The notes under the pieces: generated by a model
Databases searched by the model: none
What the model was told of the DNA's origin: nothing
The model's input: the letters and a program-made list of their open reading frames with translations, nothing else
Assembly (NCBI GenBank): GCA_002269645.1
Contig: NIVC01000482.1
Location: 124,001 to 188,000, forward strand
Length of the DNA: 64,000 nt
From: Macrostomum lignano
Taxonomy: Eukaryota
Direction: 5' to 3'
Made by a program: the position numbers and the translations under genes
Shown here: in pieces, positions 1-64,000 of the stretch
How the letters are laid out: each line of letters starts with the position of its first letter
Position numbering within the stretch: the stretch's first letter is position 1

Positions 1-936
1 CAGTAGTAAGTTAGTTAGTTAGTTAGTAACTTATATAAATTTCATGCTATCGAAATGAAATGAACCACTTCTCATGTACTTCCTAACACCTTAAATCCAG
101 GGCTTGCGGACGCCGCCAGAGCCCGCATGCACACACCGGTCTAGTGCCATTTTCACGCTTGTCCGCAGCGGAATTCTGCACGCCTTTTTGCCGTTCCAGA
201 TTTCTTTGCGAGTCCCTCCCATTCTTTGAGCTTGCCGCCAGCTGGCCAGAGCCCAGGCAGTTCTGGGGGAGAAGGAGAAGAAGCAAGTGGGAGGAGAGCT
301 ACGTCTTGGCCTGGGCGAAAAAAATTGGGAAAAATTGACGGTATCGTCTACTCTCCCAGGTCTTTTTCGCGTCATTCAAGCTCGCCCGCTATTCTAAGAA
401 ATCGGATCCCGACTCTCGGCTGTTGGAACAGCGCTGGACCTTCTCTGAGACGGGTTACGGGACCGCGGCCAGGGCGTCTCCTTCTCGCGGTCTCTTCTCT
501 CGCATCCGACTCACACTCTGACTCTCCCCCACAGAGTCGCGCCTATGTAGCGGAAATCTTTAGCTACCTCAGACGACGTCAAATGTAAGAACTGAGAGGA
601 ACGAGGAAAGCACTGCCTGCCTATTCTGGTTGGCTCTCGATCGCTCTCCCAGCCATCGAGTCCGACAGGCAGCCACCTCCGCAATGGGCTCTGAGGTCTG
701 CCGGTCATTGGGCCGCGCGGGTTTCTCTTCTGCAATCGCTTTTTGCCTTCTAGATTCTCCCCAGAGACGAGGAGAAATAGGAAAGGGGGATGAAAACATG
801 AGGAAAAAAAAGCACAGGGATTTAAAGAAAAATAGAAGAAAATATCAGGAGCATCAGCTGAAAGACGCCGCTTAGATAGACTACTAGGACGCTCTTGCTG
901 AATTCCCTGGCAAACCTCTGACTGCAACTAGTAGCG

Positions 937-3900
937 ATGTCGTCAACCAGCTACTGCCTGCCGAAAGACCTCAGTGTGATTGGGAATGTCACCGCGAATG
1001 GCACCGGCAGCTCTGCCGACGATGCCTTATCCGTGTACGAGGTGGTCTTCTACGCTTTGCTTGCCACCGCGGCCAGCGCCGTGACGGCGTTCGGCAATCT
1101 GCTGGTTCTGGTGTCTTTTCGCATCGACCGGCAGCTGCAGACGGTCAGCAACTATTACTTGATGTCTCTTGCGGTAGCCGATCTCCTCATAGGCTTTGTG
1201 TCGATGCCTATCTATACTGTCTACCTGTTGGTCACTTACTGGCCATTTGACATTATAGTGTGCAACCTGTACCTCTGCTTTGACTACACAATGTGTAACG
1301 CGTCTGTAGCCAGCCTCCTTATTATCTCCATTGACCGATACCGCTCGGTGACGAGTCCCCTTATCTACAGGAGCCAGCGAACTCCTAAACGCGCCCTGAT
1401 AATGATCACCTGTGCCTGGGTTGTCTCCATCATCCTATGGAGCCCCCTAATCATCTTATCTTCGGCCACTAAGGAGGACAAAGTTGCCACAGTCTGCCAG
1501 GTGGAGTTCATCAACGACAATCCCTACCTGACATTTTTCACGTCGATAATGGCATTTTTTCTTCCTGTAACCGTCATGACGATTTTGTATGTCCGCATCT
1601 TTCGCGAGACGAAAAAGCGCCAACGCGAGCTGCAGAGTCTTCAAGCCGGATGCGGCGGTGGCGGCGGAGGAGGATCCACAGCGGCGGCAGCATCGTCGAA
1701 CGACGAATCTCGCACGCGTCACCAAAGTCGACGTCGTCGCTTTGACGGCAGATCCTTACTGCGACGCTGCGTCCGCGGTTTAGTTGACAGCGACGACGAC
1801 GGGGGCAGCGGCGACAACAACAACGACGGAGACAGCGGCGGCGGCGTCGGCGGCGGAGCAGCCGTAACCGAGGAGGAAGCCGACTGCTGGGAGACTGTGC
1901 GCGAGGACCGGCCGGTGTTCACGCAACATTTCCCCAGGTCGACGTCGTATTTTCGAGTCAACTACCAGGCGGGCAGGCGAGGCAGACCGGCTGAATCTTC
2001 GCTGACGTCGCTGCCTGGAAATTCAACCTGTGAGTACGAGGCTTCACAGAAAGTGTGATGCAATTTTAAACGGTGCAATTAATTTCTGCTCAAAACGAGA
2101 TTTTGGCAGAGTTATCTATTTTACTAGGTGGAGTATTCAAAAGACCGTAAGCTCTGCAGAGCGTGCACTTTCTGTACGCAGTAATAATGGATATCCGAGA
2201 CGATTCGAACATATTCTTGAGTAGCGGCTTGGAAACCTGCCAGCTAATTCTTTTATTGTCTATTAAATCAATGGTGGTGATTTGAGAACCAGGCTCCGGC
2301 GGGTAATGCAAATGTATCAAATCATTCGCATTCAATCGTCATAATGTGCGAGCATTAAGTAGAAAGACTCAGAGACTTGTCATTCCAATATCCCTCCAAT
2401 CCCATTCGACAGATCCCGACATTGATGACAGAATCGAGGAGGTTGACGAACAGCAGGAGTGCCTGACGTATGTAGTTTGGATTCGCCTCCCGGATGCCAG
2501 CGGTCAGACGAGGATTCAATTGAGGTCAAAGCGAACAGCAGCTTCAAGTTCTGAGCAGCAACTGTCAACGAGGTTACTATTTTTTTTAAAAATCTGCTAA
2601 CTGTCTAATTTTCCGCTCAATTTACGATTTTTAGGTAATAAAAATTTCACGACCAATCATGACCAAATTTCTAGATGTATCATGGGACAGGAAGCGACAG
2701 GCAATATTCATTCGCGAGGACAGCAGCAACAGACGCCTCAACAGCAACAGCAGCAACAGGTGGCGATTGTAGTTGCTAACGCCTCCGCGTCATCTGCCGA
2801 CGCCTCTGCCGCAACCGGTGCAGCCGCCGCCGACGCCGACGCCGTGAGCCGATTTGACAGCGCAAAGTCGAACGCCACGGCTGACAGCGGCATCGACAGC
2901 ATCGGCGGCGGCGGCGACGGGCCGGCAGGTCTGCACCGGGTCGGCTCCCCACCGAAGCAGCCGGCTCCAACGTCTCGTCGACCGTCGCACGCCCAGCAGC
3001 AGCAGCAGACGCAGAAGCCGCAAGCAAACAGCGGGCCGAAGACCAGCAGCAGCTCCAACAGCAGCAAAAAGGAGACAAAAAACGAACAGAAGGCAGCCAA
3101 GACGCTGAGCGCTATTCTACTCGTGTTCATAGTCACCTGGATACCGTACAACGTGTTCACGCTGATCAGAGCGGTGTACAGGGCACACTGTCCGGACGAG
3201 TACTTTCGGCCGCTGATCCCTGACACACTGTACAATTTTGGTGAGAGATTTTACAGAGCATAGTAAACGTTTATTTATCACTCGTTCTTAGACGGCGAGA
3301 CTCATTACCATAGCTGTCAATGAATTCGTGAAGATAGGATGGGATGAGACGTAAAATCGTCGTTAAAAGAAAATAGAAACGTCATAAGTTACTTTACTAC
3401 CGTGTGCAGAACCTGCGATACGGGGCTGAAAGAAGAATTTATTTTTTTGAACCATATCGGGTTTTGTTTATGTTTCTCACGCAGGATCGTAGTATCGACA
3501 AGTACATTCGATGAAGCGTCCTTGATGAATAATTTGTACTCAAGTACCATCAGAAAACAAAATGGTTCCGAGAATGCGTGATACGCAAATATCTTCGTGA
3601 TTTACTAATTTCGAATTAAAATGCGGAAGAATCCTCACAACTAAGATGCAGTTGAGCATTCTCTGCAAGCTCTGAGAAAATGAAAAAGAATTCCTGGCAG
3701 TTCAGTAGAGAAAAAAGAATCGAAAGCTGCACCTGCGACCAGTCTCACGACGCCTCATCGCTCCGAACTTGCCAGCACCCTCACTCGCTCTCTCCTCCTA
3801 CGTGATTGCAGTTCGGATAAAGGAAAAAACTCAAAATAAAATTGTATCCGTTTTAAGCAGTAAAAGAAGGACAAAGTCCTTGGAGATTGTCGATCTGGCC

Positions 3901-4028
3901 GGAATGCAAGTAGAGAAAACTCGGACATTTTCACGCTTGAATGCCCTGACCGAGAAAGCTGACAGAGTCAGGGCCGAACCGATCCCATAGTTGACATTCT
4001 TCGAAGTGCCACTTCGCGTCTCTTCGAA

Positions 4029-4075
<47 letters not shown>

Positions 4076-4112
4076 CACTGAAGAGAGAGAGAGAGAGAGA
4101 GAGAGAGACACT

Positions 4113-4149
<37 letters not shown>

Positions 4150-5725
4150 GACGCTTTCAATTTCCGTCTGTCCTGCGGTCGCCTCCGGGCGTAGTCGAGC
4201 TCGTCTCGGGACGCGCTGTTGCGTGAAGAATGAGAAACGCCATCATTCTCTTCGCCTTTTCCCTGTCAGTTTCGAAACACTTGCTTCGGCATGTGCTGCT
4301 TTTTTGTACGATGTTTTTCCATTCTAGAAAGTCAGCTTAACTGCTTTCATGAGCTTTCTTAGTTCGCCTTCCAATCCTCTGGTATAGCAGCAGACACGGC
4401 AGCAGAACTTTCTCTGCAAAACGAGAGAGCAGAACTCAGGAAACTTCTTGTCGCCTCCCACGGTCTTACCGTTTCCTGTCTTCGCCTGTCTCTCGGCTTC
4501 CGTTCTGAGGGCGCGCGGTTTTTTTGTTTCAGTGTTGCTATTGACTTTGTGGGAGGGGGGAGTTTGAGGAATTCTGGGACGATGAGGCGTCAATCTTGAC
4601 TGGCGAAGGCAAACAGCGTCTCCAGTTATTGATCTATTGATAGGATTTTTCTACAGGAAGCTGCGAGCCAAGAAGCGAAGCTATTTTTAACGTCTAAACG
4701 TCCTTGGAGCTAAAAAAACGGCAGGTGCCGAATAACTTTGGAAGCATCTCAGACATGAAATTCCAGCTTCTTCGGCTGGTTGGCAGTCCGAGAGGGCGCC
4801 AACTCAGACAAGGAGGTTGTTGGAAGCCTCCTGCTGCATCAACTGAGGACAGCTGAAGGAGCGCCCAGCGCCAGGAGCCGGAGACGGCAGCAATATATGC
4901 TTTCCCAGGAGAGTGGGGCATGCGCCGGCTTCAAATTTTCTTTTATAAGACGGGACCATTCCTAACCGATCTCATGATCCAAGCCTATATGAGATTTCTG
5001 GCTAGAGAAAAAAAACTCACCACTGCCTGCCTTTCAGAAGTGGCTCAAAGACTGCTTGACAGGCACTCCATGCGCGGGAAGTGCACAGAGTCCTGTACCT
5101 GGGACACAAAATTTTTGGTCTTTCTCTTTTTTCCTTCGTTTTTTGTCCCTAAACTTAGCCCCCCCCCGTCAGCGGTGCTGCAGGGAAACCAACCGCAGCC
5201 GTGCTAGTCCACACCCCGTGTTGCCATTTTGCTCCAGGGCCAACCTTTTTCACTCCCCCAGCCACCGCAGGCCGTTAATTTTTCACTGCCTCCCTAATTC
5301 TGCCTGGGTGACCCTCATTCCAGCTGCAGTCCGCAGCCCTCTGTGTGCGTGTTCGAATTCCTTCATGGCCAAGAACTATTTGCAGCTCCTCATTTACTTT
5401 TTGCACCTATTGGCTACCCTACAATGTCCCCTGGGCTAGTAGAAAGTCCAGGTTTGGTTTTTGTGAAAAACTTCGTCACAAATCTTACGCGTTCGCTTTC
5501 CTTCCACGCGACTTTCCAGGCTACTGGCTGTGCTACCTGAACTCGACCATGAATCCAGTCTGTTACGCTCTTTGCAACGCTAATTTTCGTCGGACATTCT
5601 GGAAAATTCTCACCTGCAAGAGTCGGAAGCGACGCACACTGCGCCATCTTGGCCAAGGTTTGTACAGCCATACGCGCGTTGTGCACGCGGTGGCACCGAC
5701 TGCGGGCACGCGTCAGCCACGCTGA
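937..5725 (+). CDS. mAChR: Muscarinic acetylcholine receptor (class A GPCR), 4 exons: 937-2029, 2413-2467, 2675-3240, 5520-5725; 639 aa
   Basis: TM3 [16 protein letters not shown]; TM5 [12 protein letters not shown]; TM6 [22 protein letters not shown]; TM7 [24 protein letters not shown] junctions have matching phases (1,2,1) and total 1920 nt. Long low-complexity third intracellular loop. The 55-nt exon is the least certain part. Confidence 0.93.
4029..4157. repeat. (AG)n microsatellite with GTGACACTGA-type interruptions, in mAChR intron 3
   Basis: Read directly from the sequence. Confidence 0.95.
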
Positions 5726-6578
5726 CCAATCAGAGAGAGCAAGAGAGAGAGAGGGGGATAGAGCTGAATAGCGACCCGCTTTGTTTTCTACCCCTAACCC
5801 TAACATTCTTTTTCTAGTCTAACCCTCAGCTATGCGTACATTTGGCGTACAAGCCTGCTGCACCACCACCTCACTGAAACTCTAACCCACACGAAAAGTT
5901 TAAAACTGAGTTTTGACTGAGTTACACTTTATTAACTCTTATTTATTGATAATTTACTTGACCTAATAAGCATATAACTAATTATAATTATAACTATTTT
6001 TCACCTAATTATACCGACTGCACGGATGGTTTTATTGGCTCGCTCTTATCGCTGAGTTTTGATTATCAAATCAAATAGATTCAATGGTAATTACTCCATT
6101 ATTATTTCGTTTTTATAATTAAAGATCTACTATGAGACCCCCAAATTTGGCAGATGGGACTTCCATTCTTAACAAAAGCCATTGTGAATATATCAATATG
6201 GTTTTTCCTGTCTATACATTTACTTACCGTCTGTTATGACTGCAGTTTAATTGACTGTAAATAATTATTTGCGTGCCTTTGAATACGAGCTGAGAATAAT
6301 TGATTAAAGCATATTTTAGCTTGACAAGCCTGTCTTTGATAGGGCTAGAATTTTGTGTTATTTTATTTCGGATATTATAATGAAACACCTGCGTTAACCT
6401 GCACAAATAATTATAAAATTATCTTTTTAACCTACACCAACGTTTGTGTTTCGCTTTATTTTATTCCTGCATACCTTCCTTCTGGTTGCATCATGCATTC
6501 GGTTTGATGCATGGCGTTTGCTGACATGACTGGTTATTACTGCACCGTGCACGATCCTCGTACTAACGGGAATAAAAA

Positions 6579-7125
<547 letters not shown>

Positions 7126-7796
7126 TTCAATTTCTTCCATTAACTCAAGAAGTTGGGCTGACTTTCTCTAAATTTGGGCTGACATCTGAGCCTCTATTTA
7201 GAGACGCTCGTAGTCCGCCTGCCTGTCTGTCTTTCTTTCGGCAGCGCAGTGCAGCTTTCATCATACAGCCCCCTTCTGTCCGCTTCCATTCAGCTGGACC
7301 ACGGGCTTTGTGTCGGGCCGGGGCGCGCCACTGCCACTGCCCAGGAGTCGCCGCAGCCTCCTCTTTATGGTTTGCCCAAGGCCTCGGCTTCCCAAAACAG
7401 CTTTTGTTGTTAGTAGGCCTCCATGGCAGTGGCTTTCAACTTTTCCCCGTTTCCCAATCCTGTCCGCCCTACCTTGTCGCAGATTCTGCGTGCCCAACTG
7501 CGCCTCAACTGGCTTTGAAAAACTCTTTCTGGGATTTCTGGGCTGATGTTCGGGCCGCTTGGCTGCTTGGCTGGGTTGAACCAACAGCCGAAATTGACGA
7601 CGTAATTTCGTGCGTTTATTTTTAACTCGGAAACGGCATCAGCTGGCCGACCGGCTAATCTCAAACAAAAACAGAGAAAAGATGGCGATAGAGAAATTTA
7701 AAAGAATGCAGATTAAAGGATCTGAAGGATTTGTTGGGGAAAGAAAGTTCTGGATAAACTTATGACTGGAAGGGGTGCAGAGAAACATATGGGTAG

Positions 7797-8222
7797 CGGA
7801 GATGGATGCAGGGACGGGAGATGGATGCAGGGAGGGGAGATGGATGCAGGGAGGGGAGACGGATGCAGGGAGGGGAGATGGATGCAGGGAGGGGAGACGG
7901 ATGCAGGGAGGGGAAATTGATGCAGGGAGGAGAGATGGATGCAGGGAGGGGAGATGGATGCAGAGAGGGGAGATGGATGCAGGGAGGGGAGATTGATGCA
8001 GGGAGGAGAGATGGATGCAGGGAGGGGAGATGGATGTAGGGAGGGGAGATGGATGCAGGGAGGGGAGACGGATGCAGGGAGGGGAGATTGATGCAGGGAG
8101 GGGAGATGGATGCAGGGAGGGGAGATGGATGCAGGGAGGGGAGATGGATGCAGGGAGGGGAGATGGATGCAGGGAGGGGAGATGGATGCAGGGAGGGGAG
8201 ATGGATGTAGGAAAAGATGGAT
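7797..8222. repeat. 19-bp minisatellite (GGAGATGGATGCAGGGAGG)n
   Basis: About 22 near-identical units read directly. Confidence 0.95.
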
Positions 8223-8982
8223 GTATGGGCACAAGAGCAGCGTGTACGAGGCAAAAGCTCTAGCTAATGAGAGCCCTGCACGATCATGCAGCCAAGTGAT
8301 TTTGTTTCCAAGAAAGCAACAGAACAAAGCATCAGAACCTCTTGGCGCCCGCTGCCACCAACTGTGCCATTGCGTGCGACCTGCGCGCGTCAAAGTTTGC
8401 AATTAAAACTTTCTGGAGGAGCGAGCTATCCTCTGCCACTAGGCGGATGGCAGAGGTCGAGCCCCAGCCTCTCTCGGGACACTAACCTGAAACCCGTCAG
8501 TTTGCGGCGCAGCTGAGCGGAACCTAATGATGGCGAGGGTGACGGGCCGGGGGCTCTCGGCTCCGTCATTTTCTGCGGCCGATTTCCCCGGATCCCTTTG
8601 GGTTTCTCCTCTCTCGGCGGCCAGGATTTCTTCTATTAGCGAACTTTTACCGATCGCTTCGCTCGGCCGCTTTTGCTTTGCCTTACCTTATGCCGTCTGG
8701 CGGCTCTGCTTCGAGAAGAAGAGGGTTGGGGGTTGGGTGCTCTCTAAAAAAGTTAAAGATTTCGCATGTCAACTCGTCTGAATGACTTTGGCCAACCTTG
8801 AATGACTGGCTGGCTGGGAGAAAGCAGGGCTCAAGTCAGAGCTGATGTCAAAAAATCACCCATGCATCAGCTGCTGGGATGACTCAAGCATGAGAAGTGG
8901 CCCAACTCTTCAGCTTCACCTGCATCTTCCCTGGCTTCTCAACTTGCTTAGATATTTATGTGTGAATTGCTCAGTACACTAC

Positions 8983-9571
<589 letters not shown>

Positions 9572-11400
9572 CAACTATTTATTTAAGGTCCAAAGGTGAT
9601 CAGCTGAGGTGCCGGAACCGACCAGTTCTGGTGAAGCGCCCCAGGCTTAATTCGGTTCCCATTTAACGGACAAACAGACCTCATATTATATGTGCAATAC
9701 ATTTTTATAACTTTACTTGTAAAAATAAAAGAGTTACGTAAATATTCTCGCCAGAGCTGCTGCTTCGAGTAGCAGAACAGTTTCAGACAGACTGAATCGC
9801 TTGTACTTTATAATATATGCTTCATACTGGACTGCCCTTTGTTTTCATCATCAATTCATTTCCTAAAAGCAGCAACCAGAAGCACGCCGGTTGTGTGCTT
9901 CGCCGTTCTCTCAAGTGCTGCCCGAAATTAATTCAGCATTCAAAAACTCTGAGAAGAGTTGGCCGCCAGATTTTGACTCAGAAGAACATGCAGCCACACA
10001 CACCCAAATAATTGATCTCCACTTGTGGGCGAGGCTGGTCTCTCTCCCAGATTTCCTACAGCTTTCGCTGAGCGATGCAATCTTTAAATAGGGAAATTGT
10101 GTGTGTGAGAGAGAGAGAGGAGAGATGGAGCTTTATGGCCTGGAGACTAAAATCTGGCAGACCGGTCCTGAGTTCATCGATAACGTTTTATTGAATGCGC
10201 TGGCCTCCAGCAGCTGCTCTCTCCTGCTGTGCAGCTCTTGAGGGCACTTGAGGATCGGGCCGTGCGTGGGGGGGGGGGGGTAGCTATGAGACTAGTAGGG
10301 GTGGCAAAGAAGACTCTTGGCCAAGTATTTCTAATTGGTTACATGTAACTCAAAGGTTTACTGCTGGCTTCATTTATTGATTAATTTTAATCAACGATGA
10401 TTTCCTGTTCATTTCTGTTCTGTTAGGCTCCATGCAAGCTCATGACGTGCTAAAATATGTCTCTATTTTTAACCGAGAAACTGTTTTATAAGCCATACTG
10501 AGCTGCCAATTAATTGTCATTCTGGTTTTATTGAATGCTACTCCCTTCAAGCTGAAGCTAAAAGGTCACTCAGACACTGCCTGGCTCAAACGCAAGAATT
10601 AAAGCGATTCCAATGGACTGGAGAGTTCTAAGTCAGAAAGTGCCTCCGAGAGTCCGTTCCCCTGTGGCTCGACCTCCCCCCCCCATGTTCCAGCAAGGCG
10701 ACCTTTGAGCCACTCGAGCGAGTCCGTCACCTATGATTTGATCAGGCAAATCATAACTGGATTATGGGACTCAACTGGGCCGTGCTGGGAGACGCCAACG
10801 TGGGGCAGTCTGAAGGATTGACTTTCCCGGACTCGAAATCGGCGGTCTCAAAGTCTCGGCTTGAGCTGCCCATCGGTCTTCGTTCAAGTGCCGCTTAAGG
10901 TGTGCGAGAGAATAATGGAGAATAATGACGATTCTTCAATGAGTCAGTTGAGGCCCTCTTCTAAGCTTACTTTCCCAGACGGCTGAGTTGCGCCACTGTC
11001 GGAGAACTTGAGCAGTTCTCTGCAATCTGACTGTCGGTTGTCTGGTTAAAAAATTTCTGAAACCTTGACCCCCGGATTTTGTACTTCAGTGTTTTTTGGG
11101 ACACTTTGATCCCGAGTTAATTGGGAAAATAAACCGGCAAATACTGCCTCCAGAAGCCTGTGTGGAGCGACGAATCAGTGGGGGGCGCCACGGTCCCCTA
11201 CATCCAAGGCTACAGAGCTTCGAGCCTTGCTCAAGGATGCCTAGCTGGACACTGTCTTGGCTTTAGCCTTCTAAACCACTGAAGCGTTTTCGCCATTTGC
11301 TCTTCTTAAAGCAATGTTGAAATTTTAGCTGGGGAAAAGTTTTAGGTCTTGAATTTATTTGGCACGCAAAGTCCCGATCATCTAGCTGTCTGTGTATCTA

Positions 11401-11437
<37 letters not shown>

Positions 11438-12297
11438 GCTTCTTTCAGTACCGAGAGCCGGGTTTGACTTTTTCACAGTCTTCAAAGCAAGTCTTTTCGT
11501 TATTTTCTCGCTTCGCTGCGCCGGCAACTTTGAAAGGAGAAACGGCGGCTCTCTTTCTTTTCGAGGGGAAGAACCGAAAAATCGTGCTGATCCAGTCTGA
11601 CCAATTCCAGCCCGTAACACTCTGGATATGCTACTTGAAGTTGAAAGTAGCAATGTGAGCAAAGTAGCAACCAGACATTATCTACGATAAATGATGCTTG
11701 TTACAAGAACTGATGTTGCATGCCTGACTTGCAAGTAAATCTACGTACGGCAGGTAGAGCTCATTAGTTGGTTCGACATCAGTTTGAATGCAGTGCAGGT
11801 GAATGCTGAGTTGAAAGGAATTCCTGAATTACAATTCAGCCCCCCAATAGCTATCCTTAGATAGAAAGCGAATAAAATTTCCAACAAGACAGGCTGCCCC
11901 TATTTCTCTCGGGTTCCCTAGTCAGGGAATAATGAGCCCTGTTCCACCTTAGCTGCTCTACGTCATAAGCTAAAGGATTTTCCTCAGACAATATGAGAAG
12001 AGATGAGGTTTTTAAATGAATAGAGAGTATAGAGGAGACTCGTGCTGCATGGGGGGACGACCTGACTTTGCTTGGCTTCCAAGTCGTGTAATATTGTATG
12101 AAAATGCTGCACAGATCTGCTGTGCAGGCTATCGGAACAGATCGATATAAGAGTGCACCTGTTTGCACCTATCACTACTCCTACGATCGTAATTATAGGT
12201 TGGTAATCAACTTGCATCCAGTTTTCAGTTCGCCTGCACTTAAACTGCTTGACTATTTGTGTTTAGTGATTTCACCACAGAAAGTGTGAGCTTTTAG

Positions 12298-12496
12298 ATG
12301 TATGCATGTATGTATGTATGTATGTATGCATGTATGTATGTATGTATGTATGTATGTATGTATGTATGTATGCATGTATGTATGTATGTATGTATGCATG
12401 TATGTATGTATGTATGTATGTATGTATGTATGTATGCATGTATGTATGTATGTATGTATGTATGTATGTATGTATGTATGTATGTATGTATGTATG
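12298..12496. repeat. (ATGT)n microsatellite with ATGC variants
   Basis: Read directly. Confidence 0.97.
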
Positions 12497-15164
12497 AATT
12501 TAATTGAAAGCATCTATCTATCTCAACTACAATTACGAATTAGAAACTCGGAAAAAAACTATAAATTTGATATAATACTACACTTTAAGCTAAAATTTAC
12601 TAAAAATTAATTCACTGTTCTCCATCTGAAGTCCATCATGAATCCCCTTAAAAAGTTTCACGATGGAAGGGGCTTCATAAATCAACGAGTGTTGCCTGAT
12701 TGTCCGAAATGCTCCCAGATCTATTAATAACTGCATGGCCTCCCCGCTCTCAGCTGCCGCAAGAGCATCACGGAAGTGACGGTTCCCTGTCGACTTTTTA
12801 GCGGCTAAATTTGTTATACCGTTAGACCAAGCCGCTGTGAGGTACCGACCGCATGCAAGGCTGCTGGCTGTAAGTGCAGTCAGCCAATGAGAGCCGCCTG
12901 AGTAGGCGGTTCCCTTATTATTTCTCTTCTATGCAGTCAGGCCAGACGATAGGGTGAGAAGAGGGAAGGAGACTCATGCCGGATCCGTGATGCGCGCGGA
13001 AGATATGAATTGTGCCGATAAGTACTAAAGCCACTCTTGGCTTTGTTGACTCGCGAAACCGGTCGTTTCCTCGCCCAACAGGACTTTTGCGGAGAAGCGT
13101 TCAAAGCGAAACTGTGAGTTTATCTTCGCTTCTTCTCTTGTGCTAATTATTTGCGCTTGCATGTGATCAGGAGTCAACGGCCTCCTGAGGCAGAATAGCC
13201 TCGGCGTTGGTTGCATGATGATGTCAGCAAAGGCGTTGCGCCAGTGTGCCTGCAACCAGGATAAAAACAGGAAAAACAGGACCGAGAGTTGAGTTAAACT
13301 GACAAGGGCCGACTTCCGATTAAACTGTTGAATAGAGCCTGGGATCGTGTCCTAATTATTTCAATCATTAATTTTCCATTACGGATATGAATTTTTTCGC
13401 CCGAATCCTTGATTTGTAACCAAGAGATCCGAGATATATTTTTTACAGTTAGGAAATAAAATTTCGTCACGGGATCTAGGCTTAAATCAATAACAATAAT
13501 TAGCGACTCAAATTGCAAAAATGGGAGCTAAAACGGGGCTTATCTCTCACACAGCTCAGGCCCATCTCTTGATGAAGAAATGTTGAAACTGGCCGATAAG
13601 CGCACCTACAGGCACCCAACACTTTCCTACACAGCAAATTTCGATTTGGTACGAGCTTGCAAAAACAGATTAACAAATCTTTTGACTAACACACCTGGGC
13701 AATTTCTGAGAATTATGGCAACTATGATACACAAACCTTTCTTAGAAACAGATCTAGCTGTGATAAACACAGCTTGGCACTTTCCGAGAGACTTATCTCA
13801 ACTATCTGTGATAAACACAGCTCAATTATCCATCCATGTTTCCGTAAAAACACATTTCAACACCCTTTTAGTAGCGCATGCATTTCAACTCTACCATTTC
13901 TGAGACCCAGATCGTGAACACTGCCAGTTACTCTGAACTTGTTCCTGGTTGTTAGAAAAGTACAGCGTTGTAGATTTTCCGCGGCCTGCGGGACGAAAGA
14001 ATCGAAATCGGAGGCTTAACTGCATCATCTTACTAAGCTAAGCGATAGCGTCTTGTCGATAGCCGTTCGCCATCGTTGGAGTTGCAGTTCTCTATCAGTC
14101 CACTTGATGCTCCCTTGACATATACTGCCTATACTCGTAGCATAAGGCGAGATTTCTGTAGAGTATCTCGCTATCTGCCTCTTTATTTGATCTCGCACCG
14201 AACACGACCCGCTTCTCCAGTCATCCGTTGGAGAAGCTCTCATTTCTCAGCCCACTCGCTACATCACAAGAGACAATCGGCTAAAAAGAGACTCACGAAG
14301 AGCTGCTTCCTGATCGAGGCAAAAGGCTCAACAAGCCGCTAGAATGTCACGGATATGCTATTTTTAGTTTATGGAAGATGCACTTTAAGAGTTTGCACTG
14401 GCTGGAGGAACAGAGCTTTCCAGTCAATTAGTTAATCAAGACAGTAGGGACTGAGAGTAAGTCTTAATCTATCAAATCGAGCTCTCGACAAAGATAAGCC
14501 ACACTTAGTAATTTGTATTCCTTTACTCTTTAGTAGGACAAGCCTCTAAGAATATCAGGATATACAGTGTACAGGCACTCAAACTTGTGTACTATGATTC
14601 AGTGGCATATGCAGTTGAAGGTTGAGTGTGCTGAGTCGCGCGCGAACATGTACTACCACATTTGAGCGCCTAGTCGAAAAATAAACTACCGAGTATTTTC
14701 CAATTTTAATAGTTGGAATGCCAAGCCATTTTGTCCGCCCGTCAAGACCACACGTCAGACCAAATGTGTCTGCATCAGCTCTATGCTCGTTGGTCTGTGG
14801 CCACTTGTGCTACCTGTGCCACACGTTGAAGGTCTAGAAGCTCCGCTTGGGGAAGGCTAGTGACCAACGATGTCAGAACTGATGCAGACACGTGTGGTCC
14901 ACGTGCTGATGAAATTTTCCGGCTTGAAAAGGCCGCACTGAGGCGCAGTGCTGTATTGAACACACTAGCGCTTATGGGAAAAAATCCGACCTTCTGGTAG
15001 AATCGTTGAATATCTCGACGGTCCAGAGGGCTTGGCGACTTGATTCTTGCTTGAGAAGGTGCTTAAATAGCTTTACTTTTGTTGAAATGCAATGAATGCA
15101 ATCTTTTCTTGGATATTTTTTGTATCGGTCTTTTAATAAACCGATTTTCAGCTGCTCCGACTTC

Positions 15165-15821
15165 ATGCCCGAACAGAGCTGCGACTATCGAGTAGCCGTG
15201 TTCGGTTCCGCCGGAGTCGGCAAGTCCTCCCTGGTGCAACGGTTTATTCGCGGCACATTCAAGGAGGCCTACACGCCTACAGTTGAGGACACGTACCGCC
15301 AGGTTATTAGCAATGATAAACAGGTGTGTACGCTGCAGATCACGGACACAACCGGTTCGCACCAGTTCCCGGCAATGATGCGACTCAGCATGAGCAAGGG
15401 TCACGCGTTTGTCCTCGTGTACTCGGTGACCGCTCGGGCCAGCCTGATCGAGCTGAATACAGTGGTCACTGAGCTGCGCGAGATCAAAGGCGCCGACATT
15501 GCCAGCACGCCGGTGATGCTGGTGGCAAATAAGTGCGACGAACCGGCCAGCAGCCGGGAGGTGAGCCGCGACGCCGGAGCTGCCGTGGCCGCCAGATGGA
15601 ACTGCGGCTTCATTGAGACGTCGGCCAAGGAGAACGTGAACGTCAGCGAAGCCTTCGTCCAGCTTCTGCGCATGGACAAGGAGCGCGACATGGCGCTGCT
15701 GTGTGAGGCCGCCTGGCAGCAGCCCTTAGCAACATCAGGCGCTTCGTCCGGTGGAGGCCGCGGCAGCGGTAGCGGCTCAACAAATCGCAGATCGGGCAGT
15801 CGAAAGTGCGCCCTCATGTAG
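15165..15821 (+). CDS. DIRAS: Di-Ras family small GTPase, single coding exon, 218 aa
   Basis: Starts [15 protein letters not shown]1 GSAGVGKS, effector [10 protein letters not shown]3 [11 protein letters not shown] (DTTG is typical of Di-Ras), G4 NKCD, G5 ETSAK, C-terminal CAAX CALM. True ATG placed at 15165, downstream of a ttttcag acceptor. Confidence 0.92.
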
Positions 15822-16560
15822 CAGAAAAGCATTCATTGCCCTACTCTGCATGTGTGTATGATATTGTGTTGTGTTTTCCACTGAGCGTGACACGGTCAGA
15901 CAAGACATCTCTTCATCTCTTCAGCTCTTGTCTTACTTACTCTTCTTAGACTAGCGTTCGTAGAAAGCAAAAATTTCCTGCTTGCGAAAGCGAATTGCGA
16001 ACGTGCCGTTTCCAGAATGCGAGCCAATACTCGGGTCACGTGCTTGTTCAAAAGATGTGTCGATTAGTTGTTTACCAGATTTGTATATAACTATATATTT
16101 TTGTTGAATTGCGACCCTGTAACTACGGCAACTTTGGAAAAAATTCCCACGATAAATTGAGAGAGGGCACTCTAGCTTGTTTGTTGAGCTGGTTGTTGCG
16201 ATTCTACATGTAATACTTCAGTAAAAACTTAATAAATCATCTATTTTTAATCCTCCAGAAGTCGTAGAGCATCTCTGTGTCATGACACAGAAATATAACT
16301 AACTATAATTTTGCCTAAAGGCTACTAAAGGCTTCTAAATTTTTTAAGACCATCTATAGTGATCAATTCACCTAATGGGCCGTATGCAGAAAGCTTAGTC
16401 CCGGGACTGGGTAGTTCAGTATATGGTTTTGAAATCGGTATGCACAAAACCAAGTCGAGACCAATCTAGGCAGGCTAGACCGAACGCCGAACTTAGACGA
16501 CATTTTTAAAGGATTCCCGCTGTCTATGGTCCAAACTGATACATTTCTTGAAGAGGAAGA

Positions 16561-18134
16561 GCAATAGCACTGATTACATGGAGCAGTTGCCAAATTCGTC
16601 CGGAAATCGGATAGCAATAGCACCGATTACATGGAGCAGTTGCCAAATTCGTCCGGAAATCGGATAGCAATAGCACCGATTACATGGAGCAGTTGCCAAA
16701 TTCGTCCGGAAATCGGATAGCAATAGCACTGATTACATGGAGCAGTTGCCAAATTCGTCCGGAAATCGGATAGCAATAGCACCGATTACATGGAGCAGTT
16801 GACAAATTCGTCCGGAAATCGGATAGCAATAGCACCGATTACATGGAGCAGTTGCCAAATTCGTCCGGAAATCGGATAGCAATAGCACCGATTACATGGA
16901 GCAGTTGACAAATTCGTCCGGAAATCGGATAGCAATAGCACCGATTACATGGAGCAGTTGCCAAATTCGTCCGGAAATCGGATAGCAATAGCACCGATTA
17001 CATGGAGCAGTTGCCAAATTCGTCCGGAAATCGGATAGCAATAGCACTGATTACATGGAGCAGTTGCCAAATTCGTCCGGAAATCGGATAGCAATAGCAC
17101 CGATTACATGGAGCAGTTGCCAAATTCGTCCGGAAATCGGATAGCAATAGCACCGATTACATGGAGCAGTTGACAAATTCGTCCGGAAATCGGATAGCAA
17201 TAGCACCGATTACATGGAGCAGTTGCCAAATTCGTCCGGAAATCGGATAGCAATAGCACCGATTACATGGAGCAGTTGCCAAATTCGTCCGGAAATCGGA
17301 TAGCAATAGCACTGATTACATGGAGCAGTTGCCAAATTCGTCCGGAAATCGGATAGCAATAGCACCGATTACATGGAGCAGTTGACAAATTCGTCCGGAA
17401 ATCGGATAGCAATAGCACCGATTACATGGAGCAGTTGCCAAATTCGTCCGGAAATCGGATAGCAATAGCACCGATTACATGGAGCAGTTGACAAATTCGT
17501 CCGGAAATCGGATAGCAATAGCACCGATTACATGGAGCAGTTGCCAAATTCGTCCGGAAATCGGATAGCAATAGCACCGATTACATGGAGCAGTTGCCAA
17601 ATTCGTCCGGAAATCGGATAGCAATAGCACTGATTACATGGAGCAGTTGCCAAATTCGTCCGGAAATCGGATAGCAATAGCACCGATTACATGGAGCAGT
17701 TGCCAAATTCGTCCGGAAATCGGATAGCAATAGCACTGATTACATGGAGCAGTTGCCAAATTCGTCCGGAAATCGGATAGCAATAGCACCGATTACATGG
17801 AGCAGTTGCCAAATTCGTCCGGAAATCGGATAGCAATAGCACCGATTACATGGAGCAGTTGACAAATTCGTCCGGAAATCGGATAGCAATAGACCGATTA
17901 CATGGAGCAGTTGACAAATTCGTCCGGAAATCGGATAGCAATAGACCGATTACATGGAGCAGTTGACAAATTCGTCCGGAAATCGGATAGCAATAGCACC
18001 GATTACATGGAGCAGTTGCCAAATTCGTCCGGAAATCGGATAGCAATAGACCGATTACATGGAGCAGTTGACAAATTCGTCCGGAAATCGGATAGCAATA
18101 GCACCGATTACATGGAGCAGTTGACAAATTTCGT
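16561..18134. repeat. 53-bp tandem satellite, about 30 copies (GCAATAGCACCGATTACATGGAGCAGTTGCCAAATTCGTCCGGAAATCGGATA)
   Basis: Head-to-tail units with a few recurring variants (C/T, C/A, 1-bp deletion) and no unique spacers. Confidence 0.97.
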
Positions 18135-18974
18135 GAAACCCCATTGAGATGCGTGCCCGCTCGATGCTTGCGGATGGAAGGCTGATGTTACCCAGTGGTA
18201 AATACAATCCTCTGATTCAATGCCACTTCCCAGTAAATCGGGACAGAGTGGTTCTGGTTGATCCCTCCGAGAGCAGCCAGGTTCTGCTGAAAGCTGCCAG
18301 TACCAAGTTGCTCTCTCAAGGTCGGTCTGGAGCGTATTATTACGGATACAGTGTGTATAGTTGCATATCATTGAGGATTTAACAATGACATGAATGATGT
18401 GATTGCTGTAAGTAGCTGACTTAATTTGGCTGTTTTGACAGCAGTTGTGCGGATGTACAAGCTAACCAAAAGTTAAGCCAAGAATCCGGCTTATTGACGA
18501 AACAAGAATGCAGCAATACTCATGCAGTTCTATGCAGACACACAATGGCACAAAACAGTATTGTAGCATCCAAGTAGCAAATTTCTTAGTCTCTGCCTAT
18601 TGGCCTGACTATGAATGACGAGACAGCTAAATAGAACTATTCAATGCATGCAGAAGGGTCAATGCAGATTGAATGTTTATTATTCATCATTTCTGATAAG
18701 CTTGTAGCTATAGGCCTATTTTTGTCCTGGCAAAACGTCAAAATACGCATGTACACCTGTATATCAAGTGCAATATATGGAAGGACTACTCAAGTTTCTT
18801 GGAAAGTATTAGAAGACAGGTTTTACCGAAAAAAAATACATCAGGAAGAATAGTTTTTCATTTCTACAGCACACAATTTCTCATTGCTTTTGATAGGAAG
18901 CCGAACATATTTTTTGATATGACGCGCCTTTCTTATATCTCTATTGAAACTCGAGCTTTTTGTTTAGAAAAACG

Positions 18975-19915
18975 CAACAACAACAACAAAATACGCGGCC
19001 CCGCATGTCAGGTCGCTGCATGTCAGGTGGCAGAGCATGAAAGCGGACGAAGTCCGCCCCGTTTTTAATTGGCAGTGTCGGGCGCCCAGCGAGGCATGGG
19101 AGGCAGTCCACGTATCGACGGGTTTGGGCCTGACCCCACCTGAACGGGCCCTGCAAGGTGAGCAGCAGAATGTCCTGAAAAGGTTGGGGGGCAGTATAGC
19201 CCTCAACCCGAATAACGTGGACCGCCAGTTGAATTAGCCGCCGGGGCAGGATGATGGAGGAGCGCTACAGCTTGGCCTGATCGTACAGTGTCCCGGTCCC
19301 AACGCTCTCGTTAGCTCCATGCAAAGGCCGCACGGAGCAGGTCTGAGTGCGCCGAATCCAACTGCCGCTCCAGCGTAGCAGTCAGCGTCAACGTCTCGGA
19401 GTTGTATAGCTGGACTGCTTCGACCACCGACTGCCACAGCCGAGCCCTCCGGCGGTTGGGCAGTGCTTCGGAGTGGAGCTAGGACAGCTCGGATCGAACG
19501 GAATGCCGCCCAGGCAAGTCCTCTGCGCCGCCGGAGGTCTTCGTCCACGTGAGACACCAGACCGCTGGTAAGATAAACCGCTGGCAGCGTGCGAGCGTGG
19601 TCGTCTGCCCGCCTGCGCCTCAGCCTGTGCGCTGGGATGTCGGCCAGCACAGTTCAGCCTGTTGACAACCATGCAGCTAGACGCTCGATGCCACCTCGAC
19701 CAGCCTGTCGATCTGGCGCTGGACGCGCCTTCAACGGACGAGAACAGGAGGGGGAGGTCGTCGGTGTAGCCACCCCGCACGCTCAGGCGCATTTTCGCAG
19801 TGGCGGCGACCGATGCGTCTGCGAAGCAGAAAGCCGTCGTCACCCGAGGGGGGAGTGTGGTCCGAAGCACCCTGCAGTGATCAGGAGCAGCGAGGAACGG
19901 CACTAGCAGCATGTC
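18975..19915 (-). mobile_element. Decayed, 5'-truncated non-LTR retrotransposon (RT C-terminal part, RTE-like)
   Basis: Minus-strand frames give YTDDLPLL (a variant of the RT YADD motif) and YLTSGLVSHVDEDLRRRRGLAWAAFRSI, typical of the post-RT region of LINEs. Frameshifted, with a short (TGT)n-like tail near 18975-18990. Clade assignment is uncertain. Confidence 0.75.
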
Positions 19916-20788
19916 GTCGAATAAAAAATTAAATATAGAATCCCACTTTTTAACGAAAAACTTTATCAGCAGAGCTATAAGAAAGGCACAAAAAATGGAA
20001 CAGTCTCTGCCTCCCCTATCGAATTAAGCAACTTTTTCTGTGCTGAAAAATTGAAAACTTCCTATCTCCATAGTGCAATTTTTCGGAATACCCTGCCTCC
20101 TAAAATTTCCAAGAAACGAGGTTACCCATCTTTCTACTTGAGTAGTCCTAGGAATTTACTGGTAGTTTTTCTATTATTTTCTATAATAGAAGTAGGTTCT
20201 ATTTGCATGTACAGTGTAATTCGAGTAGTCCTGAGTCTACATGTATGTGCGTGATCATTATTATGTTAAAGAAGGCTGCATGTACATTATAAATTTAGAT
20301 TTCATGAACATTGTGAGATTAACGAAATCCAACACACAATATGTACATGTACTCGTACATTTCGCTACAAAAAGAAACACATGAAAGAAAATTAAGTTCC
20401 GTTTAACTACACTGCATCTGTTTAATGCAATTATTAGCGCCATTGAAAGAATGGTTTTGCCATGGAACACGCGGCCGAGCGAAGCCAAGGTTTTACTGGA
20501 TAAACCACGTGAAAAATCCGCAGGAGTTTGTATTTAAATTATTGGTTGGACCTTAAAGTTAAGTTTTTACAACAGATGCAATAATTTTTAAACCCTTTCT
20601 GGCAGTGCAATGGATCATAAGTAAGTTACATCTTTTTGTTATAATAACCACTTTTCGTGTTGCATCGACGCCATTTAGATTCTTGGAAAGTTTATTGTTA
20701 GCGCGTTTTATAAAGGTTTTTTTCGCTTCTAAGTTAGTAACAACTTTCTTTCGTTATAGCTTAACCAGTTAAAATTGTCAATAGGAAG

Positions 20789-23700
20789 ATGCATTTATAC
20801 AACTTAACACTACAGCGTGCGTCAATTATAACGCACGCCATCAATGGAAACTTTTCAGGAACAAAAAACCAAGAAATTATTCTGGCAAAAGGAAAGATTA
20901 TTGAGCTTTTGCGACCAGATCCTAATACTGGCAAAGTTTTTGTCATTCTACAAACAGAGGTTTTTGGTGTAATTCGATCCCTCATGCCATTTAGGCTCAC
21001 TGGTGGAAGCAAAGGTAATTTTTTAATATTTGAGTCCTTAGTTGTTGCACTGTCTTGACTTAAAGCTTTTGTTTTGTAAAGTTTTTTACATTGACTTGAG
21101 TAATAGTTTAATTTCAAAAATCTGGATTTACTTTCTAGCATTCTGTTGGTAAAAATGTGCTTTTGAAATAATTTTTAAATTTCTTCCTAGTTTTAATTTT
21201 ATGCCTAATAATTTATAAATTATATAATAATCTCATTCCCAAAATATGAAAATACTCTGATTTAAAATTAACATACAAAAAGCAAACTGGCATGTATGCA
21301 CAACCCTCCTGATGGCATTAAAACTAGCAATTACAATATATAAACCTTTTATAAGAGTTTTTTTTAAAAAGTTTAATATTTTTATTTTAATAGTAAAATT
21401 AAAACAATAAAAATATAAAATAAGTATTTGATGATAAAAAAATCGAGTTGCTCAGTTCAAATAAGACTTGTAGAATTTAAAATTTGTTTTATTTTTTATA
21501 GACAAAAGTTTAGTTTTTAAATTCTTAACTTAAAAATTTTTGAATAAAATATAAGCCCTAGGTATGTCAATAAACCACAGGGCTTACAATTACATAGTTA
21601 TTTTTGTGCTAGTTCATTTTTTCATTGGTTTTTAGTAAAGGCTTATACCATATATTTCTATTTTTTAATGTTTTCTAATTTTTAATGAGCTATTATTTTT
21701 ATTCTTTAAAATTTTAATATCTAATTCTATGATTATGAATTTAAATATTAGGTCTAATGCTTGAACTTTTTTCTTGTAGTCTAAAAGATAGCTTTTATAT
21801 TAGAAAATTTTAGCCTTTTTTAGCCCTTATTAAGAACCTTGATACCATAGTCAGGATGATGTACATTACGCCAGAAATTTCCAGCATACAATTGAAAATT
21901 TTACTTTTTTTGGCATACAATTGGTGTAAAAAATGAGGCAAAATATATTTGGCGTACCTTTTGGCGTGACGCTGTGGCGTAAATACACCAAGCAGCGTAC
22001 GCCAACTCCAACCTTCACACCAAAGTTAATATTAACAATTGTTGGCATAATGCCGTAACCTTAGAATCTTATTATAAAATCATAAAAACCGTAAAACTTG
22101 TAAGATGAAAGTTCAAAACTATTCGTGATTTATAAAAATGTAAAATTCCACACAAACTAATTGTGTTAATTTTCTAAAAAAAATTAAACAAAAAATTGAT
22201 TTTTGTTGGCATTATCTGTAAGCCAATTTACTTTAAATGAAAACCACACATTTGTTAAATTTTTATTGTTAAAAATGTGTAACACACAAAAAATGTAATT
22301 TATTGTTGCAAAGCCTAGAAAACCTAGCGTAAGTTCCTAGGACCTTGGCGTATGTTTTAGTATGAAGTGGCATAGATTTTTTTAGGGGACTTTTTATTCC
22401 GGCATATCCCATGACATGATCCTGACTATGGCCTTGATATAAATAAATAAATAGATAAATAGAAAGATTCTAGAGACAGACTTTTAGCATTCATATGCTT
22501 ACAAAAAGCTTAGAGGGGCAGGACATAGCATTAAGAAAGGTGAGGTAGATAGCCTAAAGGTCACTAGCAAAGGTCTTTAGAAGTATCTCAGTGTGTGCAT
22601 GTCCATGACAATATTGGTTGCATGATGGATTGAGCATGATGGTAGCAAGAGAAGTTGCTATCTGTATTTTGAGTATAGAGGTCACTTAGTAAGATATTAA
22701 AGCAAGCAGTGAGTGTGTAGTTTGATAGCCTTTTAGGATAGCAAAAGTTGAGAGCAAATTGCAACAAAGCTCTGAATGTGGCATTGAGAGCCTAGTTGCA
22801 AGATTCTATGACCATCAGAGCTTTGAGACCATAGAGAAAAATTAGTTCCATAGCAGCTTGGCAAATCCTGATCTTAAGTTGGTTAGGCATAGGCAAACTA
22901 AAGATAGAGCTCAGTTGCCAAGCAGCTCTCCAGGCTTGTGCATGGTAGTTGATGATGATGTTGTCCAAAGAGAGACCACTAGCAAGCCAAGGTAGTGGAA
23001 ATCCAAGCAGTAAAAGATTTTGTCACCATTTGGGAAGGTGAGAGCAAGTAGGTTGCTGATACCAATGTTAATGCTTCTCACAAGACGTATAGTCTTGCAG
23101 GCATTCACCTTGGTATATATTAGTCATATGGAATATGCAATCTATATATATAGAATTTTCAAGTCCAACATTGGCATATAGTTTGTGTACAAATCTAGGG
23201 CTCCAAACTTAGGTTTGTTAATTCTAGGTTTATTTTTTTGTATAATAGGGATGTTATATCATCCTGACTTTCAAAGTCATATCCTTAGATTAGACCTTGG
23301 GTGCAATTTCATATCCTATCACTAGCAAAATCACAGGCTAACAAAGAGCTAATAAAGATAAAGGTAAATATGAAAGGTATTGCCTATGAAGCTTACTGAC
23401 AAATTTTAGAGTTGAACTATGTTTTCAATATATGATTTACTTAAAAGCAGATAGGGCCTACCATTATTGTAATTTTGATTCTTATAATCTTATTAAACTA
23501 AAAAGTTACACTTAAAAACTGCCATAGACCTCTAAGTCTAACTTTGAACCCTAGAAAAAAGATTTTAAAGCTTGTCTAAGAACTGTAACTGTGATTTATT
23601 GAGTGGCCAATATTACTAAAATGCGAAATATGCATTCCTGTAACCATATCTGTAACTATGACAACATTTTAAGTTACAATAACTTATTTTTGTGTTGACA

Positions 23701-26700
23701 AATTGCTAGTCTTACTACAAGCAACTCGCCTCGCTCACACCCAAACGCAGACTTCATAGTGGTTGGCTCAGACTCCGGTCGGATCGTCATCCTGGAGTAC
23801 AATCCCACTAGGAATCAGTTCGAGAAGCTGCACCAGGAGACATTTGGCAAGAGCGGCTGCCGCAGAATCGTGCCCGGCCAGTACCTGGCCGTGGATCCGA
23901 AGGGTCGCGCCGTTATGATTGGCGCTATTGAGAAGCAGAAGCTGGTGTACATTCTTAATAGAGACTCGCAGGCCAGGCTGACCATCTCCAGTCCACTGGA
24001 GGCTTTTAAGTCTCACACGCTTGTCTACCACATGGTTGGTGAGTGACTCAAAGGTTTACTGTGGCGAGCCCTAATGTATCTTAAAAAATTCTCATCTATC
24101 CCACAATCCCTCAGTCCCAGAATCCCCAGTCCCAGAATCCCTCAGTCCCAGAATCCCCAGTCCCAGAATCCCTCAGTCCCAGAATCCCTCAGTCCCAGAG
24201 TCCCTCAGTCCCAGAATCCCTCAGTCCCAGAGTCCCTCAGTCCCAGAATTCTTTAGTCCCAAAATCCCCAGTCCCAGAATCCCCCAGCCCCACAATCCCC
24301 AGTCCCAGAATCCCCAGCCCCACAATCCCCAGTCCCAGAATCCCCCAGCCCCACAATCCCCAGCCCCAGAATCCCCCAGTCCTACAATCCCCAGTCCCAG
24401 GATCCCCCAGTCCTACAATCCCCAGTCCCAGAATCCCCCAGCCCCACAATCCCCAGCCCCAGAATCCCCAGTCCTACAATCCCCAGTCCCAGGATCCCCA
24501 GTCCTACAATCCCCAGTCCCAGAATCCCCCAGTCCTACAATCCCCAGTCCCAGAATCCCCCAGTCCTACAATCCCCAGTCCCAGAATCCCCCAGCCCCAC
24601 AATCCCCAGCCCCAGAATCCCCCAGCCCTACAATCCCCAGTCCCAGAATCCCCCAGCCCCACAATCCCCAGCCCCAGAATCCCCCAGCCCTACAATCCCC
24701 AGTCCCAGAATCCCCCAGTCCTACAATCCCCAGTCCCAGAATCCCCCAGTCCAACAATCCCCAGTCCCAGAATCCCCCAGTCCTTCAATCCCCAGTCCCA
24801 GAATCCCCCAGTCCTACAATCCCCAGTCCCAGAATCCCCAGTCCTACAATCCCCAGTCCTACAATCCCCAGTCCCAGAATCCCCAGTCCTACAATCCCCA
24901 GTCCCAGAATCCCCCAGTCCAACAATCCCCAGTCCCAGAATCCCCCAGTCCTTCAATCCCCAGCCCCACAATCCCCAGCCCCAGAATCCCCCAGTCCTAC
25001 AATCCCCAGTCCCAGGATCCCCCAGTCCTACAATCCCCAGTCCCAGAATCCCCCAGCCCCACAATCCCCAGCCCCAGAATCCCCCAGTCCTACAATCCCC
25101 AGTCCCAGGATCCCCCAGTCCTACAATCCCCAGTCCCAGAATCCCCCAGTCCTACAATCCCCAGTCCCAGAATCCCCCAGTCCTACAATCCCCAGTCCCA
25201 GAATCCCCCAGCCCCACAATCCCCAGCCCCAGAATCCCCCAGCCCTACAATCCCCAGTCCCAGAATCCCCCAGCCCCACAATCCCCAGCCCCAGAATCCC
25301 CCAGCCCTACAATCCCCAGTCCCAGAATCCCCCAGTCCCAGAATCCCCCAGTCCAACAATCCCCAGTCCCAGAATCCCCCAGTCCTTCAATCCCCAGTCC
25401 AGAATCCCCCAGTCCTACAATCCCCAGTCCCAGAATCCCCCAGTCCTACAATCCCCAGTCCTACAATCCCCAGTCCTACAATCCCCAGTCCCAGAATCCC
25501 CCAGTCCTACATCCCCAGTCCCAGAATCCCCCAGTCCAACAATCCCCAGTCCCAGAATCCCCCAGTCCTTCAATCCCCAGTCCCAGAATCCCGCAGTCCA
25601 CAATCGCACAGTCCTTTACCCCCGCCGACCCTCAGGCATGGACGTGGGCTACGAGAATCCGATGTTCGCCTGCATCGAGATGGACTTCGAAGAGGCCGAC
25701 ACGGACACTAGCGGAGAGGCAGCTCAGAAGGCGCTGCAGCACCTGACCTACTACGAACTGGACCTCGGCCTCAACCACGTGGTCCGCAAGTACTCGGAGC
25801 CGTTGGAGGAGCACGCCAACTTCCTCATCTGCGTGCCCGGCGGCCAAGAAGGCCCCAGCGGCCTGCTAGTCTGCTCGGAAAACTACATCACCTATAAGCA
25901 CTCTGGCGACCAGCCCGATATTCGAATCCCGTTGCCTAGGCGACGCAACGATTTGGACGATCCCGATAGGTCTGTCATGCTGGTGTGCGCCGCTTCTCAC
26001 AAGACTAAAACCATGTTCTTCTTTCTGGTGCAGACTGAGCAGGTAAAGCCATTTGCTTTCAGGTTTTGGTTCTTCCCTTTACTCACCTCTCCCTCTCGCC
26101 TGCCCCTCCGCCCATCGTACACTGACTTTCGCCTTCTCTCCGTTTCCTCCCTCGTCTTCTCCCCGTCTCCCCTCTCGCCTTCTCCCCGTCTCCCTCTCGT
26201 CTTCTCCCCGTCTCCCTCTCGCCTTCTCCCGTCTCCTCCATCGCCTTCTCTCCGTCTCACCCCGCCTTCTCTCCGTTTCCTCCCTCGCCTTCTCCCCGTC
26301 TCCCCTCTCGCCTTCTCCCCGTCTCCCTCTCGCCTTCTCCCCGTCTCCTCCATCGCCTTCTCTCCGTCTCACCCCGCCTTCTCTCCGTTTCCTCCCTCGC
26401 CTTCTCCCGTCTCCCCTCTCGCCTTCTCCCCGTCTCCTCTCGTCTTCTCCCCGTCTCCCTCTCGTCTTCTCCCGTCTCCCTCTCGTCTTCTCCCCGTCTC
26501 CCTCTCGTCTTCTCCCCGTCTCCCTCTCGTCTTCTCCCCGTCTCCCTCTCGTCTTCTCCCCGTCTCCCTCTGTCTTCTCCCCGTCTCCCTCTCGTCTTCT
26601 CCCCGTCTCCCTCTCGTCTTCTCCCCGTCTCCCTCTCGTCTTCCCCGTCTCCCCTCTTGTCTTCTCCCGTCTCCCTCTCGTCTTCTCCCCGTCTCCCTCT

Positions 26701-29700
26701 CGTCTTCTCCCGTCTCCCTCTCGTCTTCTCCCCGTCTCCCTCTTGTCTTCTCCCCGTCTCCCTCTCGCCTTCTCACCGTCTCCCTCTCGTCTTCTCCCAT
26801 CTCCCCTCTCGCCTTCTCACCGTCTCCCTCTCGTCTTCTCCCGTCTCCCCTCTCGCCTTCTCTCCGTCTTGCTCACTATCAAGCTCAATTGAACTCCATC
26901 TCAGGGCGACGTGTTCAAACTGACGCTGGAAACAGACGAAGACTTGGTCACGGAGATCCGTCTGAAATACTTCGATACGGTGCCAGTAGCTGCCAGTATG
27001 TGCGTCCTCCGTACCGGCTTCCTGTTCGTGGCCTCGGAATTTGGCAACCACTATCTGTACCAGATCGCTCATTTGGGCGACGACGATGAGCCGACGTTCT
27101 CTTCGGCGATACCGCTGGACCAGGGCGACACGTTCTACTTTGCGCCTAGGCCGCTGCGCAACCTGGTTATGGTTGACGAATTGGATAGCCTCTGCCCAGT
27201 GATGGACTGTCAGGTGGGTCTGAGCTGTGCGGCTCAATTATAGGGCATAGTGTACTTTTGGGTAATTGGTTAGATTAACATTGGCCGAAAGTTTAGTATG
27301 TGTTTTAGGGTGAAGTTTTGGCTATGTACTTTAGGGTGAGTTGTTCTATATGTACTTTAGGGTGAGTTGATGTACTTGAAGGCGAGTTGTTCTATATGTA
27401 CTTTAGGAACAGTTGTTGGATATGTACTTTAGAGCAACGTGTCGATACGCTCTTTGCTCAACCACCGTCCCTTCCCCCGCAACCCCAGGTGGCGGACCTG
27501 GCCCGCGAGGACTCGGCCCAGCTGTTCACCCTGTGCGGCCGCGGTCCCCGGTCCTCGTTGCGCGTCCTTCGTCACGGCCTGGAGATCAGCGAGATGGCCG
27601 TGTCGGATCTGCCCGGCAGTCCCAACGCCGTCTGGACAGTGAAACGATTCAGCGATGAGGAGTTCGACTCCTACATTGTGGTGTCGTTCGTCAACGCCAC
27701 CCTGGTGTTGAGCATCGGCGAAACCGTGGAGGAAGTCACCGATTCCGGATTCCTGGGCACCACGCCGACACTGCAGTGCGGCCAATTGGGTGCCGACGCT
27801 CTCGTGCAGGTGCGTAAACTGAATTGAGAATGTACGCTGGGATAGGGCGTCTAATGTACAATTGTTGGAGGGCGTTCTAATGTACGCATGCTGAGGGCAA
27901 GAGATTGAACAGATTGAAATGTACACGGGGGGGTAAGACATTAAAATGTACATTGGGGTTAAAGAGTTTGTGTAGTGTGTACACTGGGGGTAAGGAGTCA
28001 GTGTACATTGGGGTAGGGAGTCAGTGTACATTGGGGTAAGGAGTCAGTGTACTGGGGTAAGGAGTCAGTGTACTGGTGTAAGGAGTCAATGTACATTGGG
28101 GTAGGGAGTCAGTGTACACTAGGCTTAATATTGGACATCTATGCCTGATCCCTGCAGGTGTACCCTGACGGCATTCGCCACATCCGGGCGGACAAGCGCA
28201 TCAACGAATGGCGCGCACCTGGTAAGCGGATCATCGCCAGATGCGCCGTCAACCAACGCCAGGTGGCCATCGCCCTGGCCGGCGGCGAGCTGGTGTACTT
28301 CGAGATGGACGCGGCCGGCCAGCTGAACGAGTACACCGAACGGAAGGACATGTCTGCAGATGTGGTCTGCATGGCTCTTGGCCGGGTGCCGCCCGGTGAG
28401 CAGCGCTGCCGGTTTCTCGCCGTGGGACTGTCGGACAACACCGTCCGGATCGTCAGCTTGGACCCGGCCGACTGCTTGGCGCCGCTCAGCCTGCAGGCGC
28501 TGCCAGCGCCGCCTGAGTCTCTGTGCCTGGCTCAGCTGGGATCTACTTTGTCAGGTTGGTCTCTGGGGTTTGTCTAGTGCTGAGTTACTGGGGTTTATCT
28601 ACTGCTGAGTTTCTGGTTTGTCTACTGCTGAGTTTCTGGTTTATCTAATGCTGAGTTTCTGGTTTATCTACTGCTGAGTTTCTGGTTTATCTACTGCTGA
28701 GTTTCTGGTTTATCTACTGCTGAGTTTCTGGTTTATCTAATGCTGAGTTTCTGGTTTGTCTACTACTGAGCTTCTTCAGCTCATGATTTCGATTTTTGTC
28801 TAACGAGAAAAGTGATTTTCGCTTTATCTCTTATGCCTCTACAGACTGCCTGTTACTACTTACAACATAACCATCTCTGTAGTATAAACATAATTCCCTT
28901 CCCATTAATTCTCCAATCAGGCGCCGCTCCGGACGCTCCCGGCGGCGTCAGTGGCGGAGGCGACGTGGGCTGGAGCGCCGGCACGCACTACCTGAACATC
29001 GGGCTGCAGAATGGGGTGCTGCTTCGGGCTCTGATCGACCCAGTGACTGGAGACCTGTCCGACACCCGCACCAGGTACCTGGGCAGCCGGCCAGTGAAAC
29101 TGTTCCGAGTGTTCGTCCAAGGCTCGGAAGCTGTGCTCGCCATCTCCTCGCGATCTTGGCTTTATTACACCTACCAGAGCCGCTTCCACCTGACTCCGCT
29201 GTCCTACGGTAGTCTGGAGTTCGCGTCCGGCTTCTCGTCTGAGCAGTGCCTGGAGGGCATTGTGGCAATAAGTGCCAGCACTTTGCGGATTCTCAGCCTA
29301 GAGAAACTCGGCACCGTGTTTAATCAGGTTTGCGCTTATTGTGTTTTGCTGCTGCAGCTGGCCTGGCTGAGGGCAATAGACAGACAAACACAGACAGGCA
29401 GACAGACAGGCACTTAGGAAGACAGACAGACAGACAGACAGACAGACACTAAGACAGACAGAAAGACAGTCACTAAGACAGACAGACAGACAGACAGACA
29501 GACTGACAGACAGACGGACGCTAAGACAGACAGGCAGGCAGACAGGCAGGCAGAAAGACAGACAGAGAGACAGACAGACAGACAGACACTAAGACAGACA
29601 CTATTACACCATGTGCCCCCTCCCCGCCCGCAGGTGACCTTCCCCCTGCAGTACACGCCGCGCCGCCTGCTGCTACACGAGAGCGGCCAAGCCGTGCTTA

Positions 29701-32270
29701 TCGAGACTGAGCACAACGCCTTCACTGAGGACAGCAAGCAGCAGAAGAAGCGCCAGATTGCTCAGGAGATGCTGGAGCAGGCCGGAGCCGACGGTGACCG
29801 ATCCGGTGACGCCCAGCTGGTCAGGGAGATGGCCGCCGCCTTCCTCAGCGAGAACCTGCCAGAGCCAGTGTTTGGCGCACCCAAGCCGGGCGCCGGCATG
29901 TGGGCCTCCGTGATCCGCGTGATGCGACCGCTCACTGGCCAGACTGCTCAGATTATCCGACTACAGCAGAATGAAGCTGCGCTCAGCATCTGCCTGTGCC
30001 GGTTCGCCTGCAACCCCATGGAATCCTACCTGCTAGTTGGCATTGTCAAGGACATGACCCTGGCGCCCAGGTCCGTTGGCGGCGCCGTCCTGCGAACCTA
30101 TCGGGTTGTTGGCGCTCTCGAAAGGCTGGACTTTCTGCACGAGACCGCTGTGGAGGATGCGCCTCAGGCTATGTGCCCCTTTCAGGTGCACGACCGCTTT
30201 TATCTACCTGGTTACGAATTGTACCTGTGTTGGGGAGATTTCTGGGAGAGGGGAGGAGAAGTTTTGGGAGATTTCTGGGAGAGGGGAGGAGAATTTGAGG
30301 GAGATTTCTGACTGTGTTGGGATTTGTGGGAGATTTCTGTCTGTTGGAATGGGATTTGTGGGAGATTTCCGTCTGTGTTGGGATTTATGGGAGATTTCTG
30401 TAAAAATAATTTATAATTTTTTCAGGGTCGCGTCCTGGTCTCAGTCGGTCGCGTGCTGCGAATCTACGATTTGGGCAAGCAGAAAATGTTGCGCAAATGC
30501 GAGACCAAAGCCCTGCCCAACTACATTGTGTCCGTAGCGGCTTTCGGCGACCGCGTGGTCGCTGCCGATGTGCAGGTGAGAAATTGTAGCACACAGTCTG
30601 AGCTTAGTAATATTAGTTCATTTCTTGCGTTCCGTAGCAAATTATTCCATAAAACTCCAATTATATGCTGGATAAATATCAGTAGCTAATAAGAGTTTAA
30701 TATTCTGTTCTATTGTTACATTAAAATATTTGATTAATATGTGTACCATCCTAAGCTGTCGACGTCTTTCTGTTAGAAGTAAGCCGATATGTATCGAAAA
30801 CAGCATGATAAAGCAGTTTTAGCCATCTACTATTTTGAGAAGTCTATATGTATCGGAAACAATACGATAAAGCAGTTTTAAGCTCTTTGTTATAAGTCAG
30901 CCGAAATGTATCGAAAACAATATGATAAAGCAGTTTTTGTTTCTCGCTATTTTAAGCAAGCCGATATGTATCGAAATCAGAATGATAAAGCAGTTTTAGC
31001 CATGTGCTATTTTAAGTTAGCCGATATGTATCGTGAAACTATTTCATTGAGGAATTTTAGTTTCCCTGTAATCCGATATGTCTCGAAAAACATGATAAAG
31101 CAGCTTTAGTTTCCCGCTATTTTAAGTAGGCCGATATGTATCGAAAACAATATAACCAAGTATCTCAAAACCCTACGCCTGCAGGAGTCGGTCTTCTGGA
31201 TGCGCTACCGAGCCTCGGACAACCAGCTGCTGGTGTTCGCTGACGATTCGCTGCCCCGCTGGGTGACCTGCCTGGCCATGCTGGACCAGTTCAGTGTCGC
31301 TGTCGGCGACAAGTTCGGCAACATCAGCGTCCTCCGCCTGCCGCCCGACGCTGTCGAAGACGACGCCGACGATGTTGGCGACCTGGGCTCGGCGCGCGGC
31401 TCCCTGTTTGACAGGGGCGGCCTGCTGGGCAGCTCCAGCCAGAAATGCGTGGCTGAGTGCACCTTCCACGTGGGCGAGGCGCTGAGCAGCCTGCGGAAGA
31501 CCAGCCTGGTGCCCGGCGGAACGACTGCCTGCTGTACACCACCATCAGCGGATCCGTGAGTGCCGGCTTGGCTGCAGTCTGCCGCACCCCCCTGCCTGCA
31601 CTACCAGATCCCCACTTTAAACTTCTGACATCCCAGATTGCACTTTAAGCTCCTGGCATCTCAGATATCCCCACTTAAAGCTCCTGGGATCTCAGATCCC
31701 CACTTTAAGCTTTTGACATCCCAGATCCCCACTTTAAGCTCCTGACATCCCAGATCCCCACTTTAAGCTCCTGACATCCCAGATCCCCTCTTTAAGCTTT
31801 TGACATCCCAGATCCCCACTTTAAGCTCCTGACATCCCAGATCCCCACTTTAAGCTCCTGACATCCCAGATCCCCTCTTTAAGCTCCTGGCCGACCAGAT
31901 CCACACGCTCTGCTTTTGACACGGATTCCCACTTTTATCTATCTAACATCCCAGACCCCTAGCGACAATTGAACCCTCCCTCACTCCTCAGGTGGGCATC
32001 GCGCTCCCCCTGGCCAGCAAGGAGGAGCACGACCTGTTCCAGCACCTGGAGCTGCACCTGCGCTCCCAGCACCTGTCCCTGCTTGGCCGGGACCACCTGC
32101 AGTTCCGGTCGATGTACTTTCCCAATCGGCGAGTGATCGACGGCGACCTGTGCGAGATGTTCAACAACCTGGAGCCGGCCAGGCAGAAGGAGATTGCCCA
32201 GGAGCTGGATCGGACACCCAGCGAGCTGTCCAAGAAGCTGGAGGACATCAGGACTCGGTTCGCTTTCTGA
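20789..32270 (+). CDS. SF3B3: Splicing factor 3B subunit 3 (SAP130/Rse1), 11 exons: 20789-21014, 23751-24038, 25636-26042, 26905-27213, 27489-27809, 28158-28554, 28921-29327, 29634-30185, 30426-30575, 31185-31555, 31992-32270
   Basis: Unmistakable sequence from [19 protein letters not shown] through [23 protein letters not shown] and VIDGDLCE to [12 protein letters not shown]. All introns are GT-AG with consistent phases, except that exon 10 is 1 nt short (frameshift near 31519). About 1235 aa once corrected. AATAAA at 32424. Confidence 0.97.
21845..22431. mobile_element. Non-autonomous DNA transposon (MITE) in SF3B3 intron 1, with 8-bp target-site duplication
   Basis: Terminal inverted repeats CCATAGTCAGGATgATGT / ACATGATCCTGACTATGG, flanked by direct repeats CCTTGATA at 21837-21844 and 22432-22439. 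Confidence 0.85.
24105..25600. repeat. C-rich compound minisatellite (CCCCAGTCCCAGAATC / CCCCAGTCCTACAATC), SF3B3 intron 2
   Basis: Read directly. Confidence 0.96.
26090..26870. repeat. Pyrimidine-rich minisatellite (TCTCCCCGTCTCCCTCTCGTCT-like), SF3B3 intron 3
   Basis: Read directly. It explains the SPSPSRLL ORFs. Confidence 0.95.
27980..28120. repeat. About 23-bp minisatellite (GGGGTAAGGAGTCAGTGTACATT), SF3B3 intron 5
   Basis: About 6 degenerate copies read directly. Confidence 0.85.
28575..28770. repeat. About 23-bp minisatellite (CTACTGCTGAGTTTCTGGTTTAT), SF3B3 intron 6
   Basis: About 8 copies read directly. Confidence 0.9.
29378..29600. repeat. (ACAG)n microsatellite, SF3B3 intron 7
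   Basis: Read directly. Confidence 0.92.
30780..31150. repeat. Degenerate ~60-bp tandem repeat (AGCCGATATGTATCGAAAACAATATGATAAAGCAGTTTT...), SF3B3 intron 9
   Basis: About 6 copies read directly. Confidence 0.88.
31610..31890. repeat. 29-bp minisatellite (CTCCTGACATCCCAGATCCCCACTTTAAG), SF3B3 intron 10
   Basis: About 9 copies. Related arrays occur at 37911-38110 and 39820-40680. Confidence 0.93.
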
Positions 32271-32560
32271 GTCATTGTGACAAACTGTTTGACTCTGCGG
32301 ACTTTTGTCCGAGTTAATTGTGCCGTTTTTCCTAATAACTTTTCTTATTCGTGTTGTCTGTTGAATTATTATTAATAAGTATAATGTTTAGTAATCATTA
32401 TGTACAGTTTCCAGTCCGGTGGAAATAAACTTGCAGCAATCCTAGCGCTCGCATTCAAACTGCCTGGCGTTTTTTGTTAAATTCAATTTCTAGGAATGAG
32501 CAGCTAATTAATAATAAATGCTGGTGCTGAGTATGCCCTGGTTTTTCTACTCTATTAAAG

Positions 32561-33309
32561 TATAGCTTTTTGCAGCCCATTTGGGCTTACGCGCATTGAA
32601 TTTAATCCAAGATATGTTTGTCAAAGTAATGGAGCTTTTGTCTATGGTAGCAAGGCTGGCACAGCGGCATTTAATTTGGTCCAACAAGCATCAATTTGGT
32701 CCATTTAGTTCATTTGCAGCTCAGTCCCAGAATTGTGGACCATATGCTAGGCTGTTGAACGGATGTCATTGGCTTGTGATCGAAGCACTCGACGGAGGTG
32801 AACACCCAAAGGACATTGCAAGGTTGCTGAATGTAAAAGAAAAGGTGGTTTACAGCATCCAGCAGCGCGTTGAAACTCTGCCGGCAGAGATTGCCTGCGA
32901 AAGGTTGGCAATCGCCAAGGAAAGTTGCTCGAGAGCCTCAGGTCCAACTGCTACTCGATGCAGTGGAGACGAACCCTTTGTTGACGTTGCCGAAATGCAG
33001 CAGAAGTTGAGGGAACAGCTCCAGTTGGTTATCAGATTTCGACTATCAGCAGAGCTCTGGAAAAGCAACTGAAAATTTTTGGTAGAGACGCTGACATTCC
33101 AGCGGTGCGAACAACCTGCAGACGGTTGAGAGAAGGCAAGAGTTTGTCCAATGACTCACGAGTGTTTGGACCAAATGGATGCTTGTTGGACCAAATTAAA
33201 TGCCGCTGCGCCAGCCTTGCTACCATAGACAAAAGCTCTGTTACATTAGCAAACGTAACTTGGATTAAATTAAATGCGCGTAAGCCCAAATGGGCTGCAA
33301 AATGCTATA
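32561..33309 (+). mobile_element. Internally deleted DNA transposon with ~140-bp terminal inverted repeats and an HTH-coding core (pogo/Tc1-mariner-like)
   Basis: 32561-32702 is the imperfect reverse complement of 33167-33309, and both ends carry TA. The internal ORF has LVIEALDGGEHPKDIARLLNVKEKVVYSIQQR, resembling a pogo/CENP-B-type N-terminal HTH. No DDE domain. Absent from the paralogous site near 38715. Confidence 0.75.
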
Positions 33310-33510
33310 TTGGCAGTCCGCGGCAATGTGCAGCAATATCCGAGCAAAAGAGGCAATAATAACGACTATGAATTTTCATGAGATGTTGCAATCATCGTGG
33401 CATCAACTTTTCATTTAAAGTAAGCCATCACCAGAGAACACACTAATCTATTTTATTTAACAATATTAATATTAGTTGTGGTCTCATCAGCAGGTGTATT
33501 AATATGCGGT

Positions 33511-35422
33511 CTATTCAGGCAGGTGCAGTACAAACTGAATCTGGCCATGCGACTGGGTTTTCTCGCATTTGATGGGCTTTCCGCCAACCAGATCTTGCAT
33601 GCACCTCTGTACCATGTTAGCCAGCTGACGAAAGTCTTCAATGCTGCTCAAGTTGGTCTGGCGGATGCGGGGACAATCTTCGAGAACTTTGTGTAGAGCC
33701 TGCAGCATCCAGCCACCTGTGTCTGGCCGAGAGTAGGCCATGTGCCCTGGACAGCTGGCGAAAAGCGCGGAGCAGCCCGGCACAAGACTTGGCAACGAGC
33801 TGCCAGCGGTTGCAGCGTCTTCAAAGCTGAAGACTTCAAAGCTGAAGCCTTCCAGCCCGGTGCTGAGCTCATCAACACTGTGCCGATAAGCGCCTCTGCA
33901 AGCCTGGTAGAAGACTCTGACGTGGCTGGCAATTTTTTTCAATTTGTTTACCAATTTCGGAAGTTCAACAACTGTTCCGTCTGAGAGGACAAAGCCGTCT
34001 TGAGATCCATGGGCCGATATGAACAAGTAAATTTTAATATTTGATGACGCATTGGCTGAATGGCGTTTGCATGAATTTAATATGGCCTTGATGAAATCTG
34101 AATAGGTGCTTTTTAAGATATTATATCCATGCAGCATGTAGATGTTGTTTTTTATGCAGCCAAGCATCTCAGAAATTTCTCTGCAGTTCTTAAAATCGGC
34201 GTCGCAACCAGACCTATCCGGAAGATTACTCGTACTTCCTGAGGTGCTGTAGCTCTGCACAAACACGCCCACCGCTAACAGAGTGTTCTGTCCGGACTCT
34301 GCGCGTACATGTGCCAGCTCAGCGGGTTCCTCACCCACTAGCTGGGGTAAGTCTGTAATTTGTGTTTGTCTGTATCCTTGAGGATCCAAACCTCTAGGAA
34401 TTCCAGTTCCCAGCAGAAATTCAAATCCTACAGCTTGCAGCAGGCGCACCATGTTGCTCACTCCATGTTGTTCGGTAATAGAAGTCACAGCCCGCTCCAA
34501 GTAAATATTTAGCGAATCCCAACCGGAAAATTGGGCAGTGAATCTGTAGACCTCAAGGCCACTGAAAGCTGCGCTATGTTGAATCTGCTGGACCTGCTGC
34601 GGTCTGTGAAAAAGGAGGTTATGGCGAAAACTTAGAGTTACCCTACTGATAACCATAATTTCCACGACTTTTTAACACTTGGGGAATAGGCAAGATGAAC
34701 AAGCAGTGCACTTCATCTCTACAAATGAATAAAGTGAAAACAAGTTAATCAATTACACACCGGTTAAGTGGAAGGCTTGACGTGGCCTCTTGGGGGGAAA
34801 ATACGCCAATAGACACGCACAGTTGAAATATTGTAACTGACTCCAGGTCAGGCCGCCGATTCCTGGGAATGCAATCGTACAGGTCGCTTTCATGCACTAT
34901 GCCGCCAAGAACAGGTCGCCCGTCTGCTGTTACCAACAGAACATGAAGCAGCCACCTGCTGCCAGAATAATAAGCATCATCCAAGTTGTTCCTGACTGCA
35001 TTTCGGTACTCCTCAAGGCTGCCAATCTGAATTGCCCGCAGTCTGACTGACGGCATTGGTCGTAAGTTACCCAAGGTTTCAACTAGCGGGTGAGGGCTCA
35101 GAACAAGTAGTCGCAAAGTGATCGTACTGATTGAGGCGGCCTCAGCAGGGGGAAGTGAGGCGTCACTTTGCCGTTGCAGGCCTTGCGGCTCTGAAAGGTC
35201 ATTCGACGTAAAGAAGACGTTGAAAACTGCATTGGCTTGCAAAAAGGAATCAACTTTTTAGTTGCTGGGCAAAAGTCATGCGCACAAACCTGAATGATCT
35301 GGCAGCGGAGCAACATTGTCCTCTTCGGGATCGGCAGAAACGCTCGAGTTTCTGGTCCTGCCGATTGGTGCTGCAGCTTCCGGAGGCAAATTTTCTTTGT
35401 TAGAATGGTTTTGCTGGTCCAT
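33511..35422 (-). CDS. Caspase-family protease A, 3 exons: 35422-35290, 35235-34761, 34603-33511; 566 aa, long non-CARD/DED N-terminal region
   Basis: Catalytic motifs LFISAHG and FYQACRG, p20 RSGCDAD, p10 ASCPGHMAYSRPDTGGWMLQAL. GT-AG introns of 54 and 157 nt join three open frames in phase (1701 nt). Minus-strand AATAAA near 33452-33457. Confidence 0.88.
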
Positions 35423-36499
35423 TTTAACTCTGGATTGGAGCTGCAGATATTAAATACAATATTACTGTTATGGAGGCGGCAAAAAACATGAGTGTAAAGT
35501 AATTAGGAATTCCTTACTTAGCCTCTTTAAATGAAAAGGTGCATCATCTATGCTCATCTAAGGTTGCATTGTCAGGTATTTTGTAATAAAATAAAGCAAA
35601 CTATTAAAACAATTTGAAACAAGGTACTCAGTATTTTTGATGGGTAGAACCATGTTGGGGTAGGAGTGAATGCACAGATGGCTGTCTCATGCCAGGTGAG
35701 GTTTCCAATGAACTTTTGCACCCTTAAGAATATTTAAGAATATTTTATATTATCCTGGCCTATACAGAATGAATGCATTTGGTTTGGTTGAGTCCACAGA
35801 CCTAAAAATATAAAGACTATGCATTGGGAATTCTTACAGTATCACAATAGTCATAAAAAGTGCTTCTTCTTTAGAAAAAAAAACAATTTTTGTGACAACC
35901 TTTCTTTTTCTGGCAAAAGATTGTAGCAAAATGCTCAAAACTTCAAAGCCTTTTTCAAAGATTTTTGCTCTCATGAATACACAAATTTGCCAAATAATTT
36001 AAATTATCTGCATGCTTAGGTAAATCATCAGTAAGGTTCGAAATGGTCTATACATGTAAGAGGTTTGAACTCAGCAATTCGAGCTGTAAAAACTCCTAAA
36101 CTTCTAAAAAATGTTCATCAATTTTTCAGCAACAAGAGCCTTGGAGCCTTGGCGGAGGGGTTGGGCGCCCACCCAACCAAAAAGAGACAGAGCGTGCACA
36201 CGCGGCGGGGGAGGGGGCACACAGAAAGAGCTTGCTTGCATGGACACTTGCCGCACTACAAGTAAAGCCGGTTTGCTTAAGTGCCTTGACTTACTTGACT
36301 CAGCTGCAGGGGGCTCCGTGCATCCGGATGCTGCGAGGAGGCGTTGCCGACCATTTCACTAACCCCTGGCGACCACGGGCAGCCGGTGCTGCGGTGTCGC
36401 GCAGGGAGATCCACGGAGGCAATTGGACTGACTCCCCAGACTGCTGCGACCTGCCCTACTCCTCTTTTTCGCAATCGTGTGCGCGCTAGCGCCCCCCGA

Positions 36500-37820
36500 C
36501 CCTAGCGTCGTTGTAATGTATGTAATGTAATGTAGATCCACGGTGGTGCCGGTGCCTGCAGCGCGGTCCCCCTCCGGAAAGTCCAGGAGGTGGATTGTCG
36601 CTCGCCCGGTAGCCCTTAGGTAGGCAGAGGTTCTCGAGCCTGAAAACATCGGAAAGGTCCGGGTGTGGGCCGAGGTAGATGAGCCTGTCCTGAGTAAAGG
36701 CGGGGTATCCACAGACACCGGAGATGCAGAAAGGGCATTCCTCGCTACGGATTTTTCCGTTTTTTTGGAGGTAACGATGCTTGGCAAAACAGCCATGACC
36801 CGAGAAGGCCATGGTCACGGCCCTGATGTCCCTGCTGTGGTTGAGTCCAAGCAGGGCCTTGCGCAGGGCGGAGGAAGGACAGGGGACAGCGGCACGGGAT
36901 TGTTGGCAGTCGGGGGCGTTAGCCCACCTCTCCCTGTGCTTTGAAGCCACCCACTGGTTGATCCGAGTGGTGACAACGGCGGTGGGGGTTGGGGCCACGG
37001 GCAGGGGACCAGTAAAAGAACCGGTCGAGCCAGCCTTGGCCAGGCAATCGGCCAACTTGTTGACGGGGTGGCCCGAGTGCCCGGGGATCCACCTTAGGGA
37101 CACCTCGTTAGATGTGCCTAAGCGGTTGAGCTGCCCGATGCTGTCGAGGACTGTACGCGAGCCGGTGGTGGTGCGCTCAAGGGCGAGGATCGCCGCTTGA
37201 TTGTCCGAGTCGAGGATAATCTCCTTCCCCCAGACGCGCTGATTGTACAGCTCCATGGCGCAGGAGCTGATGGCGAGAACTTCGTTCTTGAAAACGGTGG
37301 TGCAGGTGCCGCTGTGCTTGGAGAAGGTCGCCACGGTTCTCCCTCCAGAGGCGGAGTTAATTTGGGACCCGTCAGTGAAGCTGTGGATTTCATGGGGTTT
37401 CCAGTTGTATCTTGCTTCATGACGGGTGGAATGCTGGTTTTGAATTTGAGCGGAGGGCAGAGCGTGGACGGGATTCCGTCCGAGAAGGTCAGCAGGCCTC
37501 TCGCTGCTTCCAGGTCTCGCAGGCTGAGGTCGCCGTGCGGCTGGAGGTTCCGCTTTCTGAAGGTGAACTGCTTCTGGATTTGGACACCCGCGTCAAGCAG
37601 ACGGCGGGTGGTCTTCATTGCCTCGCCTCTGACAAAGAAGTCCAGTGGAATGTCCAGGAAGGAGTTCATGCTAGAGGGAGCCGCGCTCATGATAGCTCGA
37701 CAAGCGCGGCCTTGCACCCTGTTAAGAGCATCGAGAAGCCCTTTCACCTCTAGGGCACTGTTCCAAATGAAGCCGGCAAAAGAGAAGGCCTCCTGTCTAA
37801 CAATGGCAGTGTAATCCACC
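36500..37820 (-). mobile_element. 5'-truncated non-LTR retrotransposon, RT C-terminus plus RNase H (I/R1/LOA-type)
   Basis: YTAIVRQEAFSFAGFIW..LNRVQGRACRAI (post-RT) and RNase H motifs [48 protein letters not shown]. Frameshifted, with a (TACAT)n-like tail near 36510-36532. Confidence 0.88.
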
Positions 37821-37910
37821 AGAGGCGGCGGGCAGCGCGAATGCGCCGAGCAATGAGATGCGGCTCACCCCCTTATATCAAACTGCTACACTTCTACTAG
37901 TACCAGGTGT

Positions 37911-38110
37911 CAACTTTAAGCTCCTGGCATCCCAGATCCCCACTTTAATCTATAGGAATCCCAGATATCCCCAATTTAAGCTTCTGGCATCCCAAATCCC
38001 CACTTTAAGCTCCTGACATCCCAAATCCCCACTTTAAGCTCCTGACATCCCAAATCCCCACTTTAAGCTCCTGGCATCCCAAATCCCCACTTTAAGCTCC
38101 TGACATCCCA
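37911..38110. repeat. Second copy of the SF3B3 intron-10 minisatellite
   Basis: Same CTCCTGACATCCCA(G/A)ATCCCCACTTTAAG unit. Confidence 0.92.
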
Positions 38111-38148
38111 GACCCCTAGCAACAAGTAAACCCTCCCTCACTCCCCAG

Positions 38149-38426
38149 GCATCGCGCTCCCCCTGCTGGCCAGCAAGGAGCAGCACGACCTGTTCCAGCA
38201 CCTGGAGCTGCACATGCGCTCCCAGCACCTGTCTCTGCTTGGCCGGGACCACCTGCAGTTCCGGTCGATGTACTTTCCCAATCGGCGAGTGATCGACGGC
38301 GACCTGTGCGAGATGTTCAACAACCTGGAGCCGGCCAGGCAGAAGGAGATTGCCCAGGAGCTGGATCGGACACCCAGCGAGCTGTCCAAGAAGCTGGAGG
38401 ACATCAGGACTCGGTTCGCTTTCTGA
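38149..38426 (+). pseudogene. SF3B3: Duplicated SF3B3 last exon, with its acceptor and 3' UTR
   Basis: Differs from 31992-32270 by loss of 4 nt at the exon start, a 3-nt insertion and 3 substitutions. Out of phase with the exon-10 donor. The 3' UTR with AATAAA is also duplicated, to about 38680. Confidence 0.9.
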
Positions 38427-38967
38427 GTCATTGTGACAAACTGCGGACTTATGTCCGAGTTAATTGTGCTGTTTTTCCTAATAACTTTTCCTATTGTTTG
38501 TGTTGTCTGCTGAATTCTTATTAATAAGTATAATGTTTAGTAATCATTATGTACAGTGCAGTCCGGTGGAAATAAACCTGCAGTAATGCTAGCGCTCGCA
38601 TTCAAACTGCCAGGCGGTTTTTTAAATTCAGTTGCTAGGAATGAGCAGTTTATTGATATTAAGTGCTGGTGCTGAGTATGTTGTGGCTTATTTATTTTTT
38701 CTCATCAGTTCAAGTTTGGGCAACCAGCTGCCTTAGCGATGTGCAGCAATTATGTGCAGGCAAAAAAGAAGCAGAAATAACACGACTTTGATTTTTCCTG
38801 AGATGTTGCAATCTCTCTGGCATCAACTTTCTTTTATGCCATCACCATGAGAACACACGAATCAAGTTTAATTTTTCCAATAGATTGACACTTGATTAAT
38901 TTTCTTACAATAATAATTAATTTTTTTTCATACAGTATTATTAATATTAATAATATTACTCATTATA

Positions 38968-41795
38968 CTATTGTATATTATTGTCAATATTATTGGTACT
39001 TGTAACATTTTTATTATTATTAGCATTATTAATTTTTTCAGCATAAGCTACTCGGGGGTAACACTTTTTTATTATTCCATTAAATTCATGATCAATTCCA
39101 TATCCATCAATATAATTCAGCCTTTTTTGGATTTTTTGAGCTAAGCCAGCAATACTCGTATTGTTATTGAATAATCGGTAACCGTAAAAACAGAGTACAT
39201 ACCGCACGGCCATCAGCAACCGGCTGCCGTCCTTCTCCTGCCATCGGCTGACGTAGCCGCTCTGGCTGCTGTAGATCACCGAGCAGTTGAGCCGCAGCTC
39301 CATTGGCAGTGAGGCTCCGTCTCCAGCTTCACCGTCTCCATCGTCTCCAGAGTCGAGCGCTGGGTCCTCTTGCTTCACGAAATGCTCTTTGGTGCCTCGA
39401 CAAGCATGGTAAAATGTCAGAACCTCGTCTGCTGCCCTTGACAATGGTTCCAACAGCTCCCTCAATCGGACATGCTCTGTTCCAGTTGAAAATCCATTTC
39501 TGTTCCCATGCGATGAAATGAACAGAAATACTCTTGCCACATGTAGCGGACATTTCTCTCTGATAAACTTGAGCAGTTCTTGCTTCGATCGGTCACCAGG
39601 TTTGTACTCAATAGGCTTGTCAGTACAACCAAGTTTCTCGGCTACTTTTCGGATGTATCCGCGGTCAGCCTTGTAGCCATGTTCACATTCGGACGTATCG
39701 TTTCTGTTGGCATTCTCAATTACGATGGACACCGCAATGCTTGTTTCTGTCGATACTAAATCTAAAACGCAATTTGAAAAAAGCACGTTTAGCTGCCTGT
39801 CATTAAAAATAAAAATGTATCTGACATCCCAGATGGCCACAGTTGGTTTTCCGAAATCTTGGATCCCCGCTCCTCACATCCCAGATACCCACTCCTCACA
39901 TCCCAGATCCCTACTCCAAACATCAAAGATACCCACTCCTCACATCCCAGATCCCTACTCCTAACATCAAAGATACCCACTTCTCACATCCCAGATCCCC
40001 GCTCCTCACATCCCAGATACCCACTCCTCACATCCCAGATCCCTACTCCTAACATCAAAGATACCCGCTCCTCACATCCCAGATACCCACTCCTCACATC
40101 CCAGATCCCTACTCCTAACATCAAAGATACCCGCTCCTCACATCCCAGATCCCTACTCCTAACATCAAAGATACCCACTCCTCACATCCCAGATCCCTAC
40201 TCCTAACATCAAAGATACCCACTTCTCACATCCCAGATCCCCGCTCCTCACATCCCAGATACCCACTCCTCACATCCCAGATCCCTACTCCAAACATCAA
40301 AGATACCCGCTCCTCACATCCCAGATCCCTACTCCTAACATCAAAGATACCCACTTCTCACATCCCAGATCCCCGCTCCTTGTATCCCAGATACCCACTC
40401 CTCACATCCCAGATCCCTACTCCTAACATCAAAGATACCCGCTCCTCACATCCCAGATCCCTACTCCTAACATCAAAGATACCCACTCCTCACATCCCAG
40501 ATCCCTACTCCTAACATCAAAGATACCCGCTCCTCACATCCCAGATCCCTACTCCTAACATCAAAGATACCCACTCCTCACATCCCAGATCCCCACTCCT
40601 TACATCCCAGATCCCCACTCCTCACATCCCAGATCCCCGCTCCTCACATCCCAGATCCCCGCTCCTCACATCCCCACTTTTAGCTTGCGATTGTAGATCG
40701 TACTGTTCATTGTTATATTCCTAAGGCATTGAGACATTCACAAGTGCCACTTACTTTGACCTGCTTCCAGAGCATTTAGCGACTGATGATTATCCTTGAC
40801 TTGTGACACTCCTTTGCGCTTATTGCCGATTAGAAATCCGCTGTGGAATTTAGAATTCAAATGGCATTCAATCTCTTTTTTGCACAGTATTAAAAGTTTT
40901 ACCATCAAAACTACGTGCTACATGTATCAGATATCAAAGGAGATTCGCCGGAAGGCAGCAACGCAGGCACACGGAAGGGGCGACTTAAATGATTTTTGTT
41001 TGAGAAGGCGCACAACAAAAAGTTGGCCTGTGTTCTTGAATTTCGTGTGCCTGCGTTGCTTCGCTCCAGCAATGCAAAAAAATGTCAGATGGATTCCACC
41101 TTTGATAATTTTGCTGCTAATTAACTCTGCTGACAGAATTCTCCCAGCAAAAAAGTTTTGGCAAGACCTTAGAGTCAGCCTCACGCTTTAAGTTGAACAT
41201 GTTCCTAACGCATGAACAATAATAAGCTTCGTCGCTGGCGTTTGGGGCATTGTGCACGAAGGTATGACGAATGCGCTTCCATTTTTAGAACTGACGCTTG
41301 CACCCAAATGAGACCTACTCTGATTACAAAAACTTTCTGCATAGTCTTCTCAGTCTCCTCTAACAAACTGCATTCCCTGCTCACGAGGGGAACATGAAGT
41401 TGAATGGCCCAAGAGATTTTCTAAAAGGTTTGGTCTTCCAAATTTTCCTATTTCAATTGGGCCTTAAAAAAGAATGAAGTACACTTTCGAGGGTAGGCTA
41501 CAAGAAAGTCTTGAAAATTCCCATGTTTCCTACTATACTCATGCAGCTTAAGCAACAAATGATTTTCCCCCATCAGAAGTACTCACGCTGTATTCGTTTT
41601 TTTCTGTTGCTCATTGTGCTTAGTAGCTTCAAACTCGGCTCGAAGCTCTTCAAGCGATCGAAGCCGCCCGACATCCACCAATTCCTGGGGCCGCTCCGAC
41701 GCCACTTTGTGACGCCGAAGCGGCCCCTGAAAGTTTGAATCGTTATTGGAGTTAAGCCTTATAGGAGTTTGTTCGGTTTGCTCAGATTTGCTCAT
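38968..41795 (-). CDS. Caspase-family protease B; catalytic exon 39761-38968, probable upstream exons 41795-41587 and 40840-40755 (about 362 aa)
   Basis: FLFISSHG and FYHACRG (H in place of Q), p10 SSQSGYVSRWQEKDGSRLL. The upstream exons give a phase-consistent GT-AG model (1089 nt) but are low complexity and tentative. Confidence 0.8.
39820..40680. repeat. Compound minisatellite (CCCACTCCTCACATCCCAGAT / CCCTACTCCTAACATCAAAGATA) in the caspase B intron
   Basis: Read directly. Shares the CTCCT.ACATCCCAGATCCC core with the SF3B3 intron-10 repeat. Confidence 0.94.
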
Positions 41796-41867
41796 AAAAA
41801 AGGGTAAAGTAGAATGAACGCCAGTCAGGCTTATTTAAATTGTATGTAGGGTGAGCGCTCAAGCAGT

Positions 41868-44800
41868 GTGCATTACGGGGTTGGCCTCTTTCCATTTCTC
41901 TGTCATTCTATATCGGCGTACATTCAACTCTCTAACCATGCACGCGCCAACCCCCATTGAAATACACGCATCGGCATTGACTCGTGATTAGGACTTTGCT
42001 ATCGGTATCGATCCAAACAAATTCACACGACTTATCAGAGTTCCTACAGTGGCGTCGCAAACACACAAACCTACGCGAGGGCAATGGCCACTAGCTACGT
42101 TTCTCTGCCCCCACCAGAGCCGTTCTCAATTATCAGCGACCCTCACAATGCTGGCAAACGCTGGAGCGAGTGGTCAGCACGCTTTCAAGATTGCATTGAC
42201 GCTTCTGCCCCCGCCAGCTGAAGGGAATCAGACCACACTCGACAACACGCTAAATGCTTTAAAGGATTTCTTTAGAGAGAAAGAACATCGTCTTCGCTCG
42301 ATACCAATTTAGGAACTGCATCCAGCAACAAGGAGAGAAAATCGAAGCTTGGTATTCACGAATGCGTGCTTCAGCCGAGGCTTGTGAGTTCGAAAATCTG
42401 AAGGACTCCCTTATCAGAGACCAGCTTGTAGCGACCTGTACATCAGACAAGTTGCGACGGCGGCTACTCCAAGAGACCAACATTTCCTTGGACGAAGCCC
42501 TGCGAAAAGCGAGAGCGTTTGAAGCAGCGGAGGAGCAGGCATCGGAGATGGAGTAGACAGATTCGCAGGTGGCAAGCGTTACAAGATCCAACAAGCCCCG
42601 GATGAACGGACGCGAAGCATCCAGCACCGCCAGCAGCAGCAGCAGCAGCAGCAGGCAGTCTCAACAGCAGACATGCTACCGCTGCGGAGAAAAAGGTCAC
42701 TCTACATGCGACTTGGCGAGAGGAAAAATCTGCCTCAACTGCGGAAAAACCAATCACCTAGCCAAAGCATGCCGCAAAGCACGCTCGAGTAACAACACGA
42801 TTCGATCGCAAGTCAGCGCTAACCTAGTGAGCACCTCACCGGAGCCAAACCTCGACACTAGCATTGGCGAAGACGTTTTTCGGCCTGTGCAAATACAGCA
42901 GCTTCCCAGCAGACGTCTCGTTAACTGTCGAAATCGGAGACTGTAAGCTACCGATGATGCTGGACAGCGGAGCCAGCTGCAGTATCATGAGCATCAAAAC
43001 ATTCCGACAGCTGGCCGATCAGCGAATTCGAACCACCAAGGTAAAAGTTCATGCATATGGAACGCCCGAACCTCTCAAAATCATCGGTACTGCGAGCTTA
43101 GGCATCAAAATAGGTACCGCTAGCGCAACTGTGCCCTTTCACGTTCTCGACGGCGACGGTCTAACGATACTCGGACGCCAAGCTGCCTTTGAGCTAGGAA
43201 TCCTGCTTATCCAGCGGCCAATTCTCAGCCAGACAGAAGATGTCAACTCCAACGTCAAAGCAGCCGAGGGGTATAAAAGCCAGAACATTCAGGACATCTT
43301 GCATCAGCACAAAAAAGTATTTGATGGAATCAGATGCATCAAAGGCGTGCAGGTCGAAGTTCAGCTGTCGGACAACGCGGCCCCGGTGTGTCATCCGCTA
43401 GCCCGAGTTGCGGCGCATCTCCGAGAATCTGTCGTCAAGGAGCTGAAAGACCTAGAAAGGCAAGATATCATCGAGCCAGTAAAAGGACCCTGCGCGTGGG
43501 TGGCCCGCATGGTAGTATTGTAGTTCCAAAGGACGATGGCGGAGTCCGAATCTGCCAGGACCTGCGCAACCTAAACGCCCATGTCATCCCTGAAAAACAA
43601 CAAATACCGACATTGGACGAGGTCACCGAGGAGATGTCCGGAGCCAAGCTGTTCAGCGAGCTAGATATTCGTAAAGCCTTTTACCAGATCCCAGTGCACG
43701 AGAACAGCCGACACCTTTTCACATTTAGCATTTAGCCGCTCGGACTAATGCGTCTCAAAAGACTGAGCATAAGTTTTACGAATGCATCCGAAATCCTACA
43801 AAGAGTCATGCTCGGCGTGCTCAGCGGAATCGATGCTGTTCGATGGTCCACGACGATGTCATCGTATACGCTTCGGACCTGCAAGAGCACTGCAAAAGAC
43901 TCGAAGCCTGTCTGCAGCGTCTCGAAGAATTCGGCATTACGCTAAATAAAGAAAAGTGCAAAATCGCCGTCCCCGCTGTCGAGTTCCTAGGAATGCACCT
44001 ATCTGCAAAAGGAGTGCAGCCTGCTAATGAGAAGACCGAAGCTATGAAGCACTTCAGACAGCCGACCAGCGTATCCGAAGTTCGCTCGTTCCTAGGCACA
44101 GCAAACTTTCTGGCGAAATTCATACCTAACTTCGCTGATGTCTCCGCACCGCCGCGCAAATTAACAAAGAAAGGGGAGACATTCGAGTGGACTGCCAGCC
44201 ACTCAAAAGCCTTCGAAGAGATCAAATCGATCATCTGTAAGGAAGAAACTCTTGCCTTTTTCGACCGCAAACACCAAACAGAGCTTATAGTTGACGCATC
44301 GCCAATCGGACTTGGTGCGATTCTGACACAAAAGCAGCCGGACGGAATCTGTAGACCAGTGGCTTACGCCAGCAGAGCGCTGTCACAAGTTGAGCAGCGG
44401 TACGCCCAGATTGAGCGGGAGGCGCTGGCTATCAAATTTGGCTGCTTAAAGTTCGAAAACTACCTGGCTGGTGGTCCAAGTTTTACAGTGGTGACCGACC
44501 ACCGACCGGTCCTGCCACTCTTCAGACCGGGATCCCGCCCGCCACCACGGATTGAACGCATGGTTCTTCGGATTCAACACCTCCGCTTCAACTTGGTGTA
44601 CAGACCGGGGCCGTCCAACCCAGCTGATCTACTAAGCCGCCAATCGCTTCCAGAGCTCAGGAAAAACTGGGGAGAGGTCTTCGACACCGCATACGTCAAC
44701 GCTGTATCAACAGGAGCCGTGCCAAAAGGTTTCAGTGCGGAACAAATTCGAGACGCAGCAAAGACAGACGCAGGAATTCAAGCCGCGCTGTGCGCCATCA

Positions 44801-45792
44801 AGACAGGAAACTGGAACACACACGACTCGGTACAACGCGCACTAAAAGCCATCAGCAGCGAACTGACAGAAGACAATGGAATGCTACTTCGAGGAGACCT
44901 CATTGTCGTCCCAGAGTCACTACGGAGACCAATTTTGCAACTGGCCCACACCGGACATCTTGGTGCCAATCGAACACTCAAGCGTCTGCAGACCAAAGTC
45001 TGGTGGCCAGGGATGCGCAGCGATTGTGATGTCTTCGTGAAATGCTGCATTCCTTGTCAAGCGTCGGACACTCGTACAAATCAGACACCTTTGAGACCGA
45101 CAAAGTTACCCGAGGGTCCCTGGCAGCAACTTGGAATGGACTTCTTCGGACCTGTCCAAGGCCAAATGCTTCTAGTTACTACGGACCTGTATTCTAAATA
45201 CCCGGAGATCAACATTTTGAGCTTGACAACAGCAGAGAGTGTAAAACCGCATCTGAGGAGATCAACCTGCCTCTGCCGGCCAACCTGCCTCTGCCGGCCA
45301 GCCTGTCTCTGCCGGCCAGCCCGCCGGCCAGAGGGACTTCCTTGCCTTCAGGAGGCGTCCGCGTGAGGCTACAGAGGGGCCGAAAATTTATAAATGACAA
45401 GCGCTGTTTGAATCTCAAACTGAACTGACAACAACAATATTATTTTTATTCCCGTCAACTGATTTACTGACAATAACAATATTTTATATTTCCGTCAGCT
45501 GTTATTTTTATTCCTCATCATTTTTTCCTTAGGGGGGAAGAATCGTAGGCTTGCGCCTTAGCAGTTCTCAATGTTTACTAGCTATTGAGTATTTGTGTGC
45601 ATTACGGGGTTGGCCTCTTTCTATCTCTCTCTGTCATTCTATATCGGCGTAAATTCAGCTCTCTAACCACATGCACGCGCCAACCCCCCATTGACTAATA
45701 TTTAAATACACGCATCGGCATTGACTCGTGATTAGGACTTTGCTATCGGTATCGATCCAAACTAACTCACACGGCTTGTCAGAGTTCCTATA
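41868..45792 (+). mobile_element. Decayed Ty3/Gypsy LTR retrotransposon: 5' LTR about 41868-42048, gag-pol about 42084-45250, 3' LTR about 45543-45792
   Basis: Paired LTRs; TGGCG PBS-like site at 42050; purine tract AGGGGGGAAG at 45531-45540. Gag with Zn knuckles CYRCGEKGH and CLNCGKTNH, protease LDSGAS, RT (ELDIRKAFYQ, HDDVIV), RNase H (VDASPIGLGA, EREALA), integrase HHCC and GMDFFGP. Order is PR-RT-RH-IN. Has stops and frameshifts, and the integrase is truncated. Confidence 0.95.
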
Positions 45793-45796
45793 GTAT

Positions 45797-45910
45797 GTAG
45801 GGTGAGCGCTCAAGCAGTTTCTCTCTGTGCCGTTGTCGGTGTGTTGTTGTGATACCGATGTCGTTGCCTAACAACAGTACAGAGAAAAACTGCTTGAGCG
45901 ATAACCCTAC
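45797..45910. mobile_element. 114-bp hairpin element (MITE-like) with ~39-bp inverted arms
   Basis: GTAGGGTGAGCGCTCAAGCAGTTTCTCTCTGTGCCGTTG (45797-45835) pairs imperfectly with 45872-45910. Confidence 0.7.
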
Positions 45911-46718
45911 CCAGCGGAAACTATTCGATGCTCTGCATTTTTGTAAGCACTGGAATTTTACTTACATCGAAGCGAAAAAAGCTTGTACATAGTTGCATGA
46001 AACATGAGCAGTCTGACAATTCAAAAAATTCACATTTAATACGCTCGTAGGTAATGCTTTCAGCGGTTTAGAGACTCGCCTTGCAAGAACCCTCTACAGA
46101 AAGTCCTCTGTCCCAGCATGGTCAGTGCGATCGTGTCGCCTTCAATTGCCTGTGACCTCGAGATTAACAGCTAAATACACTTAATTGTTTATGGCATGGC
46201 TTGATGATAAGCCTTAATCTCGATCCGGATTAGCTGATTTCTGCCTTTTCAAATTCTCCCTGCTTGACTCTCGCTGTCTTCTCGATCTTAGCTACATGTA
46301 TGGGAGCCAGCTCTAAGCTACCTTGAGGCTGGTCAATATCTGACAGCTGAGTGCGGGCCGAGACCAGAGCGCTAATAACTGAAGTGGCTGTCTATCTATG
46401 AAGAGAGTATCGCACACGGGTGTTAGTAGTCTTTTTTAGTTTTTTTAACTATACAGTTCATAGAATAATTATGAGAATTTCATCTTATACTACTGATAGA
46501 AATATTTATTCAAAGCATCCAAGTAAGAAATTTAAGAAGTAGCCAAAATAAAAATTACATAAAATAAAAAAATTAGGCAAAGCGTCATTATGCCAAATTT
46601 AGCAACAAAAGTTTACCGGTACTTCAGCCCAGACTATCAAAAGCAGAGTACACCAGTTTAAAAATAACTGTGAAAAAATACTAGTATGATACTCACAAAA
46701 AAGAAAGAGGAGACTGGG

Positions 46719-47140
46719 TTAGCGAATTGCTATTTTTATTACACGGAAGCATATTTGATAAATTTATATAATAAGCAAACATATAAACGCTTATTAAACT
46801 GAATAAAAACAGATTAGATTAGCTGAATAATTCCCATGACGCGGTAAAAAATTTACAATAGTACAATGTGAATAAAAACATTTTTAAATTGCAATGCAAA
46901 AATATAATACAAATTTGTGTAATACAAATTAGCGAATTGCGATTTTTATTACACGCAAGTATATTTGATAAATTTACATAATAAGCAACATATAAACACT
47001 TATTACAGTAAATATTAAAGTTTATTAGCTGATTAGATTAGCTGAATAATCACATGGCGCGTTGAAATATTTACAAGAGTACAAAGTGAATAATCTTTAT
47101 AAAAAATTGCAACGCAAAAATATGGTACAAATTTGTACTT
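46719..47140. repeat. Two diverged tandem copies of an AT-rich ~210-bp unit downstream of caspase C
   Basis: Both start TTAGCGAATTGC.ATTTTTATTACACG.AAG.ATATTTGATAAATTTA (about 46719 and 46929). Confidence 0.85.
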
Positions 47141-47200
47141 CAGTATAAAAGAAAAAATTGGCAGTTTTGTTTAAATAAAATGCTTATTAAAGCCGCCCAA

Positions 47201-48935
47201 TCAGTCCGGTTGACCAATGCATTCAGGGTTGTTCAGCTCCAGCTGGGCCAGCTCTTCTGTTGCAGCAGTTGTCCCTCCGGCTCCGTCACCCAAGCCAGTC
47301 TCGATGACGAAGTTCTCAAATCCCTGATTCGCGCTGTACTGCGTCTGCACGTAGGCCGTGTAGGATTTGCCTCTTTGTCGAAGGGGAACGATGCCCAGCT
47401 TCAAGAGCTGACGCAGCTCAGCTTGCAACAAGTCTGCCAGCCTCTTGACAGTGATTCTGCCACGGCGTCTGACAACATTCAGCAGCGCTCGCGGCATCCA
47501 GCTGCCTTTGTGTTGATTCCTGTACGCCTCATAGCCCGCCATGCTGGCGAAGATGGCAGCAGCGGCCGCCATCTCGGGCGGCAGGGTGCAGCCGGCGGCT
47601 TTCGGCGGGCTGACAAATCCCAGGCAGCAAGCAGAAGCCGGTCGGTGATTCTCCCCGGCCTGAGCAGCGTGAAACCGCGGGCCCCGGCACGCCTGGTAAA
47701 ACAGCAGGACAAAGCCAGCCAGGTCTTCCACTTTCTTCATCAGATCCTTAATAGAGACAAAGAGAGCGCACGTTCTCTGATGAACAGCCGAGCTGCCCCG
47801 CAATTTCATCAAAGTTCTCCTTGTCCATTTTAAAACCAGCCCTGTCTTTATCTGTGCTGTCTTTTTCGTACTTGCCGATGATAACAGAAACAAAGGCATT
47901 CGGCTCCGCCCACTCATAGGAAGGTTTCGAGTTCAGTGCGTAAAGCTGCTCAAGAGGATTGCCTTGGTCGTCAGACACCGTAGGAATCGGCGGAGCTTCG
48001 GCATGCTCGACACTGGCTGCGACCTCAGCTAACTTGCCGCTCGGGACGCCTGACATTCGAAGTTGGGAACACCTGCAGCAGTTGGCAATCCGGTCAGCCA
48101 ACCTGTCTGTCGTTACTGACTTGTCCAATGCCTGATGCACATCCTGCCACTGCCAGTTTGGCTCCCCAAAGTTTGGCTTGAGTAGGTAGATCTCGGCATT
48201 GCAGAGCGTCGGACATTTCGGAGCTTCATCGTCACCGCTACCAGTCTTGCCAACACCCTGTTCGACGCTGCCACTGTACACTTCTGCGCATTCTGTCGGA
48301 CAGAGTAAGTAGGCCACTCGAATCTTGATAGGTTCCGAGCTCTGTCTCGAATACAGCGGCTTGTACAGCTCGTCCTCTGTCACAATTTTGCCGCTAAGCA
48401 CTGGCTGCATGCAGTTGGCAGTGACGTCAATCTGGTGAACAATCAACGCCTCGCAAGCTTTTTGTGACTTCACGTCAGACATGAACTCTTCAACTGCCTG
48501 ATGGTAGCTCTCCACCGAATCGGGCTTTTTAAAATCGAAGTCAAACCGGTTGTTGCGTGATTTTCTGCTCGGAAACTCGACTTGGCTATCTGAGTGGTGA
48601 GTGTCGAGAAACAGCACTGACACTGTCTCAGAAGTCTCGAATTGCGGCAGCTGCGGACAGCTCTGTTGAGTTCTGCTGCATTGATTCTGGTCATTGCCAG
48701 ACTCTGAAATGAATTGGAAATTATCATACAATGGAAGTCTTGCCAATGTTAAAAAATAGAATTATCCAGGATGCATTGTAACTTTTCACTTACCTTCAAG
48801 TTCGCAGTCTGGCACTGATGGAGGCCCAACTGCATCTTCTTTGGATGCAACCGCAGTTGCACTGCTCAGCTTCTCATCTGGCTTCACTCCTGACATTGAA
48901 TCCTGCAGAGAAGAAAATGCCACACTTTCAGACAT
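47201..48935 (-). pseudogene. Caspase-family protease C; exons 48935-48794 and 48703-47201, disrupted by a deletion plus frameshift near 47760
   Basis: Has p20 DRAGFKMD, FYQACRG and p10 ASMAGYEAYRNQHKGSWMPRAL. The sequence jumps from QLGCSSENV to FVSIKDLMKK in another frame, so the SHG-containing segment is absent. The N-terminal domain is homologous to caspase A. Confidence 0.82.
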
Positions 48936-50320
48936 GGCTAATCTTGGAATTAACTTAACTTTCTAGGCTTTAGCAGCAGAATTTATACAGTTGTGATCTT
49001 GTTTTGCTTTGGTTAGAAAGCTATTTCTAATATTGAGCATTTGCTTTATAATTATATAATTATATAAAATGTACAATGTCTATTTGTATAGCTATATATT
49101 TATAGCTATTAGCTATTATTTACAAAGAACTAAGGTGTTGTTGCATTATTACCAATGACTCACAACATAATGTGCACATTGATCTATAAATAAGTACTTT
49201 TAGTTGCAATGTAATACACTTTTTGAACATTATAGACAAGTTCCTTGTTATATTTATAAATTATAATCACCTATCCTCCAGCTCTAGAAATTACTCATGG
49301 GCAAAGGTATACAAGGATGTTAATATGTAGAAGCCAGACTTGATGTGTGTATTTTAAGAAAATAATTAGACAACTTAAGAGATGAAAATCCACTAAATAA
49401 TCCCTTTTATCCTTGCATACTTTTATAGACAGTATAATAAATCTGGGGTCTAATTTTGGTTAATTTTGTAAACACCTTTTTAAAATGTGTATTTATAACT
49501 TACCAATGCTAAATCCGTAGGCAACATCGGTGCATTGTGGTGATTGTCCTGATTGATACTCATTGTCGCTGTTAGTGTGATTTTATTTAGAGTCAGAGTT
49601 TAATTTCAAACTCGACTTTGTATTTTTGAACTAAGATGCTGGCATTTAAAACTGTTCTATTTTTTCTGTTTTAGTAACGGCCGTAGTAAAACAATTTTAA
49701 CTCTATTGTATTTTTTTTGGTAGCAGCAACAATACACAATACACAAATATTATTTATTTTTAAACTGTAAGCCTGACTTAAATGTATTCGATTGTCCAAA
49801 CTTTTTATTACGACGAAATTGCCGAATATTCGTACATACAGAAACGCATGGACTATATCGCATAGATACAACTTTGCCAATTTTTCACGTTCCCCAAGAC
49901 GTTTTTACATCTCTGCGTCTTAAGATATAGTCCTGAAGAGTACTGAACATTATACTAAGTATAAAATTCGATTCAAGCAGACTAAATGAAACTACTACTC
50001 TACTGGGCGACTGATCGAGTGCAATGAATAATTTCTGCCCTCCAGATAAAAGGTTTTAGAAAGTCGAGTCCATCATGCATAATGTTTCAAAACAGATATA
50101 ACTGCTTTACACTCATATCCTTCCAAGTTTATTATTCAAGAAGCAGGCATATTGCATTGATTTATTGGCATAGAACGGAGATTTGGAGATTTGGCAGATG
50201 ACAAGATTTTTAATGAAATTCAAACTCAGCAACATTAATAATACGAGGTCCAACATGCAAATACATACTTATATTACAGTACAAAATTATAGGCTCGGTT
50301 GAGTTGCCAAGCTACAGTTG

Positions 50321-52377
50321 CTAAGGCAGTTCGTTGGCGATCGTGCTAAGTCTGGCCGATGAGGCTTGGGATGATGACGCGTTGCTATTGGTTACCGGAC
50401 TGAGGGACTGGAATAGTTGAGTGAGCGATGACCGTTTTGAGATTGTTGGCTTTCGTAATCCCATCATTTTACCCATCCTCAGAATTCTCCATCTTCAGCT
50501 AAAATTTCCCATCCTCAGAATTCCCCATACTCAATTCCCCATCCTCAGAATTCCCCATCCTCAGAATTCCCCATCGCAGAATTCCTCGAAATTCCCCATA
50601 TCTCCAGACTCACGTCAGCACTGGCGCCTCCGAGTTCGGACTCCAGCGACCCTTTGGAGCGCATACGCTTGTTGGCGAACCACTTCTTCACCTGGGAATA
50701 GGTCAGCCCGGTGGCCAGGGCTAGGGCCTTGGTGTCCTCGGCACCAGGGTAGGGTCGGTCGCGATGCTGGAGGAACCACCGCAGCAGGTGGTCATTCTGA
50801 CTGCTGCTGAAGTTCTGCCTCATCTGCTGCTGTTGCTCCAGCGGCTCCTCGGATAAAATTGGTTTTGGTTGCTGAGGAACAGCGCTTTCTTCTGCCGGCC
50901 GCTTTTTCGTCTTCAAGCTCAGATCCAAAGCTGTTTCCGCCTGTTTGGGAGTTGCGAGATCGAATTTTCTAGAGTGCCTTTCCCTTAGTGTCACTCCAAT
51001 GTCCTGCAGTGTCACTCCAATGTCCTGCAGTGTCACTCCAATGTCCTGCAGTGTCACTCTCTTCCTCAGTGTCACTCTCTTCCTCAGTGTCACTCTCTTC
51101 CTCAGTGTCACTCTCTTCCTCAGTGTCACTCTCTTCCTCAGTGTCACTTTAATGTCCTGCAGTGTCACTCTACTCTCCCTCAGTGTCAATCTACCCCCCC
51201 CCTGAGTCTCCCAATCTGAATTTCGACTAACCTGGCAACCGAAGTTAAAGTTGTTGCTAATGACGCCAAGAACTCCGCACGGGAAGCCGAATGGTAAAAA
51301 ATATGATTTTGCATCTGCAGTTGGAAGCTGAGTCTGCTCCATCAGATGGGGTCGCTTGCTGGAGTGCGGAAGCTGCGGCAGTCCTTGGCACTTCTCTGAC
51401 TGGCTGGTGACTTGTTCGCCGTTCAGAGACAGCGGAATTCGCTCCTGCAATGAAATTACAGCAACAGAGCGGTGATTTTCTGGCTACTAATAGTAATGTA
51501 AATCAGTTCATTAGAATGAATGACATGGGTTCAAGTGCGATGGTAGCTGTGGGATGGGGCTGTGGGATGGGGCTGTGAGGCTGTGGGATGGTGCTGTGAG
51601 GCTGTAGAATGGTGCTGTGGGATGGGGCTGTGAGGCTGTAAAATGGGGCTGTGGGATGGGGCTGTGGGATGGGGCTGTGAGGCTGTAAGATGGGGCTGTG
51701 AGGCTGTGGGATGGTGCTGTGAGGCTGTGGAATGGTCTGTGGGATGGTGCTGTGAGGCTGTGGGGTGGTGCTGTGAGGCTGTGGAATGGTCTGTGGGATG
51801 GTGCTGTGAGGCTGTGGGATGGTGCTGTGAGGCTGTGGGATGGTGCTGTGAGGCTGTGGGATGGTGCTGTGAGGCTGTGAGATGGTGCTGTGAGGCTGTG
51901 GGATGGTGCTGTGAGGCTGTGGGATGGTGCTGTGAGGCTGTGGGATGGTGCTGTGAGGCTGTGGGATGGTGCTGTGAGGCTGTGGGATGGTGCTGTGAGG
52001 CTGTGGGATGGTGCTGTGAGGCTGTGGGATGGTGCTGTGAGGCTGTGGGATGGTGCTGTGAGGCTGTGGGATGGTGCTGTGAGGCTGTGGGATGGTGCTG
52101 TTAGGCTGTGGGATGGTACTGCGAGGCTGTGGGATGATGCTGTGAGGCTGTGGGATGGGGCTTTTTCATACTACTCTCCACTATCAGCAGTAGTCAATAT
52201 AAACTATTTGTATAAATACCAAAAAATCAGGAGCACTGCTGAAGCGCCACTCACCGGTACATGGGATTTTCGCTTCCTCGATCCAATCGGAGTTGAAGAC
52301 CCCGGCGTGTGTGCAGCTCTGTCCGGCGATCTGGCGAACTCCTTCATGACCAGGCTGTGCACCGACTGCTGGCTCTG
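50321..52377 (-). CDS. TALE-class homeobox gene; homeodomain exon 50968-50614, probable exons ~52377-52255, 51314-51232 and 50449-50321; 5' end not resolved
   Basis: Homeodomain LLRWFLQHRDRPYPGAEDTKALALATGLTYSQVKKWFANKRMRS with the TALE PYP loop and WFAN helix 3. Flanking exons are joined by phase-consistent GT-AG sites and are tentative. Confidence 0.85.
50988..51190. repeat. CAGTGTCACT-based ~21-bp minisatellite in a homeobox-gene intron
   Basis: Read directly. It accounts for the RVTLRK/GVTLQD peptide in ORF 50545-51450. Confidence 0.92.
51545..52160. repeat. 21-bp minisatellite (GCTGTGGGATGGTGCTGTGAG)n
   Basis: Read directly. Confidence 0.96.
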
Positions 52378-52399
52378 CTGGGTGAATTCAGCAGAAGGT

Positions 52400-52403
52400 G
52401 TCA

Positions 52404-52483
<80 letters not shown>

Positions 52484-53285
52484 AGTGTCATTCTACTCTC
52501 CATCAGTGTCAATCTAATTTCCCTCGTGTCACTCTAATCCCCCCTCAGTGTCACTATAATCTCCCTCAGTGTCACTCTACTCTCCCCAGTGTCACTCTAC
52601 TCTCCCTCAGTGTCACTATAATCTCCCTCAGTGTCACTCTACTCTCCCTCAGTGTCACTATAATCTCCCTCAGTGTCACTCTACTCTCCCTCAGTGTCAC
52701 TCTACTCTCCCTCAGTGTCACTCTACTCTCCCCCAGTGTCACTCTACCCCCCTAGTGTCACTCTACTCTCTCTCAGTGTCACTCTCTCTCACTCTCCCTC
52801 AGTGTCTCTCTCTCTCCCTCTCCCTCAGTGTCACTATAATCTCCCTCAGTGTCACTCTACTCTCCCTCAGTGTCACTCTACTCTCCCTCAGTGTCACTCT
52901 ACTCTCCCTCAGTGTCACTCTACTCTCCCCCAGTGTCACTCTACCCCCCTAGTGTCACTCTACTCTCTCTCAGTGTCACTCTCTCTCACTCTCCCTCAGT
53001 GTCTCTCTCTCTCCCTCTCCCTCAGTGTCACTATAATCTCCCTCAGTGTCACTCTACTCTCCCTCAGTGTCACTCTACTCTCCCTCAGTGTCACTCTACT
53101 CTCCCCCAGTGTCACTCTACCCCCCTAGTGTCACTCTACTCTCTCTCAGTGTCACTCTCTCTCACTCTCCCTCAGTGTCTCTCTCTCCCTCTCCCTCAGT
53201 GTCACTATAATCTCCCTCAGTGTCACTCTACTCTCCCTCAGTGTCACTCTACTCTCCCTCAGTGTCACTCTAGACTCCAGAGTCT
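52400..53285. repeat. (CT)n plus compound CAGTGTCACTCTACTCTCCCT minisatellite with higher-order blocks
   Basis: Read directly. Confidence 0.95.
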
Positions 53286-54714
53286 AGTGTCATTAAGTTT
53301 CATCATTAAGTAAGTCAATGTCACTTTACTATCTACTATACTCTACTCCACTCCACTCTATTTTACTCTTACCCCAAATTACGCTTCTTTTGTCCTACTC
53401 CCAGTCCATATAGTCTATGGAACAAATAGGATATCAGTAAAACAAGCAGACTCCAGATGGCTCACCCAGCGGTCTCCAATTCCACCGATGACGCCCGCAA
53501 TATTGTGCATGGCTTATTCTAATTTGTAGTTTTTGAAAACCTATGAAAGTTAAAAGATTTTTCTTGACTAAGCTGCTGCAGGTGATCAGGTCGCGGCCTT
53601 TTTATCCTTTCGTGCCGGCTGGCGGAAGTAGAAGTGGGATGAGAGCCCAAGCAAGGGTTTCAGCACTAGCTGTAAACAATATCTTGTCTCTAAGTCTCTT
53701 ATTGCTGCCTCCGAAGCTGATTTTCGCTGAAAGTCTCCACCTAAAGCTGTCAGGCCTTGTGCTGGTGGTGAGGGGGTTTTAAATCGTTTCAGAGCTGAGA
53801 TGCCTTATCAACACAGAAAATTATTAACTTCGGGGCCTAGGGGCCTGCTAAGCCTGTGGGGTGGAGGTTGAAGAGGCCGGAGATGCGATAAATAAACAGA
53901 GAACAGCTCGGAGAAACTGGGCACAGGCAGTGCTAGCAACTATAGCTGAAGATGCGGCGCAGATTGCTTGGCTTGTTGCTTTTGCAGAAGAGAAATTCAG
54001 TTTGGTGGCTTGCTGTGATGGAGAACTTTGCTTCAGAGAAGACGGGACAGAGGAATGGCGCTGGTTTTGCTGCTTTTGCTCCGGAAATTGGAGCTGAAAC
54101 TGACTGCTATGGCTGTTCTTGATGCAGTCAGAGTTTTGCGATATGCCAAACTTTTATGTTAGCTCTGCTTGTCTGACTCCTGGAAATTTAGTAGGCTTTT
54201 CAAGAGACAGTCGTGCCTACTTATTTTTGAGTACAATTCTTATCCTGTGCTCATCCACGCATTTATGGCTGGGGGAGAAGTCTTCTCTGGTTGGCTGGAT
54301 CAAGAGCTAGTCTCTGTTGCTGTTTTGCTTCTAAAAGAATATTTTGGGGCTCGAGAGACCACTCCCCCCCTTGGCCTTTGTTGCAAACTCCCCTAATGCG
54401 GCCCCAATTACTCAAACTTCTCACACACCGGCCTCACCCCATTTCTCTGTGTCATTTCCGTTGAGAAGACCATATAATATAAGCTCAAAAGTTTGCTCTA
54501 TAGAAATATTGTTTTCCAAACTCCATGGACTGCTACTGTCAACTGGACTGCGATACGCTTTTTCTCAAACAGAAGGAAGCTAAGAATTTCTTAGAAAGGA
54601 GATTGAAGGCCGGAAAGTAGCGAACATTTAGTGTGCTCTAGAGCAGGGATTGGCAAACATTGTTAACTAAAACCGTCAGATAGATAAGCTAGAGGCCGGA
54701 GGGGGGAGAGAGGA

Positions 54715-54905
54715 GAGAGAATAGAGAAGAAAGATAGGAGAGACGAGAGACGAGAGGAGAGACGAAAGAGAAGAGGAGAGAGAGGAAAGTAGAGGAGACG
54801 AGAAAGAAGAGGAGAGAGAGGAAAGTAGAGGAGACGAGAAAGAAGAGGAGAGAGAGGAAAGTAGAGGAGACTAGAAAGAAGAGGAGAGAGAGGAAAGTAG
54901 AGAGG
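54715..54905. repeat. Purine-rich minisatellite (GAGACGAGAAAGAAGAGGAGAGAGGAAAGTAGAG-like)
   Basis: About 3-4 copies read directly. Confidence 0.85.
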
Positions 54906-55736
54906 CTTTAACATGTGGGCCGCGGGCCGGAGTTTCATGTCGATCTCTGCTCTGGAGGAATCGATTTTTCCTGTCCGAATTTGTCTATGGCAAACCCCCC
55001 CCCCCTGTTCAGCAGTGCGCGTTCTCCAGAGCCAGAGAACTAAATGCAGGAATTGTCTGACTTTTGCCAGCGAAAAATTATGCTCCGCACAAGTTTCCAG
55101 TCCAGATTAGCAGTCTAGTAGTCCCCGCGGTTAGTCAAAGCTCTCAACTCAGCTCCCAGCTCATACAGGCACAGACTGGTCTCAAAGAGCTTCAGACGCC
55201 CGGGTTCTCCCCCCATTCTTCGGGGAAGTTCAGTCATTTCCATGTCTCCCAAGTGTTCCCTCTATGAGCCCCCCCCCCCCCCCCTACCTTTTGTTCTTGT
55301 TTATGCAAGCCAAGCCCATAGGAGACGAATATACGAGTGAAATATTAATATCTATACTTATCAAAGTTGAACAGAGAGAAATGTTCGTTACTGCTGGCTG
55401 TACAAGCGGATGTTTAGTCTGTTTATTTGACAATTGGAAACTTTACAATAAGGATTCATGTTTTTATACATTTGGATTCAACATTTATTTTTGCTGCAGC
55501 AGCAGGAAGTGGATTTCTTCCGAAGCTCTTAATGGTTGTTGCTATGCCATATGGGCCTGTCAACATCCTGTCTGTCTTAATATTGTGCTCATCCGGAACT
55601 GGAGTCTGAACTGAATCACTCACTTCCTGTCCGAGGGGAATTGTTCTTGACTAAGATTCTTTTTGACTCAAGCCTGATGATTCATGAGCCTTAAGTGCTC
55701 TGGATTTTTTACTTTTTTATCTTTGAGTACCTGTTA

Positions 55737-55762
55737 TAATATAATAATAATAATACTAATAC

Positions 55763-55800
<38 letters not shown>

Positions 55801-56093
55801 TTTTCAATTGATCACACCTGCCCTAATGGCCAGATGTGCAACCGACAGCTCAGCCGCAGCTATTGCGCGGCGCATCTGAAGGCTGCGTACGGCTGTTCAG
55901 TCCAAGGACTGGGGGGTTGCCACACACACCCTCAATTACCCCAGCTAATGCTGGCACCCATTCTACAGCTGGGTGAACTGAAGCAGTGCAGAGTTAAGTG
56001 TCTCGCTCAAGGACACGAATTTTTCCGAGTATAGGTCGAGAATCGAACCCCTGACCTTTCAGTCGTGAGTCTCATGGTGCTCTACCACCAGGA
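55737..56093 (-). mobile_element. tRNA-derived SINE with a CORE/V-like central domain and a (TAT)n tail
   Basis: On the minus strand: A-box-like TGGTGGTAGAGC, B-box GGTTCGATTC, then GTGTCCTTGAGCGAGACACTTAACTCTGCACTGCTTCAGTTCACCCAGCTGTAGAATGGG (56016-55957), ending in a trinucleotide tail at 55737-55800. Confidence 0.8.
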
Positions 56094-56524
56094 TAAAACA
56101 CCCTAAAACCGCATGAAGTTTTGGCCATAGACTAAAACTTAACTTTTCTGACTTAAAATTACGAGTATCAGTTAAATGCAGCTTTCTCATTTACTGAACT
56201 GTCAGGCTCATGGGCCAACCAAGCTAGCGGCTACGAGTAAAAAATGAAGACACCGACAACGACCATAGACAGTGGCTCTGCCAAGTGAGAAATAAATCAA
56301 TAATTCCCATTCCCACTCTATTCATTTCCATGGCCCGTAGGCAAGCCTGCGGATTTGAAATTGATAAATTGGGAATGAACTATACTTAATTACTTAACTA
56401 CGTTTCAAAAGTTGGAATAGATGCACAGTAAGGTACGTTTTATGGGCCAAAGTTGGTGAGTTCCACACTCATTGATGCATTATTCATGTAGTTTTGAAGC
56501 AGTAAGGAATATCTTCTCTCCTGT

Positions 56525-57785
56525 CCTGGTTCCTGTCCCCCACTGTCCTGTCCTCTCCTGTCCTCTCCTGTCCTGTCATTTCCTGTCCTGTCCTGTCCTG
56601 TCCTGTCCTGTCCTGTCCTGTCCTGTCCTGTCCTGTCCTGTCCTGTCCTGTCCTGTCCTGTCCTGTCCTGTCCTGTCCTGTCCTGTCCTGTCCTGTCCTG
56701 TCCTGTCCTGTCCTGTCCTGTCCTGTCCTGTCATTTCCTGTCCTGTCCTGTCATTTCCTGTCCTGTCCTGTCATTTCCTGTCCTGTCCTGTCCTGTCCTG
56801 TCCTGTCATTTCCTGTCCTGTCCTCTCCTGTCCTCTCCTGCCCTGTCATTTCCTGTCCTGTCCTGTCCTGTCCTCTCCTGTCCTGTCATTTCCTGTCTTG
56901 TCCTCTCCTGTCCGGTCCTGTCCTGTCATTTCCTGTCCTGTCCTGTCCTGTCCTGTCCTGTCCTGTCATTTCCTGTCTTGTCCTCTCCTGTCCGGTCCTG
57001 TCCTGTCATTTCCTGTCCTGTCCTGTCCTGTCCTGTCCTGTCCTGTCATTTCCTGTCCTGTCCTCTCCTGTCCTCTCCTGTCCTGTCATTTCCTGTCCTG
57101 TCCTGTCCTGTCCTCTCCTGTCCTGTCATTTCCTGTCTTGTCCTCTCCTGTCCGGTCCTGTCCTGTCATTTCCTGTCCTCTCCTGTCCTGTCCTGTCCTG
57201 TCCTGTCCTGTCCTGTCCTCTACTGTCCTGTCCTGTCCTGTCCTGTCCTGTCCTGTCCTCTCCTGTCCTGTCATTTCCTGTCTTGTCCTCTCCTGTCCGG
57301 TCCTGTCCTGTCATTTCCTGTCCTGTCCTCTCCTGTCCTGTCCTGTCCTGTCCTGTCCTGTCCTGTCCTGTCCTCTACTGTCCTGTCCTGTCCTGTCCTG
57401 TCATTTCCTGTCCTGTCCTGTCCTGTCATTTCCTGTCTTGTCCTCTCCTGTCCGGTCCTGTCCTGTCATTTCCTGTCCTGTCCTGTCCTGTCCTGTCCTG
57501 TCCTGTCATTTCCTGTCCTGTCCTCTCCTGTCCTCTCCTGTCCTGTCATTTCCTGTCCTGTCCTGTCCTGTCCTCTCCTGTCCTGTCATTTCCTGTCTTG
57601 TCCTCTCCTGTCCGGTCCTGTCCTGTCATTTCCTGTCCTGTCCTCTCCTGTCCTGTCCTGTCCTGTCCTGTCCTGTCCTGTCCTGTCCTGTCCTGTCCTC
57701 TCCTGTCCTGTCCTGTCCTGTCCTGTCATTTCCTGTCCTGTCCTCTCCTGTCCTGTCCTGTCCTGTCCTGTCCTGCCCTGTCCTC
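56525..57785. repeat. (TCCTG)n pentanucleotide satellite with TCATT/TCTCC variants, about 1.25 kb
   Basis: Read directly. It explains the VLSCP ORFs. Confidence 0.98.
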
Positions 57786-58336
57786 TCCTCCTTTCGTCTC
57801 TCCTCTCTTTTCTCGATCCCTTCTAACTTCTTTCTTCACTTCTCTTCCCTTCTTAGTCAGCCGCCACCATCATCCCTTTACCCCTGGGCCCGCTGCCAGT
57901 CTGCAGTCTGCTGGTCTCACCCCCCGTGATTCTCACACCCGTGCGTGCCAGACTTCGAAGAGCTCATTCTGCAGTCCTGACCCTTGCCCAGCTACTCAAC
58001 AACAGTTCCATCTCGTCCAACTCAAAGCCGTGCTCAACCGGGAGTACGCACAGATGGCATTCGCTGTGTCTGCGCGTACCAAAACGTGATTAAACCCAAA
58101 TCCCGTCGGGTATTGCCGGATTGAGGGGAGGGGTGAACTGCTAGAAACCCAAAGCGACTCAGGAGGAGACCAGAAACACAGAGGAAAGCGAACTTGGGCT
58201 GGAAGCGTCGGTTGCTGTTCGCTCTTCCCTCCCGCGTCTCGTCTCTCTCGGATGTCGCGGATCCCCGCCTCCCGCCCCAAGTCGAAAATCGCGCATCCAG
58301 TCATCCTTTGCTGGCCTGCCTGGAGAGAGAGAGAGG

Positions 58337-58370
<34 letters not shown>

Positions 58371-61130
58371 GAGAGCAACACATGTAGCTATGGCATGTAT
58401 GTACTCCATCCCCAGGTCCGCTTTGATGTAAATACATGTAATATATATAAATACACCGTCTCAACTCCCAGACTCTTTCTCTTTGCTGCCCAGCGAGCTC
58501 ATACGCCGTACTCATGCGGATCTTCAGTCATTTACTAGATCAGCGACCGCACAGATAGATTTTGTAAGCAATTGCCGGATTATTTTTATGCGTGAAACTA
58601 CCGAGAATTCGTCTAGCACCGATTCTCTTGTGTTGCTGACCAGCCAAGATAATCCAGATTTAAATGGCTTTCACTTGTTAGCACCACAAGAAATCGGTGT
58701 CATATTCTCTTTCTACATCGGTGCAGCGAATACGCTCGTACATGGTCTAACCTTTTGCTTCGATGATGAATACGGCATTTAACTCTATTATTGTTGAGCA
58801 GCTTTTTATGCACTCTTGCTGCATGATAGCGAAGCAGACAGCTGACATTTACATTAGGATCAAGTTATCCCAGTGGTTTTTCTTTTCTGGTACTTCACCG
58901 ATTTTTTTCTCTAATTTTTAGTATGGAACTGCACCAAGTTCTCAATTCGAGCTAGCCGTGGACTGAAATTTCCCGGCACGGCTGACCGTTGGTCCTCTTT
59001 AATTGGTTTCCTGTAACGGACAATTCCTTTTTTTAATTTTCTGCATTCCAACCAGCAGGTAATTTACTTTCTTTGGAAAATTGTGTAAGTCAACGCTTAA
59101 ATACTTGTTTCTGGAACCAAAACTCCGAGTTAAAAGGAACCGCGAGAGCTAACAACCAAGGGTGGAAAACTTTATATATTTAAAGTTAATGCGGGGGAGT
59201 TAGGTGGGGTGCGCGGCGTAGATAATGTAACAAAAATCGTTTTAAACAAAAAAGGTGATCATTTAAGCCAACATTACGATACTTAAGCAAAATTTTACGC
59301 TTTTAAACAAAAAGGCATTTTGTGGTGACAATTCAAAATCGCGCCTGCCTCACTATATCTAGTATAGTCTTATTTTCAGGTAATACAACACTGTCAAAAT
59401 ACCACTTTTATTAATTAGATTACATACGTGCAAAAAGAGAAAATTTATGTATACAGTTCTGTCAAAAAATTGACAATAAATTGAAGCGATAAAACTTTCG
59501 GTCCTTTATTCCAATGAATATTTTTAGCGATGCTGTTGATCACTTCGACAAATTGTTTCATAAGTCTCCAGCCGATTTTGGTGGGACATTACTTTATACA
59601 ACACATCGACTTGTCACTCGCATACACAACGAACCTTAGCTTTTCAGTAAAAAAAATCAGGTATAATATTACTTTGTGATTTAAATGATAAAAAAGGCAA
59701 TAAAAAGCTGTTCATTTTTTCTTTTTGCTATGAAAATTCATACAATAATTGTTTATTTCAAGGTAAAAATAATTGGCGCACGATATCAACTTTTTAATTT
59801 TCAAAGAAACAAAAAATCCGTAATGCGGATGCGCTTTTTGACTGTTGTCCTTTGATTTTTTATTTTGTTTTTGTTTTTTTATATCTTCTTCACTGGCATA
59901 GTAGCTAGAGTTGAGCTGATTGTTTTTTTTATCCTTGTGAATAATTAAAAATATAGTTTTGTCCGTAATGCCTAAGCTGTTTCTGTTGGTCATTTTCTTG
60001 AATTCCACTCTAAAGTAAAGTGCTAACTAGTGCTAAACAGCAGCAAGTCTATATGAATATTTGAGACTTAGATTAATTGATTTCATTTATCTGAAACTAA
60101 CTGGTTGAATATTAAAAAATTATGATACAAACAAGTTTATTCCTTTGTTAGATACGATACGAGTATAAATCAAAACTATGGAATTGAATGATTGATTGAG
60201 TTGAGTGTTATCTATAGTTTTGCTACTTTGCCTGTTTTTAATTGGAAAAAAACCAAATAGAATATTGAAACTCGAAAAAGTAAATAATACAAATGACTCA
60301 GTAGATATTGTCATTTCTCAGTAGAAAATGTCTATGCCACAATTTTAAATACCTTGCTATATTATTTATGGGTATAAAAACATGAAATAGTCAACCAAAC
60401 TTGTATATGCTTTTAATCAGAATATCCCTTAATGTTTCAGATAGCTTATCTAAAACAAATGGACTGTAACTGAAAAAGTAATTTAATTTATTAGTTTATT
60501 TATTGGTTTGTTAAAATCATTTGATATCCTTAGAATAGTTATTATGGTTATAAATAGATAGAAGAAATTGGTTGAAACACTAACTATTCTAACTATATAA
60601 TGCAGCTAAATGGTTATGTTTTTGTAACAGTTTCATTTATTAAGTTACTAATTAGCTCATGTATACTACTTTTAACAAAAATAAAGTTTGAGTTTTTACC
60701 TGAGTATGTTTCTTTTTTTAGCCAAAAATATGTAATCAAAGATATATGCAATTAAATATCTATAGATTAACTAAAATTCCCTATTAATAAATATATCATT
60801 GTACAGCTAACTGGTGGCAAGAGCAAAATAAATATTGAGCCTAATTATCTTTTTTGTCATTTATTTTTTTATTATTACCATTTAATAGCAATTTATATTA
60901 ATGCAGTTAATAATTTTATGCCGCTTTAATAAGCATTAAAAATAGCTCACTTATCAACTAGCCCATTGCTGGTAGAAAAGCTAGATGTTAATTAATATAG
61001 AGTAGAGGTCTAGATAACCTTTTTCTAGTCCTATTATTTAATAGTATATTTCAAACCTACATTTCACTGAGTGCATACAAATTATGGTTGTAAATATTTC
61101 TATTACCATTTCATGCTAAGTCACCAGCAG

Positions 61131-62336
<1,206 letters not shown>

Positions 62337-63189
62337 TTTTGTTCCTTCAATTAATTGAAATTACAAAATATGGTGACTATTGCCTACTTACAGAGTGCCA
62401 GCAGTAGTGTGATGAGAATTTTTTATATAGAATGTAAAAAATACACACATTTTTCAATTTGCTCTCATAATAATAATAGCAATAGTTGCAGGAAGACTAA
62501 TTGTCGTGCACACAAGCCCCAAATGAATTGGAATCGAACCAAGGTTGCGGCGCGAGAGTCTGACACTTTTATCGCTGAGCTGCTCTACCTGCAGTCTTCC
62601 CCTCTCTCTCCCTCTCTCCCTCTCTCTCCCTCTCTCCCTCTCTCTTCCCTCCTCCGTTAAATGCGTGTTTTCAGAACATTATAATTAAAAAAATAACAGA
62701 ACATTAAAAAAAGTGCTAAATTCTTGTATATTTAAGTTTCAGCTGTTTGTAAAAAACTTGAGTGACTCGATCTTGAAATTGTTGTTTATTTTTTCTTATA
62801 TTTCTACTATGAGTAGAGCAAATTGAATATGAAATTTGCAGCTGATTTTACGCGGGTGTTGGGGACAGACTTGTCTTTCTGCTAGGTGCTTATAAAGAAC
62901 TGTTTTTGTTTAACTAGTGTTATAAAAATATTCGATTTTAAAGTTGCATGTAACTTGGTTATAAATATGGAAGTTAATTTTGAGTTGTTTCAACGACATT
63001 AGCAGACAACTCTGCTAAGAATTTTATTAAAGTTTTGTTTGCATTTAGCAAACTGGTAAACATTCTGCAATACTTCAGTTAGTATTCACAAGGCGCTTCA
63101 GCCGACTCCGATTACAGCTTGAATGGCAGGAACTGGACCAGTTCTGAACTACAAACTCTAAGGTACTAATTCAGGAGGTATATGTAGCC

Positions 63190-63730
63190 ACTCTGACCTA
63201 CCCACCCTGACCCACCCATAACTGACCTAACTCATCCTGACCTACCCACCCTGACCCACCCATTCTGACCTACCCGATCTACCCATCCTGACCTACCCAT
63301 CCTGATCTACCCATCCTGACCTACCCATCCTGACCTACCCATCCTGACCTACCCATCCTGACCTACCCATCCTGATCTACCCACCCTGACCCACCCATTC
63401 TGACCTACCCACCCTGACCTACCCATCCTGACATACTCATCCTGACCTACCCACCCTGACCCACCCATTCTGACCTACCCACCCTGACCTACCCACCCTG
63501 ACCTACCCATCCTGACCCACCCATAACTGACCTACCCATCCTGACCTACCCACCCTGACCTACCCACCCTGACCTACCCATCCTGACCTACCCACCCTAA
63601 CCTACCCACCCTGACCTACCCATCCTGACCTACTCATCCTGACCTTCCCATCCTGACCTACCCACCCTGACCTACCCACCCTGACCTACCCATCCTGACC
63701 TACCCACCCTGACCCACCCATAACTGACGC
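63190..63730. repeat. 14-bp minisatellite (CCTGACCTACCCAT/C)n
   Basis: Read directly. Confidence 0.95.
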
Positions 63731-63750
63731 AACTCATCCGATCCATCCTT

Positions 63751-64000
63751 CTAGACGTGGCTTGTTTCGCTGTACACGCAGCCGTCAGATCTTCGCCGGT
63801 GCCCAGCATCAGCTGCGGCGAAGTCTCCCAGGTCCTGATAGTCATTGGCGTTGCTGCAGGCTGTCAAGGCTGTCACCGCGCCAGCCGATCGTCGAGCTGC
63901 TGAACAGCAGTCAGCAGCGATTCCTCTGATTGGCTGCGGCAACTGCAGCTGTTGCTGCTGGGGATGAAGTTTGCGCTGGTTCTGCCGTCGCGGCCGCGGA
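63751..64000 (-). CDS. Probable terminal coding exon of an unidentified gene running off the window
   Basis: GC-rich open frame from the window edge (..HPQQQQLQLPQPIRG..NDYQDLGDF..CVYSETSHV*) in the same style as the other exons. No recognisable domain. Confidence 0.45.
   Translation of the reverse strand, partial: PRPRRQNQRKLHPQQQQLQLPQPIRGIAADCCSAARRSAGAVTALTACSNANDYQDLGDFAAADAGHRRRSDGCVYSETSHV

Follow-up and report, generated by a model that had tools for sequence, protein, structure and literature searches.

The fusion of a pseudo-caspase to a caspase, which the first-pass annotation of the locus studied here held to be unfamiliar in animals, has in fact been described before, in Acropora caspase-X and in mammalian caspase-16; caspases with two CASc domains are, in addition, reported from Mytilus. 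In Acropora millepora and A. digitifera, caspase-X combines an N-terminal inactive caspase-like domain and a typical active caspase domain in one polypeptide (Moya et al. 2016, PMC4715348). The authors model the two domains as a cis pair joined through β6, in the manner of cFLIP/caspase-8; deletion of the pseudo-caspase domain led to more killing, with the N-terminal domain there acting as a restraint on killing (PMC4715348). The prodomain of mammalian caspase-16 is predicted to be caspase-like with loss of the catalytic dyad, and its C-terminal domain is active (Eckhart et al. 2025, PMC12198278). In the mussel Mytilus coruscus, caspases with two CASc domains provide, as far as the accessible part of that report goes, a case of duplicated caspase domains in spiralians (PMC10967218). 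In the cFLIP-L/procaspase-8 pair, a pseudo-caspase partner regulates a caspase (PMC7586951); cFLIP-L is a separate chain, recruited via its DEDs, with both catalytic residues lost. For platyhelminths, a recent survey of lophotrochozoan caspases gives a single unusual prodomain only, kinase-like, in Macrostomum lignano (PMC11463336).

Here, we analyzed a stretch of 64,000 nucleotides from M. lignano (hereafter the window), which harbors three highly divergent caspase genes, A, B and C, all on the minus strand (Table 1). All the homologues recovered for the family of A and C were M. lignano proteins. A search with the full-length alignment returned P0006 and P0007 only, while an exhaustive HMMER search with the profile of the N-terminal domain (N-domain) against 1.84 billion representatives matched four proteins (P0005, P0003, P0007 and P0002), each also recovered as an M. 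lignano record, P0007 being the sole addition to the family set. Repeated searches yielded few homologues, and the alignment is therefore no deeper than the one obtained. A and C appear to be members of a caspase family found, in these searches, in M. lignano only. Gene B serves as a comparison case, with a caspase domain and no N-domain; the N-domain profile found no match in the regions upstream of gene B and of its counterpart in the paralog L001.

Table 1. Positions of the caspase genes and their parts in the window.
Feature	Position	Strand	Remarks
Gene A exon 1	35290..35422	(-)	Short low-complexity N-terminus; ATG at 35422; phase-1 GT donor after 35290
Gene A exon 2 (566-aa model)	34761..35235	(-)	N-domain β1 to β4 and segment ending SSLPLNR
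Gene A N-terminal domain, predicted pseudo-caspase	34408..35122	(-)	aa 83-268; elements by alignment to P0007 model; C-clade homology
Gene A N-domain TAD, position of the catalytic SHG His	34922..34930	(-)	End of predicted β3, then hairpin and α3, as in catalytic domain
Gene A N-domain Cys (FQLC), end of predicted β4	34817..34819	(-)	Candidate; kept only with donor at or downstream of 34815
Gene A interdomain linker	34288..34407	(-)	~40 aa; Asp sites GLD and ITD
Gene A catalytic caspase domain and stop codon	33511..34287	(-)	PF00656 E 7.6e-11
Gene B	38968..39840	(-)	Caspase-only paralog; PF00656 E 4e-5
Gene C exon 1 (as in deposited P0005)	49504..49563	(-)	Exon set translates exactly to P0005
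Gene C exon 2	48794..48902	(-)	Low-complexity; phase-1 donor
Gene C exon 3	47748..48703	(-)	N-domain, linker, first ~50 aa of caspase domain, then premature stop
Gene C N-terminal domain, predicted pseudo-caspase	48066..48626	(-)	aa 83-269; 40% identical to modelled P0007 domain
Deletion junction in gene C	47760..47761	(-)	158 bp missing versus paralog L001 11822-11979
Out-of-frame caspase-domain remnant of gene C	47201..47760	(-)	β4 YQACRG and p10

The 566-aa protein A proposed in the first-pass annotation was reproduced from exons 35422-35290, 35235-34761 and 34603-33511. Its first exon is shared with the database models P0001 and P0003, which start with the same 44 residues. Other in-frame donors are possible at about 34842, 34821 and 34815, as is an alternative acceptor near 35190, and P0001 and P0003 use two of these donors together with this acceptor. 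The donor at 34761 gives a β4-β5 spacer resembling that of the intronless C clade and retains an SSLP motif that recurs before β5 of the catalytic domains. The C-terminal domain of A has the profile match, the His-Cys dyad and the Asp-binding Arg residues of a caspase (MEROPS C14A / PF00656), with ISAHG at 34006-34020, YQACRG at 33892-33909 and the Arg motifs DRSGCDAD and AYSRP. A is the sole gene in the window that can make a two-domain enzyme.

The block-by-block likeness first noticed when the N-terminal regions of A and C were compared proved real and lies where it had been placed. MAFFT pairs TLRLLVLS with TVSVLFLD, SLEEYRNAV with SVESYHQAV, LHVLLVTADGRPVLGGIVHESDLY with VHQIDVTANCMQPVLSGKIVTEDELY, VTIFQLC with IRVAYLLC and GLEVYRF with NAEIYLL, followed by two helical segments. 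The Smith-Waterman score of the two N-domains is 60, against a mean of 30 (sd 4.6, maximum 52) in 1000 shuffles (Gumbel p about 1.2e-4), and BLASTP gives this pair an E of 6e-4. The C-clade and A-clade profiles align in hhalign with E 3e-5 (probability 73%, 69 columns), and in reciprocal hmmsearch over 1995 six-frame pieces the best non-self match was the other clade (E 0.003 and 0.02). The similarity went undetected when A and C were searched against the window with tblastn; we regard it as weak but above chance. Identity between the A and C clades is 27-28% in the N-domains and 32-33% in the catalytic domains; between P0006 and P0007 it is 42% and 54%, respectively. The phase-1 intron proposed to precede the N-domain was found in both genes.

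Could the N-domain and the caspase be separate genes, fused only by a gene-model artefact? The database models of A (P0001-P0004) disagree with one another, and A has frame breaks in an older assembly. However, uninterrupted ORFs span both domains in P0007, in P0006 and in the window copy of C up to its deletion: P0007 is a single intronless ORF of 1629 nt, and residues 55-615 of P0006 are encoded by one exon. The intron of A (34604-34760) lies inside the N-domain, between β4 and β5, not between the domains, and exon 3 carries N-domain β5 to α5 together with the catalytic domain. The annotation of GCA_002269645.1 derives from a genome-guided, RNA-seq-based transcriptome (PMC5730564). We rejected the separate-genes reading, which we hold to be very improbable, on the ORF continuity in P0007 and P0006; the N-domain is joined to the caspase, as first proposed.

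No sequence method linked this N-domain to caspases. At E up to 10, PF00656 matched none of the N-domains, and the only Pfam hit was a chance match to DUF7647 (E 0.13-0.19). The N-domain profile found nothing among PDB sequences, and the weak caspase matches of full-length A to PDB sequences (phmmer) were confined to the catalytic part. Alignment of the N-domain with the catalytic domains of its own family was non-significant in hhalign (E 0.06 and 0.09), and 12 pairwise Smith-Waterman comparisons between the two domains mostly gave p > 0.05 with inconsistent registers. The only hhalign alignment of N-domain and catalytic domain, itself non-significant, falls in the same register as the mapping of the active-site His and Cys. 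As signs that the prodomain might derive from a duplication of the gene's own caspase domain, the sequences show motif echoes only, in register (SSLP before β5, GW at α4 and a Cys after β4). The call of a caspase fold comes from one structure model of moderate confidence.

That model was built with AlphaFold2 (AF2) from N-domain sequences only, without templates, from a five-sequence alignment, for the paralog P0007, whose domain is 40% identical to that of C. The P0007 model was the best of five (pLDDT 67.4, pTM 0.72), the five ranging in pLDDT from 44 to 67 with two below 50. Its element order, β1-α1-β2-α2-β3-hairpin-α3-β4-linker-β5-α4-α5-β6, is the caspase order, in agreement with the original proposal of a p20+p10 arrangement. 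In a Foldseek search of the PDB, the best 50 matches (50/50) were caspases, cFLIP-L or MALT1, including caspase-7, -3, -1, -4, -8 and -11, CED-3, coral and insect caspases, cFLIP-L (3h13) and MALT1. Their probabilities were 0.99-1.00, with TMq 0.44-0.58 over about 184-236 columns and a best E of 2.7e-4; the RMSD of the model to caspases was 4.5-10.1 Å. An independent full-length AF2 run (pLDDT 49.6, pTM 0.41) gave the same N-domain elements apart from α1. The predicted prodomain is an α/β domain with six main strands, unlike the all-helical six-helix bundle of CARD and DED, for which Pfam found no match in the N-domains, and the initial view that it resembles neither is borne out. Nor were the outcomes named at the outset as contrary to a caspase fold (TIR, PB1, death fold or disorder) predicted.

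The N-domain might instead be another three-layer α/β fold, or a lineage-specific non-caspase prodomain acting as an ordinary recruitment or oligomerization module, with the AF2 model a plausible but mistaken guess. The silence of the sequence methods speaks for this, as do the shallow alignment and the modest pLDDT values. Yet a template-free model containing no catalytic-domain residues retrieved only clan CD caspase-type proteases among its best 50 PDB matches, with no Rossmann, TIR or flavodoxin fold among them, and a caspase fold agrees with the element order, the β3 hairpin, the α4-α5 pair and the Cys and Trp that fall in register. We consider a non-caspase N-domain unlikely; the model supports a degenerate p20+p10-like caspase fold, joined to a genuine caspase domain.

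The active-site positions, as placed by predicted elements, are consistent with a dead enzyme. At the SHG His position after predicted β3, where the catalytic domain has SAHG, the N-domains carry TAD in the A clade, TAN in C (48414-48422) and P0006, and TVN in P0007, so the His is replaced, as had been claimed; within the strand, 4-5 residues before this position, the N-domains share an invariant His. The accompanying claim that the Cys at the end of the QACRG strand is kept holds for C (YLLC, Cys at 48300-48302), P0006 and P0007 (YLLC, YLQC), where a Cys closes predicted β4 at the QAC position and the QACRG context is gone. For A, it depends on the splice donor: the FQLC Cys is spliced out in P0003 and P0001, and the β4 strand and Cys of A are to be taken as candidates tied to the donor used. 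N-domain α4 opens with an invariant Trp, the counterpart of the Trp in the GSW/GGW motif of the catalytic domains. The β5-α4 segment, in which catalytic domains carry a conserved Arg motif, is much shorter in the N-domain. By predicted fold and lost His, the locus displays the caspase-X / caspase-16 type of layout, with an inactive caspase-like domain N-terminal to an active-type one in the same polypeptide.

We put at about 70% the probability that the A/C family consists of a degenerate-caspase prodomain tethered to a catalytic caspase and regulating its activity by cis pairing, with C a decaying copy. The prodomain would be a caspase domain that has degenerated and shrunk to about 185-190 residues, keeping the p20+p10 order and the β4-end Cys and losing the His. 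Next would come a linker of 40-65 residues, disordered and with Asp in its sequence (the region of P0007 matching the linker of A has pLDDT < 50), and then the catalytic domain, which carries SAHG, QACRG and the Asp-binding Arg motifs. With caspase-8/cFLIP-L and Acropora caspase-X as analogues, one would expect the dead domain to pair in cis with the catalytic domain via the α5/β6 dimer surface. The result would be a pseudo-heterodimer with one active site, in which the tethered partner, not a death-fold adaptor, determines activity. Restraint by the dead domain seems to us more likely than activation, and it could be lifted by cleavage of the linker.

Gene C bears on this reading through its damage. 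The translation of P0005 is matched exactly by exons 49563-49504, 48902-48794 and 48703-47748; the start ATG first placed at 48935 falls inside intron 1 of this model, between its upstream exon and the second. The gene had been treated as a caspase and is in fact broken in the window. In blastn, gene C aligns with L001 in two collinear blocks separated by a gap of 158 bp, and this deletion, flanked by short TGTCTCT/CTCTCTG-like repeats, removes the catalytic-His (SAHG) segment and shifts the frame, with loss of the catalytic half. The ORF 47201-47917 matches PF00656 (E 4.4e-8) over profile positions 114-212 only, and the caspase remnant is 89% identical to residues 430-615 of P0006, the intact counterpart of gene C. 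Compared with P0006, the window copy shows a dN/dS of 0.74 for the N-domain and values of 0.5-0.9 over the other parts, and these do not point to constraint on the copy. Gene C is most likely a decaying copy truncated by the 158-bp deletion and encoding at most a free N-domain.

Such free N-domains (P0005, cleaved prodomains) could alternatively mean that the dead domain acts mainly in trans, as a cFLIP-like decoy or activator of paralog catalytic domains. cFLIP-L does work in trans (PMC7586951), the truncated ORF of C has a deposited gene model of 374 aa, in an assembly whose annotation drew on RNA-seq, and the linkers contain Asp sites (e.g. ELID/ELVD in P0007, VSDD in C). However, the dN/dS values are those expected of a decaying copy and the fusion is kept in all intact family members, and we judge a mainly trans role to be quite improbable. 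FADD has been reported missing from flatworms. It is conceivable, though doubtful, that in this family a built-in pseudo-caspase partner replaces adaptor-driven dimerization and truncated copies such as window C act as free cFLIP-like regulators, in a death-fold-free circuit.

Like caspase-X, the Macrostomum proteins place an inactive caspase-like domain (here predicted) N-terminal to a caspase domain in a single chain. The caspase-X pseudo-domain can be identified as CASc from its sequence and has neither the His nor the Cys, whereas the Macrostomum N-domain goes unrecognized by Pfam, is shorter, at about 185 aa, and retains the Cys. We detected no relationship in sequence between the two pseudo-domains and, because of this, the Macrostomum and Acropora fusions probably arose independently. 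With caspase-16, the family shares a predicted caspase-fold prodomain, active-site loss and the pseudogenization of some copies. For caspase-16, the duplication can be followed from exon to exon by sequence similarity, whereas the similarity of Macrostomum N-domain and catalytic domain is non-significant, and the Macrostomum catalytic domain is intronless. Regulation of a caspase by a pseudo-caspase partner would, by analogy, be common to cFLIP-L/procaspase-8 and the Macrostomum family, and the cFLIP-L protease-like domain (3h13) ranks 30th among structural matches of the N-domain model (TMq 0.49); unlike cFLIP-L, the Macrostomum partner is covalently tethered and has no death-fold domain. The Mytilus coruscus proteins likewise combine two caspase-type domains in a spiralian protein; in the accessible part of the report, their CASc domains are found by standard domain scans, unlike the Macrostomum N-domain.

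The Macrostomum A/C family is a further example of a known tethered pseudo-caspase design, not a novel design. It would represent an apparently independent origin, adding to those of corals, mussels and mammalian caspase-16, and would be the first noted in flatworms. M. lignano is amenable to transgenesis (PMC5730564), and the cis-regulation hypothesis is therefore testable in vivo. More generally, pseudo-caspase domains can diverge past Pfam detection and thereby escape domain-based surveys.

The first-pass annotation had proposed, from sequence, that genes A and C of Macrostomum lignano encode a dead caspase fold fused N-terminally to a caspase. Structure prediction on P0007, a further paralog, supports this reading, which we hold with moderate confidence (a probability of about 0.7). 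Residues 35-222 of P0007 were modelled with AlphaFold2 from an alignment of five N-terminal domains (N-domains), using no templates and no catalytic residues. The model (pLDDT 67.4, pTM 0.72) runs b1-a1-b2-a2-b3-hairpin-a3-b4-long loop-b5-a4-a5-b6 (b, strands; a, helices), which is the element order of caspase p20+p10, and a separate full-length AlphaFold2 run agreed on these elements, a1 excepted. In a Foldseek comparison with the PDB, the best 50 matches were all clan CD proteins, among them caspase-7, -3, -1, -4, -8 and -11, CED-3, insect and coral caspases, the protease-like domain of cFLIP-L and MALT1 (best E 2.7e-4; probability 0.99-1.00; about 184-236 columns), with a TMq of 0.44-0.58, or 0.47-0.58 without the two MALT1 matches. 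The P0007 N-domain is 40-42% identical to C-clade and 25-26% identical to A-clade N-domains, and its predicted fold would carry over to A and C by homology.

The matching blocks previously described in the N-terminal regions of A and C were all recovered and align as claimed. The similarity is weak (BLASTP E 6e-4) and is missed by tblastn against the window. The Smith-Waterman score of 60 compares with a mean of 30 (sd 4.6, maximum 52) over 1000 shuffles (p ~1e-4), hhalign of the C-clade against the A-clade profile gives E 3e-5 with a probability of 73%, and the HMM of each clade finds the other clade as its best non-self match among 1995 six-frame pieces. Both N-domains begin at residue 83 of their proteins, ahead of catalytic domains that are themselves paralogous. 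The above-chance scores, the profile matches and the equal position in the proteins together establish that the two N-domains are homologous. Identities between paralogs are 27-28% (A versus C clade) and 42% (P0006, an intact C paralog, versus P0007) for the N-domain, and 32-33% and 54% for the catalytic domain of the matching pairs; the prodomain has therefore been kept through the divergence of the family.

The N-domain had no match in Pfam, and its profile none among PDB sequences. When HMMER was run exhaustively with this profile over 1.84 billion representatives, it returned four M. lignano proteins only, including P0007 as the one new paralog, and protein searches with the spliced A product and the N-terminal ORF of C matched only proteins of the same species. 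Against the catalytic domains of the family itself, hhalign was not significant (E 0.06-0.09), and pairwise alignments mostly gave p >0.05, with inconsistent registers.

To set the active-site register, the distances separating b3, the hairpin, a3 and b4 were compared for the two domains of one protein. At the SAHG position the N-domain reads TVN (P0007), TAN (C and P0006) or TAD (A clade), with no histidine, and b4 ends in a cysteine (YLQC, YLLC, FQLC) at the QAC position of the catalytic domain. The lone hhalign alignment of N-domain and catalytic domain, itself not significant, places TAN...YLLC against SAHG...YQAC in exactly this register. The earlier statement that the catalytic His is replaced is thus supported. 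A Cys ends predicted b4 in C, P0006 and P0007, although outside a QACRG context, and in A it hangs on the choice of splice donor and is missing from models P0001 and P0003. Helix a4 opens with an invariant Trp that corresponds to the Trp of GSW/GGW in the catalytic domains, and the b5-a4 segment, where the latter carry a conserved Arg motif, is much shorter in the N-domain. The N-domain is therefore predicted to be proteolytically dead. A different, invariant His lies within predicted b3, 4-5 residues N-terminal to the catalytic-His position.

The fusion was borne out by single reading frames in which the N-domain is joined to the caspase. P0007 is encoded by one intronless 1629-nt ORF, antisense and nested in an IP3-receptor gene (10001-11629 of its locus, L002), and may be a retrogene from a spliced two-domain mRNA. 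Residues 55-615 of P0006 form a single exon, and the window C ORF reads through from the N-domain to the beginning of the caspase domain. The GCA_002269645.1 annotation derives from a genome-guided, RNA-seq-based transcriptome (PMC5730564); judged by their names, the deposited models P0005 (window C), P0006 and P0007 probably belong to it and would hence be transcript-derived.

For gene A, the 566-aa model was reproduced, and the phase-1 intron directly before the domain holds in both A and C. A further intron of A lies inside the N-domain, separating b4 from b5, rather than between the two domains. Which donor ends exon 2 is ambiguous, since four lie in frame (about 34842, 34821, 34815 and 34761), and no database model equals the complete protein: the UniProt model P0001 skips b4 entirely, and in P0003 the segment stops at FQL and the Cys is lost. 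Donor 34761 is the most likely candidate, since it yields a b4-b5 spacer resembling that of the intronless C clade and keeps an SSLP motif, which all the catalytic domains likewise have ahead of b5. A 6.3-kb stretch of the older assembly GCA_002269645.1 (L003) matches window 30512-36765 at 99.0% identity with 46 gaps; its frame-shifting indels break A exons 2 and 3, which plausibly explains partial models such as P0002. The window would accordingly be nuclear DNA of the flatworm, apparently representing another assembly or haplotype of a locus that GenBank already has.

Gene C is a truncated copy, leaving A as the only source of a two-domain enzyme in the window. P0005 has an additional upstream exon (49563-49504) spliced to 48902; translation of exons 49563-49504, 48902-48794 and 48703-47748 gives exactly this model. 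The intact P0006 (615 aa) reads ...SENVRSLCPDDGY...LFVAISAHGCEAGIRTSDGKIVSVEELMKKVENLAGFVLLFYQACRG. Window C lacks 158 bp matching 11822-11979 of the paralogous locus L001, through a clean deletion at 47760/47761 with short direct TCTCT-type repeats on both sides of the junction. With the deletion, the segment of the catalytic His is lost and a frameshift ends the ORF at 47748; b4/p10 sequence is present solely out of frame. The deletion is not peculiar to this assembly, as the GenBank annotation P0005 is the identical truncated 374-aa product. The dN/dS values of window C versus the paralog copy (N-domain, 0.74; linker and caspase start, 0.88; downstream caspase remnant, 0.52) are consistent with relaxed constraint.

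The three caspase-like genes are separated by retroelement fragments and satellites (see table), and the window holds more than 15 further micro-/minisatellite arrays, e.g. at 16560-18130, 24099-25614 and 56519-57789. In L001, C' and B' follow the order of window C and B, at ~93-95% nucleotide identity; their spacing is a few kb less than in the window, and L001 has no match to the LTR retrotransposon stretch. ORFs of equal length lie upstream of C and of C' (L001 3964-4266), the latter with a called homeobox gene (4621-9241) directly downstream; the window ORF has no Pfam match. Gene B is a caspase-only paralog with YHACRG in place of QACRG, and an N-domain search found none upstream of B or of its L001 counterpart. 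At the position of the DRSG-motif Arg (Arg179-like) of A and the C clade, gene B carries a His, and its P1 specificity may therefore be altered.

Caspase-like genes and neighbouring features in the window
Feature	Position	Strand	Remarks
Gene A	35422-33511	-	caspase-like
Gene B	39840-38968	-	caspase-like
Gene C	49563-47201	-	caspase-like
b3 His	34939-34941 (A), 48434-48436 (C)		position 63 of first sequence in N-domain alignment A5; LLHVLL, IVHQID, IVHEIE
Degenerate LTR retrotransposon	42569-45366	+	between C and B; gag zinc knuckle, aspartyl protease, RT, RNase H and integrase zinc domain, in shifted frames
Retroelement fragment	36486-37334	-	between B and A; bears RNase H
29/44-bp satellite	31604-31889, 37913-38110, 39862-40674		CCAGATCCCCACTTTAAGCTCCTGACATC-like; copies flank A and B
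ORF upstream of C	about 53851-54153	-	

Caspases generally depend on a partner at the a5/b6 surface, as is established for caspase-8 and cFLIP-L (PMC7586951). In the Macrostomum proteins the tethered dead N-domain would take this surface in cis, giving a pseudo-heterodimer with one active site; the full-length two-domain model has a pTM of 0.41. We favour restraint of the catalytic domain by the N-domain, by analogy with Acropora caspase-X, the sole experimentally tested analogue, in which removal of the dead domain leads to more killing (PMC4715348). Speculatively, restraint might be lifted by cutting at Asp sites of the disordered linker (ELID/ELVD in P0007, VSDD in C, GLD/ITD in A). Platyhelminths are reported to be without FADD (PMC11463336), which gives some context, rather than direct support, for an adaptor-free enzyme.

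The architecture, initially thought not to be known in animal caspases, has in fact been published. Acropora caspase-X combines an inactive and an active caspase domain and was modelled as a cis cFLIP/caspase-8-like pair (PMC4715348), the prodomain of mammalian caspase-16 consists of duplicated caspase exons with loss of the catalytic dyad (PMC12198278), and in Mytilus coruscus two CASc domains are described for four caspases (PMC10967218). A lophotrochozoan caspase survey that examined M. lignano did not note the N-domain (PMC11463336). Like caspase-X and caspase-16, the Macrostomum proteins appear to join a dead caspase-like domain to a caspase; unlike in the published cases, this domain is undetectable by sequence, spans about 185 rather than about 250 aa and appears to keep the Cys. 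The two-domain caspases of Macrostomum would thus be a further example of a published architecture, which is not itself new.
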